A stretch of DNA of 64,000 bases. Origin: Mobula hypostoma. Taxonomy: Eukaryota. The stretch's first letter is position 1. The number at the start of each line of letters is the position of its first letter. The stretch is taken from the NCBI RefSeq assembly GCF_963921235.1, contig NC_086097.1, forward strand, positions 127,474,001-127,538,000. The letters run 5' to 3'. This document shows positions 1 through 64,000 of this stretch, in pieces. The position numbers and the translations under genes were made by a program. The notes under the pieces were generated by a model, which was not told the origin of the DNA, did not search any database, and was given only the letters and a program-made list of their open reading frames with translations.

Positions 1-1224
1 TTACAAATGTTTGGCTCAGCATCCTATAATTTGCTGGCTTATTCGAAGAGCCACTCTTGATCAACAGAACAGGTTTATCAATCCTCCAGTTCTCCAGCAC
101 TTCGCTCATGGCTAAGGATATTTGAAATATCTCTGCTAGGGCCCTTGCAATTTCTGCATTAGTGTCCCACATGGCAAAAGGGAGACCTTGTCAGGCTCTG
201 GGGATTTATCCACCCTAACGTGCTTCAAGACAGCAAGCACCTCCTCTGTAATCTATATATGGTCCAAGATCTCACTGCTGTTTTGCCTCAGTCTATCGAC
301 TCTGCGTCTGTCTCCCCGGCAAATAGAGATGCACAAATCTATTTATGATCTCCTCAGCTGTTTCGGTTCTATGAAGAGATGACCACATTTTTCTTCACGA
401 GGACCAATTTTTCCCTTGCTATCCTTTTCCTTATAGTATCTCCAGAAACCCTTAGATTCTCCTCCACCTTGTCTGCCAGAGCAACCTCAAACCTTCTTTT
501 ATCCCTCCTGATTTCCCTCTTAAGTCTTCTCTTGCTTTTCTTATACTCAAATACCTCATTTATTCCTGCCTGCCCATACCCGCTATGCACCTCCTTCTTT
601 TCCTTAACCAGGGCCTTAATATCTCTTGAAAACCAAGGTTTCCAAAACCCGTTTGGCTTTCCTTTTATTCTAACAAGAACATGCAAACTCTGTACTCTCA
701 AAATTTCACTTTTGAAGGCATCCTACTTACCAATTATGCCTTTTCCAGAAAACAACCGGTCCCAATCTTTGGTCTTTCGCCAGTTTAGAATCTCAACCTG
801 AGGACCAGACCACTCCTCCCTAATTACCTTAAAACTAATGGAATTATGATCACTAGACCCAAAGTGTCTCCTTACAAAGCGTCTTCTGTCACTTGTCCTG
901 CCTTGTTCCCTAACATTGATCCAGTATCACACTTTTTGTAGTTGGGACCTACATTCTGTCCCGGCTAAGAGCTGTGTGACATTTTCTTTGACTAGTAATG
1001 CTACACCCACCACCCCCGCCCAACCCCTCCAGGCTAACATGTCTAAAACAATGGAGCCCAAAAACACTGAGCTGCCGGTCCTACCCCTCCGACAACCAAG
1101 TCTCAGTAATGGCTACAATGTCATAATTCCACGTGCTGAGCCATGCTCTAAGCACATCCGCCTTACCTACAGAACTCTTGGCATTGAAATAGACACAGCT
1201 CAGAACATTATTCCTATCCTGCTC
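1..1224 (-). mobile_element. CR1 LINE ORF2 N-terminal (APE endonuclease) part, interrupted by the Penelope element; continues at about 5701-6130
   Basis: LSCVYFNAKS...YDIVAITETWL endonuclease motif; PWFSRDIKALVK linker. Confidence 0.85.
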
Positions 1225-1333
1225 AACTTTTGACTCAAACAACAGGAATTCTGCCGATGCTGGAAATTCAAGCAACATACATCAAAGTTGCTGGTGAACG
1301 CAGCAGGCCAAGCAGCATCTATAGGAAGAGGTG

Positions 1334-1371
1334 CAGTTGACGTTTCAGGCCGAGACCCTTCGTCAGGACTA
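1334..1371 (-). ncRNA. Minimal hammerhead ribozyme in the 3' pLTR, with a stem I mismatch
   Basis: Reverse complement of the same motif, reading GTC^AACTG instead of GTC^GACTG. Confidence 0.8.
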
Positions 1372-1667
1372 ACTGAAGGAAGAGTGAGTAAGGGATTTGA
1401 AAGTTGGAGGGGGAGGGGGAGATCCAAAATGATAGGAGAAGACAGGAGGGGGAGGGATAGAGCCGAGAGCTGGACAGGTGATAGGCAAAAGGGGATACGA
1501 GAGGATCATGGGACAGGAGGTCCGAGAAGAAAGACAAGGGGGGGGGGTTGACCCAGAGGATGGGCAAGAGGTATATTCAGAGGGACAGAGGGAGAAAAAG
1601 GAGAGTGAGAGAAAGAATGTGTGCATAAAAATGAGTAACAGATGGGGTACGAGGGGGAGGTGGGGCC

Positions 1668-4600
1668 TTAGCGGAAGTTAGAGAAGTCGATGTTCATGCC
1701 ATCAGGTTGGAGGCTACCCAGACGGAATATAAGGTGTTGTTCCTCCAACCTGAGTGTGGCTTCATCTTTACAGTAGAGGAGGCCGTGGATAGACATGTCA
1801 GAATGGGAATGGGATGTGGAATTAAAATGTGTGGCCACTGGGAGATCCTGCTTTCTCTGGCGGATAGAGCGTAGATGTTCAACAAAGCGGTCTCCCAGTC
1901 TGCGTTGGGTCTCACCAATATATAAAAGGCCACATCGGGAGCACCGGACGCAGTATGTCACCCCAGACGACTCACAGGTGAAGTGATGCCTCACCTGGAA
2001 GGACTGTTTGGGGCCCTGAATGGTGGTAAGGGAGGAAGTGTAAGGGCATGTGTAGCACTTGTTCCGCTTACACGGATAAGTGCCAGGAGGGAGATCAGTG
2101 GGGAGGGATGGGGGGGACGAATGGACAAGGGAGTTGTGTAGGGAGCGATCCCTGCGGAATGCAGAGGGGGGGGGAGGGAAAGATGTGCTTAGTGTGGGAT
2201 TCCCGTTGGAGGTGGCGGAAGTTACGGAGAATAATATGTTGGACCCGGAGGCTGGTGGGGTGGTAGGTGAGGACCAGGGGAACCCCATTCCTAGTGGGGT
2301 GGTGGGAGGATGGAGTGAGAGCAGATGTACGTGAAATGGGGGAGATGCGTTTAAGAGCAGAGTTGATAGTGGAGGAAGGGAAGCCCCTTTCTTTAAAAAA
2401 GGAAGACATATCCCTCGTCCTAGAATGAAAAGCCTCATCCTGAGAGCAGATGCGGCGGAGACGGAGGAATTGCGAGAAGGGGATGGCGTTTTTGCAAGAG
2501 ACAGGGTGAGAAGAGGAATAGTCCAGATAGCTGTGAGAGTCAGTAGGCTTATAGTAGACATCGGTGGATAAGCTATCTCCAGAGACAGAGACAGAAAGAT
2601 CTAGAAAGGTGTCGGAAATGGACCAGGTAAACTTGAGGGCAGGGTGAAAGTTGAAGGCAAAGTTAATAAAGTCAACGAGTTCTGCATGCGTGCAGGAAGC
2701 AGCGCCAATGCAGTCGTCGATGTAGCGAAGGAAAAGTGGCGGACAGATACCAGGATAGGCACGGAACATAGATTGTTGCACAAACCCAACAAAAAGGCAG
2801 GCATAGCTCGGACCCATACGGGTGCCCATAGCTACACCTTTAGTTTGGAGGAAATGGGAGGAGCCAAAGGAGAAATTAGTAAGAGTAAGGACTAATTCCG
2901 CTAGACGGAGCAGAGTGGTGGTAGAGGGGAACTGATTAGGTCTGGAATCCAAAAAGAAGCGTAGAGCTTTGAGACCTTCCTGATGGGGGATGGAAGTATA
3001 TAAGGACTGGACATCCATGGTGAAAATAAAGTGGTGGGGGCCAGGGAACTTAAAATTATCGAAAAGTTTAAGAGCGTGAGAAGTGTCACGAACATAGGTC
3101 GGAAGGGATTGAACAAGGGGTGATAAAACAGTGTCGAGGTATGCAGAAATGAGTTCGGTGGGGCAGGAGCAAGCTGAGACAATAGGTCGGCCAGGACAGG
3201 CAGGTTTGTGGATCTTGGGTAGGACGTAGAAACGGGAAGTGCGGGGTGTGGGAACTATAAGGTTGGTAGCAGTGGATATGGGAGATCCCCTGAGCGGATA
3301 AAGTCAGTGATGGTGTGGGAGACAATGGCCTGGTGCTCCTTAGTGGGGTCACGATCGAGGGGTAAATAAGAGGAGGTATCCGCGAGTTGTCGGTGTGCCT
3401 CGGCAAGGTAGAGGTCAGTACGCCAGACTACAACAGCACCCCCCTTATCAGCGGGTTTAATAATAAGGTTAGGATTAGTGCGGAGAGAGTGGAGAGCAGA
3501 GCGTTCCGAAGGAGTGAGGTTGGAATGGGGACAAGGTGCGGTGAAGTCGAGACGGTTGATGTCCCGTCGGCAGTTAGCAATAAAGAGATCCAGAGCAGGC
3601 AGAAGACCAGAGCGGGGTGTCCATGAAGAAGAGGAGGGTTGAAGACGGGAGAAGGGGTCCTCGGTGGGGGTGGAAGAGTCCTTGCCGAAGAAGTAGGCTC
3701 GGAGATGGAGACGGCGGAAGAAAAGTTCCGCATCGTGGCGAACACGGAACTCGCTGAGGTGTGGGCGAAGGGGGACAAACGTGAGGCCCTTACTGAGAAC
3801 AGAGCGTTCTGCCTCCGACAGTTGAAGGTCGGAGGGGATGGTAAAGACCCGGCACGGATGAGAGCTGGGATCGGAGGGGGGAGGCTGGGGGTGTCAATGG
3901 AGAGGGGAGGGTTGGGGTGAGAGGAAGATGGAGCCTCTGAGGGCCCAGGAGTTGACGGTGGGATCTGAGGAAGACGGGGCTGTGGAGTGGTGGTGGGGGA
4001 AGGGGAGACGGGAGTCACAACAGCAGCACTTGAAGACCCGGCCTGGAGCTCAAGGCTGGAGTCGCAGTTGGTGGTTGCGCAATCGCTGTGAAGGTGTCCA
4101 TGGTCGTTGCTGGAGTCCGGATTTTGAATATGCCCTGAGGTGTTGGAGCCGCCGAGATCAATGGCAGGTGCCGCAATCTGAAGTTCATGCCTGCTAGCGT
4201 CAGGGCCGGCAGGCTCTGGAGTCCGTAGATGTAGGATCTTGCGATCTTTGCCTAACATGACAAAGTCAAAAAAACGGCGATTGCAGGCGTGAATCCGACG
4301 GAGGATGAAATAACGGGTAGGACCATTACAGACGGCGAAGAAAGTGTCCCGAAGGTATGGAAGGGTCTGGGATAGGGACACCAAGTACCTCCTCATGGCG
4401 GAGAGCATCGCCTTCAGAGCTTGACGGGAGAAGCGGCGAGAGGCAGAGTCAATAAAATGTGAGTACCTGGGATCCTCAGAAGGTCCAAATTGAGAGGCTT
4501 GGAAACGAATCCTAAAGCCAACTGGAGTAAGTTGGCGACGGAGGCACGTTCCAAGAAAGGATATATGGCTGTGATAGCGAGTCTGAGTCAAAGTGTGGTC

Positions 4601-4701
4601 GAAAAGTTGAAGAGCCGAAGAAATTACAGATGGGAGCAGTGAGAGATGGTTTCACTGAACTCCTGTCGAAGAGAGGATCTAAACTTCTTCGGTGTAGGCA
4701 T
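1668..4701 (-). pseudogene. Penelope polyprotein (about 1000 codons): N-terminal region, DKG motif, reverse transcriptase, Cys linker, GIY-YIG endonuclease; about 4 frameshifts
   Basis: Motifs KPADKGG, DVQSLYTSIP, GVAMGTRMGP, RYIDD, CKRNKCYTC and LLYIGET...R...EH. ATG at 4701. Frameshifts near 4633, 3880, 3278 and 2170, mostly in short repeats or homopolymers. Confidence 0.9.
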
Positions 4702-5588
4702 CACCGGAAGAGGCTTCGCAGTAGTGAATTTAAACGCAAACAACAGGAATTCTGCAGATGCTGGAAATAAGCACATCTTTCCCTCCCCCTCTCTCTCTGC
4801 ATTCCGCAGGGATCGCTCCCTACACAACTCCCTTGTCCATTCGTCCCCCCCATCCCTCCCCACTGATCTCCCTCCTGGCACTTATCCGTGTAAGCGGAAC
4901 AAGTGCTACACATGCCCTTACACTTCCTCCCTTACCACCATTCAGGGCCCCAAACAGTCCTTCCAGGTGAGGCATCACTTCACCTGTGAGTCGACTGGGG
5001 TGACATACTGCGTCCGGTGCTCCCGATGTGGCCTTTTATATATTGGTGAGACCCGACGCAGACTGGGAGACCGCTTTGCTGAACATCTACGCTCTGTCTG
5101 CCAGAGAAAGCAGGATCTCCCAGTGGCCACACATTTTAATTCCACATCCCATTCCCATTCTGACATGTCTATCCACGGCCTCCTCTACTGTAAAGATGAA
5201 GCCAAACTCAGGTTGAAGGAACAACACCTTATATTCCGTCTGGGTAGCCTCCAACCTGATGGCATGAACATCGACTTCTCTAACTTCCGCTAAGGCCCCA
5301 CCTCCCCCTCGTACCCCATCTGTTATTCATTTTTATGCACACATTCTTTCTCTCACTCTCCTTTTTCTCCCTCTGTCCCTCTGAATATACCTCGTGCCCA
5401 TCCTCTGGGTCACCCCCCCACCCTGTCTTTCTTCCCGGACCTCCTGTCCCATGATCCTCTCGTATCCCCTTTTGCCTATCACCTGTCCAGCCCTTGGCTC
5501 TATCCCTCCCCTTCCTGTCTTCTCCTATCATTTTGCATCTCCCCCTCCCCCTCCAGCTTTCAAATCCCTTACTCACTCTTCCTTCAGT

Positions 5589-5626
5589 TAGTCCTGACGA
5601 AGGGTCTCGGCCTGAAACGTCGACTG
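5589..5626 (+). ncRNA. Minimal type I hammerhead ribozyme in the inverted pLTR
   Basis: TAGTC-CTGACGA-AGGGTCTCGGCCT-GAAA-CG-TC^GACTG: intact core, stems I and II, and an ACGT palindrome in place of stem III; predicted cleavage after C5621. Confidence 0.85.
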
Positions 5627-7029
5627 CACCTCTTCCTATAGATGCTGCTTGGCCTGCTGCGTTCACCAGCAACTTTGATGTATGTTGTAACTTTTGACTC
5701 CTGTCTTTGTAACATCATTCCCCATAACCACCCCTCTATTCACCCAGGTAGTGTGGTTTCCACCCTGCAACTCTAGCACAAACAAACCTTCCTACAGGTG
5801 CCCAGTGAGCCCCTCAGGTTCAGGTGCAATCCATCCCATCTACACAAGTCTCACTTTCTCTGGAAGATAGCCCAATGATCCAAAAATCTGAAGCTCTCCT
5901 GCATGCATCATCTCCTCAGCCAAGTGCTAAACTGTATTATCTTCCTATTTCTGGGCTTCTGAATTCAAATGGTATAATAAAAAAGTCTTGTATTACAACT
6001 GAGACCATTACAGTCTCTGGGCCTCAGTATCTTCTATCCATCCAGTCCACTTCCATGGTGTTTTGCTTCAAAAAAAAAAGCAAGCTGGTGGTATTGTCAA
6101 GGAGCTTCCCACCCTGGCCCTGCACTGTTCTCTCTTCTGTCTTCTGGGAGAAGATAAAGGAAACTGGATGAGCGAACTTAGGAACAGCTGCTTCCTCCTT
6201 ACTGCTGAGCTAATAATCTCTTTCTTGACCCTTTCCCAGTGGTGTTTCCACGTTCTTAGGCTCTTAATTCTATCTCTCTTACTGTTACTTTAGCATTTAC
6301 GTTTGCAGTGCTCAGACTGCACCGCAATTGTTAATCAATCTGTTGTTTTGTGCTCACTGTATTTACTGTGAAATGTACTACCACCACGTGCCGTACACTT
6401 GGTGAGCGTCATGCAAGCAAGGAATTTTATTGCACCCGGGGATATATGACAATTTAGATCCGATACAACAATTTCAGATAACTAGCTATGCAATCTTTTT
6501 CTTTTCACATATCTTACATTCGCAGTTAGTTTGCTTCTGGTAATTTCAAACATATGTTTGATTTTTATGTTCTTTTCTAGTTTCTTCATGTCACATTATC
6601 CACCAGAAACCTTTTGCAGCCTCTTTCAGCGCACTCCTTTCATCGTTCAATCTATCGTCTTCCCTCGTATCGAAACCTATCCTTTTATTCCCTACTTTGT
6701 TTCTGCCTTCCTCTGCATCTTACAAGTTTTACCTTCAACTTTCTCTGGTTCTGATGAACCGGAATTTTATCTGGGTGGATGTGAATCATGATGGCCATTT
6801 CTCTCTTTGCAGAGGCTGTCTGACGTGCTGTGTACTGTCATATACTTATGCTCAGCTTCAGACTGCCAACATGTAAGTAGCTGACACTGGAATGATGGGG
6901 GGGGGGTGAGGAGGGGGAGTGAGATGGTGACTGGGGAAGGGATGAGGGGTTAAATGGGGAGGAGGAAAGGATAGTGGAAGGGGGGTAGGGGAAGTGGGAG
7001 GGCATAGAGAGAGAAAACTTTGGACTTAC

Positions 7030-7159
7030 GCCTGTGAAGAACAGTGGGAATGTTGCTCTGCAGAGCCTCACAGGCGTTGGGAATGGACTTGCTGCCGAGC
7101 TCCTCTATCGTCTTGCTCACGTTCTCGAGCCCTCTTTGCTCTCGGAAGCCACGCTTCAC
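7030..7159 (-). CDS. BLOC1S5: BLOC1S5 exon 3 (130 nt), VKRGFREQRGLENVSKTIEELGSKSIPNACEALQSNIPTVLHR
   Basis: Similar to EKRGLREMRVLENL...VLQR; aag acceptor and GTAAGT donor; phase consistent with exon 2. Confidence 0.92.
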
Positions 7160-7814
7160 CTTTGGTGACAGGGGGAGAAAGGCCACAGTTATTAAAAAAT
7201 TCTGCAAAAGTTAGCCATCTTGCACGAGACACCTTGACGTTGAATGATCAGTCCTGGAAAAAGTAATTTCTGCAATCAGTTCAGCGGGGCAGAAAGGGCT
7301 TGTGCAAACTGAGAGAGATCACTCGGTAAAACCATGGGACTTAAAAGTTATTAAATTAATTCTTGCTTTATTTCCTTGTGTCACAGAAGGCTCACTGACC
7401 TTCACTGTCAGTCCCAGATTGTAACCTATTCTTATCCACATGTACCTTAGTTCTCTCCGTCTACACTTGGGGACAATACACTGCCGCAAATTAACATTCT
7501 AACTCACGTCACTGGGATAGAATCACAGCACAGAAGACCACCTTTGGCCCAACTCGTCCACACTGACCAGAATGCCTTCCTGACCTAATCCCATTTGCGT
7601 ACACCTGGTCCATAATCTTCTACATCTCCTCTATCCGTACACCTGTCCAAATGCCTTTTGATTTGTTATGAGGATACCCACCACTTCCTCTGGCTGTTTG
7701 CCATAGATACCCATCATTCTCTGTGTGGAAAACATGCTCCTCTGTTTCCATTAAAATATTTCCTCTTTTCATCTTAAAAACACGTTCTCTAGTTTTAAGG
7801 CTTCCCTCCGAGAA

Positions 7815-8100
7815 CAGCACGGTAGTGTGGTGGTTAGCACAACGCTTTACAGTACCAGTGACCCGGGTTCAGTTCCCTCTGGTGCCTGTAAGGAGTTTGT
7901 ACGTGCTCCCTGTGACCGTGTGGGTTTCCTCCGGGTGCTCGGGTTTCTTCCCACAGTCCAAGGGCGTACCGGTAGGTAGGTTAATTGGTTGTTGCAAACG
8001 GTCCTGTGATGAGGCTAGGATTAAATCGGGGGACTGCTGGGTGGCACGGCTCGAAGGGCCTATTCTGCGTTGTATCGTAATGAACAAGTGAATCAATAAA
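7815..8100 (+). mobile_element. tRNA-derived V-SINE (HE1-like); further copies at about 9030-9310(-), 11260-11560(+), 17410-17570(+) and 24690-24870(-)
   Basis: A-box/B-box-like head followed by the V-domain gtgggtttcctccgggtgctcgggtttcttcccacagtcc. Confidence 0.85.
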
Positions 8101-9379
8101 AGAACCGTGACCATTCACCTAACTATGGATGTGTGAGGAACCCAGAGTCACAGGAACCAGGGTCACTAATTTGTAGGCAGAAAGAATTATTATCCATACC
8201 TCGTGAAGTGGCCTAAATTTTACAGTAGTCAGCACAGGACACAGATTTAGGGGACAGACTTTAGGGGAAATCCGTGAGTTGCCATAAGGGCAACACAAGA
8301 GACTGCTAATCCTGAAATCTGAGTCTAAAAACATTGACAGCTCCTTTCCCACAGATGCCACCGCTCACCCCACTGAGACCCCTCCAGCCAATAGTTCAAT
8401 CATTGTTGGCTGTCTGTAGCAGTGACGAATGCACCTTATACACAAAAGCAGGGAAATTAAATTGCAAACAATAATGGTGTTGGTAAAACTAGAGTTTCAC
8501 GTCTAATTAAATTAGGAAGGATATGTGAGGGCTCAGAAGAAGGGATGAGAGACTTTGGCTATTGGATTATGCTGGAGAGCTGGAGTAAAGGCAGATGAGG
8601 AAGAGATTTGACTGAGACACACAAGACCAACGACACACAGGAAAGCCGCTCCCATCTTCAGAGGGATCAAGTTCTGTCCAAGGAAGGAGACATCGAACTT
8701 TTACAAACCTCCTCCATCAGTTACCATCTCTCTGCTCTTTCCCCCAGATCCCTACAGCCTTTACTTCTCCAGTTCTCATCAACAATCCTCTTGAAAGCGA
8801 CTACTGAATCTGCAGAGACACATCAGGCAGTGAACTCCACAATGTGCCCTGTCAAACACAGAGAGTACCGGGTTCTGACCCAGACACAAAGATCAGCAAA
8901 GGGGCATCGACAGCACTGTGGGAGTGCACGCTGGTGTTGTAATTAAGAGTAACATAAGCTGCACAGTCTGTGGTTGGGGACAAAGACAGCAAGTGGTTAA
9001 AAAAAAACCTCCTGTAAATTAAAGACAAAGGTTAGCTTCACTTGTCCCACGTACACAGTGACATAGGGTGAAATGCGAAACGAGCAACACAATCCAAGGA
9101 TGGGCTGGGTGCACACTTCTAGCATCAAGATCACAAGCCCACAATTTACCAGGCCGTACGTGTTTGGAATGTGGGAGGAAACCGGAGCACCCGGAGAAAC
9201 CCACGTGGTTACAGGGAGATCCTACAAACTCCTTACAGGCAGCGGTGGGAGTGGAACACCAATCTTGCAAACGGCGCGGCAAAGCGTTACGTCAGCTGCA
9301 ACGCTATCGTGCCACTCCTGCTCCTGACCTCACAATGGCCTTGCACCATATCGTCTGCCTGCACTGAACTTTCCCCGCA

Positions 9380-9520
9380 CAGTCCTGCTGAAGGGTCTCG
9401 GCCCAAAACATCAACTGGTTATTCATCTCCATAGAAGCTGCCTGACCTGCTGAATTCCTCCAGCATTGTGTGTGCGTGTGTTACTCTGGATTTCCAGAAT
9501 CTGCAGATTTTCTCCTGTTT
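9380..9520 (+). mobile_element. Penelope 3' fragment starting at a decayed hammerhead
   Basis: cagtcctgctgaagggtctcggcccaaaacatcaactg followed by the typical tail. Confidence 0.75.
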
Positions 9521-9610
9521 ATGCACTATGTTTTTTTAATACTTTCCCCTTACACTACCTCGACCTGCTTATGTTTTGAAAGGACGTGCCTGGATGGTGT
9601 GCAAGACTAC

Positions 9611-9721
9611 CAGACATCCCACCCCTCCTGGAAGTTCCGGGAGTCTCCTGCATATTGATAGTGGCTCCCTGATGCACACAAATTATATATATCCCAGAAA
9701 TCGATTTTTTTGAGAGTGAGC

Positions 9722-9764
<43 letters not shown>

Positions 9765-10118
9765 CGCACGCCATGGTAGAGTGTTCCAAAAAAAGAAAAT
9801 ATAAAACGTATGTCACCCCAGACTACACTAAAGTGTACCCTTATGCCTAATAGGGGTCAAAAATAATGACAGTGTTGCTCGCTGCACTGTTTGCAACAGT
9901 GACTTTTCTATTGCCCATGGTGGGTTAAGACTGTAAAAGACATGTTGAGGTGAGTTTAACAGGTGTCATTCGTTCATTAGCATAGCTAATGTTATTTAAA
10001 CTAGCTGGCCAGCTGTTAAGGAGCTACTCTATTGCAGACATCCCACCTCTCCCGGAAGTCTCCCACAAATTGATGGTGCTACCTCCCTGAAATGAGTTTT
10101 TGCAGGGTGGGATGTCTG
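9611..10118. mobile_element. Non-autonomous DNA transposon (MITE) with 14-bp TIR CAGACATCCCACCC and apparent 6-bp TSD GACTAC
   Basis: TIRs at 9611 and 10105-10118; GACTAC at 9605-9610 and 10119-10124; internal TIR copy at 10035; internal (GA)n. Confidence 0.85.
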
Positions 10119-10234
10119 GACTACGATCTTCACAGTACCTTGGTACATGTGGCAATAACAATACCAATTCCAATTTCAAAAGATTCCAGTCCAGTGCAAG
10201 AGAGGAACACACAGGGTTCACCGAAGATACTGAC

Positions 10235-10317
10235 CTCAAACTCCTTAACAAAATATCGGATTTCAGCCTGGACAACGGGCCTGTGGTCGAACAGTCTGGA
10301 GTAAACCTCACTCAGGT
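10235..10317 (-). CDS. BLOC1S5: BLOC1S5 exon 2 (83 nt), DLSEVYSRLFDHRPVVQAEIRYFVKEFE
   Basis: Manual translation matches DLGEIHSRLLDHRPVIQGETRYFVKEFE; tttttcag acceptor and GTCAGT donor. Confidence 0.95.
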
Positions 10318-10439
10318 CTGAAAAACCAAAGAAGAGTTCTGATAAAGTTACACTGAACGCAGGCCAGGGGGAAGCCTGGATCCATGGTCAACCCCAGGGT
10401 CATCTGCTTCCTGCCCCCTGCCCCCCGCTCCTGGCTTCT

Positions 10440-11130
10440 GCCCTCAGGAACTTTCTCTGATCCACCCGCCTCCCCATGAATCTACCCCGGCCCCGAAAAC
10501 AACCTCTTAACCCTGGAGATCCCACAGCCTCTGGCCCCAGGATCGCCCCCCTGTCTCGGTAAGTACTGTCCCCTGACCCCGAGCGTCTCCTAAACCTAAC
10601 CCTTGACCCTCCCCCTATCCCCATCCCACTCGCTCTCTGACCTCTCCGCGCGCGCTCCATCCTCGGGGCTTTTCCCGTCAGCTGATCTACCGCTGGAGCC
10701 ACTCCGGTCGGAAGAATCGGGGTGGGGGCCGGGCGATCCGCGGCCCCGTTCCGTCACGTAAGTCGCTCCCCTCCTTCAGCTCCGGTCTTTCCCCAAAGCT
10801 ACTTATTCTTTCTTCCATGGTGCGCGCTTCCTGATGGGTTCGCCCAGCCAACACCTTACGACGCCTCATCCGATGCAATGACCTCCCTCCATGGCTGGTC
10901 GATAGTTTCTCCCGCACCAATTAGTGAGGAGATGTAAGGGCTTCAGCCATTGGTTTAATATGTCTACTGCTGCAAAACGCCCTGTGATTCGCTGCATCTC
11001 GCAGGCTGGGCAGTGGACAGCCAGCAGGGGGAGCTGCCGGGCGTCAACGCTCACGGGTCCGCTCAGTGGTGCCCTCTCCAGGTCCCGGAAGGAAATACAG
11101 ACTCTGGGGGAAAACAGCCGAGTCGAAAAA
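10440..11130 (-). promoter_or_regulatory. BLOC1S5 CpG island/promoter
   Basis: High CpG and GC content around exon 1; CRE/E-box-like gtcacgta at about 10753; CCAAT motifs at about 10917 and 10949. Confidence 0.7.
10642..10660 (-). CDS. BLOC1S5: BLOC1S5 (MUTED) coding exon 1, MERARR+D split codon (19 nt)
   Basis: Strong Kozak context (aggATGG). A phase-1 GTCAGA donor joins in frame to exon 2 (G|AC = Asp). Inside a CpG island. Confidence 0.7.
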
Positions 11131-11599
11131 CTTTCTTTTGAATTACTTTGCTCAAAGCACAGGGAAGAGTTTGTGGATTTTTTTTTCGATAAGTTGCCAA
11201 ACATGCCCTCTCATCTGCCATTCCAGTTTTTTTTTAAAAGTTGAAGCTCAAAGTAAATTGTGGTAGCGTAATGCTTTACAGTGTCAGCAATCCGGACTCA
11301 ATTGCTCCCACTCTCTGTATGAAGTTTATCTGTTCTCCCATGACTGTGTGCCTCTCCTTTCCTGCTCCAGTTTCCTCCTGTATTCCGAAGATGTACTGGT
11401 CAGCATTAGTAAGATGTGGGCAAGTCATGTTTGCTCCAGAAGTATAGTGACACTTGCAGGCTGCCCCCAGGACATCCTCGAACTGTGTTGGTCATTCATG
11501 CAAACTACACATTTCATTGTATGTTTTGATGTTTCAATGTAAAGGTGGTAAATAAAGCTAATCTTTAAATATAATTCATCTTTGAATCTGAATGAATAC

Positions 11600-13495
11600 A
11601 ACACAGTGGACATCGACTTCATGAAGGTCTGTGTGGATGAGTGTGTGCCTCTGAGAACATACCAGACAGACCCAAACCCAAAGCTGTGGATGAACCAGAA
11701 GATTCATAGTCTACTGAGGGCTGGATCTGTGGCATTCAGAACTGGAGATCCAGAACTACGCAAACTATGGAAGGCTATTTTAAGAGTGAAAACTCATTCT
11801 AACTGAAGTTGGAGTGTGAATACGGTGCACGTCAGCTCTGGCAGGAGTTCCAGGCCATTACTTCTGACTAACGTCATGAACGGCTGTGATACTTCACTCC
11901 CAGGTGAGCTCAATGCCTTTATGCACACTTTGAAAGGGAGAATAAACTACACCTGTGTGAATCCTTGTCGCATCCTGTGATCTCGGTGTTGGAGGCAAAC
12001 GTCAGAACAACTTTCAAGAGTGAACCTTTACAAGACATCGGGCCCTGATGCTGTACCTGGTAGGGCACTGAAAACCTGTGCCAACCAACTGGCGGGAGTG
12101 TTCAAGGACATTTTCAATCTCCTGCTTCTGCAGTCGGAGGTTCCCACCTGCTTCAAAAGGCTGACAATTGTACCAGTGCCCATGAAGGGCAAGGTGAGCT
12201 GCCTCATTGACTATCACCCTGTGGCTCTCACATCTACCGTGATGAAGTGCTTTCAGAGGTTGGTCATGGGTAGAATCAACTCCTCCCTAAACAAGGACCC
12301 GCACCCGCTGCAATTTGCCTATCATACAGTGGATGCAATCTCACTGGCTCTCTGCTCAGCCTTGGACCACATGGACAATAGTAATACCTATGAGAGGTTG
12401 CTGTTTATTGATTACAGCTCAGCGTTCAACAGCATCACATCCTCAGTACTAGTCAACAAACTCCAAAACCTGGGCCTCTGTATCTGCAACCTTGACTTCC
12501 TCACCAGGAGGTAATAGTCAGTGTGGATCAGAAATAACATTTCCTCCTTGCTGACAATTAACTCTGTGTACCTCAAGGACGTGTGCTCAGCCCACTACTC
12601 TACGCTGTTTACACCCACGTCTATGTGTCTAGGCACAACTCAAACGGCATCTATATATTTGCTGATGACACAACCATTGTTGGCAGGATTTCAGATGGTG
12701 GTGAGAAGGCGTACAGGACTGAGATAGATCAGCTGGTTGAGTGGTGTTGCAACAGCAACCTTGCACCCAATGTCGGTAAGACCAAAGGATTGATTGTGGA
12801 CTTCAGGAAGGGGAAGTCGAGGGAACACATACCAGTCCTCATCGAGGGATCAAAAGTGGAAAGGGTGAGCAGTTTTCAGTTCCTGGGTGTCAACATTTCT
12901 GAAGATCTATCCTGGGCCCAACATTTGATGCAATTACAAAGGCAGCAAGGCAGTGACTATATTTCATCAGTAGTTTGAGGAGACTTAGTATATCACTGAA
13001 GACTCCCACAAATTTCTACAGATGTACCATGGAGAACGTTCTAATTGGTTGCACCATCATCTGGTATGGAGGGGCTACAGAAAGTTGCAAACTCAGCCAG
13101 CTCCATCATAGCCTCCACAGCACTGAAGACATCTTCAAAAGGCGATGTCTCAGAAAGGCACCATCCATCGTTAAGGACCCCCATCTTCTCATTGCTACCA
13201 TCAAGGTGGAGGTACAGGAGCCTGAAGGCACAGACTCCACATTTCAGAAACAGCTTCTTCTCCTCTGCTTCCAGATTTCTAGATGGACAATGAACCCATG
13301 TACACTACCTCACTATTTAAAAAATTTTTTGCTCTCTTTTTGCACTACTTATTTAAATATATATATATATTTCTTATTGTAATTTATAGTTTTTTGTTCT
13401 ACCATATAATATGTAATTACCGTTTATTTCTGCTGCAAAACAGTAAAATTTGCAACATATGCCAGTGATATTAAACATGATTCCTATTCTGATAC
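11600..13495 (+). mobile_element. Rex1/Babar-type LINE, decayed RT
   Basis: LKTCANQLAGVFKDIFN, FIDYSSAFN and IFADDTT motifs; tail ending in gattct-like repeats. Confidence 0.85.
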
Positions 13496-13699
13496 TTAAA
13501 TTTATTATCAAAGTAGTTACGTGTTACCTCAAGATTAATTTTCTTGCAGGCATTTACAGGAAAAAGAAATACAGTTGTATTTTTATGAAAAGCTATACAT
13601 AAGCAGACAAAGACTGGCCACCATCAATGTACAGAGGAACTGTGCAAGTAAAAATAGTACTGAGAACATGATTGTAAAGTCATGAATTGTAGAATGGCA

Positions 13700-14520
13700 T
13701 CTGCGCACAAGCCTACAGCTGGGGTTCACAGTGTTTGCAAACTCCCAGAAATAACAATATGCAGACAATATAATCAGACAATGCAGGTTGGGCTGCGTCA
13801 CCTGCATGCAGGACAGAGGGGTAGATGCCTGTCTGGTCAGCTTGGACTAGAAGATGGCCTTCAATCAGATATCACTCGCATATATATTGGACATGCCCTC
13901 TAAAATGGGGTTAGGGAGGGATTTGGGAATTGCATTTGACTGATCTACACATTCCAATTCAATGCCATCTGTTTAGCTTTCCCATCAACTATGGAGGCAG
14001 GCAAAGTTGCCCATTCTCTCCTGTCTTGTCTGTTTACTGCATAGAACCCTTTGCTGAACAATCAGGCAGGGCATGGGCACTGGAGGGGTGACAGTGCCGG
14101 GCAGTGGTGGCACTCAGATCAAAGCCTCCAAGTACATAGACGATGCTACCATCTTCTGTTTGTATCCAGCTGATCGGACTGTGATCAGTTGGAGTTGGCA
14201 TTGGGGACCAGGGACAACCACAGGAAGAGTTGTGGCCATGCTCTTTGACAAAAGTATGACCAGTCCACTGCCCCTTTCACCATCAGGTCTGACTATCTGA
14301 AGCTGTTGGGGATCTGGTTTGGAAGGGCTGAGATATGTACTAAGAACTGGCTGGAGAAGGTTGCCAAGGTAAAAGGAAAGTAGGGACTTCCTCACAATAA
14401 TTGGGAAGCACTAGGTGGTCGTGTCTGAGGTGCTCATGGGGCTGATTTACCTGTCCCCTATCCCTCCGTTTAGGAAATCATCTGAGCTACCTTCCAATCC
14501 ATCTGAGGATCCACCATGGA
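13700..14520 (+). mobile_element. Highly decayed L1/Tx1-like LINE RT fragment
   Basis: GVTVPGSGGTQIKASKYIDD motif. Confidence 0.55.
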
Positions 14521-17500
14521 ACGTGTGAGATACTACCGTCAGAGAGGAGCTACAGAAGCCCGAAGGCACACACTCAACGCTTTAGGAACAGGTCTCTCCC
14601 CGGCCATCAGATTTCCGAATGGCCCATGAACCCATGGACACTACATCACCATTTTGTTCCCTATTTGCACTACGTACTTAAAAAAAATATTTTATTGTAA
14701 CTTAGTTTTTTTTTGATGATTGCACAGTACTCCTGCCACAAATCAACAAATTTAATGACATATGTCAGTGATAATAAACCCGATTCTGATTTGCTGTTTT
14801 ATCTAACCGCTTCCTAATCGAGTTACCCATTATTAGAGATTCTTTCACTAGGAGGGAACACCTCGATAATTTCCGCATCATGGTCCTCAACAACTCAGAT
14901 GTTTCAATAATTTGTCCCAATTCCAAAAAATATAGATTAATTTCATTAACTCTTATTTAATCTACTTTTGTGAATAATAGTTGCTGTCCTTTATTGAGAA
15001 AACAGTTCCGCGAGTCTCACAAATAATAGCTGTTTTTACAAATCTAACAATAAGTGGGAAGCAGGCCTTTCGTAGAGTCAGGTATTATTAATTGGTAATT
15101 GGCTTGTAATTCCCACCATGATAAACTTTGTCTTGCATTCCATCCATTCCACTACATCAGTATATCAAGGGGACAGCAACAACAGAATGTTAGAACACGT
15201 ATTATTAACCAGTCATCTAGGCACAAAGAATTATGGTAGTATCACATAAAGCAGCATATGTGGTCATTTTTTTGTTTGAAGAACAAAAGATATATACAGC
15301 CAACTCTGTCAAGGACTTCATTTCTCCCATTAAAGCTTACACTACCCTGTCTTATAGGAACAATCGTGTCATGAAAGATTAGTGTCTATGACATTTTGTT
15401 TACAATCCTTTCTTTACCTATATGTGGGAGCTTGTCAGGTTGGCCTCCAGGACATGAAAGGAGGATAATCTGCTGGAGGATTGTGTCATCTAAGTGGCTG
15501 TGTCCAGGTCAAACACTTGCAGCAGCGAGGAAAGCCCAAACCTGTTCAGGCAGAACTCAGCCAAGATGAAAGCAATCAAAGTGACAGGGACAGGGTGCGG
15601 GACGTTCATTGCGTAAGCCAAATAGATCCGTAGGTAGTATGTGATGGAAAATAGGGTCTCGATTGTGATGATAGTACATTGGTGGGACCCAGTGCTGATC
15701 CTGGTCATTGAAGACCTGAGGCGGCAGCATTTGGAGTAGTGCCTCATCGGATTAGACACAGCTCTGCAATGTCTGACGGTCAAACTGAGCAGACAAGACC
15801 TCGGGCAAGAGCTGTTCAAGAAAATGATGTCAGAGTGGCAATCGGGAGGAGACAGACGGCAGCCAGCCGAAATAGCAAACAGGATCTGCAGAGTCCTCGC
15901 TACAGTTGGGTGCCTAGCGGGTAGATGCCTTTTTGAACTAAAAGAGACGCTGTCAATTACATGTCAAGTTAACCCACAAGGATTAAAAAGGTTTAAGCGC
16001 TTAGAGGCAGGGCATTAAGAAGGTTTAATAAAAAAAAAGATGATCCCCATAGGAACTTTTTGTGGATGCAAAATCCTGATGTTAAATGAAAGGCAAAATT
16101 AAAGGTTGTGCTTTTTATTGAACACGCCGTACTTGACAACAATTAGGTAGATTATCCACAGTAACCCACGCACTCTGTTGACTCCTCTTTTCCCTAAAAT
16201 GATAAAGGCCAAAATGAAGAAAATATTGTTCTTCCTGTTAATGACAGGTTGTTGCAAAGTCTGGGTCACAATGATACAAAGTGAAAATGATTCACAGAAT
16301 GTTAGGCAGCACAAGTGGAGATGCTGCACCTGATATTGGCCTGGTTTTGGGTTTACCCACTGATGCATTAAAAAACAAGGATTCGACCACACAGTTTCTT
16401 CAGTGTTTAACCTTCTGATGAAATAAAGTTATCTCTTCCAGTCACCTCGTGGTGCAGTAGGCAGAACTGCTGCCTGACTGTGCTGGGGACATGGGTTCAA
16501 TCCTGACCTTGGTCTGTGTGGTGTTGTGAGATGGTGTGCTATAAATAATCTCTAGTGTGTAGATGAAGGGCAGAGTCCAGGGAATTTATGAGAATTATTG
16601 TGACTGGGTTAATGATGACTATCATTAACAAGTTAGGCCAAAGGGCCAGTTTCCTTGCTGTATCACTTTATGACTCCAGTAGATAGGAGCAGTCACCTAG
16701 ACTTGCTTCTAGCTGGCGTAAGAAATGTCGACTATGTAGGAGCCATGTATCTATTTTCTGTCTGTGTTGAATTTTGTGTTGCACGTTTATTATGGATAAT
16801 TTATCACGTGGATTGGGATGTGGCAGGAGCGAAGAGTATAGTTACTTTGTCTTCAGTTTTTAGTCTGGTTGGAACAGGGGGTAGGTCAGGGGAATTTTTT
16901 TTGTTGTCCGCTAATGTTTAAATACAGCTAACGCTTATTTTGTTATATCGTTAGTTTTAGTTTTATTCGTGTTTTTAAAAATTTTGACAAGATTGTTCAT
17001 CTTTGCTGGCTTCTTAATAAAGGATCCAGCATACTTTCTTCAACTTAGGAAGTCACTATTTGTGGGTCACGTCGTAGTGTCAAACCCCCGTGCTTAGACT
17101 CCGAGCAGTTTCGGTTTGTTTTCAAGTAATCACTACAGAATACATTGAACAACATATACCACTCAGAAACTTGGAGCCTCTGTAGTGATGGTGCAGACCC
17201 GTTACTCTAGGTTTGAAGTCACAGTATTGAGGTTGCAGGACTGAATGAAGAAGCATCATATAAAAAGGCCCTCATCCTAGGCTAATTTCTGACATCATCT
17301 GCAGAGGCCTTCAGAGGATGTGCAGCCCAGACTAGAGACTAGGGTGAATGACAAAAACTGTGTTAATGACAGCTGTGGCTGCTTGGAAATTAAGCTGTTG
17401 GACTTTTGTATAGTGGTTAGAACAGACGCTTCACAGCACCACAGACTCAAGTTCAATCCTCACCTTGGGTGCTGTCTGTGTGAAGTTTGCACGTTCTCTG

Positions 17501-19492
17501 TGACTGTGTGGGTTTCCCTGGGTGGTCTGGAATTGTTTCATGTGCTAAAGTCATGCTAGCTGGTTAAATGCTCAGCCAGTGTTGCGGGATGGATTGACCT
17601 TTCAGAGATGGGAAATGTGCAACTTCTATTAGTGAGGGGGTTACAAATCTGGCTCTCATTTTCCTGGTCCTGGCTCCAGCTGCAAGCCCAGTCCCTGTGT
17701 TTGACCCCAGGTCTGACTGCATCAAGGGCCTATTTACACTCAGTCGGTTAAGTCGGACTATGTGGTCCAGATTCCTGCCAATGCTAGCACCCAGTAACTA
17801 AAGCTAATATTCTATTTGCCGCTCTGCTTTATGTACCTGCATATTAACTCTCCTGGACTTTTCCCATTTAAAGCTTCTCAACTTTTAAAGCACGTCCTGA
17901 TTTTCAATTGTTTCTGGCAAAGTGAAGAAATCTCACTTTCCCCCATGTTAGTCTTCCTAGTGAAATGACATGAAGGAATTGGAAACTTACGAAGTTGAAG
18001 CTCGTTAGAATATGGCATAATTTTGAATCATGGAGAAGAAATGTCAAAACTTGCATTCCCAGGCCTGGAAGTATATTGCAAGGTTTTCATACAATTCAAA
18101 AATACATACAATGAGGCACTAAATCAGTTGAAATTTACGATTTAATATAGCATACTTTAATTGCAGACATGCACCAATAAATATTAATTGTACAATGTAA
18201 AATGATCACTGGATTTAAGAGGGGATCTGTGTAAAGATGGTATAGTCACAAGCCAGAGATCTTCACAATCATCCAAGATTGCTGCCTGCCATTGAGAAAG
18301 TTCTTATAGAATTGGCACTTTTCCCTATCAAATCAATAGAATTTAAAAGAAACATAAACAATTTTAAAACATAAGCCACATAAAACACATTGCTTGTGGA
18401 ACTGTTCCCAACCACAATTAACATGAAAAGAAACATTAACCAGTTGATATACTTAGAAGTGCACATTTAACAGCACAGTCCACAGTGAAACACAATAGAG
18501 TATTTACTGTAAAGTTGCCATCAATAGTGGGCAAGATAATTAGCAGTTGATTAAAATATCACAGACAGACAGTAGGCCACGTTCAAACCAAGGTGGCAGT
18601 TTGAGAACTCCAACTCTCCGCAACACCTTAAATGAAAAATCTGCTTGGAAATGAGACTTGTTTTTGGTCTTGTCAAAACTAATGATGTTGGCTAAGTAAA
18701 TTCTCAATAGTGACTGAAGACTAAAGAATCTTACAGTACCAATCAACAAAAAGGAAGTTCTATTTGGGTTTAATTTTAGATAAATAAAATTGAAAAGCCA
18801 AGAAGTTATGCAAAACCTGCAGTGAACTTTGGTTCAGTTAAATTTGGAGAACTGCACTCAGACTACAAGGAAGATGTATAGCAAACACTAAAGAAATGTC
18901 AGATGGGACCAGAAAAGTCATTCAACTCTCACAAGGGGATGAACAGATTGGGTTTCCCTCTCTTGAAATGAGTAGGTTGAGGGATAAGGGGAAAGCAAAA
19001 CTAAATATCAACACGTGGCAATCACCAGAAACAATACTGGGGAGTAGGAAAAGCTTCATTACTGTTGGAGCATTAAAAATGTGGAAACCATTACCTGAGG
19101 AAGTAGTGAAACAAACAGGAGGCAGCTAAGGAGTGAGGTGGATTCGGAGAGATGGAGTGCAACATCAACACTGATATGCATGTGAGAGCAAAATGGCTCT
19201 TTTCTCTGTTGAAAACTAAGTCATTCTGAACATGATTTGATGAAACAAATGGTTGCACATTAGGAAAAAACCTGACTACAGCCTATTGTGGAGACAATTT
19301 ATAAAACAACTGAAAATTAAAAATTAGCTTAAGAGTTACATTTTCACATGAAGGTGAACAGTCCAGGCGGACAAAAGAAAAGGTGGCTCAATCCCTTCTA
19401 TGTCAAGATCAGAAAATGTGCCCTTATTAACCTTAATTTCAACCCTGACAAGATTTATGTTTAGTTACAGCCCCAAAGTGTATGCAGCTTTT

Positions 19493-19633
19493 CTAGTGGA
19501 CAGTAGGATACAGCCTACTTCTCACAAAGACGATAGCAGCAGAATGTTGTCGGACACCAGGATAATGCTGGATGTGGTTGAACCATCGTGAAACATTCAC
19601 ATATTTCTCTCGATCTTCATGGGTCAGTGCAGC
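19493..19633 (-). CDS. EEF1E1: EEF1E1 exon 4 coding part, AALTHEDREKYVNVSRWFNHIQHYPGVRQHSAAIVFVRSRLYPTVH*
   Basis: Manual translation (absent from the ORF track) matches the C-terminal KYLNVSRWFCHIQHYPGIRQH motif; tttctag acceptor and TAG stop. Confidence 0.96.
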   Translation of the reverse strand, partial: AALTHEDREKYVNVSRWFNHIQHYPGVRQHSAAIVFVRSRLYPTVH

Positions 19634-19859
19634 CTAGAAATGGACAATAAAAATTAGATCAGAGGTCAAGTGAAACAGTTATCGATCCAAATGGGTCAGT
19701 TAATGAGCTAAATCACACAGACCAGACATACCACAGCTTTGATACCCAGTTTGACTGTTGGGATTATACTGAAGGATTGCAAATTGTCCTTAATATGGCC
19801 CAAAACAGCAAAAGCTTTGGAAGCCCACAAGGAAAAACACAGCATATGAGAGATGGAGA

Positions 19860-21510
19860 CAGAAACATAGAAAACCTACAGCACACTACAGGCCCTTCTG
19901 CCCACAAAGCTGTGCTGAAAATGTCCTTACCTAGGGTTACCCACAGCCCTCTATTTTTCTGAGCTCCATGTACCTGTCCAGGTGTCTCTTCCACACACTC
20001 ACCACTCTCTGCATAAAAAAACTTACCCCTGACATCTCCTCTGTAAGCACCTTAAAACTGTGCCCTCTTGTGCTAGCCATTTCAGCCCTGAGAAAAAGCC
20101 TCTGACTATCCACACGATCAATGCCTCTCATCAACTTATACATCTCTATCAGGTCACCTCTCATCCTTTGTCGCTCCAAAGAGAAAAGGCTGAGTTCACT
20201 CAACCTATTGTCATAAGGCATGCTCCCCAATCCAGGCAACATTCTTGTAAATCTCCTCTGCACCTTTTCTATGGTTTCCATATCCTTTCTGTAGTGAGGA
20301 GACCAGAACTGAGCACAGTACTCCAAGTGGGGTCTGACCAGGGTCCTATATAGCTGAACATTACCTCTTGGCTCTTAAGTTCAGTCCCACGACTGATGAA
20401 GGCCAATACAGTGTATGCTTTCTTAGCCACAGAGTCAACCTGCACAGCAGCTTTGAGTGTCCTATGGACTCGGACCCTAAGATCCCTCTGATCCTCCACA
20501 CTAACAAGAGTCTTACCATTAATACTATATTCTGCCATCATATTTGACCTACCAAAATGAACCACCTCACACTTGTCTGGGTTGAACTCCATCTGCCATC
20601 AGCCCAGTTTTGCATCCTATTGATGTCCCGCTGTTACCTCTGACAGCCCTCCACACTATCCACAACACCCACAAACTTGGTGTTATCAGCAAATTTACTA
20701 ACCCATCCCTCCACTTCCTCATCCAGGTCCTTTATAAAAATCACAAAGAGTAGGGGTCCCAGAACAGATCCCTGAGCCACACCACTGGTCACCAATGTCC
20801 ATACAGAATATGACCCATCTACAACCACTCTTTGCCTTCCGTGGGCAAGGCAGTTCTGGATCCACAAAGCAATGTCCCCTTGGATCCCATGTTCCCTTAC
20901 TTTCTCAATAAGCCTTGCATGGGGTACCTTGTTAAATGCCTTGCTGAAATCCATTTACACTACATCTACTGCTCTACCTTCATCAATGTGTTTAGTCACA
21001 TCCTCAAAAAATTCATTCTGGCTCATAAGGCACGACCTGCCTTTCACAAAGCCATGCTGACTATCCCTAATCATATTATGCCTCTCTAAATGTTCATAAA
21101 TCCTGCCTCTCAGGATCTTCTCCAGCAGCTTAACAACCACTGACAGACTCACTGGTCTATAATTTCCTGGGCTATCTCTACTCCCTTTCTTGAATAATGG
21201 AATAACATCTGCAACCCTCCAATCCTCCACAACCTCTCCCGTCCCCATTGGTGATGCAAAGATCACCGCCAGAGGCTCAGCAATCTCCTCCCTCAGTAGC
21301 TCAGGGTACATCTTGTCCAGTCCTGGTGACTTATCCAACTCGATGCTTTCCGAAAGCTCCAGCACATCCTCTTTCTTAATATCTACATGCTCAAGCTTTT
21401 CAGTCTGCTGTAAGTCATTCCTACAATCGCCAAGATCCTTTTCCATAGTGAATACTGAAGCAAAGTACTCATTAAGTACCTTTGCTATCTCCTCTGGTTC
21501 CATACAGACA
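19860..21510 (-). mobile_element. CR1 LINE 3' part (RT) in EEF1E1 intron 3
   Basis: [30 protein letters not shown]; 3' end at agaaacatagaaa. Confidence 0.9.
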
Positions 21511-22689
21511 GATCCCTGAGAGATGATACTGAAGTAAAGACAAGATTGAGTTTGCTTGTAATTGAGATGTTTTGGATTAGTCCCTTGAACATTAGGAAGT
21601 TTTTGAGAAGAACAGGCCGTTCGGCCCAATTCTAATGCAGCTGGACCCATTCAGAAAGTCTCAAAAACATGTGAAAAGGGGATAAAAGGAACAACTTCCA
21701 ACAGGGTTGCCATTCCTCTGTGGGGTAAAACTGAGAGCCTTGTGCAAAGTGCATACTGACCCTCTTCAAAAGTCACTACTCAGCTGCTGGGTTCTGATGA
21801 GAATAGAGCCATGGAGCAGAAATAATAATAATAATTATTGATTCTATATGGGAAATTCTTTTGTTATAGCAGCAATATTTAAAAACACACTTAACAGTGT
21901 GCAGGCTTAACTAATAGTATACCAATAATGTACCAATGTGCAATAATAATATTACATCATGATGTGTGTTCTCCCGTTGCAGAGATGAACTGCTGTATAT
22001 GCTTATTGCACTTGGTTTTTGTAATGATCCTTGTGACAGTGAAGCTGAGTGAGCCTGTTCGAAATGGCCCTCTGCTGCCTTTTCATGAAGAGGATCTGCC
22101 AGATTGTTTATAAAGAAATGTCTATAATGGTTTTGAACTTACATGAGGGCTTGGACTTCAATGCTTTAATTCTCCCCAGGCTTCCAGAAGTGCAAACAGT
22201 TGATTTCCAAAGGAACCTGACATTTTCCACCAGCACAATTTAACCCAGAAGTTCAATTCAGTAAGATCTGGCACATTAAACATGCAACCTCCAGTGAAAT
22301 TTCAATTTTTTGACACAACTATGAGAAGAATACCTAAATGTTAATCTGTAATCTCAAGTAACAACTGAGTGGGAATGGAACCCTTGCAACAATTTGGAAA
22401 ACTTTCTAAATTATCTCGTTTCAACTTTTGGGTTTTAAAGAGCCCAGCGCTTGCTATTGTATCTTCTACTTCACTGGAGCCTCACACCATGCATCAAATG
22501 TAACGCACCGAACATTATTTTACAGCAAAGGTCAGCGTATTACACAGTTTATTATCCAAATGGATCATTTCTATCAAATTACATCAGATTCTTCTATTGT
22601 ATTTTTTCTCAGTCTTTATTAGGGTAAGAAACAAGTAGTAATTCCTTCCTAATGTTGATTATTTCTCTCACTGATGCTCATGATCTAAT

Positions 22690-23425
22690 CTCACCTGGTC
22701 CCGCAACACCAGCTCCATAGCCAAGAAAGCACAGCAGCATCTCTACTTTCTGCGAGTGCTGAGAAAAGTCCATCTCCCAGACCCCCATCCTCACCACATT
22801 CTACAGAGGATGTATCGAGAGCATCCTGAGCAGCTGCATCGCTGCCTGGTTCAGAAATTGCACCATCTCGGATCGCAAGACCCTGCAGTGGATAGTGAGG
22901 TCAGCTGAAGGGATCATCGGGGTCTCTCTTCCCGCCATTACAGATATTTACACCACACGCTGCACCCGCAGAGCTAACAGTATTGTGAAGGACCCCACAC
23001 ACCCCTCATACAAACTCTTCTCCCTCCTGCCATCTGACAAAAGGTACCGGAGCATTCAGGCTCTCACAACTAGACTGTGCAACAGTTTCTTCCCCCAAGC
23101 CATCAGACTCCTCAATACTCAGAGTCCAGACTGACATCTACATCACTTATTATTATATTGTAATTTGTCCTCTACTGTGCCTATTGTCTTGTTTATTAAT
23201 TATTGTACTGCCCTGCACTGTTTTGTGCACTTTATGTAGTCCTGTGCAGTTTTTTATGTGGTTTTACGTAGTCTAGTGTAGCCTTGTGCTGTCTCACATA
23301 GTCTAGTGTACTTTTCTGTTGTTTCATGTAGTACCAGGGTCCTGGAGGAATGTTGTTTCGTTTCTACTGTGTACTGTACCAGCAGCTTATGGTCAAAATG
23401 ACAATAAACTTCACTTGACTTGACC
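22690..23425 (+). mobile_element. Rex1/Babar LINE 3' fragment
   Basis: IVKDPTHPSYKLFSLLPS...NSFFPQAIRLLN; tail caataaacttcacttgacttga. Confidence 0.85.
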
Positions 23426-23619
23426 TGCTTCCAGCATTTTCCATTTTGGTGTTGGCGTTTCAGTTTTTTTGTTATAATCTCTTTCTAATCTGTCAGCTCC
23501 CATCATTTCCCAGTCAATACTTTTAAATATTAGCTCCAAAACTGTACATGCAGTGTAACCGTGAAACAGGCTCTTCAACCCATCACGTCCAATGCTGACC
23601 CATCTGCACTAACGCCATT

Positions 23620-24350
23620 TAATAGACTTGCTCTGCAGCACAGAAGCGGGCCCTTTAGCCTACATAGTCTGTGTTGTCATTTAAACTGCCTATCCCCATC
23701 GACCTGCACTAGGACCAGAGCCTCCATACTCCTCCCATCCATGTACCTATCCAAACCTCTTAAATGTTGAAATCCAGCTCGCATGCAGCACTTGTGCTGC
23801 CAGCTCATTCCACTCCCACAATGCTCTGAGTGGAGTTGTTTCATCGCATGTTTCCCTTAAACATTTTATCTTTCACCCATGACCTCTAGTTGTAGTCCCA
23901 CCCAACCCCAGTGGAAAAAGCCTGCTTGCATTTACCCTATCTATACCCCTCATAATTTTGTACACCTCTATCAAATCTCCCCTCAATCTTCTACGTTCCA
24001 AGGAATAAAAGTCCTAACCTATTCAATCTTTCCTTACAACTTAGGTCCTCCAGTCCGGGCAACATCCTTGTAAATTTTCTCTGTACTCTTTTAATCTTAT
24101 TTATATCTTTCCTGTGGATAGGTGACAAAAAACTGCACACAATACTCCAAATTAGGCCTCACCAATGTCTTATACAACTTAAACATAAAATCCTATCTCC
24201 TGTACTCAATACTTTGATTTACAAAGTATCAAAAGCTTTCTTTACAACCTTTCAAAGACTTATGGACCCGTATTCCCAGATCCCTTTGTTTTATAGTGCC
24301 CTACCATTCACTAGGCAAGACCTAGCTTGGTTGGTCCAACTGAGGTGTAA
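23620..24350 (-). mobile_element. CR1 LINE 3' fragment
   Basis: Typical CR1 3' sequence (aactgcacacaatactccaa, cacctctatcaaatctcc). Confidence 0.75.
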
Positions 24351-24442
24351 CTTTAACCTCCCACTCAGGAAGTACTTTCCAGATAAAAACACCCCCTGGC
24401 AGAAAAATAAACTTCCTCAAATCCCTTCTAAACCTCTTCCTG

Positions 24443-24521
24443 CCGGGGTTCCCAACCTTTTTTTATGCCATGAACCCCTACCATTAACCGAGGAGTCCGT
24501 GGACCCCAGATTGGGAACTCC
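24443..24521. mobile_element. Short hAT-type MITE
   Basis: Imperfect TIRs ccggggttcccaacct and agattgggaactcctg. Confidence 0.65.
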
Positions 24522-25239
24522 TGCTTACTGCAAACCGTTATAATGCACTTGCAGCATACACTTTACAATGAAATTAGGGCCTTTAGCCCAGCCCACGCTA
24601 TTAACTGTCCATTTAAACTAATACTAAATGCATCCCTGTTTTGACAACCCAATTGACATCAATTATACCCAGATTCTACCACTCGCTTGCACATTCGGGT
24701 AAATTTACAGCATTCAGTAAACTGACAGACCTGCATGTCTTTGGGATTTGGGAGGAAACCAGAGCACCTTAAAGAAATCCATGTACTCAAAAGAAGAACC
24801 TGCAAACTTGACATGGATAACACTCGAATTCAGGATTGAAACCAGATCCCTGGTGCTATGAAGCAACAGATCTACTAGGATAAAGAACAATACAGCACAG
24901 GAACAGGTCCTTTGTGCATTAAACAACACACAGAATGCTGGAGTAACCTTTAGCGCTGAGACCCTTGATCAGGACTGGAAAGGAAAGGGCAAAAGCCAGA
25001 ATAAGATGGAGGGGGAGTGGAAAGGACGAGTACAAGCTAGCAGGAGATAGGTAAAAACCAGGTGAGGGGGAAGGTGTGTGGGTGGGACAGAGTTTCTAAC
25101 AGGTGGTAGTTGGAGAAGGTAAAGGGCCCTGTGCCTTGTGCCAAACTAATTACATCTAATTAAAGTAATCCTTTCAGACTATGCAAAGTCTATATCTCTC
25201 CATTCTCTGACTATCCATGTGCCTATCCAAGAGCCTCTT

Positions 25240-25482
25240 AAACACTTCCATCACATTAACCTCCACCACCACCGGCAGCACAAACACTTCCATCACGTTA
25301 ACCTCCACCACCACCGGCAGCACAAACACTTCCATCACATTAACCTCCACCACCACCGGCAGCACAAACACTTCCATCACGTTAACCTCCACCACCACAA
25401 ACACTTCCATCACGTTAACCTCCACCACCACCGGCAGCACAAACACTTCCATCACATTAACCTCCACCACAACCGGCAGCAC
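25240..25482 (+). repeat. 42-bp minisatellite, 6 copies (one shortened to 33 bp), inside a CR1 3' end
   Basis: Unit aaacacttccatcacRttaacctccaccaccaccggcagcac at 25240, 25282, 25324, 25366, 25399 and 25441. Confidence 0.95.
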
Positions 25483-28111
25483 ATTACAGGCACCCACCAC
25501 TCTCCGGTTTTAAAAAAATAGTGCCCTGCACATCTTTAAATTTCACCCCACCCTGTAAAGAGAAAAAGGAAATAAAGGTTGTCCTTTAGAGATGCATTTG
25601 TAATTCTTGAACAAAGTATCAAATTATGAGACTTTTCAGGATTTACCTATTTGAGTTCCTTACATTTAAAAAAAATATACCATACAATGGCATTAACCAC
25701 CCTGCCATGCATCCCAAAAATTCATTTTGAATTGGCAACAGCAAAAAAACAAGTTCAGCAATTCTTAGATTAAAATGTTGTAGCCACTACTATTCTCATA
25801 TCAACAATGCTTGCAATTGTTGATTCGGCAAAGGGTATTTTGATTGAGTACTGCCAACAGCCTTGAAGAAGCACGACTAGTTGAAATCTTTGATCATCTT
25901 CCTTCTATCTAAGTAAGCGACACAGTCCTTGTGGGCAATAAAACATGAATGCAAAGTTACCCCAGTCATAATCACAGCTAAAGTTTGGCAAACACATTAT
26001 CGAAATTTGAAAAGGATTTATTTTTGATTGCTTTGAATTGAATGTTTAGTGGCTCTAAAGAGGTTTTGAAGTCAGTCACGACATTAAGACACCTAACCTA
26101 TTACATGTAAACATTTAACAGCATTATTGGAAAGAGTTCCACAGACATTTCAGTACTGTTAATACAAGCTTCTTGAATGTTAAATCAATGGTGACTATAA
26201 ACATAACCTAAAATGTTTTCAAGTTCAAGTTTAAATTATCATTTAACCATACACAAATATCCATTAATACAGCCAAACAAACAGTGTTACTGATGCAAAA
26301 CACAGTACAAACAGTCATACACATCACAAGGCACACACAGCACATATCAGACAGCACTAAAATACAATCACACAAAAAAATAGTCCAGGTCCCCAAGTCC
26401 ATGAATGTTGCAGCAGTCTGCAATTAAACACAATGCATCAACTTCTGGCCAGCGAACACTGGGGAACAGCACCAACTCTGCTGCCTTTCCCTTGGGCAGC
26501 CAGAAGCAAGCAACACTGCAGCTTGAAGCCTAGACCTTGCCATGATCGAGGCCACACAGCTCCCCAGCCGCCCGCCAACAAATCAATGAATCGGACTTGC
26601 AGAAGCCGCTGCATCCGAGATCGTTGCCAACTTACTGGAAGATGTATATTCTCAACCCGTATATGCAAATGTATATGCCTCACTTTATACACGGATTACT
26701 TAACTATTGAGCTGAATCTATTGGGGAATTTTTAAATACAGAGCCTAATTATTTAAATTTGTTTTTGCTGCTAAGAAAACAAAATATTAAGTAGAAACCG
26801 CAGAAGCTAGAAATCTGAAATAACAACATAAAATGCTGGAAATATTCAGCAAGTCACCAGCATTTGGACAGGATGAAACACTTAACATTCCAGGACTAGG
26901 AAACAAAGACTCAAACTTAAGTTGCAGAAAAAAGAAAGGTAGAGAGAACAAATAGAATGCCTGATCAGACAGGATGGTGAAAACTTGCTCACAGGAGCTG
27001 TTCTGTCTGGGGAGATGTAGACAGGAGATGAGTGGATTCACAATAGAAAATAAAGATAGAATTAGAGATACTTTGATGTCAATGGCTAGAAATCTAAAAT
27101 AAAATGGAACTTTGGAAATACCTCTGAGGTATACAGAGAAGAACTAAGTTAATGTCACAATCTTTCATTTGGTCAGCTCAGGTACGAACTGGATAACATT
27201 TATCTGAAATTGTTGAATTCAGTGTAGATTGTAACATGTCCAATGAAATGAGATTGGGCCCTATTAGAACAGTATAACAAGTCAAAAAAAGGCCAGGGAA
27301 TGGATGGAACATTTAGATGATGAGTAACTGGAAGTCAGGAGTTATAGAGTGAATGGAGATGTCTGGTAATGCAGTCACCCAGTTTACAACAGGTTTCACA
27401 AATGTGGAGACCATGTCGTGCGTAGAGAATGCAGTACACAAAAGTGAATGTACAAGTCAATTGTTGCATCAAAATATTATGTATGGAACCTCACGTTCTT
27501 TATAGATATAATAAGTGCCACAACTTCAATCTCCACCAATCATTCTACATTCTTCCAACCTAAATAATAACGTTCCAGAAATATCCTAAAAGTAAATCAA
27601 TGTCTGCATGTTTCTGTCCAAATATGGTTAAAACAAGGATGAAGGTAATCAACTTAACTTGAGAATGAGTGGATAGAGTTGATGCAACATTTGTGAATGT
27701 GGACTGGCTTATGAATTACTATACTTACTGTGATTTTCTGTAGTAATTCCCTTCCAAATTTAGGATAGTTGGTCCTGGGTCAAAACTTTAAGGGTTTGCA
27801 TAGAAATTTTAAAATTTACAGTTTGAGAGCACTGTTCACTTACATGCAAAGAGAAAGTAGACTATTCAAAAGATAAAACAGAAGCCATTAAATGCACCTT
27901 GTTACATATCCACCGGATTCTTCGATACATTTTACTGCATTGAAACACAAAGGTGTATGACATTTTATCATCTTTTCTGATTAAAAAAAACTTTCAATTG
28001 ACCTTTATGCTGTTGGAATTAACCATCTTTCATAGCAATTAAACAGGATCCATATATCCTATTCAGAGAAAGTGCAAGAGATAACTTTCCAAGGTTCTAC
28101 AAATCACTTAC

Positions 28112-28207
28112 CACAATAGGATGAAGACCATTGTACAACATGATATCTGCTAAAGTGAAGCTGTTTCCTGCCAGATAAACCTTATCCTCAAGGTAGCAAT
28201 TGAGTTC
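28112..28207 (-). CDS. EEF1E1: EEF1E1 exon 3 (96 nt), ELNCYLEDKVYLAGNSFTLADIMLYNGLHPIV
   Basis: Matches DLNSYLEDKVYLTGYNFTLADILLYYGLH; polypyrimidine-cag acceptor and GTAAGT donor. Confidence 0.97.
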
Positions 28208-28879
28208 CTGCAGGGACAAAAACAAAAAGAGAACCTGTATATATTTTACTTTACCTATGTTAAAAGTTACTCTGGAGACATACAAATATTTCTAAATAAG
28301 GAACTACAGTCATTAGGGTTTTTTTCAAGTTGTGAGTACAGCCAGGTTCTGAGTAAGAGGTCCAATATTTGCACCAGCAATACAAGGTTTGTGCAATGAT
28401 ACAAAATACAATAGCTCCATAAATTAATAGGTATTTAATAGGGATTCTTGTGTTGAGAACTGTCATAAATACAGGGAGAACTGTAATTACCATACTATCT
28501 TAAATTACCTTAGGTAAAATCACTTAGTCTTAATGCTCTTTGAAAGTTACACAGAAGAAGTGACCATTGAGCTAATTATAGGCAAATGATAAATTGTACT
28601 CTTGCAACACTGATAAAATATACTTGGAAGGGCATCTTCATACTCAATGATATATTCTCTTGGCACATGATGACAACAATCAGGAAGCTGCTCATGATAG
28701 CATTGTCTGTAGCACTGACCATTTAATGCGAACTCAGTTAGAAAGCAACAGTCAACATTAACACAGGCAATTAAGCAGTATAGCAATGTTCAACCTTGTG
28801 AAAAATAAAATGTTTGTTTCTTGTCTTGTTCAGATGACATGTCATATTTTATTTACAAAGAAAATATGAACTTAACCCA

Positions 28880-30040
28880 CCACTGGACATCCTGAACAAT
28901 ACAAACACCTACGTTAGGATGCTGTTCGTCGATTATTGCTCAGCATTTAACACCATCATTCCCACGATCCTGATTGATAAAGTTACAGAACCTGTGCCCC
29001 TGTACCTCCCTCTGCAATTGGATCCTCGACTTCCTAAATGGAAGACCACAATCTATGTGGATTGGTGATAACATCTCCTCCTCGCTGACGATCAACACTG
29101 GTGCACCTCAGGGATGTGTGCTGAGCCCACTGTTCTACTCTCTATACACACATGACTGTGTGGCTAGGCATAGCTCAAATATCAACTATAAGTTTGCTGA
29201 AGATACAACTATTGGTTGAATATCAGATGGAGATGAGAGGGCGTACAGAAGCAAGATACACCACCTAGTGGAGTACTGTTGCAACAACAACCTTGCACTC
29301 AATGTCAGTAAGACGAAGGAACACATACATACCAATCCTCACAGAGGGATCAGAAGTGGAGAGAGTGAGCAGTTTCAAGTTCCTGGATGTTAAGATCTTG
29401 GAGGACCTAACCTGGTCCCAACATATCTATGTAGCTATAAAGAAGGCAAAACAGCAACTATACTTCATTATGAGTTTGAAGAGATTTGGAATGTTGACAA
29501 AAACACTCAAAAAGTTCTATAGATGTCTTGACTGGCTGCATCACTGTCTGATATGGGGGAAGGGGCTACTGCACAGGACTGAAAGAAGCTGCAGAGGGTC
29601 ATAAATTTAGTTGGCCCATTCTTGGGTACTAGTCTACAAAGTACCCAGGACATCTTCAAGGAACAGTGTCTCAGAAAGGCAGCATCCATTATTAAGGACC
29701 ACCAACACCCTTCCCCCCCCCCCCCACCTATGGCATGCCCTTTTCTCACTGTTACTGTCAGGAAGGAGGTACAGAAGCCTGAAGGCACACAATCAGTGAT
29801 TCAGGAACAGCTTCTTCCCCTCTGCCATCCGATTCCTAAATACCGTGAACACTACCTCACTTTTTAAAATATATATTATTTCTATTTTTGCATAATCTTT
29901 AATCTATTCAATAGACATATACTGTAATTTAATAATTTATTTATTTTTCTTTCTATATTATGTATTGCATTGAACTGCTGCTGCTAAGTTAACAAATCTC
30001 ATGACGCTTGCCGGTGACAATAGACCTGATTCTGATTCGG
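28880..30040 (+). mobile_element. Rex1/Babar LINE fragment
   Basis: [20 protein letters not shown]...KFAEDTT; tail cctgattctgatt. Confidence 0.85.
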
Positions 30041-30073
30041 AGTCACTTTTCAAAACAAAATCCATAATATAAA

Positions 30074-32200
30074 TGTAACTCGCTCACTGGGGCTTGTAAC
30101 AAAATTGGCTCATTAGCTAACTCTGGCTACCAGCCATGGGGACTCAGCATCCTATGGTACCAGTGAGAAGGCCATCTTCAATAAGCAACACACGTCAAGT
30201 GGGAAGGATTCGGGTTCAAACAAACAGGAACATTGGAATGTTCCGATGAGGGAATGATAATTGTGCTGAATGCTGTGCAAATACTACCCTATACAAAGTT
30301 ATCATTCACCAGGAAATAACAGATCGTATACCAGCATACAATTAAAGTGGAAGCATATTTACAGATATTTCAACTTTAACAGTTAATAGGGAAAAAAAGG
30401 GCCCATTACAGTTACACCAGTCTAAGCATGCATATAAACATTGGAGCTCGTTTCTGGAGTAGTCAAGATGCTGTGCTTTGATTATTCGTGCACTGAACCC
30501 ACACTCCGTGTGAAAGACACCGGCTACAGTTTGAACTTCCCTCAAAGAGCATTGCGAACGAACAGGCTAACTCAGGAGTATAGCCACTTCCTCCTTGGAA
30601 TCATTCGCCTGCACAAAGCACTTCTTACAATAGGGTCTCCCCTTCGGGTGGGATCCTCTGAGCATTGTCCCTTATGCTCCACCTCGCAGCTCCTCCCAGA
30701 AGACCTGAAACCAGACTACTGACCTTCACAAATCTGATCCCACCCAGTTCTTTCGAATGCTCCATGGCACCCCCACCCCCCACTGATTGACAACATTCCC
30801 AGGCTGAGCAAACGCTCACTATCTCAGCTAAAGTCAAAACACTAGTCTATGAAGTTTAGCTAACAGAATACATTGTGTTTGCAGAAAACTGCTGAAATAA
30901 AATGCCCAACAGCATAGCAATACAAATACAATATTAAACAGGGCATTACATTCTCCCCTACCAAAAATAGTCACGTCCTTATGACTTTGTATGTTTTTGG
31001 AACTCCGCAATCCATTATTAATAACACAGTATTCAAATGAATTTCATGATCTCAGGACCCCCAATCTATTTGTAAATGGAAGCAACACATCGCACTATTG
31101 GGATGGACGCAGTATTCTGTTTCCCAGGTGCATCATATGCCAGCTCATGTGGGGATTTCCTGACTTTCTGAGGTCTCCTTATCTCATCTTCAGTTTCTTC
31201 AGCCTCAATCACTCCTTGTGACTGTTCCTGTTAACTTCGGGATGCCTCCCAGTCTACCACTCGTATCTTCCAGTGTCTCAGCTAATCCTGGCCCCTGACT
31301 GAATTCAGCTTCCTTCAGTTTAAGCAAGTGCTGACAAACATCTTCAACCTCCGTTGGTGCTAACTGGTGAGACCTCACTTGGAAAGGGGGTGTCCTCTGT
31401 AACTTTAGCTACTCCTCCAGGACTCAACATGACTGGTTTAGACTGGGTGTACTACGCAGTTCATAACTTACGTTCATCACTCTGCTTAGGAGGAACTTGC
31501 ACCTTCTCAAAAGCAGCTCTGAACACTGGGTGAATGGACAAGGTTTTCAAAAAAATCTCTCCATTTCACTCCTTGCATGCTTCAATGAGCCTTCTAACAC
31601 TGGGAGTATTTGTTCCCACAAAAATGGAAGCTTCACTCTTTTCAGCGGCCGGACCCTTTAGACTTTCTCCCAGGCTCTGTTTTCTCATATTATCTGAGCA
31701 CTGCCATTCATCCAGTAACTGAGATGTCTACTAGCCCAAGCCTCATTCTCTTTCCCCATAGGGTGTGGGTTTGACTCCAGAAAAGATTCTCAGCCTACGA
31801 TAACTTTTGGCTCTCCGGAGGTATTTGGTATTTATCAACCGGTGATGTGATAGCCAAAACTAGCTTAGTACTTAAACCAAAAGCTGAAGGACTTTTCACA
31901 CCAAAGTCTTCCCCTCACTGCACAGAAAAGAGAACTTATCTTCAAAATCTTCACCCTTAGCTACATTCTTGCCAACTCTAGAGATATGAACTCCCACCTC
32001 TCTAGGTACCCCTATCCTATAGGGCAGCGTGACTTCAGTCACGTCACTGGAAACGTTATTGCACCCGACCTTAATTATACTTAATCAATCCTTATATAGC
32101 TTTCCAATCTGGACAAATCCCCCAAAAAGTAACCCTCTCACCGGGGCTCGTAACTTGGGTCATTAGCTAACTCTGGTTAACAGTCACCAGACTCACAAGC
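30074..32200 (-). mobile_element. Decayed LTR (Gypsy-like) element remnant
   Basis: Direct repeat ...tcattagctaactctgg... at about 30075-30146 and 32130-32195; PPT-like purine run next to TGTAA on the minus strand at about 30947-30960. Confidence 0.5.
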
Positions 32201-32284
32201 AGGTGTTTGCGAAGAAAAAGCTTTGCTTTTCAGGATGTATGTTGTATACATTTCTCTAACATTAAATTGTACCTCTGAACCTTT

Positions 32285-32680
32285 GAAAGCGAAGTGGGGG
32301 AAAGAGAAGGGAAAGTTGAGTTTGGAGGTAGGATAACGTTAAATATGGTGGAAATTGCAGAAAATGATGCATTGGAAGCACAGGTTATGGGGTGGTAGGT
32401 GAGAACAAAAGGAAATCTATCCTTGTCAAGGTGGCGGGAGGATGGGGTAATGGAAAATGGAGGAGACGTGGGTGAGGGCAGCATCAATGGTGGAGAAGGG
32501 AAACTTTGTTCATTGATGGAGGTCAGTTCTGATGTCACGAAAAAGAAAGCCTCAATCTGGGAACAGATGTGGCGGAGATGAAGGAACTGAGAAGAGGGAA
32601 TAGCATTTTTACAGGAGACAGGTTGGGAAGAGGCAACGTCAAGATAGCTGTGGGAATTGGTATATTTATAAAAAGATATT
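32285..32680 (-). mobile_element. Decayed Penelope RT C-terminal fragment
   Basis: SHSYLDVASSQPVSCKNAIPSSQFLHLRHICSQ, homologous to the young element. Confidence 0.8.
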
Positions 32681-34090
32681 TTTATAACCATGGTGGTGTC
32701 CTTCTTCCCTTTGAAAATTTCTTCTTATTTGGAATATGTCTTGCACTACCCTTATTTTTCGCAAAAACTCCAGCCATTGCTGCTCTGCTGTCCTTCCTGC
32801 AAATGTCCCTTTCCAGTCAATTTCCGCCAGTTCCCTCCTCATGCCATTGTAATTTCCTTTATTCCACTGAAATACTGACACATTGGATTTTATTTTTTCC
32901 CTCTCAAATTTCAATGTGAACTCGATCATATTGTGTGAACTGTTCCCCAAGGGTTCCTGAACCATAAGTTCTTTTATCACCTCCAGACCATTGCACAACA
33001 CCCAATCCAGCATTGCCGATCCCCTAGTGGGCTCAACAACAAGCTGTTCTAAAAAGCCATCTCTTAGGCATTCTACAAATTCTCTCGAGGTCCAGTACTG
33101 ACCTGGTTTTCCCAATCCACTTTCATGTTAAAATCCCCAATGATTATCATGACATTGCCTTTCTGACGTGCCTTTTCTATCTCCTACTGTAAATTATAAT
33201 CCACATCCCGGCTGTTGTTTGGAGGCCTGTATACAACTGCCATTAGGGTTCTTTTACCCTTGCCATTTCTTAACTCAACCCATACAGACTCTACACCTTC
33301 CAATCCTATGTCATCTCTTTCCAATGATTTAATATTATTTCTTGTACACAGAGCCACACCACCCCCTCTGCCTACTAACCTATATTTCCGATACATCGTA
33401 TATCCTTGGGCGTTCAGCTCCCAATGGCAGCCATCCTTTAGTCATGTTTCAGAGATGGCCACAACGTCATATTTGCCATCTGTAGCTGAATTTCAAGATC
33501 ATTCATTTCACTCCTTATGCTGCGTGCATTCAAATACAACACCCTCAGTCCAGTATTTGTTGCTTTCTGTTTTAACTGCACCACGCCTTTATTGCTCTGT
33601 AACTCATGACACTGGCTTTGATTAAGCCTCATCTCCTGCCTGTTCTTTCTATAATCTCTGTTGCATGCTATCTTTGATTTATTTGTTTTCCCCTTCCTCA
33701 GCCCTATCATTCCGGTTCCCATCCCCCATCCAAATTAGTTTAAATCCTCCCTAACAGCTCTCTTAAATGTGACTGCTAGGATACTGGCATCTCTTTGAGT
33801 TCAGGTGTAACCTGTCCTTTTTGTACAGGTCGTACCTCCCCCAGAAGAGGCCCCAGTGATCCAGAAATTTGAAGCCCTGCCCCCCTACACCTTACATCAG
33901 TCTCTCAGCCACACATGAATACATTGATCATGCTATTCTTGCACTTGCTAGCACATGGCACAGGCAGCAATCCTGAGATTACTACCCTAGAGACCCTACC
34001 TTTCAGCTTCCTCCCTAACTCCCTGAATTCTCTCTTCAGGACCTCCTCCCTTTTTTTTTAACCTATGTTATTGGTGTACCAAGACTTCTG
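32680..34090 (-). mobile_element. CR1 LINE 5'/endonuclease part
   Basis: LRVLYLNARSIR, GRGGGVAL, VVYRPPN, EPTRGSAMLDWVL. Confidence 0.88.
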
Positions 34091-34328
34091 GCTGTATATA
34101 GGTACATTTGCAATAATGGCACAGGAGAGGCCAGATGAAAAAAAAAGATTAAGCTCAGACCATACCCCAAGATTGCCACTTACTACTTCAGACCTTGACC
34201 TCCTGGGCACAAATTACATATAACTTTGGAAGGTCAACGAGACATTGGGCAACACAGCTCATAAATGAAAATAATAAGCAGTAAACCTTTCATTCAGCTA
34301 CCCCACAGGAAATTAAATTAACCCATAC

Positions 34329-34529
34329 CTTTAAAATCATTTTTTTATCATCTTGAGTGGTACATTTGTCTACTTGAGTTACTCTATATTCAAGCCACTG
34401 CTGAACAACAGCACACTTCTCAGGGGTGGTCCCCAGTAGTTCCTCTCTTTTAGCTGCTTTTACCAGATGAGACGCGATGGTTATCAACCCCTCTAAACAA
34501 GGTCCATTATTTGTCTGCAGCACTGGAAC
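34329..34529 (-). CDS. EEF1E1: EEF1E1 exon 2 (201 nt), VPVLQTNNGP...QQWLEYRVTQVD...MILK
   Basis: Strong similarity to the EEF1E1 GST-like domain; ttgcag acceptor and GTATGG donor; phase 0/0. Confidence 0.97.
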
Positions 34530-34883
34530 CTGCAAAGTCAGAAAAAGATTATTTAACAAGCCATGCTCCTATAGTGTATTGTATAAACATTTATAAACTG
34601 TAAACCAATGGATGGGCTACTCAAGAAAATAGCTGTACATAATACTTTATTGATCAAATATTTATCAGTTTTTAGGTATAGCGGCTGGGTGGACTAGTGA
34701 GCCCATCAAATGGGATTTTGCTTTTAATATGTGCACTGGCTGTTTTAACAGCTTCAGATTACCCTCGTACCTATAGACCGTCAGAAGAAAAGTAAGTCAA
34801 CACAAAACAAATGATATTATCCTAGGCTCCTGAACAGCATGAAAAATTTTACTTGCCTCAACGTTAAACTGACTCCATAATCT

Positions 34884-35075
34884 GTTGCAAACACGAGGAA
34901 ATCTGCAGATGCTGGAAATACAAGCAACACACATCAAAGTTGCAGGTGAACGCAGCAGTCCAGGCAGCATCTCTAGGAAGAGGTACAGTCGACGTTTCGG
35001 GCCGAAACGTCGACTGTACCTCTTCCTAGAGATGCTGCCTGGACTGCTGCGTTCACCAGCAACTTTTATGTGTGT
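34884..35075 (-). mobile_element. Miniature fold-back Penelope insertion (tail plus palindrome) in EEF1E1 intron 1
   Basis: TSD TCCATAATCT at 34874-34883 and 35076-35085; arms of about 75 bp around a 1-nt centre at 35001; homologous to 1237-1350. Confidence 0.9.
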
Positions 35076-35934
35076 TCCATAATCTATCGATTCACTTTCA
35101 AGGACTCTACAACTCACGTTCTTGTTTAAAATTATTTATTTATTTATTATTGGCACGATTTGTCTTCATTTGCACATGGGAATTTGTTAGTCTTTGTTAT
35201 GTACAGCTTTTCATAAAGTTTATCATGTTTATTTTCTTGTAAATGTCTGCGAGAAAATGAATCTCAGGTAATATATGGTGACACATACATATTTTGATAA
35301 TAAATTTACTGAACTTTGAATAATTGTTTATCTCTTTTCTTGATCAGCTTGTATATCTAAACTTCAGGGAGGTTTGCAGGAAGAAGTCAACCAGTGTGAT
35401 AAAGTGTAAAAGCTTTTCCCACTTTTATTCCCCTCCAGCAAAAACAAAAGCTGTAATTCCAAGTGGTATCTTTTAAAAATGTAGTTTAAATGATAATTTC
35501 AAATTGGGGAAGATCCAAGTGTGTACCTTAGTGTGTAGAGGTGGGGCAGGGCTTGGTGGTGGGAGTTGGGACAAATGTGGGGAGCAAAAAAGAACAGTAA
35601 TGTGTCAATAGGTGCTTGATAGTATGTGTGGACTCAGTGGGCCAAAGGGTCTATTTCTGTGCTCTGATCAATCTCTATACTTGCTCTGTACATTCTGCTA
35701 GTATACAATTATCTTTAATGAGAGTTGGTCACTGGGTCCCAGATCAGAAAATTGCAGTTCACTAACCTGCAGAGCAGGTCAAAGCAGTTAGCACCGTACA
35801 CCCACGGCTGCTCTGAAAATACTGGTGGCTGAACTCCATAGATGGTCTTGCAGAGTTAACGAGAATGCAGAGGAAGGAATTGGCAACACAAAAAGGGTGT
35901 TGTCACAATTTCACGGGAAGGGGGTCAGGCAAGT

Positions 35935-36555
35935 TTAGGATCTTGGGGTCCATGTCCATAGATCCTTCAAAGTTGCCACCGAAGTTGACAGGGTTAGTTA
36001 AGAAGGCATATGGTGTGTTGGTCTTCAATAGTCGGGGGATTGAGTTCAAAAGCCGTGAGGTAATATTGCAGCTCCACTATACCCCAGCACCAGGGTATAA
36101 TACCCTGGTTAGACCACACTGGGAATATTAGACCATTAGATATAGGAGCAGTATGGGGGTGGGTGTCAGGGGCTGCTTTTCCCTTCAGAGCGAACGAGGA
36201 TGAGGAAGAGACGTTATAGATGTGTACATGATGATAAGAGGCATAGATCAAGTGGATAGGCAGAGACATTTTCCCAGGGTAGAAGTGGCTAATATTCGGG
36301 GATATAATTGAACAGAATATGGGGGTGGGTGTCAGAGGCTGTGTTTTTGTTTGTTAAACACAGTGGTGGGTGCATGAACACCCTGCCATGGCTGCTGGCT
36401 GAAGCAGATACATTAGGCACATTTAAGAAACTCTGAGATAGGCACAGGGATGATAGAAAATGGAGGGCTATGTAGGACAGAAGGGTTAGATTGATCATAG
36501 AGTAGATAATGTTAGTACATCACTGTCATCCAAAGTTGTAACTTTCTATATTCTA
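35935..36555 (+). mobile_element. Rearranged CR1 3' fragment
   Basis: VKKAYGVLVFNSRGIEFKSREVILQ. Confidence 0.75.
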
Positions 36556-38301
36556 AAGATGTGAAATCATCAGGATTTGTTGTCATTCAGAGATCAATAT
36601 GTTAAAAAAATCTGCTTTTAAGGAGATGCCAGAGGTTTCAGAAGTGATCAATGGAAAATATCACCTATCCTTATAGCAACTCTTAAAAAGCCAAATCACT
36701 TCCCTGATTAACTCTACCCATATGTCTTAGCAAAGGATCTACAAGGATGCAACAGGATCTAAAAGGATGAGGATGACAGGATAGGTTCATAGCACCGTAG
36801 GCTTAGGATGACACAAGTCTTCTACTCCATGATCAACCCCCTTTGAAATACACCAGCCTTTAGATTGCGACAGATGGAACTGTACACCTAAAGCTGCTCA
36901 CACTCAATTAATATAGATGCTGGGGCAACCTCATTGGAGTGGGGCAATGACATCATCATATGGCATATCGCTGATGCAATGCCCCCTCAACCCAACATCC
37001 TGTCATGTTTTGAAAGAAAGCAAGAATCGAGACATTCTGAAACTTTACAAATTGATGCAAGTAATTTATAAGTTTAAAAAAGTTGATGAGAAACATTTCA
37101 ATTAATCTGCCTCACCCTCTGACCCTTCATCCATAGTTAGGGAATACAGTCCCCAATCCTACATGGGTCTGACCTGAAGTGTGATCAAAGAGAATAGTTG
37201 CTCCCTGCAGTCTAGCAGCAATGTTTATGAAAGATTTGTTGTCATATATCACTCTCCAAACCATCAGGACATCATGCTAGTGATTTTCTTCAGAGCCGTC
37301 AGGAACAGCTGGAGAATCTTCTCCACAGACTTGAAACATCCTATTCACTTTATTTAACCTCTTGCTGTTCTAAACTTAAGTCTCAAACGTATTAGATTAC
37401 GCTTGAAGAAACAGGCTGATTACTCACAACTGCAGAATCATTTTGTTGTTCACTTCCTTACCAGAGCAGCAATAGCATCATGATTTGTGACTGCAGTTAC
37501 ATGACGTTCCAGAGGCAAGGTCTGACTAAAGCCTTCAGAGCATTAACCGAAAGACCTGAGTCAGTGGTAACAATATTACTTCCAAATCACTGCTAACTAC
37601 TATAGATTTTAAAATCTCATACACATTACACTATCATTTAAACCCTCACCATCTCAGCCCAACATTACCTGACCAAGAAAGATCTACTTAGACAAATTCC
37701 ATTGACCAGTCCTCGGTCCACAACATACATGTTAAGCCACTCCAAATACGCACCCAAATTTAAAGGTTTCCTCAACTACCACCGTTTAAAGTTACAAATT
37801 CCAGAAGACCAGAAGGAGCGAGTGACAGCAGGGAAGCGATGGGGAAGAGGGGTCAGCCAGGTGACAGAACGCGAAGGGGTGGGGAAAGGGAGCCGAGGGT
37901 GAGATGGGGGAAAGTGAAGGGAAGGGGAGGGGAGGGGGGGGAGGAGAGGAAGGGACGGTTAATAGGAGGGAAAGGGGAGGTAAAGGTTGAAGAAGAGGAA
38001 GGGAAGTGCACCAGTACAGAATGAGAAAGTGGCGCGGTGCCGGGAGGGTGATGCAAGAGTTGGGTGACCAGAGTTGTTCGTCCCTTCCCTCGGTCACCCT
38101 GCATCCATCCATCCATCCATCCACTCACTCACTCGCACTCCCACCATCATACGCGACCTGACCGATTGACTGGCTGACTCACTCACCCCTTCCTTACCCT
38201 CCCTTCCCCATTCCCCCCCCCCCACCGCCACTCTTTTCCGATTCCCTCACTCACGTATCACCGACCCACAACCACCCTCCCCGACCCACTCCTTCACTGA
38301 C

Positions 38302-38358
38302 CCTCCTCAGCCCCAGCGTCTTTTCCAGCGACGATAACTCCACCGCCGGTGACACCAT
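38302..38358 (-). CDS. EEF1E1: EEF1E1 (AIMP3/p18) coding exon 1, MVSPAVELSSLEKTLGLRR; donor boundary tentative
   Basis: Translation matches the recalled EEF1E1 N-terminus (AELSLLEKSLGL). A phase-0 GTCAGT donor at 38301 is compatible with exon 2. It sits in CpG-rich sequence. Confidence 0.8.
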
Positions 38359-38520
38359 CTTTCAGCCTCTAAATGAACGCCGCTCTTATTGGCCGAGCCG
38401 TTGCGGCCGGCCGGCAATCACTGGGACTTGCAATTGGCTCGGGCGCAGGCGGTGACGGACAAAGCCCCGCCCCCCGGATTTGGGCATCTGCAGCACCGCC
38501 TGCGGAGTCTGCGGGAACTG
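38359..38520 (-). promoter_or_regulatory. EEF1E1 CpG-rich promoter/5'UTR
   Basis: CpG-dense, with CCAAT boxes on the minus strand (attgg at about 38388 and 38433) and a GC box (gccccgccccc at about 38464) just upstream of the ATG. Confidence 0.7.
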
Positions 38521-39589
38521 CAGCTGTCTTGTTCAAGTTCATTGTCATTCAACTGTACACATATTTACAGCTAAACTGAACAACGTTCCTCTGGGGCCAA
38601 GATGCAAAACACAGTACATACATAAAATACAGTACATAAAGTTAACAGATAATATTAACAGATACAGGCAGAGAGACGGATGATGGGGTGGGGGGGGTGG
38701 TGGTGCAGTTTCTCCAGAACTATTGAGAATCCCGTCTCAGCTTTCCGAAGAACTGTACATGGTTGCGGAGCAGAGACTGAACCCATTGTAGGTGCCATGT
38801 CTTCTGTGCTGTGCATACATCATGTGTATTATGGTAACTAGTCATATTAGTGGGGGCATGGTAAAGGTGAAGGGAATAAGTTTCATATTCAAGCTTATTT
38901 CAGGGCAGTTTGTAGCTTGGAGGTCATACCTTTGCTCAGATAATGCTCAATAATGTTTCACTGTAGGTTTTCTAATTGCAAATAAAGGATCGAAATAAAG
39001 AATTGGACTTTTGGAGCAATCATGGGAGCTCAGGGCATGTCACAGGCAAGAGGCAATTGTTTTGTTTGATCTTGGATCAGTCTTTCGCCACTACACCCTA
39101 CATCATAAGCTATGTTATCAATTATCTACACTTTCTGAAAGATCAGAATATTAGAAAAGGTGACAATTGCTGATAACATTAATCTAATTGACTAATCCTC
39201 AAATAAAGAAGCAGCCCACTGGCTCTTGGAGCAAAATCCCGATGATATTGGGAATAAGAGAGTTGAGAAAGTCTCTTGACCATCCTTTAATGAGAACATG
39301 TGCTATTCTTCTAAACTGGAATGTCTAATCAAGTCAAGTTTATTGTCGGTAAGGTACAATTAAGAACTTGCATCCAGCAGCATCACAGACACATTGAGTC
39401 AGGCAATACGCAGAACATGAATAATACATAAATTATACAGGCTTTTCTTCAGTCATAATGGATAATTGACCTGAAATGTTAACTGTCTTTCTCTTTCCAT
39501 ATTGTGTCTGATCTGCTGAGAATCATCATCACTTTTTAAAAAAATATTCTGCTTTTCAAATGGATCACAGCTAACTTTTCCAACACCAC

Positions 39590-40511
39590 ATTCTCTGCTA
39601 CTTCCTCCATTTTCAACAGGATCCTACAACTATACACATCTTTACTCCAACCCCCCCCCCCCACCAACGCTCTCCGCTTTCCGCAGGGATTGCTCCCTCC
39701 ATGATTTTTTTGTCCATTCGTTCCTCCCCACTAATCTCCTTTCTGGCAAGTGACTGAAATGCTACACCAGCCCATTCATGTCCTCCCTAAAGTCCTTCCA
39801 GGTGAGGCAGCAACTTCACCTGCAACCTGTTGAGGTTGTGTACTGTATCCAGTGCTCCCGATGCAAGCTCCTCTACAATGGTGAGACCCAATTTAAATTG
39901 GGGGATGGCTTTGTCGAGCACCTTAGCTTCATCCGCCAAAAGCAGAATTTCCCAGTTACCAAACATTTAATTTCTATCCCCTCCTGACATGTCGGTTCGT
40001 GGCCTCAGCTTCTGCCACGGTGAGACCACTCTCAGGATGGAGGAGCAACACTTCATGTTCCCTCTGGGTAGCCTCCAACCTGATGGCATGAACATTGATT
40101 TCTCCTTCTGGTAACTTTTTTTCTCTTCTTTTCTTTTCTCCTCCCCCTCCACTCTTCATCCATTCTCTACTCTTTCCTCTTACCCACTTCTCCTCACCTG
40201 CCTATCATGTCCACCTGGTGCTCCCCCTTTCTCCCATGGTCCACTCTCCTCTCCTATCAGATTCCTTCTTCACCAGCCCTTTACCTCTCCCACCAACCTG
40301 GCTTCACCTTTCACCTTCTAGCTTGTCCTCTTTCCACTCCCCCCAACCTTTTTATTCTGGCACCTTCCCCCTTTCTTTTCAGTCCTGAGGAAGGGTCTTG
40401 GGCTGGGATGGCAACTGTTTATTCATATAGACGCTGCCTGACCTGTAGAGTTCCTCTAACATTTTGTGTGTGTCACTTTGGATTTCCAGCATCTGCAGAA
40501 TCTCTTGTGTT
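39590..40511 (+). mobile_element. Older 5'-truncated Penelope copy with decayed GIY-YIG, decayed hammerhead (about 40381-40417) and tail
   Basis: VVYCIQCSRCKLLYNGET; ctgggtagcctccaacctgatggcatgaacat shared with the young element; tail tttccagcatctgcagaatctcttgtgttt. Confidence 0.85.
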
Positions 40512-40779
40512 TAACTTTTCTCAATCTCTTATGAAGCTGGGATATAGAGTCTAATAGCAATGAAGCATGCTCTTCCCTCTTTGACAGTTTATTCCTCTCC
40601 ATAGATGCTGCCTGACCTGCTGAGTTCCTCCAGCAATTTGTGTGTCTTGCTTCACCCCACCAAGTCTGCACTGACCCTCAAGTGCCAACTTGCATTAATC
40701 CTACACCAATCACCATTTATTTTGTTCTCCCCCCATTCTCATCAGCTCTCTCTCTCATCTCTCACTGACGCACACATTA

Positions 40780-41555
40780 TTGAATTGAATTGAATTTATT
40801 CCTTGCATCCTTCACATACACGACGAGTAAAAATCTTTATGTTATGTCTCCGTCTGAATGTGCAATGTGCAAATTATAAATAGTATGTACAGTAAGATAT
40901 ACAACAGAACAGTCAATATAGCCTAGAAATACAATTGTGTCAGCGTGAATTAATCAGTCCGATGGCCTGGTGGAAGAACCTGTCCCGGAGCCTGTTGGTC
41001 CTGGCTTTTATGCTGTGGTACTGTTTCCTGGATGGTAGCAGCTGGAACAGTTTGTGGTTGGGGTGATTTGGGTCCCCAATCATCTTTTGGGCCCTTTTTA
41101 CGCATCTGTCGCTGTAAATGTCCTGAATCGTGGGAAGTTCACATCCACAGATGCGCTGGGCTGTCTGCACCACTCTCTGCAGAGTCCTGCGATTGAGCGA
41201 AGTACAGTTCCCATACCAGGCAGTGATGCAGCCAGTCAGAGTGCTCTCAATTGTGGCCCTGTAGAAAGTCGTTAGGATTTGGGGACTCATGCCAAACTTC
41301 TTCAACCGTCTGAGGTGGAAGAGGCGCTGTTCTGCATTTTTCACCACACAGCCGGTATGTACAGACCCCGTGAGATCCTCAGTAATGTGTATACTGAGGA
41401 ACTTGAAGTTGTTCACCCTCTCAACCCCAGATCCATTGGTGTTACTGTCTCCATTCCTCCAGTAGTCCATAACCAGTTCCTTTGTTTTTGCGACATTGAA
41501 AGAGAGGTTGTTTTCTTGACACCACTGTGTCAGGGTGATTACTTCTTATCTGTAG
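40780..41555 (-). mobile_element. Rex1/Babar LINE 3' fragment
   Basis: VERVNNFKFL...QRLFHLRRLKKFG...WYGNC; (attga)n tail. Confidence 0.88.
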
Positions 41556-43298
41556 GGGAAATTTGCAGTGAACAAGTGGCCTTCAAACCTGCTCATCACT
41601 GGGCAGTGGAACCACTATGGAGCAACTGGAGAAGGTACGTGTAGTCACCAAGAAAGTGTTCTAATTCCACACTGACAGCACTCAGAAGTCAGGATTGAAT
41701 CTGGGTCACTTGAGCTGTGTGAGGGAGCAGCTCAGCATATCTTCACAGGACAATCGCTCACTCTGGAATTAACCTTGCAAATCTCGGATGCTGAACTGTA
41801 GAATATATGAAATAGGAACAAGAGTTGTTCACCTCTCCTCAAGCTTTCTTGGCCTTTCAATCGGATCTTGGTTCCACCTGCATTTTCCTCTATTACCTCC
41901 ATAATCTTTGATTCCACTCAGGTCCAAAAATATGTTTGTTTTCTTTTGCACATTGCTTGCTTATCAGTCTTTGTTTGTCTGCAGATTTTTATTGATTCTA
42001 TTGTATTTCTTTGTTCTACGGTGAAGGCCCGCAAGAAAATTAATCTCAGGGTAGCATTTGGTGACATATATGTACTTTGATAATGCATTTATTTTGAACT
42101 TTGAACCTAGCAGTGTGGGACCCAAGGCTTCTGTACTTCCTGCCCATTTACATTAAACCTATCATCTAATCTGTGCTTTAAAACTGTTAGCCAATGCCAG
42201 GATGGGAATGGTGAATTTGTTTTCCTCGTTAGTGAAGTATTAATGCTTTTTTGTTGTTATACAAAGCAATGTAGGAATGGTTTTACACAAAGTGGTGCAA
42301 ATACATAATTTCTCCATTGAGTATCGTGTAGTTCCAAGATTATGCTGGCGTATCAACTTTAACAGAGTGAAATAACACAGAGTTATCGTACCAAGACTCC
42401 TTCTCTGTATTACAAAGAACCTTGAAGCGAACACAGATGGATGGCCAATTTCTAAATTCATGCTGTATCAAAATACAGGTAATAACTTCAGGAACACTAG
42501 CTCAGATTGGTGGGAGAACTGCTCCAGCTACATTGTTCTGCTTTGACTCTGAATTTATAAATAGAGAATTCTCCTCTAGCCCATGCTTGTCTTCCTGATG
42601 TGATTCATTGCCTCATCCTCTGTAACTTCATGTGACTCCATAACTTATTTGGTTTACTGTGCTTCTCAAGTTCTGATGTTCTGTGCATCCCAGATGGTGA
42701 CTATGCTAGAAATATCTGGCTCTGCTATTTCTGCTCAGAAACTCTCTCTCTCCATTAACTCGCTTCTGAAGACAACTCCCATTTACACGTATCTTCCTAA
42801 TATCTCTGTAAGCGGCTTTGTGGAAGTGGCTGGAGTTTCTACGGTTGTAGGGTTAATTTAGATCAAGAATTCTGTACTAATTGCATGTTAGTTGTAGAAT
42901 ATTTAAGCTTGCCCTCACTGGAGCACTCATTTTCCTTGTAGGAGTGTCACCATTTATGTAAAGTGATCTCAAATGCTTGCAAGAGTTTCTCCTGCCAGTC
43001 ACCATTGCCAGTAAAGTCTGGGTCATCTTCCCCCCACCACCTGACTAGCATTTTCTTGCCTCAAACAATGTCCAAGTCTCTCTCACTGATTTCAAAGTTC
43101 AAAGTAGGTTTATTATCAAAGTACATACATATCACTGTATACTTCCCTGAGAATCATTTTTCTTGCAGGCATTCACAGTAAATGTGAAGAAACACAATAG
43201 AATCAATGAAAACTACACAAAAAAAAGATGGGCAAACAATGGGAAAAATACAATAATTGTGCAAATACAAAAAGAAAAACAAATTATTAATAATAATA

Positions 43299-44181
43299 AG
43301 AGGGGTGATTGATAAGTTCGTGGCCTAAGGTAGAAGGAGTCAATTTTAGAAAAACTAGCACATTCATTTTTCAACATAGTCCCCTCCTACATGTACACAC
43401 TTAGTCCAGCGGTCGTGGAGCATACGGATCCCTTCTTTGTAGAAGTGGTCCACTGCAGGGGTGATTGATAAGTTCGTGGCCTAAGGTAGAGGAAGATGAG
43501 TTGAAACTCTAGGAAGAGGTGCAGTCGACGTTTCAGGCCGAGACCCTCCTGACGAAGGGTCTGGGCCTGAAACGTCGACTGTACCTCTTCCTAGAGATGC
43601 TGCCTGGCCTGCTGCGTTCACCAGCAACTTTTATGTGTGTTGCTTGAATTTCCAGCATCTGCAGAATTCCTGTTGTTTGAGTTGAAACTCATCCACTTAG
43701 TCCAGCGGGTGATTGATAAGTTTGTGGCCTAAAGTAGAAGGCAATGAGGAGAAACTTCAAACTTTCTGCATTTTCACTCAAAGTGTTGAACTGTACGTGC
43801 ATGTAATGAGAGCGTCTTGGACGTCTAAGTGGTCCACAGCAGGGGTGATTGATAAGTTTGTGGCCTAAGGTAGAAGGAGATGAGTTATACAGCTCTCGTT
43901 ACATGCACGTGCAATTCAACTCTTTGCATGAAAATGCAGAAAGTTTGAAGTTTCTCCTCATTGCCTTCTACTTTAGGCCACAAACTTATCAATCACCCCT
44001 GCTGTGGACCACTTCTGGAGGTCCAAGACGCCGACTTCTACAAAGAAGGGATCTGTATGCTCCACGACCGCTGGACTAAGTGTGTAAATGTAGGAGGGGA
44101 CTACGTTGAAAAATAAATGTGCTAGGTTTTCTAAAATTGACTCCTTCTACCTTAGACCATGAACTTTTCAATCACCCCTCG
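43299..44181. mobile_element. Mariner-type MITE with TA TSD and multiple internal TIR copies, inserted in a Rex1 LINE (about 43095-45090, minus)
   Basis: TA|(c/a)GAGGGGTGATTGATAAGTT...AACTTTTCAATCACCCCTCG|TA; long terminal inverted arms. Confidence 0.85.
43510..43677 (+). mobile_element. Miniature Penelope insertion: short inverted arm, hammerhead core and tail, nested in a MITE
   Basis: TSD TGAGTTGAAACTC at 43497-43509 and 43678-43690; core CTGACGA...GAAACGTC at 43549-43576; tail ending CAGAATTCCTGTTGTT. Confidence 0.9.
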
Positions 44182-45165
44182 TAGATAAATAAATAATATT
44201 AAGAACATGAGTTGTAGCGAAAGTGAGCACATAGTGAGGCTGTGGAATTCGGCTCAGTGATGTAGTGAGTGAAGTTATGGTTGGGGGGTAACAACTATGC
44301 ATAAACCTGGTGTGTGGGACCTAAAGTTTCCTGTACCTCCTTCCAGATGGTAGCAGTGCGAAGGGAACATGACCTGGATGATTGCTGCTGCTTTGTTGTA
44401 AGTGTGCTCATTGGTGGGGAGGGCCCTACCTGTACTGGACTGGGCTGTATTCATCACCTTTTGTAGGCTTTTCCATTGAAGGGCATCAGTGTTTCCATAC
44501 CAAGCGGTGAAGCAACTAGTTAGTATACTCTCTATCATGCATCTATAGAAGTTCATCAAAGCTTTACTTCACAAGCTTCTAAGAAAGTCAAGGTGGCTCC
44601 TTGCCTTCTTTGTAATGGCACATGTGTTGGCCCAGGACAGATCCTTTGAAATGGTAACACAGAGGAATTTAAAGTTATTGACCTGCTCACCTCTGATTCC
44701 CTGATGAGGACTGGCTCATTGACCTAAAGTTTCCTCCTCCTGAAGTCAATAATCAGCTCCTCGGTGTTGCTGACGTTGAGTGGGAGGTTGTTGTTGCGGT
44801 CCCATTCAGCCAGATTTTCAATCTCCCTCCTAAGTGCTGTTTAGTCACCAACTCTGATTTGGCCAATGACAGTGGTGTTGTTAGCAAACTTAAATATAGT
44901 ACTGAAGCTGTAATTAGACTCACAGTCATAAGTATAAAGCAGGTAGAGGAGGGGGATGAATATACAGCCTTGTGGTGCACTTGACTGACAGAGATTTTGG
45001 AGGAGATGTTGATGCCAATCTGAACTGACTACAAGTGAGGAAATTTGAGGATTCAGTTGCACAAAGAGGTATTGAGGCCCCAGGTCCGATGGTGTCAAAC
45101 AGAGCAATAGTTCCTTCCTTGCAGTGGGAAGAAGGACTCTGGTCACTTCCTGCCTCTATGTTCAA

Positions 45166-45320
45166 CGTGTTGTTGTTGAGTGCCATCAAGTTGTTGTTGA
45201 CTCATGGCGACCCAACAGAAGTAGATACTGTTGCTGCCCAGGTTGGGACCTGGCTGGGTTCGAACTCAGGACCACCTACCTTGAAGTCCAGTGCTGATGC
45301 CACTACACCAACGGCCTGCC
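45166..45320 (-). mobile_element. Short tRNA-derived SINE with RTE-type tail
   Basis: Head ggtgtagtgg...gagttcgaacc; tail gggtcgccatgagtc...cttgatggcactcaacaacaac. Confidence 0.65.
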
Positions 45321-45984
45321 CAGGTTTAAATTAGAGGAAATTATTTACAGAGCCTTATACATCATGCATATCTCAGCAGAGGATTTCAAAGCATCTAAAT
45401 TACATTGTGTGTTTGGTACATGTGACAGCGTTTGAATTTCTGTCCTTTTGCCCAACAACTTTTGCACCCAAAGCAACCTTTGCAAAGCCTGAAACATTTA
45501 GGGGAAACGTGAACTTATGCTTCACTTTTCGAATTCTTTGCAGTCACTCAGCTGTGCTTTACCATAACACTTTCATTTTTGTGCCATTTCTTCAATGTTG
45601 AGCTCCCAGTGTAAGGTTCAGAGCCCCTAAAGCTAAATGAGATTCAGTAATAAAGTAGCCTTTGACAGCTATCCCATTGAAAAGCGGCCATTAGTGTGCT
45701 CACCGTTTAAGTTCTTTAACTGTGGTCTCCGATCTAGTAAGAATGAATGGCATTGCTACGGAGTTCATCAAACCACAGGATAGCTCTCTAAACAGTTGTT
45801 CTAATGCATAAACCATGTGAATAAGAGGCAGCTGAAAGCACAGTTAAGGCATCATTATTCAGAGGCTTGCTGCTCCTGGCGACACGTCAGGATCTATATC
45901 TACGCTGATGATATTCAGCTCTACCCTATTCCATCCCATTCACTGCTCCTGATGTATCACATTGCTCGGCACAGCAAGTCAATG

Positions 45985-46625
45985 GCTACAGAACAGAAAC
46001 AGACCCTTCAGCCCACAGTGTTGTGTTGAATGAATAGAACTAGTAATTAAGTGCCCTACTAAACCAATCCCTTCTGCCTACACAACGTCTATATGCATCC
46101 AGATTCTGCACATTCATGTGCCCGTCCAGTAGCTCTTGAATTTCTGTTATATTTACCTCCACTACCAGTTCGCCATCATTCTGTGTAAAAAAAAATACCC
46201 CACACATCCCCATTGAACTTACTCACTTTCACCTTAAATAAATGCCCTCTAGTATTTGACATTTGAGCTCTGGGAAATATATATTGGCTGTCTAATCTGT
46301 TTACGCCTCTCATAATCTTATAAACCTCCTCCCAGTCTTCCCTGAGCCTCTGCTGCTTCAGAGAAAACAGCTCAAGTTTATTCAGCCTCGCTTTATAGCA
46401 CCTGCCCTCTAATTCAGGCAGCAACCTGGTAAACCTCTTCTGCACCTTTCCAAAGCTTTTACTTATTCCTATGTTGGAGTAACCAGAACTGAATGCAATA
46501 CTCCAGGCGTACCAAACTAGAGTTTTGTAAAGCTGTGAAGTAACTTCCTGACTCTTGAATCCAATGCTTTGACTAAAAAAGTCAAACATGCCATATACCT
46601 TCTTTACCACACTATCATCCTGTGC
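45985..46625 (-). mobile_element. CR1 3' fragment
   Basis: KVQKRFTRLLPEL...LFSLKQQRLR...TRGHLFKV. Confidence 0.8.
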
Positions 46626-48394
46626 TTTGATTTTTCAGCATTGTTTACTTGTCAGACATGGACTTGCCAAAATACAGCTGTTCCCAATTAACCCTCCTTA
46701 TTTTCTGCCTAATATTCTTGTAATTTGCATTGCTTCAGTTTAATACTCTCCCAAAACTTCCATACTTAAGCTTGTCTGTAGCTATCTTATAATATGTAGG
46801 ACTAGATGAGCCAAAATCTCCTACAATTAGACATCAGGAATATTTAAGCTTATAGTGTCATCAGCCAGTACTTCTTGAACCATGTCTCAGTATTATTCTC
46901 TCCAACAGACTGGAAAATGGTTTAAATTAACTTGGGTGGTTTATAAATAAAAACTTATAGTATCTGACTGCATCTCTTTCTGCAGAGACAGACAGATGCT
47001 AGGGAGTTTCCCATACTAAACATTGTTGTAGTGGTACAACACATGATACGTTCCTTAAGGAGGTATGGCCATAAAGTAGCTTGGGTGGTTTCCAACCATA
47101 TTGTATATGACACGTTGATAATACTAGTGCCGTTGTCTAGTCAGGCAGATCATGCCATTTGGCCTTGACTACACCTACTTTATTAATACTACTCGCCTCC
47201 ACCTCTGTAATATTCCTCCTCTTCAACACCCTGCCTCGGCGCATCTCCTGGTGAGTCTCTTCTTCATGTTTTCATTACCTCAGGGCTGATCTTTCCTGCA
47301 AGTTTACAGTTAGCATCCACATTTCACTCTGTACACTTGAACTCAGATTCCGGTACCCTATAAATGCAGCTCCCTCTCACTAATTCGTGGGGCAACAATT
47401 TAGACAACTGACACATTTTCTTTTAAGAAATAAGTGCAGAATGAAATAATGTTTACATATTAATAATGGAGCGTTGACTCAGTTCAGTCATGGCTAGTAT
47501 AAAAATATTCCTTCATCAAGGCAGTTATTTAAAAAATAACAGATTGTAATAATGAAAACAATGATACTAACAGAAATTTATTTTTAGTTATTACAATCCA
47601 AAACCAAAAATCTAATTTCATGAGCATGAATTATGAGGAAGTGAGAAGGAGAAAAGAAGTCAGTTTTTGTTTGTCTTCATTTCATGTTGTAATTAAATCT
47701 CTAAGGTGTCTTTGCATGAAAGTACTTTGAAGTGCAGGGACAGCAGAATCCTACACTGCCAACATGTTCTGCAGTGCACACAAAGTTTTAATTCTCACTT
47801 GTCTTTTCAATTACAGGTATTTTGAACAATGTCTACGGCTTTCCTCAGAAAATCAATGCTACCAAAAATTACTTTCAAATTGAAAACATGGTTTGGGATA
47901 ATTGGTTTCTATGCTCTATAGCAACACAAACCAGCCCTCATGTTCGTTTACAATATAAATGCAGAAATCAAAATGTGCATTAGGTGAAACTCACTGTGAT
48001 TATTTGGCGATTAAATTGCTAAAGGCTGTAAAAATTGCTCGATTTGCAACATTTCTGCTGTCAGCAAGTACAATCTAATCTATTAAACTATTAGGGCACA
48101 TAAACTTACAGCTTTGAAAACAAGGAAAATAAACAACTTATTTACTTTTGCCTAATTGGATTAAAGGTAGTCATTCAGCAAATATTCAGATAAATCACAC
48201 TCAGCAGCTGAGGTGATACACAAGTTCATGAGTGGACACAGTTGGAAAGTCTGGCCGTTAAATGTTTTCATTTTCACAGACCTTCTTAAGTCTATTTTGT
48301 TCATGAGTTGGAAACTACACAAAAATAATTTGATATAGTAAAGATAGCATTGTAATGAATGGCATCAAAACAAACAAGACTGATAAGAAAGACA

Positions 48395-48520
48395 CAAGAG
48401 GGAATGCAGATGCTGAAAATCTGCAGCACACATAAAATGCTGGGAGAACTTAATGGGACAAGCAGTGTCTATGAAGGAAAATGGACAGTTCACCTTTCGG
48501 GTTGAAACCCTTCATCACAC
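48395..48520 (-). mobile_element. Decayed Penelope tail/hammerhead fragment; similar remnants at about 24920-25130, 26795-26880, 40590-40650 and 59060-59210
   Basis: tgcagatgctgaaaatctg...cataaaatgctgg...tttcgggttgaaacccttcatca. Confidence 0.6.
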
Positions 48521-48947
48521 AGAACATTTTATTAAAAGTGGAGAGAGAGAGAGAGAGCAAGAGAGAGAGAGAGAGGGGTGGAGAGAGAGGAAGGGAGAGA
48601 GAGGGAGAGAGAGAATGACAGAGAGAGAGGGAGGGGGGAGAGAGAGAGAGATAAATCGATGGTCTACATGTGTGTACAGTGACAATCCTTCCCCCTAAGT
48701 TAGGGGATGAATAGTGTTAACATGTTAAATTACAAGGAGTACTCCCTAGTTCAGAATGAATATATGATGAGAAAAATTATAAATGGAAATGCACTTGTAT
48801 TTATTGTGTGGAAGACGCTTGAACAAATACTGTGACTTGGCTTTTAAGATCAATGGGAGAAAGAAGAGTTCATCAGAAATCTTCAACACAACTTCCAGAT
48901 AGGAAACGTACATCTTCAAGGTTATAGTAGAGTTTATAGGTCACATG

Positions 48948-49160
48948 TGTTGGCGCGTGGCCAAGTGGTTATGGCGTCAGTCTAGTGATCTGAAGGTCGC
49001 TAGTTTGAGCCTCAGCTGAGGCAACATGATGTGTCCTTGAGCAAGGCTCTTAACCACACATTGCTCTGTGATGACACCGGTGCCAAGCTGTATCGGCCTT
49101 AGTGCCCTTCCCTTGGACAACATCGGCGGTGTGGAGAAGGGAGACTTGCAGCATGGGCAA
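48948..49160 (+). mobile_element. tRNA-derived SINE with CORE-like domain
   Basis: A box gcgtggccaagtgg; CORE-like gtgtccttgagcaaggctcttaacc. Confidence 0.65.
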
Positions 49161-51480
49161 TCCTCTAGCAACTCATTCCACATACTCACCCTCCTTGTGT
49201 GAAAAGGTTGCCTCTCAGGTCCCTTTTAAACCTTTCCCTTCCCTATGCTGCCCTAGCTTTGGACTCCCCTGCTCTGGGGAAAAGACTGCTACCATCCACC
49301 TCATCTCTGCCTTCCATAATTCTAGACATTTCTCTAAGGTTGCCCCGCATTGTCCTTCTTTCCAAAGAATAAAGACATAGTCTTGACAACCTCTCCCTAC
49401 AAGTCAGAGTCTCTATCGCTGAAAATATCCTGTTAAATCTTTTCAGCACTCTTCCTATAACAGGGTAACCAAAAGTGTACACAGTACTCCAAGTACGGCC
49501 TCCCCAATGACTTGTACAATTCCGAAATAATGTCCTAATTTCGATATTGTGCCCTGACTAATGAAGGTCATTGTGCAAAATATCTGTGCCTATCTGTGAC
49601 ACTGCTTTCATCATTCTATGCATTTGTACTCCTAGGTGTCTCTGTTCTATTGCAGTCCATCGTGGTCTACCATTCATAGTCCCGTGATAGCTGACTTTCC
49701 AAATTGCATCACCTCATACATATCTGTATTGAAGTCCAATTTTCCACTTCTCGACCCATTTCCCTTACGGGTCAATATCCCCCTGTAATTCGCCCTTTGT
49801 GGATTATTGACTAGTGGTGTTCCACAGGCGTCGGTATTGGTACTGCTTAATTTCCTGTTATATGTCAATGATTTGGATGATGGAATTGATGGCTTGTGGC
49901 CAAGTTTGTAGACGATGTGAAGATCAGTGGAAACGCAGGTAATGTTGAAAAAGCAGGAGTCTGCAGAAAGATTTAGGCAGGTTAGGAGAATGGGCAATGA
50001 AGTGACAGATGAAATATAGCGTAGGGAAGTGTTTGGTCATACACTTTGGTGGAAGAACAAAGTGTTCTCGTAACGGATGATTTAGCCTGGATCCACAACT
50101 TCTCCTCATTAGTGAAGAAGCCACAGCAGCACCTAAACTTTTTGAGAAGATGGAGGCGTGCAAGTCTCCCCACCCCCATTCTAACAACTTTCTACAGAAG
50201 CTCCATCAAGCTGTCTGGCTGCATCATTGTGTGTTATGGAAGCTGCAAGGCATCAGACCACGTCACCCTACAGATAAAAACCGCCGAGAGGTCACGGGGA
50301 TCTCCTTCCTCCTTATTTGTGACATTTACAGGAAGTGTTGTAGACGAAGGGACCAAAACATTGTTGAGGATCCCTACCACCCATCCCACAATCTCTTTGA
50401 CCCTCTACCATCAGGAAGGAGATACAGTAGAGCAGGACTAGGTCTGCCAGACCGGGTAACAGTTTCTTACCCCAGGCTGTGAGACTAATGAATACACTGC
50501 CACCACTCAGGTCTTGTCACTAGGACAGCCAACTGGTTACTGTTCACCGTTTACCTATGCTGCACACTTCATGTGCATTTTGAATGATATTTTATTAATT
50601 TATTTGTAATAATATTTTGTTTAATGTGCTGTGTGTGATATATGTATTGTAGGTGCACCATAGGCCAGAGGAGCATTGTTTTGTTTGGTTGCATATATAT
50701 ACAGTCAGATGACAATAAACTTGACCTTGAATAAAGCCATAGGTTATTTTCTAACCAGGGAGAAAGTTCTGAAATCAGAGGTGTAAAGGAATTGGGAGTT
50801 CTTGTGCAGAATTCTCTAAAGGTTAACTTGCAGGTTGCGTTGGTGGTGAGGAAGGCAAACACAAATGTGGCATTCAGTTCGAGGGGACTAGAACACAAAA
50901 GCAGGGATGTAATGCTGAGGCTTTATAAGGCATTGACCAGACTGCACTAGGAGTATTGTGTGCAATTTTGGGCCTCCTATCTAATGAAGATGTGCTGGCA
51001 TTGGAGAGGATCCAGAGCAGTTTCACAAGAACAATCTGGGAACTAAAGGGTTAATGTATGAGGAACATTTGTTATCTCAGGGCCTGTACTCGCTGGAGTT
51101 TAGAAGAATGAGGGGGATCTCATTGAAGCCTATCGAATATTGAAGGGCCTAGACACAGTGGACGTGGAGAGGATGTTTCCTACAGTGGAGTGTCCAGACC
51201 AGAGGGCACAGAATCAGAATAGGACATCACTTTAGAACAGAGGTAAGGAGGGACTTCTTTAGCCAGAGGGCAGTGAATCCATGGAATTCATTGCCACTGA
51301 CGGCTGTGGAGGCCAAGGCATTCGACATATTTAAGGTGGAGTTTGATAGATTCATTATTAGTAAGGGCATCATAGGTTACAGGGAGCAGGCAGGAGATTG
51401 GGGTTGATAGTGATAATAAATCAGCCATGGTTGAATTGCAGAGCACATTCGAAGGGCTGAATGGCCTAATTGTGCTCCTA
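49160..51480. mobile_element. CR1 cluster (minus 49160-49790, plus 49810-51480) with nested Rex1 fragment (about 50070-50730, plus)
   Basis: CR1 RT and 3' motifs on both strands; the Rex1 piece ends gacaataaacttgaccttga. Confidence 0.75.
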
Positions 51481-51656
51481 TACTGTATTGACCAATGAAC
51501 ATACGATAACCTATGATAAGCTTCTTCACTATCAACTCTTTCACAGTGATTAAATCTTTAGGCCCGAATGGAACAATTTAAAATTTACTATGTTGTGGAT
51601 GCCCATATAGTAACTGTATTTATAGTATATTATATGCTTTACTGCTATATAGTAGC

Positions 51657-54600
51657 CAAGTCTTTCCCAACCGTTTTTAGGCCAACACTCCACTAGAGCA
51701 CCTTTTTATTTGCCAACACCCCCTAAAGCACCCTTGTAATTGTCAATGCCCTCTAAAGCACTTTCGTACTTGCCAACACCCCTCTTAGGCACAATATACC
51801 TTCCAGTGCCCCCATAGTGTAAAAGCATGTCTACCATATGTTAACATGAGAAAATTTATTCTGCTTTAAATTTTTATTTGTCTTTAAACCTGGCTACACA
51901 GTACCTGTGCATTGTACAGCAGCTTCGATATCATTTTTATCCTTAAGCTTGATGATTTTTAGCAAGAGTTGAAATATCAGGTTCAAGTTGTGACAGCAAA
52001 AGCCTTACATAAGTCCCCATGTGTAACAATGTCCAAGCGGTTTCTGTTTTTTGTGAGTATGTGGTTCCCTGCACTGTAGCCTCTTTTAACAAGTTAGGAG
52101 GATGGAAATGCAATGAAGAGCAGTTTGGCTCTTCTCCAAAGACCAGGAAACTTCCTCCTGCAGTACCACAAAAGCTGATGTTTTTGAAAAGCATTTTTGC
52201 TTCTTCATCATTCTGAATTTTGATAATTTCTTCTTGCAAGGTCTCTTCCTGTTCTTTCACCTTGCAAAGAAATGGGTTAATTACCCAGTCCGGAATTTCC
52301 AGATTGTTCAATTCCTTGAATAGATTCTGAAAATCCTTCTTCAGTGAGTGCAAGTGTAAGCAGTACTCTTGCAAACCACCATCTGTGAAGGCAAGTGCTA
52401 TACTTTCCATGCAGGGAAACTTCTCCCAATGTTTTGCTTATATATTTCCAATTTTTCAATAAAAGCGGACATTACACTTTTTGCCTGGATTAAACTGAAA
52501 TTCTCACCCTGCAGTTTCATATTTAGAGCGTTAATTTGGTCATACCTATCAGCTAAGTATGCCCCATCTCCACCTAGAAGTTCAGTCTTGTTTCCCAAGC
52601 TTTTGTCGACTTTGAGCAAAAATTCAACCACAGTGTTAAAAAGATCAAAGAACCATTTTAAGTAGCAGGGTTTTGCCAGCCAACTCACTTCAGTGTGAAG
52701 AAACAAGTGTTCAAACTCTTCATCATTATCTTGGCATAACTGACAAAATATTCTGCTAAGGATGAGCCTTAATTTTGTTGATAACAGATATTACAAGAGT
52801 CATGCTTGAAAAACACCATTGGCTGAGGTTTTTGGCTGCGAGATGTTTACAATGAATCAGAGAATGGTTTGCAAGTTGACTTGGAATTTCTTCTTTCATA
52901 AGTGCTCCTAAACCAGCATGGTGACCTGTCATATATGGTGCTCTATTTGTTACATAAGAAAACATGTCCTTAATCAGAATACTTTTATCCTCAATGACCC
53001 TATACAATTACACCAACACCAGGTAGATCGGCTCTGCGCGGAGTCAATGTGAGGAAAGCAGCTGGCCCAGATGGAGTCACCGGAAGGATTCTTAAGGACT
53101 GCGCAGATCAAGTAGCGGGAGTATTTACTACCATCTTCAACCGCTCGCTACTACAGTCTGTAGTTCCCACCTGCCTTCAGTCAGCCACAATAATACCCAT
53201 ACCAAAGAAAGGTACAGTGAACTGCCTTACTGACTATTGCCCAGTTGCTCTAACTCCTATCATATGAAATGTTTTGAGAGACTCATACTGTCTTATATTA
53301 AGTCTGCCATACCTGCTGACCTTGATAAATACCAGTTTGCGTATCGTGCAAACAGATCGACAGAGGATGCAGTCATCACAGCTCTCCACACAGCTCTTAC
53401 AAACCTGGATCTGGATAACACCTATGTAGAAATGCTGTTTGTGGACTACAGCTCAGCTTTTAATACAGCTCATCCCCTACAAACTGGAGCAACCTGAGCC
53501 TTGGCAGCTCACTGTGCTCAGGGATACTGGATTTTCTGAGTAACAGACCCCAAAGTGTCAGGATGGGAGAACAGACATCATCTACTCTCATCCTGAACAC
53601 TGGTACACCACAGGGGTGTGTTCTCAGCCCCATCCTCTATTCTCTTTTCACCCATGACTGCTCTACCATTCACTCCACCAACACCATTGTCAAATTTGCT
53701 GACGATACCACCCTAATAGGTATCGTATCAGACTGTGATGAGACAGCCTATAGGGAGGAGGTACAGCATTTGACAGAATGGTGTTGTCATAATAACCTGG
53801 ACTTGAACATCACAAAAACTAATGAGCTAATAGTAGACTTCAGGAAATCAAAGCTTGTTGAGCACTCTGCTCCGCACATATACGGGAAAGAGGTGGAGAG
53901 GGTGAAGAGTTTCAAGTTCCTCGGCATCCACATCTCAGCTGACCTCACCTGGACTGCCCATGTCTCTTACCAGGTGGGGAAGGCCCAACAGAGGCTCTAC
54001 TTCCTAAGGAAGCTAAAGCACGCTCTCCTCCCTCATAACCTGCTGATCAACTTCTATGGGACAACTATAGAGAGCCTCCTGATGTATTGCTGTGCAGTGT
54101 GGTTTGCCAGCTGCACAGAACAGAACAGGAAGGACTTGCAGCGGGTGGTGAGGGTAGCAGAGCGGGTTATTGGCACAACATTACCCTCCCTCAGAGACAT
54201 TTATACTGGCAGACTTCAAAAGAAGGCTACTTGTATTTCAAAGGATCCCACTCATCCTGGACATCACCTGTTTTCCCCTCTACCTTCTGGGAAGAGATAC
54301 AGAGCATTAAGGACAAAAACAAAGAGACTCCTTAACAGCTTCTACCCATAAGCAGTGAAATGTATAACACCCCCTTCCCTTCTCCTGCCCCCCTCCTAAG
54401 ACGGCGGCAGCTAAATGCATCACACTTCCAGGAATGGCAGGTGTGCTATCCCCACATCCATATATTATTAATTTTGGACTGCACTCCTGAAGTTTTAGAG
54501 TTTATTTTATGTATATATTCTTTGTCATGCTGCAAAACGTTGAGCTGCTAAACTGTGTTTTATTGCTCCACAACAATGACAATAAAGATATTCTTCTTCT

Positions 54601-55962
54601 TCTTCTTCTTCTTCTATATATTTTGAGCTCATTGTAGATTGATATTTGTTTTTAACTTTTTACAAAAGAGAATCTCTTCGTAAACTTTTCCATTTTTGAT
54701 AAACCGTACATATGTCATTAGCAAAGCCTTGTTGTCTCGCACTGTTGACTCATCCATTTGTATCCAAAATTTTGTTTTTATAGCTCTGTGCATAGCTGAT
54801 ACTCAATGTCTTCACTCATTTTGTCAATATGACATGCTGCAGAGTTATTACTCAGAGGAATTGATTTTAAAATACTGGTATTCATTTTGAGAACAGTGGC
54901 GAGCACTTCTGATACAGCAGGCGTTATTAATCTTTCACAAATTGTATGAGATTTTCCACACTTTGCTATCATTTTGGAAATGTTATAAGAAGCAATAAGA
55001 CAGCTATTAAAGTCATTTTTATCTTCCTTTGCAAATGACTTGAGTATACAACACTTTTCAAATACTCCTTTCATCTTCTGGAATTGAGTAATACCATAAG
55101 TAGCCTTTTCAGGGTGCCTTTTACAGAAGTATTCCTGCACTTTATCCATCATTAATGGGGTGAAATTAAAATAAACAAAAACGCTAACTGGGAATGCCTA
55201 TCGGATGTTGGCGATGGCAGCGCGTTGACACGGATGGAGTGATGATAGCGGCACACAAAGGAACGGCGAAGTGAAGATGGAAACGATCACAACAACAAAA
55301 ATTACATTGATAGGGATTTAGATTGGAATCTGAATATTAGTAAAGCTAGAGCTGGTGTTTGGCAAGCTAGCTTTATACTTTTCCAGTTAGCACAATTGAC
55401 CAATCACGTAATGTCTCATAATCCCCAAATATGGTTCTTAACTGCACATATGAAGCTGAGGTTGCTTTGCACTCCTCAGGAGGAGTCCTTGGGGTCAGCA
55501 GGCTCACTGATCAGCTCTATTTCACCATTTGGTTCTGGCCAGTTCTTTATCGTTGCACGACCTGTTTTCTGTAAATCTGTAGAGAAAGTTAAGAGGGTGT
55601 ACTTGACTTACCAACTGTTAAGTTGCATGAAGATGTTCCATGCCACGAGTCAAGGGGAACAGTTGAGAACCCTGGTTGCTAATTTATGCATCCCCAATAA
55701 TGTCTGTTTAGCTGGTAAGGTCAGATGGGATTGCTGAGTTTCAGACACATTGTGACAATGAATGCTCACTGCCTGTAGAACAATAGTTCTGCCTGTGTTC
55801 CAGTGCCTCATCCATTTTTTTGGAAGTGCTTACTCTACTAATGGTCAGTCAGGTCTCGTGCCTCAAGTTAGGGTGCTGCTTACCGGCACCCCAAGAACCT
55901 TGAACACCCCCCAACCTTAATGCACCCAGAGGATACCAAACCACTCCTGTTGGAAATCACTG
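51657..55962 (-). mobile_element. Decayed hAT (Charlie/Buster-like) DNA transposon, interrupted by a Rex1 LINE
   Basis: LHTEVSWL, LNMKLQG, IAKCGKSHTICERLI and IPLSNN motifs; dimerisation-domain remnant; end gttggaaatcactg; subterminal repeats of about 38 bp at 51680-51810. Confidence 0.85.
53003..54614 (+). mobile_element. Relatively well-preserved Rex1/Babar LINE nested in the hAT transposon
   Basis: 262-aa ORF with [10 protein letters not shown] and KFADDTT; aataaa followed by a (ttc)n tail. Confidence 0.9.
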
Positions 55963-56279
55963 TGGTAGTCTATTATAGGAATGAAACCCCTTGTGAGTTT
56001 TTATGGTGAGAAACACTGTAGGGCGCAGCTAAGTCCACCTTGCTGAATTGTTTCCTCCAGACAAGTTTGCAAAGATACCCTCTATCCTGGGCAGAGGGTA
56101 TTGATCTACTTTCAGTACTGGATTGATGGTGATATTAAGATCACCACAGATCCTGACAGACCCATCCTTCTTGGCTACTGGGACCTTTGGCATTGCCTAT
56201 GGGTTCCACTCAACCTTGGAAATAATTCCTTTAGCCCCCATGCCATCTAGCTCACTGGCTACTTTACCACAGATGGTAT

Positions 56280-57540
56280 AAGGAACCAGATGGGCTTTGT
56301 AAAACTTAGGGGTGGCATTTTAAATTAACACTATTTTACCCTCGATATGTTTGAGTTTTCTAATGCTATCCTTGAGCACTGTTGTGGGATCATCCAGTAC
56401 ATTTTAAAATTTGCTTCCGGTTGACTCTCTTGCAGGGGATGTGGCATGCAGCTGGTGGACGGATCTCCAATGAAGTTGTAGTTGTCTCAGCCACTCACAG
56501 CCCCACAACGCTGGCCCTCCTGTTTTTACCACATACAAGCCCAATGTGACTTGTTGGTTGTTGTTATTTCCCGGTTACAAATGCCATTCCCACAGGAGTT
56601 ATCTTTTCTCCAGTATATGTTCTTAGTTGGATATCTGCAGGCTTCAGTTGTTTGAAATGCCATTTAAAATCATTTTGTGGAATGACTGAAACAGTCAAAC
56701 AAGTGTTCAATTCCACTTTAATTAATTTGCCATTCACCTCTGGTATAAGCTATATTGCTTGTCTCTTGTTAGTTTTCACATTGTAAATCTCAAGGTTACT
56801 CAGTTCATCACTCTCATCTTTGTCAGATTTTCACCAACAGCATGCTGATCAGTGCTCTTTTTGAAACTGTAACTTGACTTTTTTTCTCTTCCCTGTCTGG
56901 CCAACATGCTCTTTTTATGTGTCCTACTTAGTTGCATTTTCTGCAGGTTTCACCTTTAAACCTGCATTGGTCTGGTGTATGTGAACCCCTGCCACAACAG
57001 TAACACAACATTTTTGGCCAGGCAAGTTTCTGCTTAGGTATTACAATTTTATTCATGCTTACTTTCATTCCTGACTGCAACTCAATTGTGTCTCTATCTG
57101 CCTTTTCCATTGATAGAGTGATTTCATATATCCTAAAATGGACTCCCCTTGTTTTTGATTCCACTTATGAAATGTAAATTGGTCTGCAAGTAACAATGAC
57201 TTTGGTTCTGCATTATTTTCATGAAATCATTAAAGGTCATTCTGGCCGGTTTGCTTGGAGCAGTCAAACTTTGAAGCAAACTGAATGCTCTTCCATCCAA
57301 TGCACTCAGCAAAACTGATACTCGTTTCTCATTGGCTATTCCATTTGCTTTAAAATACTGCTCAGTTCACTCAGTATAGAATATCCAGTCATCTCTTGTG
57401 CAATCGAACGTATCTATCTTTCTAATGTAGCCAGCCATTTTTGTTTTTTAAAAAGATATGATTACTAGCACCTCATACTTACTGTTTATGAACCTGTAGA
57501 TAGGTCTATTTTCTGCCTTTTACTTTAAATCGATTGTCTC
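56280..57540 (-). mobile_element. Gypsy gag/pol remnant
   Basis: Zinc knuckle CYCCGRGSHTPDQC-RFKGETCRKC; decayed protease/RT-start sequence. Confidence 0.7.
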
Positions 57541-57569
57541 TGTCCCTAGTATGCAATGTACTCAAAGTC

Positions 57570-58220
57570 AATACCCAGGTGCAGCAAGGCAGATGCTACG
57601 TCAGCCTTCACTGATAGATATTTTGAGCATAAAGAATAATGATAGTTGACTACAGTGGTAAAGTGCATTTGTAGATTATTGCATTCTGTTTTGTTTGCCT
57701 TGCCAAAAGAAGGATGGAGGAGGTGGGGAGGTGGCAGAAGAACGTTTTTGAATGGCTCTCTTGGTTAGTGTGCCTGTCACATGAGAAGAGATTGAATAGG
57801 CTAGGGCTTAGTTCTTTAGAGTTTAGAAGAATAAGTGGTGACCTCATGGAAGAAATTAAATTTCTTAGAGGGCTTAAGGGTTAGAAATGGAAGGATACTT
57901 CTTTCGATCATGGAGTCTCCATCTGAGGGTTGCTGTTTCAAAATAAGTGCTAAGCCTTTTAGGAATGGGATGTGGAGAAGTTTCTTCATCGGATAGTGAA
58001 TCTGTGGAATTTTTTACTCTTGGGGAGCTAGGAGAGCTCAGACATTGATTTCATTTGAAACAGAGATCAATAGCTTTTTTTGATATTAGAGGAAATGAAG
58101 GATAAGGAGATGGGGACAAGAATATGATACTTGAAATAGAAGACCAGGAAGAATCTTTTTGGGTGTTAGAGAAGGTTCAAGGGGCAGAATGGCAATTCCT
58201 GCTCCAATTTCTTATGTTCC
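57570..58220 (+). mobile_element. Old CR1 3' fragment
   Basis: tttagaagaataagtggtgacctcat; terminal cctgctccaatttcttatgttc. Confidence 0.65.
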
Positions 58221-59244
58221 TTTCTTGCAGTTACAAAATCAAGAGATTAATGTGACTCAGAAAAGCAGAGATTTTTTCATTATTCCACTTAGCTGTGGTT
58301 GGTATTTAAGTTTTATAATCATCATTGCTCTAGTAATTACAGTTTTAAAGAAAATTTGTGAGCAAAGAACATGTTAAGGGAATAAAGTTGGTTTAGTGTG
58401 AGCCTATGAGATTACTGCTAAATATGCAATTTATTTTACTTCTACAGTACAATAATTACAGCACAGAGATCCAAGCAGATGGCAGAATATAAATCATAAT
58501 CAGCAATGACTAGGCTGAAGGTAGATTTTACTGTTGTTTGCAAAATATTTGTTTCACTGTGATATTTTGCATCAGGGGTGGGGACTGACGGCAACTGTTT
58601 GTTCTTCTTTGATGAATATTCGTACTTTAATATTGAATCAAAAGTTTATCCACCACTCTTTAGGACTTCTGTAACACTTTGTATTCATATGCCTTAGCAA
58701 AATGATATGAGAACTATCATGTGCTTTAGGAAAGAAGCTGAAGTAAATGCTGCTTTAAAGAATATCTTAAAAGGGGTGAAGGGGTGAAGCAAGAGCTGAC
58801 GGGTGAATGGGTGGATCCAGATGAGGGGGGATAGGTTCTGAGAATGAAATGAGAAGCTGAGCTGTGATAGGTGTAAGTAATATAAGGCTGAAGAAGGTGG
58901 AATCTGATAGGAGAGGACAGTGGACAATGGAATAGAGGGAAGAAGGTGAGGAGCGTGGAGGGAATGTGTGGATGGTGGGCTGATCAAGAGGTCAGGAAAG
59001 GGGAAAGAGATGGGTGATGAGGGCTGCTGGGATAAGGGTTACTGTGAAAAAGAATTTCTTTCCAGTCCTGATGAAGAGTCTCAATCTGGTCTGTGGAATC
59101 CAACGCTTCCTGTTTTTCTTCTTTAGATTTCCTGCATATGCTTATTTATAAAACATTCTTCGAAATCCACAGATGCATGAAAGCTGAAATAAAAGTCAGA
59201 AGTGTTGGAAGCATTTTTGTCACAGTTCACTTTAAACTAATCTA

Positions 59245-59637
59245 AATCAGAGTGGGTGGCAGGGTGGAGATACGTCTCTACCAAAGGAGGTGTAAGGCGC
59301 TCCTTTCCTCCACTAGACTGCAGGTCACCCCTGGGCAAGGAGAAGTACATGACTACCCCCCCTCCATCGGTGTCACATGAAGCCACGGGAGCAGGAGGTG
59401 GGTAGTCATATGAGCAGCTGGTGCATATCACAACTCCTGTTTATGTGACCACTGACACCAAGTGGACAATCCCTGAAGAACATTGATAATGGTTGGGGTC
59501 ACCCATCTTGTAAAGATACTGCCCAGAAGAAGACAATGGCAACCCACTTCTGTTGAAAAAGTTGCCAAGAACAATCATGGTCAAGACTATGATTCCCCAC
59601 GTCATACGACATGGCACATAATGAAAGAATGAATGAG
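59245..59637 (+). mobile_element. RTE-related short non-autonomous element
   Basis: RTE-type 3' motif gaagacaatggcaacccacttc; (aatg)n tail. Confidence 0.6.
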
Positions 59638-61419
59638 ATCAGAGCATTTTGTTGAAAAATCAAAAATAAACTATAGATTCTGGTTGAGAGGGAAGGAGAC
59701 AAGTGAAACTTGTAAAGCTGCAGTGGGGTTGGGGAAGGAGATTTATCTGATAGGATAAAAGCAAGGTGACCATGAGTATGGGCTACAAACAAGGTTATCT
59801 GGTCACTGAGTGCATGGCAGCAGGCAGAGAGTGACAACAGAGGCAAAATAATGTAGGAGTTGTTAAATGCAGGCCAGGAAGGCATGCTTGACAGGTTAGG
59901 CTGGGAGTGTCTTTCATTTCCAGAGGAACAAAGAAAGAAACAAGTGGAGCCCACGTCACAGATGCAGATTGATATAGACAGAAATTACACTAGCTGAAGT
60001 TGTAGAATTCAGAATTCAGAATTCCTAAGTCCTGAAGCCTGCAATGTGCCAAATGGATGACGAGGTGTTGTTTCTGAAGCTTGCATTGGACTTTACTGTA
60101 ATACTGCTGGAAACCACAGACTGATATACCAGACAGGTGGAGGATTAAAATGGGAATCTCAGAGTCACCATTGGGACTGAAACCTTTGTTTCAGTGTTGA
60201 CAGTGATATTGTTCTATTACTGAGCTGTATCTCTATATAAATAAATAAATGTATATCCCATATATCTAAGAAATATGTCAATTAATATCATACATTTAAT
60301 CTTACACTGTTTACTTAATTTTTCTTGGATCAGCATTACATCTACATATGTTTCCAGTCTATCCTTTCTGTAAGTCTTATCGTGGCAAGTGTGAAAGTAA
60401 TGAAATGGTCACCACTCTGTTACCCTCATCCTCCTCAGTTACAGGCACACCATGTTAACTGAGACTCAGTTAAACATCGTTTTGGGAACACAGTAGATTT
60501 TTTGGTCAAAAAATCCTCATGTTAACATAAACTATGACTGGCATAAAGATCTGATGGAAGCATTATCACCTACAAGATCTGCTGGTCACATGCCATCTAG
60601 GCTTGGAAATGTATCACTGATCTTAATTGTTGCTGGCTTCAAAACCTAAAGTTTTCCTCCCATTGTGGGAACACCTCTACTGGAAGGAACTCATAATCTG
60701 AGAATACATCCAGTCAGGTACATTTAGGGGATGGGCAGTAATTGGAGTTTCTGACAGCAGGTTTTTTAAATAAAAGAATTATGCCTAGAAGGACCAGGCC
60801 CCTGCCAGTTCTTTGATAAAGCTTCAGTTATTCCACTCCCTGCTAATTCCACACAGCTCTGGCAAGGGTACACAAAAAGAAATAAAATGTAGGGCATTTT
60901 GCTTTTCAGGAGTGGCGAACCTTTTTAAGTGTGTGTGCCCAAATTAGTGATAATCTCTAAAAGATTTTCATGTGTACCATGGTATTTTGAACAGTGATAA
61001 TTGATTAATGAATTAGTAGCAATAATTATGGACTTTTTTTTTAAGAACAAATGATGACTCCTGATGTTTACTTACATATATTCATTGTTTTATTTGAGGG
61101 ACTGAGCCTTGTTTTAATCTATGACCCCTGGTTCTAGAAACCCTAGTCTAGCGAAACCTCTAGTAAATTCTGCATAATTGCGCACCTTAGGAATTTTACA
61201 TGCTTGACCGAGGTTGCATCTAATCTTTTACCAGTGAATATATGCCCAGTATGCTTAATCTCTCCTGATATGACAAATCTGCCATCCCACAAACCAATAT
61301 GTTGCATTTTCACTCTACCCTCTCTATCTCAAGTACTACATACCTACGGTAGGGAGATTAAACCTATCCTTGAATTTTAGATGCCATCTCACTAAGGTTT
61401 ATAGAATTGGAGAACAATA

Positions 61420-61640
61420 TCACAAGATCACAAGACAAAGGAGCAGAAGTAGGCCATTCAGCCCATCAAGTCTGCTCCACCACTCCACCATGAGCTAAAC
61501 TATTCTCCCATCTAGTTCCAATTTCCAGCTTTTTCCCCATATCCCTTAATACCCTGATTAATTAGATACCTATCGATCTCCTCCTTAAACACCCTCAATG
61601 ATCGGGCCTCCACAGCTGTATGTGGCAATGAATTCCATAA
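61420..61640 (-). mobile_element. CR1 3' terminal fragment
   Basis: ggagcagaagtaggccattcagcccatcaagtctgctcc terminal hairpin region. Confidence 0.75.
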
Positions 61641-62984
61641 GTACTCTTGCACTCAATTAGATTATGGTGTAACTCTGAATGTAGGGGAGAAAAATATAAT
61701 CTCAGCACCTTTATCTATCATTCTGTTTCAGTACAAAAAGATATACCTCTTACAGATCTTGGCTTTAGCAACACTAACTCTCTCATCCCCTTCTCCAAAA
61801 ACAGAAAATATGGGAGTGGTTGCCTAGAAATTCAATTGCATGACTTTGCTCTTTTCACAGCAGCACGTAACACAGATTTATTTCTTAAATTAAACTCAGT
61901 TACGGTGGAATGTTGTCAGTCTAGAATGGGTGTGGGCATTCCTGAAATTGAATTGTGCAGGTGATGTATGCTTTGGATTGGATGCATATACAATAATATA
62001 ATTTCTGCTGTTATTCTTGGAGTAGAACATTGCCCAAGGAAATACTCCATGGTAGTTTTGAAGCTGATGTATCTTCTCAAGCCAGTCAGATTTTAACAGC
62101 ATTAGAATCTTTGTAGCTAAGTGATTTTAAGGGGATCTATAAGAGCAGATTCCAGCCTGGTGAAGGGAACCCAATTTGGGCAAATTCTCTTTAATTCTTT
62201 CATTTACTGTCCCTGTGTCCTCTATTGATAAAGCCTTTCCACTGTGCTTCTATCACCACTAAAGTGCTACAAGTTGATCTACACTGCTCTTTCTTTCTGA
62301 TCTCTACCGTTCCCTTGTACCTTGAGCATTTTCCCTCCTTGCCCCAGCTCCTTGTGCCAGTTAATCCAATTTCTGCTGCAGGGTTGCACTGACAGATTAT
62401 GTTGGATCTTGTGGAAGGCTGATTCAGCAGCACCCAATGATTTGGGCCTCAGTGATATTTTAAGCCATTGTCTGACACCAAATCACTTATGGCTGTAGAG
62501 AGCACCAGTTGGGATCACACTGATGTGGGTGCCAATAACTTTCTGGGCCAGTGACTTCACTGTCCCTCACCTGGACTGCTGCAGCTGTAAAAAGGAATGT
62601 GAAACATTCCACAGCCAATGGGTGTCACTGTGGGACAGGGCATCAGCACAGGCTGAACTAAGGTAGAGAGTTGGGGGAAGGGGAACAGCAGCAATCACTA
62701 GCTTGTAGGAGGACACATTTTAATTTTTGTTCACAAAGATTACATTTTAAATTAATTAAACAATCAAATGGAGGAGGAATCTAATTAATCACCTTATTTA
62801 TCATATTTTTCCTTCATTCCAACCTTTCATGTAAGAGTCATGATTTTCAAAAGAAATTTATAAGTGTTTGATGGGATCAACATTTTCAAAATTAAATTAA
62901 TTGAAGTATCAGATGTGTGGTATGACACAAAAGGCATCTGTGCCGTGTTAAGTGGCAGCTTTTATAGCCGTACCACAGAAATCA

Positions 62985-63545
62985 AGATTGCACCTCTGTC
63001 CCAGGATACTGACGGACTTTTACCACTGTACTATTGAGAGCATACTCACCAACTGCATCTCAGTGTGGTATGGCAATTGCCCCGTATCGGACCGCAAAGC
63101 ACTCCAGTATGTGGTGAAAACTGCCCAGCGGATTATCGGCACCCAATTGCCCACCGTTGAGAACATCTACCATAAACGCTGCCTGGGCAGGGTGAAAAGC
63201 ATTACCAAGGATGCATCCCACCCTAACCATGGACTTTTTACTCTCCTCCCATCCGGTAGATGCTACAGGAGCCTCCGCTCCTGCTCCAGCAGGCACAGGA
63301 AGAGCTTCTTCCCTGAGGCTGTGACCCTGCTGAACCTCACGTCACAGCGCTAAGCAGTATTGCACCCATATTGTACTGTCTCAGTACTTTCATATTTGTG
63401 TGCTGTAGCATTTACTTTTTATTTGCAGTTATTTTCTAAATAACACTAGTCTTTGCATTTCTGGTTAGATACTAATTGCATTTCATTGGCTTTGTATCTG
63501 TACTCGGCACAATGACAATAAAGTTGAATCTAATCTAATCTAATT
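62985..63545 (+). mobile_element. Rex1/Babar LINE 3' fragment
   Basis: FYHCTIESILTNCISVWYG...SFFPEAVTLLN; (aatct)n tail. Confidence 0.88.
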
Positions 63546-64000
63546 TCCTTTTCTAACCAAACAGGAGAAATGTTAGGTACACCCAATACAAGTGGTTTCA
63601 GAATGGGGTACAAAAATCTGGAGCAGGGCTCATCAAAAAGTCACCAAATGAAGAAGAATTGAATTTGTTTAGTATTTCCCGGACATTGTCTTCAGAGTAT
63701 AAGGTCTTGTGAGTTTATTATTGATTGGCTTCATTGTGTCACAGCATATGTAGCCAAAGAGTACAGCACACTTTTCAAGACAGCACACGTAAACAATTAA
63801 CATGTCGAGTCTCTAAGCTGCTGGTGGACACTGAATGGTTCAAACCATTATTTCAATGTTACCTTTCTGCAAATCAGAGGATCCATTTAGCTCTCCTGTA
63901 ACATAGGATTTCAATATACTAAATAGACAGATACAAAAGAAAAAAAATCTATGTCTATGCCTGAAGACACTACACTGCTTATTTTCTCCTTGAACGAACA

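Follow-up and report, generated by a model that had tools for sequence, protein, structure and literature searches.

A Penelope-like element with an inverted arm between two recurrent ends, and a possible origin by priming at both target ends

How does one retroelement insertion come to hold, inside one TSD, an inverted copy of its own 3' end? This question is raised by positions 1225-5700 of the window, the whole 64,000-nucleotide stretch of Mobula hypostoma DNA analysed here, where a preliminary description had recognised a complete Penelope insertion with a twin-priming-like inversion. As it also stated, inverted pLTRs with short tails are known in Penelope elements. The published layout of Penelope-like elements (PLEs), as given in the available parts of PMC3846280 and PMC8557442, comprises a direct or inverted pLTR, a tail of 30-40 bp at one end and a TSD of variable length, with an inverted, 5'-truncated copy adjoining the 5' end (PMC8557442); the main insertion has all of these, and its structure is therefore ordinary. 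What is peculiar to it, as a single case, is that the long cDNA stops almost exactly where the inverted copy starts. The accessible sections of PMC11167929 and PMC8557442 call the origin of tail, inverted pLTR and TSD unresolved, and in an open-access literature search no publication turned up that invokes twin priming for PLEs.

Boundaries and layout of the insertion

The main insertion is divided as follows.

1225-1236, no strand: TSD copy at the element's 3' end, an exact 12-mer repeat
1237-1272, minus strand: 36-nt "tail" between two fixed family ends, with putative RT start site 1 at 1236/7 and site 2 at 1273; the same ends are seen in the copies found at 34888/35075 and 43679 (the notion of a tail is taken from the available part of PMC11167929)
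1273-1667, minus strand: 3' UTR or pseudo-LTR region, adjoining the stop at 1668-1670
1668-4701, minus strand: PLE ORF with N-terminal domain, RT, CX4CxxC linker and GIY-YIG endonuclease with CCHH residues, not coding-intact (translation, profile search, tblastn)
4702-4736, minus strand: 5' UTR, contiguous with the upstream unit's tail (sequence comparison)
4737-4768, minus strand: putative partial tail of an upstream tandem unit and end of cDNA1, equal to 1236-1267
4768-4773, no strand: inversion junction, with 1 nt of microhomology and 5 nt lost, or 5 nt of microhomology (TGCTT) and 2 nt lost
4768-5687, plus strand: inverted 920-bp arm (linker, endonuclease coding part and 3' UTR, without the tail), equal to 2191-1273 and putatively cDNA2
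5688, no strand: extra base between arm and TSD, belonging to neither the element nor the 12-bp TSD
5689-5700, no strand: TSD copy at the inverted-arm end, an exact 12-mer repeat

The exact 12-bp TSD, AACTTTTGACTC, at 1225-1236 and 5689-5700 is the sole direct repeat of at least 6 nt at the boundaries of the main insertion, and the chance that an exact 12-mer would fall no more than 10 nt from both ends is about 3e-5. This one TSD encloses both the inverted and the non-inverted parts. No TSD of the inverted arm's own was found, the longest repeat flanking it being 5 nt long and 25 nt outside the arm, in line with the earlier claim of a single insertion. The described layout (TSD, inverted 920-bp copy, 31-nt tail piece, 5' UTR, ORF, 3' UTR, tail, TSD) holds almost base for base. 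Two details were absent from that description: base 1236, which matches the last base of the tail, is common to tail and TSD, and base 5688 may be untemplated, a mutation, or part of a 13-bp TSD with a mismatch.

Four runs were compared over 700-4830, a stretch that takes in only a small part of the inverted arm and ends short of the right flank. Family contigs matching it numbered 285,000-346,000 in three runs and 252 in X14; this PLE family is very abundant. None of the 15 joints (of 2269) or the 32 pieces (of about 492,700) listed crossed the insertion's junctions, and no empty allele of the main insertion was seen. Pattern scans of metagenome and viral contigs returned 0 copies of the element. 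Although the arms differ by 2.4% and junction-spanning reads are missing among those listed, we regard it as highly improbable that the structure reflects two separate insertions, mis-assembly or a rearrangement at a later time: one exact TSD lies at the outer edges and none at the arm, both ends are family-fixed ends, runs X1 and X2 both carry the left flank (832-1122) unchanged, and the 22 differences between the arms are scattered, which argues against a mirrored read.

Coding region and class membership

The translation contains a PLE-type RT plus a GIY-YIG endonuclease at the C terminus, the combination that, in a single ORF, marks EN+ PLEs. The profile matches (RVT_1, E 9e-6; GIY-YIG, E 7e-4) lie just under the Pfam cut-offs, and tblastn with eight homologues matched every domain in its proper order, in fragments separated by four frameshifts at about 4630, 3870, 3275 and 2168. 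The CCHH motif is present as VTY..CSRC..YIG followed by EH and THF; in the available text of PMC8557442 its two cysteines between GIY and YIG belong to the definition of EN+ PLEs. A linker of the CX2-5CxxC form, CKRNKCYTC, precedes the endonuclease, and a linker of this form recurs in 90 of the 93 homologues with a recognisable EN core, out of 120 listed. The Penelope identity first proposed is thus borne out by the RT and GIY-YIG domains, the CCHH residues, the tail and the pLTR; "complete" applies to the extent of the element but not to its ORF, which the four frameshifts break. Collectively, these features class the main insertion as a full-length, decayed PLE, probably of Neptune/Nematis type, the two groups not being separated by phylogeny. 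RT, linker and C-terminal GIY-YIG with CCHH are shared with the Neptune/Nematis EN+ PLEs of Craig et al., and no difference from them, as presented in the accessible part of that paper (PMC8557442), appeared at the level tested.

The ORF opens at the ATG at 4701, 36 nt from 4737, and the N-terminus of the homologue P0008 is alike, opening with MPT... A further in-frame ATG that lies upstream, near 1279, was rejected as the true start; it needs 1278A, which is missing in the other copies.

Fixed ends and comparison copies

Ends and arms were examined in three copies, all within the window: the main insertion and two small ones.

34874-35085, no strand: a pair of short arms, head to head, flanked by a TSD of 10 bp (14 bp if 2 mismatches are allowed), ending at the equivalents of sites 1 and 2, with the turn in hammerhead stem II
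43497-43690, no strand: a pair of short arms that overlap, flanked by a TSD of 13 bp, ending at the equivalents of site 1 and about 1320

Site 1 is an end in all three TSD-flanked subfamily copies of the window and site 2 in two of them; the 34.9-kb copy ends at the equivalent of 1274/5, and the arm of the 43.5-kb copy starts about 47 nt from site 2. In the main copy, the inverted arm begins 36-37 nt inside the element end. The 37-nt inset of the preliminary description is not a chance internal priming point; it is a fixed family end that recurs in the 34.9-kb copy and matches the tail that PMC11167929, so far as it is available, places between a pair of RT start sites.

In the accessible part of that paper, PAc, a Poseidon element of Anolis carolinensis, cuts and extends both target strands in vitro, and its RT begins at two neighbouring internal sites marking the limits of the tail, without homology to the cut DNA (PMC11167929). 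The outer ends of our main copy fit these two start sites, and the likeness extends to their position 3' of the hammerhead and to the use of uncleaved RNA. In PAc, as described there, the ORF begins within the hammerhead and takes in the tail, whereas in the main copy the ATG lies 36 nt beyond the tail (PMC11167929). That portion of the paper offers no model of inverted arms. The two elements belong to different clades: the in vitro start-site data come from Poseidon, and our family is of Neptune/Nematis type (comparison from the same portion of PMC11167929). None of the five pLTR and tail stretches folded with significant stability (z -0.5 to -1.3), and we therefore claim no hairpin around site 2.

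In L1 twin priming, which is reportedly due to Ostertag and Kazazian (2001), the second primer is said to have to pair with an internal RNA site. At site 2 of the main copy no such match was found, the target sequence and the continuing RNA being unlike already at the first base. The main copy resembles L1 twin priming in that both target ends would prime, the cDNAs lie head to head, the junction loss is small and one TSD surrounds the whole; it is unlike it in having a fixed second priming site without target homology, no poly(A) and a template of more than one unit. Classical priming of this type, in which the second target end would have paired with an internal RNA site complementary to it by chance, is in our view very unlikely. 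It is favoured by the adjacency of the segments on a tandem template and by a small deletion like those at L1 internal breakpoints (available part of PMC12350158), but the priming site lacks complementarity and is found again in another, independent copy.

The inverted arm and the template

The 4737-4768 segment repeats 1236-1267 at an offset of 3501 with one mismatch. The earlier claim that the template exceeded one unit is upheld, since cDNA1 would measure 3531 nt against a unit of 3501; this excess length explains why the inverted part duplicates the 3' end. The claim that the tail is fused to the 5' UTR 36 nt before the ATG is exact as to distance, but under internal initiation the "fusion" would be native, contiguous RNA. 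Segments adjacent on the template, as twin priming has them, are found in the main copy if the template was tandem and not on a monomer, and they are not found in the small copies.

At the junction, the loss of 1268-1272 with base 4768 shared, as first described, is a correct parse but one of two, and the TGCTT parse fits equally well. TGCTT at 4769-4773 also matches 1270-1274, inside a gapped match of 8/9. An exact match this long occurs at 72 of 3430 possible arm ends and a gapped score this high at 22 of 3430, so the microhomology is above chance. The arms themselves (1273-2191 against 5687-4768) are 97.5% identical over 921 columns, with 22 differences. They share three variants absent from the other copies in the window, as well as 1957G, whose share of the family depth is 0.9-1.9% in runs X1, X2 and X5. 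The arms of the main copy are thus of shared lineage.

Shared rare variants are also expected if cDNA1 snapped back by its 3' end at TGCTT near 2190 and was copied to 1273 (the available part of PMC3846280 puts forward an antisense RNA in this role), with endonuclease resolution, to which the accessible text of PMC8557442 ascribes the tail, setting the end. The shared arm variants and the microhomology of the main copy fit cDNA fold-back equally well; TGCTT can serve as the snap-back anchor, and palindromes at inverted junctions are published (PMC3846280, same portion) and one is present at 34.99 kb. We nevertheless hold fold-back to be unlikely. It predicts arms identical at birth, but in each small copy the arms differ at one site, and both alleles occur in other copies of the family; moreover, the fixed end would have to be explained separately, whereas internal RT initiation accounts for it (available part of PMC11167929). 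The two arms of each small copy cover overlapping stretches of the RNA and carry different family alleles; therefore each arm had its own template unit.

Whether the main copy was made on one tandem RNA or on two RNAs from the same source is close to even. It is possible that the two target ends were primed on separate RNAs from one source element, each carried by one subunit of a dimeric RNP. The PAc protein is a predicted dimer that extends both strands (accessible part of PMC11167929), L1 target ends extended on different mRNAs are documented (bioRxiv 2024.12.14.628481, in the part available), and the small copies need two template units. Two units of one tandem RNA also account for the small copies, however, and the stop beside the upstream site 2 is left unaccounted for. 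Slightly more tentatively, both primings may have occurred on one tandem RNA, with the second primer at the upstream site 2 and cDNA1 stopped by collision. The arms share lineage variants, and cDNA1 ends 0-5 nt from the upstream unit's site 2. Family depth falls 36- to 60-fold over 3 kb in runs X1, X2 and X5, from which a stop within a given 15 nt has a chance of about 2%, a rough figure as contig depth is not copy number. Against this, it is one case, and with two RNAs the same stop would follow from a protein-bound tail, a transcript start at that place or trimming back to the microhomology.

The structure called typical for Penelope also speaks against a collision. In the available part of PMC3846280, Pen2a_Av of Adineta vaga resembles the main copy in having an ORF unit and an adjoining inverted pLTR in one TSD (9 bp, against 12 in the main copy) and a tail on one end only (31 bp). 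It has a whole direct pLTR of 218 bp upstream and an overlapping inverted one of 181 bp, so that cDNA1 must pass site 2, whereas the main copy keeps only 31 nt of the upstream unit and its inverted arm, at 920 bp, reaches into the ORF (comparison from the same portion of PMC3846280).

Hammerhead motifs

Pattern scans picked out two candidate minimal hammerhead motifs, of a class described in PMC4209133, so that the pLTR in both arms carries a match.

1335-1370, minus strand: minimal motif (stem I, CUGACGA, stem II, GAAAC GUC), predicted cut 1339/1338, stem I mismatch at 1338
5590-5625, plus strand: second minimal motif with core and stem I intact, predicted cut 5621/5622

An Rfam search gave no hammerhead match in the element. 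The predicted cut lies inside both arms of the main copy, which agrees with unprocessed RNA as the substrate. Hammerhead cleavage was rejected as the cause of any end or junction: the predicted cut at 1339/1338 stands apart from the ends at 1236/7, 1273, 1267, 2191 and, in the small copies, about 1356-1368.

Proposed order of events

The reading that we consider probable is that both target ends were primed at two programmed internal sites and that the cDNA ends were joined by microhomology. We infer the order of events, with RNA priming at both ends as in the anole element in vitro, as follows. The GIY-YIG endonuclease, presumably, would cut both target strands 12 bp apart, the distance given by the observed TSD. 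One target 3' end would prime RT at site 1, the end of the tail, on an uncleaved RNA longer than a unit, and cDNA1 would extend 3531 nt into the upstream unit's tail. The other target 3' end would prime at site 2, 36-37 nt away, to give a cDNA2 of 920 nt. The cDNA 3' ends would then anneal through the short, imperfect match at TGCTT, lose a few bases and be filled in. The twin-priming-like origin first proposed stands insofar as both target ends would prime and the geometry of the main copy equals twin priming on a tandem RNA; it departs from that model in its fixed site, its lack of primer homology and the overlapping arms of the small copies.

Significance for PLEs

The main copy offers a clean test case for how inverted pLTRs form, in a very abundant family with two fixed ends. 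The two-start-site signature, biochemical for Poseidon, is extended by sequence comparison to a Neptune/Nematis-type family. As a tentative proposal, a dimeric RNP may sit on two successive tails of one tandem RNA, using site 1 of the downstream and site 2 of the upstream tail, and this locus would be an uncommon full-length instance of the first RT running into the second. If true, such programmed twin priming would provide one mechanism for the tail, the inverted pLTR and the TSD.

Structure of the main copy

The Penelope-like element (PLE) insertion at 1225-5700, hereafter the main copy, is a real, single and decayed insertion on the minus strand. Its features are as follows.

1225-1236 and 5689-5700: TSD, an exact 12-bp repeat flanking the main copy
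5688: unexplained single base, the first inside the TSD in element sense
5687-4768: inverted arm, equal to 1273-2191
4768-4737: partial tail, equal to 1267-1236
5' UTR: 35 nt, between the partial tail and the ORF
ATG at 4701 to stop at 1668-1670, minus strand: PLE ORF
3' UTR: after the ORF stop, before the 36-nt tail
1272-1237: tail, 36 nt, the last part of the main copy in element sense

Re-derivation of the TSD, arm, tail and ORF bore out all coordinates of the preliminary description, although its complete element is refined by four frameshifts that break the ORF. The two arms align over 921 columns with 97.5% identity and 22 differences. No TSD borders the inverted arm alone (flanks of the arm checked), so that the whole is one insertion, as had been proposed. 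The loss of 5 nt with 1 nt of microhomology originally read at the inversion junction is a valid parse; a second parse takes TGCTT as 5 nt of microhomology, with 2 nt lost. An exact junction match of this length is obtained with 72 of 3430 possible arm ends, and an equally good gapped match with 22 of 3430.

This architecture has already been published for PLEs. The typical Penelope structure in PMC3846280 is an ORF unit, an inverted pLTR and a 31-bp tail within one TSD, for which antisense self-priming was proposed as the origin. PMC8557442 gives the same layout and explains the tail by endonuclease resolution, with the formation of inverted structures named among its unresolved points. Inverted pLTRs with short extensions are listed as routine in PMC8969392.

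The assembled structure is supported only indirectly, by arms that are not mirror-identical, by the exact TSD and by two ends that coincide with the family ends. The left flank at 832-1122 is identical in sequencing runs X1 and X2, which are one sample, and 832-1002 is nearly identical in run X5. The flanks at 1114-1224 and 700-837 also occur as repeats in the runs, where their depth is high and base 1140 differs in 98%, and the main copy therefore probably landed in an older repeat.

Identity and abundance of the family

Pfam matches of the main-copy RT and GIY-YIG are weak, but 1504 longer proteins match the RT piece with E values of 1e-30 or lower. Among those with names, the best is from the shark Chiloscyllium punctatum (71%), which suggests that the host is a cartilaginous fish. 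The translation contains a CX4CxxC linker and CCHH residues, which PMC8557442 gives as features of Neptune/Nematis PLEs; of 93 homologues that have an EN core, 90 carry the linker. A pattern scan found a minimal hammerhead motif, of the class described in PMC4209133, in each arm.

The family is very abundant, with 326,228 (X1) and 346,028 (X2) contigs aligned to 4.1 kb of the window. In X1, X2 and X5, its depth is 36- to 60-fold lower in the 5' part than in the 3' part. The three runs also contain a joint of 1295 to 4739 (depth 51, 58 and 317), which suggests direct mini-tandems, with a short unit from 1295 placed immediately after a unit that ends at site 1 (see below).

Further copies and other features of the window

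Two further TSD-flanked inverted copies of the same subfamily lie at 34874-35085 and 43497-43690. The first has its ends at the equivalents of 1236 (site 1) and 1274/5 (site 2), and the same RNA stretch is copied in both arms, which meet in hammerhead stem II. Over 34874-35089, the TSD of this copy could instead measure 14 bp and contain two mismatches, both transitions, thereby absorbing 4 otherwise untemplated bases. The second ends at site 1 and about 1320, with an arm overlap of at least 41 nt. Site 1 is thus used in 3/3 and site 2 in 2/3 TSD-flanked subfamily copies of the window, counts that omit 9381-9520 and 40381-40512 (about 73%), which belong to a different subfamily, have no clear TSDs and are older. 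Older PLE fragments of a related subfamily, 67-73% identical, lie at 32282-32700 and 39579-40513 and comprise RT thumb, endonuclease and pLTR end.

Within each small copy, two sites distinguish the arms. One of these sites is polymorphic among the other copies, which points to two template units behind each small copy. The main-copy arms, judged by their variants, stem from one source lineage, because they share three variants absent from other window copies as well as the rare 1957G (0.9%, 1.4% and 1.9% of depth in X1, X2 and X5).

The 43.5-kb PLE copy is inserted within an element at 43297-44183 that carries long terminal inverted repeats (about 83%), with further inverted repeats nested inside it, and that resembles a non-autonomous DNA transposon. 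A tandem array occupies 25240-25483 (period 42, 33/75 variants, about 6 copies). Open frames with mutual matches at 11981-13615, 28884-29892, 40943-41545, 53464-54348 and 20958-21650 look like putative decayed LINE fragments.

Mechanism of insertion

The main copy is best explained by double-ended priming at two programmed start sites, with the cDNA 3' ends then joined through microhomology, a reading that we consider reasonably probable. Both target ends would prime RT, one at each of the two fixed family ends, site 1 (1236/7) and site 2 (1273); the 3' ends of the resulting long sense copy (cDNA1, from site 1) and inverted arm would then be joined by microhomology. In the anole PLE, the protein cuts both target strands and extends them, RT starts at two adjacent internal sites without target homology, and the tail is the stretch between these sites (PMC11167929).

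The insertion had been called twin-priming-like, and the likeness holds in that both target ends would prime here too. However, the second site is fixed, and comparison of target with RNA at site 2 found no match, which together make L1-type twin priming very unlikely for the main copy. As reportedly put forward by Ostertag & Kazazian in 2001, primer annealing is required in L1 twin priming. The L1 process is treated in PMC12350158 and bioRxiv 2024.12.14.628481; an open-access literature search combining Penelope with twin priming returned matches on other subjects, according to their listings.

Since cDNA1 (3531 nt) exceeds one unit (3501 nt), the template was tandem or circular, in agreement with the preliminary description, and it was uncleaved at the hammerhead. 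The end of cDNA1 lies 0-5 nt from the upstream unit's site 2, for which the chance is about 2% under a flat truncation rate (a rough estimate). This favours a single tandem RNA for the main copy, but it is a single case, and two RNAs could give the same stop if a protein were bound there, if a transcript started there or if the cDNA were trimmed back to the microhomology. We regard a collision of cDNA1 at upstream site 2 of one tandem RNA as a tentative possibility. A fold-back origin of the inverted arm in the main copy seems to us unlikely. In two of three copies, the target DNA adjoining site 1 is similar to the RNA that lies immediately past that site (4725-4736). Among 1224-1235, 43680-43691 and 34876-34887, the matches are 6/10 (chance 0.028), 7/10 (chance 0.005) and, in the third copy, 3/10, in a post hoc comparison with n=3. 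In contrast to the homology-free initiation reported for the Poseidon PLE of Anolis carolinensis, the resemblance hints that this family may use loose primer-RNA pairing or have a target preference at site 1.

Follow-up and report, generated by a model that had tools for sequence, protein, structure and literature searches.

EN+ Penelope-like elements (PLEs) have as their hallmark an RT with a GIY-YIG nuclease C-terminal to it (PMC11167929 and the accessible part of PMC8557442), and that same part of PMC8557442 gives as further traits heavy 5' truncation, partial tandems that form pseudo-LTRs (pLTRs), an adjacent inverted and 5'-truncated copy, and an optional 30-40-bp 'tail' at one end. Concerning the minimal hammerheads (min-HHRs) of PLEs, low in vitro activity has been reported for motifs of this type, the G-C pair at 10.1-11.1 is described as highly conserved, and in the Penelope of Drosophila virilis the end of an intron coincides with helix I's 5' end (PMC4209133). 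The published answer to a helix III that does not close is the double hammerhead (PMC4209133; PMC6765202 in its accessible part, citing Forster 1988 and Lunse 2017), and the requirement for a dimer, together with a unit-length or circular RNA, was hypothesised by Cervera & De la Pena in 2014 (PMC4209133). In PAc, the Poseidon element of Anolis carolinensis (Frangieh et al. 2024), the hammerhead cleaves only with the element's protein and its mutants are unaffected for insertion in vitro; no RNA-seq reads ended at the cleavage site, the element shows a 30-40-bp tail, and its long and short ends are explained by two internal RT start sites and the use of both DNA strands (PMC11167929).

The motif class, the dimer model and the idea of circles are already published (Cervera & De la Pena 2014; Frangieh 2024), and none of them is new here. 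The motif described below lies at 5589-5626 of the window, that is, the whole stretch of 64,000 nucleotides that was analysed. We read it, with a probability of about 0.6, as the minimal type-I hammerhead of an abundant, recently active PLE, which would cleave itself at C5621|G5622 only if a second copy, probably held by the protein of the element, supplies helix III.

The motif and the insertion that carries it

Read directly, window 5589-5626 on the plus strand is TAGTC CTGACGA A GGGTCTCGGCCT GAAA CG TC GACTG, or UAGUC CUGACGA A GGGUCUCGGCCU GAAA CG UC GACUG in RNA form. The hammerhead core consensus (C3 U4 G5 A6 N7 G8 A9 / G12 A13 A14 / A15.1-U16.1 / H17) is present in full at 5594-5621, and the parts are assigned as follows.

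5589-5626, plus strand: minimal type-I hammerhead motif, from direct reading, pattern statistics and 39,061 exact genomic copies
5589-5593 with 5622-5626, plus strand: helix I, UAGUC:GACUG, 5 bp, outer pair U.G
5594-5600, plus strand: core CUGACGA, C3 to A9, with C as N7
5601, plus strand: unpaired A between A9 and 10.1
5602-5605 (GGGU) with 5610-5613 (GCCU), plus strand: helix II, 4 bp, loop CUCG
5614-5617, plus strand: GAAA, G12 to A15.1
5617-5620, plus strand: palindrome ACGU (A15.1-C-G-U16.1) in place of helix III, U5620 being U16.1
5621, plus strand: C17, with the predicted cut at C5621|G5622

Helix I is closed by the flanking strands and, with its 5 bp, falls in the min-HHR range of 4-5 bp. 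The pair at 10.1-11.1 of this copy is G.U, not G-C. A helix III is absent, and the self-complementary ACGU makes a dimeric helix III possible on paper. The cut is predicted at C5621|G5622 because hammerheads cleave 3' of H17 after U16.1. A first-pass annotation of this DNA had named the same position, and most of its other structural statements hold as well: the complete core CUGACGA/GAAA/UC is read directly and recurs identically in the 39,061 genomic copies, stem I (UAGUC:GACUG) forms five pairs of which one is U.G, and stem III is indeed reduced to the palindrome ACGU. For stem II it had left the choice between AGG:CCU and GGGU:GCCU with an extra A; ViennaRNA picks the GGGU:GCCU register.

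The pattern CTGANGAN{5,20}GAAACGTC has 3 matches in the window against 0 in 100 shuffles, and a search for the 33-mer with up to 3 mismatches returns 3 window matches, carrying 0, 1 and 1 mismatches. Rfam gave no hammerhead match on the whole window at the gathering score, nor on 5540-5680 at E<=10, as would be anticipated for a motif that lacks the hairpin of helix III. Its sole match, a sub-threshold one to PrrB/RsmZ on the opposite strand, was taken as chance.

The motif stands near one end of a composite Penelope-like insertion with the following layout.

1225-1235: left target-site duplication AACTTTTGACT, 11 bp, exact match to the right copy
1236-4786, minus strand: near unit-length Penelope-like copy whose 3' end is of the 'long' type, at about +102 from the cut
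4787-5688, plus strand: 5'-truncated Penelope-like copy forming the inverted arm, with the end of the GIY-YIG region, the 3' untranslated part, the hammerhead and a 'short' 3' end
5689-5699: right target-site duplication AACTTTTGACT, exact 11-bp match

The plus-strand arm ends 66 nt after its cut site, and the inverted repeats (1273-2174 and about 4787-5687) are 97-98% identical. Since a single 11-bp duplication surrounds both inverted arms, both come from one integration event. The first-pass annotation had placed the copies in Penelope pseudo-LTRs, a view that is not borne out here: the two complete motifs of the window sit on inverted arms of one insertion and not in direct pLTRs, so that no transcript of the window carries two sense copies.

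Concerning the encoded protein, the minus-strand copy matches RVT_1 in 2095-3303 (E 1.2e-5) and GIY-YIG in 1668-2600 (E 7.7e-4), both below the Pfam cut-off, and the plus strand matches GIY-YIG in 4643-5293 (E 6.9e-4). The RVT_1 and GIY-YIG of the minus-strand copy lie in different frames (at least three), so its reading frame is interrupted; at 3276 this copy carries two surplus letters relative to nearly all contigs of other runs. A continuous frame is found elsewhere in the genome, at locus L042, where 3544-5886 encodes 780 aa with RVT_1 at 243-404 (E 2.6e-4) and GIY-YIG at 653-727 (E 7.5e-4), both matches being below the Pfam curated cut-offs. The nearest Atlas clusters are eukaryotic, with HTH_animal, DUF8422, RVT_1 and GIY-YIG, and a search of the PDB by sequence found no relative of the element's ORF. 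With both domains present in the window and joined in one frame at L042, the attribution to a Penelope element stands, and with it the earlier assignment of the motif to the minimal type I hammerheads of PLEs, for which the core, the ACGU and the RT plus GIY-YIG context are all found. Of the EN+ PLE traits, 5' truncation, inverted partners and two 3' ends are seen here, and a direct tandem at only 1 of 20 loci.

The window holds further copies of the motif and decayed relatives, some of them from a sister family described below.

1334-1371, minus strand: hammerhead of the minus-strand copy, core intact, 1.1 being A instead of G
43510-43679: palindromic mini-insertion, whose plus-strand right arm (about 43547-43679) has the core at 43549-43581 and a long tail
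43510-43547, minus strand: left arm of this mini-insertion, covering only -21 to +16
43549-43581, plus strand: core-bearing truncated copy without the helix I 5' strand
43499-43509 and 43680-43690: 11-bp duplication AGTTGAAACTC flanking 43510-43679
About 34887-35076: palindromic pair of the same family as the 5589 copy, flanked by CCATAATCT
9380-9417, plus strand: decayed sister-family hammerhead, CAGUC CUGcUGA ... aAAA CaUC aACUG, followed by the sister-family tail
40381-40418, plus strand: decayed sister-family hammerhead with an internal deletion
59064-59090, plus strand: fragment whose likeness is limited to helix I, the core and the first part of helix II

The recurrences listed earlier at 1334-1371 and 43549 are both real, and both are imperfect. 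In the first, the A at 1.1 breaks the innermost pair of helix I; it is a CpG transition found in this copy only, and at place 1338 almost every contig from the other runs reads the equivalent of G. The second lacks the helix I 5' strand because it is 5'-truncated at about -29, where it adjoins the inverted arm, the junction of the two arms lying in the 5' half of the hammerhead. Decayed copies had been placed at about 9380, 40381 and 59063 and are found there, all three belonging to the sister family. The palindromic pair at 34887-35076, absent from that motif list, has arms that both start inside helix II (centre 35001) and hold only the 3' part of the motif, one with a long and the other with a short tail.

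Some further repeats of the window may be recorded here. The 43.5-kb mini-insertion lies inside a cluster of direct and inverted repeats (43283-44197) whose unit contains GGGTGATTGATAAGTTCGTGGCCTAAGGTAGA. At 40584-40644 there is a sister-family tail whose similarity seems to start at about the cut-site position (GACAGTTTATTCC...), with unrelated sequence before it; it is one possible case of a copy starting at G1.1. A C/A-rich tandem array with a 42-nt period (33- and 9-nt variants) occupies 25226-25525 in 7 overlapping copies, and a dispersed repeat of about 71-77% identity, unrelated to the Penelope-like family, occurs at 12852-13284, 29352-29841 and 53889-53965.

Folding, conservation and the 10.1-11.1 pair

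In the nearest-neighbour model the double hammerhead reaches -11.5 kcal/mol and an extended inactive dimer duplex -30.3 kcal/mol. The minimum-energy fold of the monomer, at -11.0 to -11.7 kcal/mol (z -0.59), is no stabler than those of shuffles and pairs GACG of the core (5596-5599) with CGUC at the cut site (5618-5621), and the ACGU:ACGU helix has a predicted probability of 0. According to these energy models, inactive folds are favoured over the dimeric active fold, a disfavour that agrees with the low in vitro activity of such motifs and with the protein-dependent cleavage of PAc. It may be noted that GUCGAC at 5619-5624 is itself a 6-nt palindrome which, together with GACG:CGUC, favours inactive monomer and dimer folds in the energy model.

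Written out in full, the active form would be a domain-swapped double hammerhead in which both helix I and ACGU pair between copies: helix I of the enzyme part of one copy would be made with the substrate strand of the other, and ACGU:ACGU would provide one shared helix III of 4 bp. In such a structure ACGU pairing alone is insufficient, and the earlier proposal that two copies pair through ACGU has to be amended by an inter-copy helix I. The tandem transcript on which the copies were thought to meet does have a genomic counterpart at L042; such an arrangement occurs at 1 of 20 loci and in 1 of 97 copies, and nowhere in the window, which gives no support to the proposed circular RNA either. 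Given how rare tandems are, a different RNA molecule would in most cases have to supply the second copy. We therefore picture a second copy that may sit on one of the few tandem transcripts but would more often come on an RNA of its own, with a dimeric protein bringing the two RNAs together; cleavage would then shorten RNAs that read through or span several units, at a point just upstream of the ORF. If PAc of Anolis is a guide, it would likely be slow, protein-assisted and dispensable for the reverse-transcription step itself.

Copies within the genome say little on selection. Among 48 long copies, sites are mostly 92-100% identical and the changes are mostly CpG transitions, which makes these dead copies uninformative on this point. 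A descriptor scan of 574 kb of genomic loci gave 61 instances and 19 intact variants, all of one lineage, and within-genome covariation is uninformative because the family is young. Pair-preserving changes are one-sided only (U.G/C-G in helix I; G.U/G-C and U.G/U-A in helix II), several of them being CpG transitions, and no double compensatory changes occur among the compared copies.

More can be gained from related families. The sister family, of the 9380 type, is older than the 5589 family, and its CpGs have decayed to CA: its decayed copies read CCCAAAACATCAACTG and better-kept ones, such as that at L078, CCCGAAACGTCGACTG. Its motif, with a helix I of CAGUC:GACUG, differs from that of the 5589 family only at the outer pair of helix I (C-G versus U.G), at N7 (U versus C) and at 11.1 (C versus U), while the upstream and tail sequences diverge far more than the motif does.

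A side observation concerns the sequence in front of helix I. A polypyrimidine run ending in CAG lies directly 5' of the helix I 5' strand in the 5589 family (5575-5593) and overlaps that strand in the sister family (9362-9384; L052-L080). It resembles a 3' splice site, and no spliced copies were seen among the sampled genomic copies.

Contigs of two further organisms, D and E, were compared at a likeness of at least 80%, counting the positions at which, in both runs, most of the depth disagrees with the window. Among the rows listed, these majority differences are distributed as follows.

38 nt upstream: 6 (5555, 5556, 5567, 5574, 5575, 5582)
Motif, 5589-5626: 1 (5613)
38 nt downstream: 3 (5627, 5630, 5649)

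By these counts, among the rows listed, organisms D and E keep the motif better than the sequence on either side of it. A lack of preferential conservation had been named beforehand as evidence against a ribozyme; the 1 difference in the motif, against 6 upstream and 3 downstream among the rows listed, points the other way. The change at 5613, T>C in both organisms, restores the canonical G10.1-C11.1.

In hammerheads, G-C is strongly preferred at 10.1-11.1. In organisms D and E the pair is G-C by majority of depth, while in the present genome position 11.1 reads T in 32, C in 15 and G in 1 of the 48 long copies, and U in all 27 intact central motifs of the best 30 loci. On this distribution, U11.1 is a derived CpG transition of the dominant lineage of the present genome. 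Quantitative data on G.U at 10.1-11.1 were not found in our literature search. Since the most successful lineage has G.U where G-C is highly conserved, these sequences leave room for the view that full ribozyme activity may not be needed in the G.U lineage.

Family size and the ends of insertions

The exact 33-mer 5594-5626 occurs 19,501 + 19,560 = 39,061 times in the genome (3.48 Gb), and a 33-place pattern for the tail just downstream of the motif has 68,389 exact matches genome-wide; the reversed control gives 0 in both cases. At least 40 genomic copies are 97-100% identical to 5540-5690, with ends at query position 150-154. Alignment of 20 loci of 10 kb to the element of the window gives a repeat unit of 3.5 kb, most copies being 5'-truncated. 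An abutting inverted, 5'-truncated partner is present at 11 of the 20 loci. L042 is the only one with a direct tandem, whose two sense hammerheads are spaced by 3.5 kb. At the junction of this tandem, hammerhead, tail and ORF follow each other uninterrupted, and an 800-aa frame has its first in-frame ATG at +60 relative to the cut. No same-strand motif pairs about 3.5 kb apart were found among the first 100 motif places listed of the 39,061.

In order to describe insertion ends, a positional sample was taken, consisting of the first 100 places of the tail pattern (contig 1, 0-4.1 Mb; L081-L170), which yield 97 unique copies. Being chosen by position, the sample is unbiased as to the hammerhead, yet all of it comes from one chromosome end. 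The distance from motif to insertion end falls mainly into two classes, 59-72 nt (short) or 96-116 nt (long).

3' end at +59 to +72 ('short'): 42 of 97 copies
3' end at +96 to +116 ('long'): 39 of 97 copies
3' end between the short and long clusters: 7 of 97 copies
3' end earlier than the short cluster: 6 of 97 copies
Copy continuing past the tail into the ORF: 1 of 97 copies
3' end unplaced: 2 of 97 copies

The tail of an inverted partner lies no more than 250 nt upstream in 24 of the 97 copies, and the mini-insertions at 34887-35076 and 43510-43679 are of the same kind. Consistent with the predominance of 3' parts is the depth of contigs in runs X1, X5 and X19, which in bin 1200-1320 (3' end) is about 900-3,000 times that in bin 4225-4345 near the 5' end.

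Head-to-head inverted pairs have their own regularity. In 7 of the 7 pairs sampled (L102, L120, L138, L141, L143, L145 and L155) one end is long (+96 to +116) and the other short (+56 to +72). For the 11 pairs of the 20-locus set (L031-L050), the arm that had been searched out is short in 11 of 11, and its partner long in 10 of 11. A single target duplication of about 11 bp surrounds each pair, and both arms thus arise in one integration.

Another observation is that several contigs of runs X1, X5 and X19 join place 1370, just upstream of helix I when read along the element, to different internal places (1693, 1975 and 3218). These joins suggest deletion derivatives, or related families with a common hammerhead-plus-tail module.

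The 5' boundaries, given relative to the cut site for the 92 anchored copies of the positional sample, are distributed as follows.

Beyond -121: 43 of 92
-120 to -48: 8 of 92
-47 to -22: 35 of 92
-21 to -1: 6 of 92
0 to +7: 0 of 92

The zone from -47 to -22 is about 12 times as densely populated as the 73 nt next to it (binomial p 1.4e-13), and it is the same for either 3' end, with medians of -31 (n=23) and -34 (n=22; Mann-Whitney p 0.25). Many members of this cluster are 'hammerhead + tail' mini-insertions of 90-160 nt with their own target duplications; among short copies with no detected inverted partner, an exact target duplication of at least 8 bp adjoins the insertion ends in 10 of 24, and a shifted control gives 0 of 24. 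Among the 97 copies no peak of 5' ends was found at the cut site (G1.1). About 5-7 of the 97 lie at roughly -3 to +7, five of them unanchored, and two are possibly at 0 within the ambiguity of the junction; L126, one of the five unanchored copies, begins exactly at the cut site.

The cluster may consist either of RNA 5' ends, for example from a transcription start in the pLTR, or of positions where the RT, or a hairpin of the nascent cDNA, brings synthesis to a stop. A start within the pLTR is reported for Penelope and Chlamys in the accessible part of PMC8557442. Because the clustered copies hold an intact cut site, uncleaved RNA was their template, in agreement with PAc (PMC11167929). We would tentatively propose, with some doubt, that the RNA used for copying has its 5' end marked by the hammerhead and that cleaved RNA does not serve as template. 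If the cluster represents a transcription start or an RT stop at the ribozyme, solitary 3' ends would be the sources of about 10^4 'hammerhead + tail' mini-insertions, and the ribozyme would decapitate its template and not define it. In the part of the PLE literature that was searched, no description was found of such a 5'-end cluster or of a ribozyme acting as decapitator.

Alternative readings and comparison with known systems

The most serious competitor of a conditionally active ribozyme is a hammerhead that is retained but catalytically weak or dispensable, what is selected being the hairpin-rich hammerhead plus tail as a site where the RT/EN protein binds and is positioned, with cleavage unneeded for copying. 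We regard this as possible but doubtful. The lineage with U11.1 (G.U) makes up about two thirds of the sampled copies and all of the youngest ones, the modelled energies favour an inactive rod-like fold, and copies retain an intact cut site with their 5' ends clustered upstream and not at the cut; in PAc, moreover, in vitro insertion proceeds normally with mutated hammerheads, and the region to which the protein binds is located immediately downstream of the ribozyme (PMC11167929). These points have to be set against the pattern of constraint: every core nucleotide is preserved from one family to the other, and also in organisms D and E, against flanks that do change, the sole majority change among the rows listed hits a helix pair and keeps it paired, and a plain hairpin would not require CUGANGA/GAAA/UH. 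The G.U at 10.1-11.1 may simply be tolerated, and the PAc hammerhead does cleave when the protein is present (PMC11167929).

Two other readings fare much worse. That the family is a non-LTR retrozyme, in which small non-autonomous units in tandem set free circular RNAs by means of their hammerheads, is brought to mind by the about 40% of sampled copies that are short 'hammerhead + tail' units with no ORF, and retrozymes are reported as derived from PLE pLTRs in the accessible part of bioRxiv 10.64898/2026.07.22.740005. We nevertheless consider it very improbable, since the short copies, either dispersed singles or inverted pairs, bring target duplications of their own, continuation past the tail is seen in only 1 of 97 copies, and the window copy is part of an ORF-bearing element; no head-to-tail arrays of short hammerhead units were found among the examined copies, which are dispersed or inverted. 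As for a chance likeness to a hammerhead core in repetitive DNA, the missing Rfam hammerhead match and a monomer fold no stabler than shuffles could be cited for it. It is contradicted by the three pattern matches against none in shuffles, by the presence of every listed PLE min-HHR feature at the described location, and by a core conserved across families and organisms, and we give it next to no credence. The reading we prefer is still that of a PLE hammerhead dependent on a second copy.

Compared with the min-HHRs of PLEs (PMC4209133), the 5589 family shares the type-I topology, a helix I of 4-5 bp, the unpaired nucleotide between A9 and 10.1, the lack of a helix III hairpin, the palindromic 15.2-16.2 and the proposed dimeric active form. 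In both cases the motif sits in the terminal repeat region of elements with RT and GIY-YIG and occurs in thousands of copies, mostly solitary, some of them on opposite strands 100-700 bp apart. The differences are in helix II, which has 7-8 bp in the Schistosoma min-HHR families and 4 bp plus a 4-nt loop here, and in the pair G10.1-C11.1, which is G10.1.U11.1 in the dominant lineage of the 5589 family (PMC4209133). Neither the 5589 motif sequence nor shark terms were found in the searchable supplement files of PMC4209133.

PAc (PMC11167929) is alike in having the hammerhead just upstream of, or at, the start of the ORF, and insertions that end at two positions 30-40 bp apart downstream of it; the use of both DNA strands in PAc fits the inverted pairs of the 5589 family. 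The start codon of PAc is contained in the hammerhead, with the cut 26 nt downstream of that codon, whereas in the 5589 family the first in-frame ATG is 60 nt downstream of the cut. PAc is known biochemically, the 5589 family from its sequence. With newt satellite 2 and avocado sunblotch viroid, which form double hammerheads (PMC4209133; accessible part of PMC6765202), the family shares an unstable helix III stabilised by two copies through a palindrome. Those systems have a helix III of 1-3 bp plus loop in short tandem units, whereas the 5589 family has no helix III and its copies are mostly dispersed. The non-LTR retrozymes of animals, as far as the accessible parts of PMC7229834 and bioRxiv 10.64898/2026.07.22.740005 describe them, likewise have type-I hammerheads related to PLE pLTRs; they form head-to-tail arrays that give small circular RNAs, in contrast to the autonomous-type element with dispersed truncated copies seen here.

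The 5589 family, which numbers about 39,000 identical motifs and about 68,000 tails, is thus one more very large family in the known class of PLE min-HHRs, and the current picture of PLE hammerheads is unchanged by it. What it offers is a convenient test system, with a natural comparison of G.U and G-C at 10.1-11.1 in lineages of differing success and, next to the ribozyme, a sharp cluster of insertion 5' ends that keeps its position, both of which bear on whether PLE hammerheads cleave in vivo and why.

Follow-up and report, generated by a model that had tools for sequence, protein, structure and literature searches.

The 192-bp insertion at 34884-35075 of the window (the whole 64-kb stretch of DNA that was analysed) is almost certainly a dead-on-arrival, extremely 5'-truncated insertion of a Penelope-like element (PLE), in the form of an inverted copy plus a one-sided tail. 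It was probably made by two separately primed cDNAs that annealed at a self-complementary 9-mer.

Anatomy of the mini-insertion and its parent family

The 192-bp insertion, hereafter the mini-insertion, is composed as follows; its positions equal large-element coordinates plus 33652.

34874-34883, forward strand: left target-site duplication (TSD), 10 bp, identical to 35076-35085
34884-35005, reverse strand: main arm, a 5'-truncated 3' end of the element that spans hammerhead loop II through the tail terminus
34884-34925, reverse strand: one-sided PLE tail, about 37 homologous nt plus 5 nt, in the main arm only
34884-34888, reverse strand: five extra bases past the tail terminus, compared with 4713-4747
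35002-35076, forward strand: inverted arm, without tail, with a family minor allele at 35067
35076-35085, forward strand: right TSD, sharing its first base with the element (1-nt microhomology)

The TSD, the arms, their ends, the junction, and the differences between arms are read directly from the sequence. An insertion with its own 10-bp TSD, as the earlier note proposed, is borne out by exact copies at 34874-34883 and 35076-35085, with 192 bp inside instead of the 190 bp given there; such a 10-mer match was found in 54 of 20,000 random pairs of 30-nt windows about 200 nt apart. The arms proper (34926-35000 and 35002-35076) are 75 nt each, with two mismatches and a 1-nt centre at 35001, and 42 nt at the left end (34884-34925) are unpaired. 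The tail, defined according to PMC8557442, PMC3846280, and PMC11167929, is also a variant of its own, as had been claimed, distinguished at 1242, 1243, 1249, and 1268 from the other two young copies, and it contains a perfect 10-bp palindrome at 34901-34910. The inner two of the five extra bases fit the native continuation of the element, and the outer three may be untemplated or a subfamily variant. The main arm matches the large element (1236-1356) at 88% over 121 nt and the third insertion (43564-43679) at 93% over 116 nt. The minor allele at 35067 accounts for 21-23% of summed depth in the public runs X1 and X5, whose contigs were aligned to 1177-1776 of the large element. The left flank of the mini-insertion is unique within the window, and part of the right flank (35159-35320) belongs to a dispersed repeat, with about 70-73% likeness to 41935-42105, 43091-43228, and 13497-13615.

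Two other young insertions of the family are present in the window:

1225-5700, reverse strand: large element, a parent-type 4.5-kb insertion with a 12-bp TSD (1225-1236 and 5689-5700)
43497-43690, forward strand: third insertion, with a 13-bp TSD and a main arm (43547-43678) ending at site 1

The large element consists of a main copy (1237-4768) and an inverted arm (4768-5687) ending at site 2. Its ORF, interrupted by frameshifts, encodes RT and GIY-YIG; the Pfam matches (RVT_1, E 1.2e-5; GIY-YIG, E 7e-4) are both under the curated cut-offs, and the translations contain a DKG motif and two cysteines ahead of YIG. A CX4CxxC linker is found in the ORF at 1668-2600, and a CX2-5CxxC linker between RT and endonuclease is described for Neptune and is common to Nematis (PMC8557442). 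The parent family is almost certainly an endonuclease-bearing PLE of Neptune/Nematis architecture, the pair of clades being taken from the linker motif. At 5589-5626, parsing by hand against PMC4209133 gives an intact hammerhead, predicted to be a minimal type I motif in the terminal repeat; an Rfam search returned no hammerhead match at E up to 1 and one chance match elsewhere, and an NCBIfam search returned no match. Endonuclease searches of sequence collections found no relative, and a 24-nt pattern had 0 matches in genome and viral contig collections. In a metagenome scan with a 20-nt pattern, five alignments among at least 130 loci reach 30 nt, the longest being at most 32 nt, and these are chance matches.

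In the large element, the ORF-bearing copy starts within its own upstream tail (4738-4768) and so lacks an upstream pseudo-LTR; the inverted arm meets the main copy in this same stretch through 1-nt microhomology. Elsewhere in the window, the frame at 32230-32724 resembles a decayed C-terminal part of a PLE RT and is by eye similar to the ORF at 2095-3303, and 25226-25525 is a CCA-rich tandem array of 42/33-nt units. Open frames at 11981-12514, 20955-21650, 40940-41545, and 53464-54351 are, presumably, non-LTR reverse-transcriptase fragments, judging from their motifs.

The third insertion has an inverted arm of 38-41 nt, which ends 82-85 nt inside and is joined through 1-nt microhomology. All three young insertions carry an inverted 5'-truncated neighbour copy within one TSD of variable length (12, 10, and 13 bp), and five of the six target-element junctions have 1-3 nt of microhomology, the left end of the mini-insertion having none. 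The main arm of the third insertion starts at 43547 (1368; see also 5545-5593), directly after AG behind a long pyrimidine tract, and this start, which coincides with the 5' boundary of hammerhead helix I, resembles a splice acceptor; in D. virilis, an intron ends at helix I (PMC4209133). Tandem joints among those listed run from 1370 to 1236 (five contigs, X1) and from 1370 to 1260 (X5), which suggests a recurrent 5' boundary. The third insertion is nested in an element (43283-44197) whose inverted arms are 164 nt long (91%) and which has several copies of a 60-nt end sequence inside; the whole looks like a DNA-transposon MITE cluster. Furthermore, an older-subfamily PLE insertion at 39572-40520 has a 9-bp TSD (39572-39580 and 40512-40520), ends at the full tail, and has seven TSD bases in common with the beginning of the TSD of the large element; a search of its left end found no inverted arm. 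Older decayed hammerhead-plus-tail copies are located at 9381-9520, 48394-48517, 59062-59098, and 26798-26899, and a TSD search of the first two found none.

Arm ends and the two start sites

Site 1 is the terminus at 1236/1237 in large-element coordinates, where the main arms of all three young insertions end (that of the mini-insertion overshoots it by 5 nt); three older copies, with ends near 9520, 40512, and 48394, also reach it. The inverted arms end further in, at 5687 in the large element (1273, possibly 1272), at 35075/35076 in the mini-insertion (1275/1274), and at 1319-1322 in the third insertion, leaving unpaired tails of 36-37 nt, 37-39 nt (from 1236), and 82-85 nt, respectively; counted from its true left end at 34884, the offset of the mini-insertion is 42-43 nt. 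The earlier note placed the ends of the first two arms at the same site, 37 and 38-39 nt from the terminus. These lengths are reproduced when counted from 1236, but the ends are 1-3 nt apart and do not fall on the same base. Its caveat that the third insertion uses a different site, such that two of three agree, is confirmed by the end 82-85 nt inside.

Taken alone, the 2-nt agreement is weak evidence: with uniform ends, the chance that any two of the three inverted-arm ends fall within 2 nt is 0.05-0.13. The tails of the large element and the mini-insertion fit the 30-40 bp of the PLE tail and that of the third insertion (82-85 nt) does not, and the chance of two of three inverted arms ending in this literature-set window is 0.01-0.03, again with uniform ends. 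The preferred second priming site that the earlier note inferred about 37 nt inside is right, but is already known as the PLE tail. In D. virilis, this tail is a repeat of 34-37 bp (PMC2377424); in A. vaga, it measures 31 bp and is found on one inverted repeat, with TSDs of 8-10 bp (PMC3846280); and in general it is 30-40 bp long, optional, and at one end (PMC8557442); the last source ascribes it to endonuclease-mediated resolution. In vitro, the RT of the PAc element has two internal start sites flanking the tail, both target strands are cut and extended, and the template is uncleaved RNA, with a dimer predicted (PMC11167929). The offset of about 37 nt in the mini-insertion is this known tail, and its in vitro explanation is the two RT start sites.

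The contigs of X1 and X5 bear on the same point. Six joints of the long-range tandem or strand-switch type with a terminal 3' end, classed by hand among the 15 of 193 and 12 of 217 joints listed, end at 1236 (three), 1260, 1271, and 1274; this count leaves out the internal skips and nine short go-backs (about 30-60 nt). Neither 1237 nor 1273 occurs among the 24 of 2,263 loose ends listed. The joint ends support two start sites, without being a histogram. An old copy at 40585-40652 was removed from the count of site-2 ends, its alignment continuing weakly into decayed tail, and depth steps (lower over the tail, with a drop beyond 1376) were set aside as confounded by edge effects and by older subfamilies diverging near 1370. 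A stem-loop marking site 2 is unsupported (z = -0.89).

The inverted junction and its origin

Two features lie at the centre of the mini-insertion:

34997-35005, no strand assigned: junction 9-mer, self-complementary as 4+1+4, centred at 35001 (1349)
34986-34998, reverse strand: 3' half of a minimal hammerhead, mapped from 5589-5626 against PMC4209133

The junction 9-mer covers loop II, the 3' strand of helix II, and G12-A13 of the core, and the family has it natively only where 1347 carries the minor allele (20% of summed contig depth in X1, 29% in X5). The earlier note set the fold-back centre in a palindrome of stem II; a native 4+1+4 palindrome is indeed there, but it is not the pairing of helix II. 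A turn at the ribozyme cut site is ruled out, the junction centre lying 10 nt 5' of it. As RNA, the 9-mer is unfolded (0.0 versus -3.7 kcal/mol for helix II), and as a DNA hairpin at a cDNA end it has about -0.1 kcal/mol. Its homodimer, at about -12 kcal/mol, is the lowest among the 1,050 stop positions scanned, a ranking of positions at which the last two bases pair and of which the rank is more meaningful than the model value. The large element and the third insertion lack the 9-mer and have asymmetric junctions with 1-nt microhomology, so that one of three insertions has a palindromic junction. The inner ends of both short insertions, four of four, fall within 1345-1369, inside the hammerhead motif, a clustering that may be due to chance with n = 2 insertions. 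The hammerhead half comprises the GAAA core, a helix III stub, and the 3' strand of helix I, with the cut site between 34991 and 34990, spanned by a 6-bp palindrome at 34988-34993; the CUGANGA core is absent from both arms. Because each arm keeps the 3' half only, the mini-insertion cannot be a ribozyme.

The arms of the mini-insertion differ at 1283, a non-CpG transversion that the third copy shares and that makes up 23% (X1) and 21% (X5) of depth; a second difference, at 1292, looks private. The arms of the third insertion differ at 1333, a family allele (34% and 49% of depth), and at 1352, which looks private, while those of the large element have 13 differences within 1177-1776, including family alleles at 1424 (non-CpG, 12.6% in X1 and near zero in X5) and at the CpG sites 1338 and 1465, as well as 1525, private to the left arm, and 1548, next to a gap. 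Allele frequencies here are contig depths summed at 80% likeness, with subfamilies mixed, and the family alleles come from the 40 of 325 variants listed. There is one informative site per short insertion, for which the test for two templates, picked post hoc, gives a rough chance of 8-9% each. Both arms of the mini-insertion carry an allele at 1307 that is absent from the other four arms, which fits a single template equally well, and the family alleles could stem from later gene conversion by other copies. Nevertheless, the differences suggest that the arms were copied separately and then joined, rather than folded back.

In the two-cDNA reading, the RT-endonuclease would cut the target strands 10 nt apart, and each target 3'-OH would prime its own cDNA. 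The first, giving the main arm, would start at the outer RT start site and include the tail, and the second, giving the inverted arm, would start about 37 nt further in and lack it. The templates would be two slightly different terminal-repeat copies from one subfamily, supplied by two pseudo-LTRs in one transcript or by two transcripts, and both cDNAs would read past the uncleaved hammerhead site and then halt early. Because they have the same polarity, they could anneal only at a self-complementary sequence; the loop II/helix II 9-mer would pair 8 of 9 bases between them, and fill-in and ligation would fix a near-perfect palindrome. Two templates and cDNA-cDNA annealing are the steps that we infer here, and together they would account jointly for the tail offset and the symmetry. 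The model is built on three two-armed insertions in the 64-kb window and on in vitro data from a Poseidon element, which belongs to another clade. If annealing is the rule, the palindromes at 34901-34910 and 34988-34993 are predicted alternative junction sites.

Snap-back, or self-priming, in which one nascent strand (cDNA, or a copy made on an antisense template, the origin suggested for A. vaga) folds at the palindrome and copies itself, is a possible but fairly unlikely origin; the tail-less end would then come from endonuclease resolution or from a stop about 37 nt short. The symmetric centre with its 1-nt loop in a native palindrome speaks for it, as do the alleles at 1307, 1333, and 1347 common to both arms of the mini-insertion, the recurrent palindromes at A. 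vaga inverted junctions, read as self-priming (PMC3846280), and the view of the tail as a product of endonuclease-mediated resolution (PMC8557442). However, arms made in this way should match at birth. Snap-back is disfavoured by arm differences at family-polymorphic sites in three of three insertions and by a terminal hairpin that is so weak as DNA and unfolded as RNA. The asymmetric junctions of the other two insertions also speak against it, and it requires a separate reason for stopping where RT is known to start. The snap-back at the ribozyme invoked by the earlier note is disfavoured by the arm differences, a turn outside both the cut site and the helix pairing, and two of three junctions without a palindrome. 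Moreover, that note combined it with second priming, whereas the two are alternatives: priming at site 2 yields a second cDNA, not an arm copied by fold-back.

Within the reading of two separately primed cDNAs, an unlikely, more specific version has two RTs acting asymmetrically, using the outer site at one target end and the inner at the other, on different repeat copies, with joining at the best self-complementary sequence. If so, a subfamily with the palindrome allele would yield many independent, near-identical 190-bp hairpins, mimicking a MITE by convergent integration without self-propagation, and would be a possible source of hairpin RNA.

It is improbable that a longer two-armed PLE insertion lost its centre by microhomology-mediated deletion, or that gene conversion reshaped one arm, although either would account for a 4+1+4 junction together with differing arm alleles. 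Deletions within palindromes tend to break symmetry rather than create it; in addition, the TSD of the mini-insertion is exact. Very short PLE insertions also form directly, de novo insertions in Chlamydomonas having a median of 128 bp (PMC9977147).

That the 192-bp palindrome is a mobile, MITE-like non-autonomous family copied as a unit is highly improbable. In favour are its short, palindromic, TSD-flanked form, its own tail variant, and an extremely abundant parent family (192,538 contig records in X1). Against it, the 64-kb window contains a single copy, the junctions of the other two insertions are different, and none of the best-supported 15 of at least 193 joints is a strand switch near 1345-1353. 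Its inverted repeats are also not terminal, TSD lengths vary, and neither arm includes the CUGANGA core or the upstream repeat. PAc RNA has to reach +172, past the start site at +111-118 (PMC11167929). The integrated mini-insertion may, by analogy, lack sequence required for moving again.

MITEs have terminal inverted repeats, the fixed-length TSD of a DNA-transposon superfamily, and many near-identical copies. The mini-insertion resembles them in being short, hairpin-shaped, non-coding, and TSD-flanked, and 'MITE-like', the term of the earlier note, is apt for its shape, but no self-propagating family is seen in the window or among the joints listed. It differs from MITEs in its retroelement origin, in 34884-34925 being unpaired so that the inverted repeats are not at its termini, and in TSD length, which is 9, 10, 12, and 13 bp in the four TSD-bounded copies; no homogeneous family of near-identical units is seen, the palindrome having a single copy in the 64-kb window. 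The mini-insertion is not a MITE.

Comparison with known systems

The tail offset and the palindromic inverted junction have both been published already, and the mini-insertion adds one more example to a known type of insertion, showing PLE integration anatomy cleanly in miniature. It is also a warning for annotation that PLE scraps can be mistaken for MITEs. The part worth pursuing is the two-template signal: should arm differences at family-polymorphic sites hold genome-wide, the family, with its very high copy number, would allow self-priming and two-template priming to be told apart in vivo. Literature searches, covering mainly titles and abstract openings and few subscription journals, found neither a palindromic MITE-like PLE family nor any account of inverted PLE arms arising from two templates.

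Pen2a_Av of Adineta vaga (PMC3846280) and the scheme of PMC8557442 share with the mini-insertion the head-to-head inverted 5'-truncated copy, the tail of 30-40 bp on one arm, the TSD of 8-10 bp, and the palindrome at the inverted junction. In contrast to Pen2a_Av, the mini-insertion is only 192 bp long, is without an ORF or full pseudo-LTR, and has its junction in the hammerhead motif; its arm alleles suggest two templates, whereas PMC3846280 proposes self-priming. The formation of the inverted structure is called undefined in PMC8557442. PAc, a Poseidon element of Anolis carolinensis, has two tail-bracketing RT start sites downstream of the hammerhead, and, as proposed for the mini-insertion, both target strands are cut and extended on an uncleaved RNA template (PMC11167929). 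It belongs to a different clade, Penelope/Poseidon being without the Zn-linker, and the available part of that study gives no model of inverted junctions or of two templates.

The minimal hammerheads of metazoan PLEs (PMC4209133) share with the parent motif the core, the extra base between A9 and helix II, and the zero-loop palindromic helix III. Close pairs of PLE hammerheads on opposite strands, about 100-700 bp apart, are already described there as well. The mini-insertion differs in that each of its arms retains just the 3' half. Non-LTR retrozymes are defined by tandem head-to-tail copies with complete hammerheads (10.64898/2026.07.22.740005). The arms of the mini-insertion are head-to-head and their core is missing.

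L1 twin priming (PMC2837659) offers a further comparison. In the model of Ostertag and Kazazian, the second primer reportedly invades upstream on the same RNA, giving arms without overlap. The arms of the mini-insertion, in contrast, copy the same 3' region and so form a palindrome, for which two repeat copies would be required. Common to both are priming from both target ends, an inverted 5' segment, a junction with microhomology, and a TSD.
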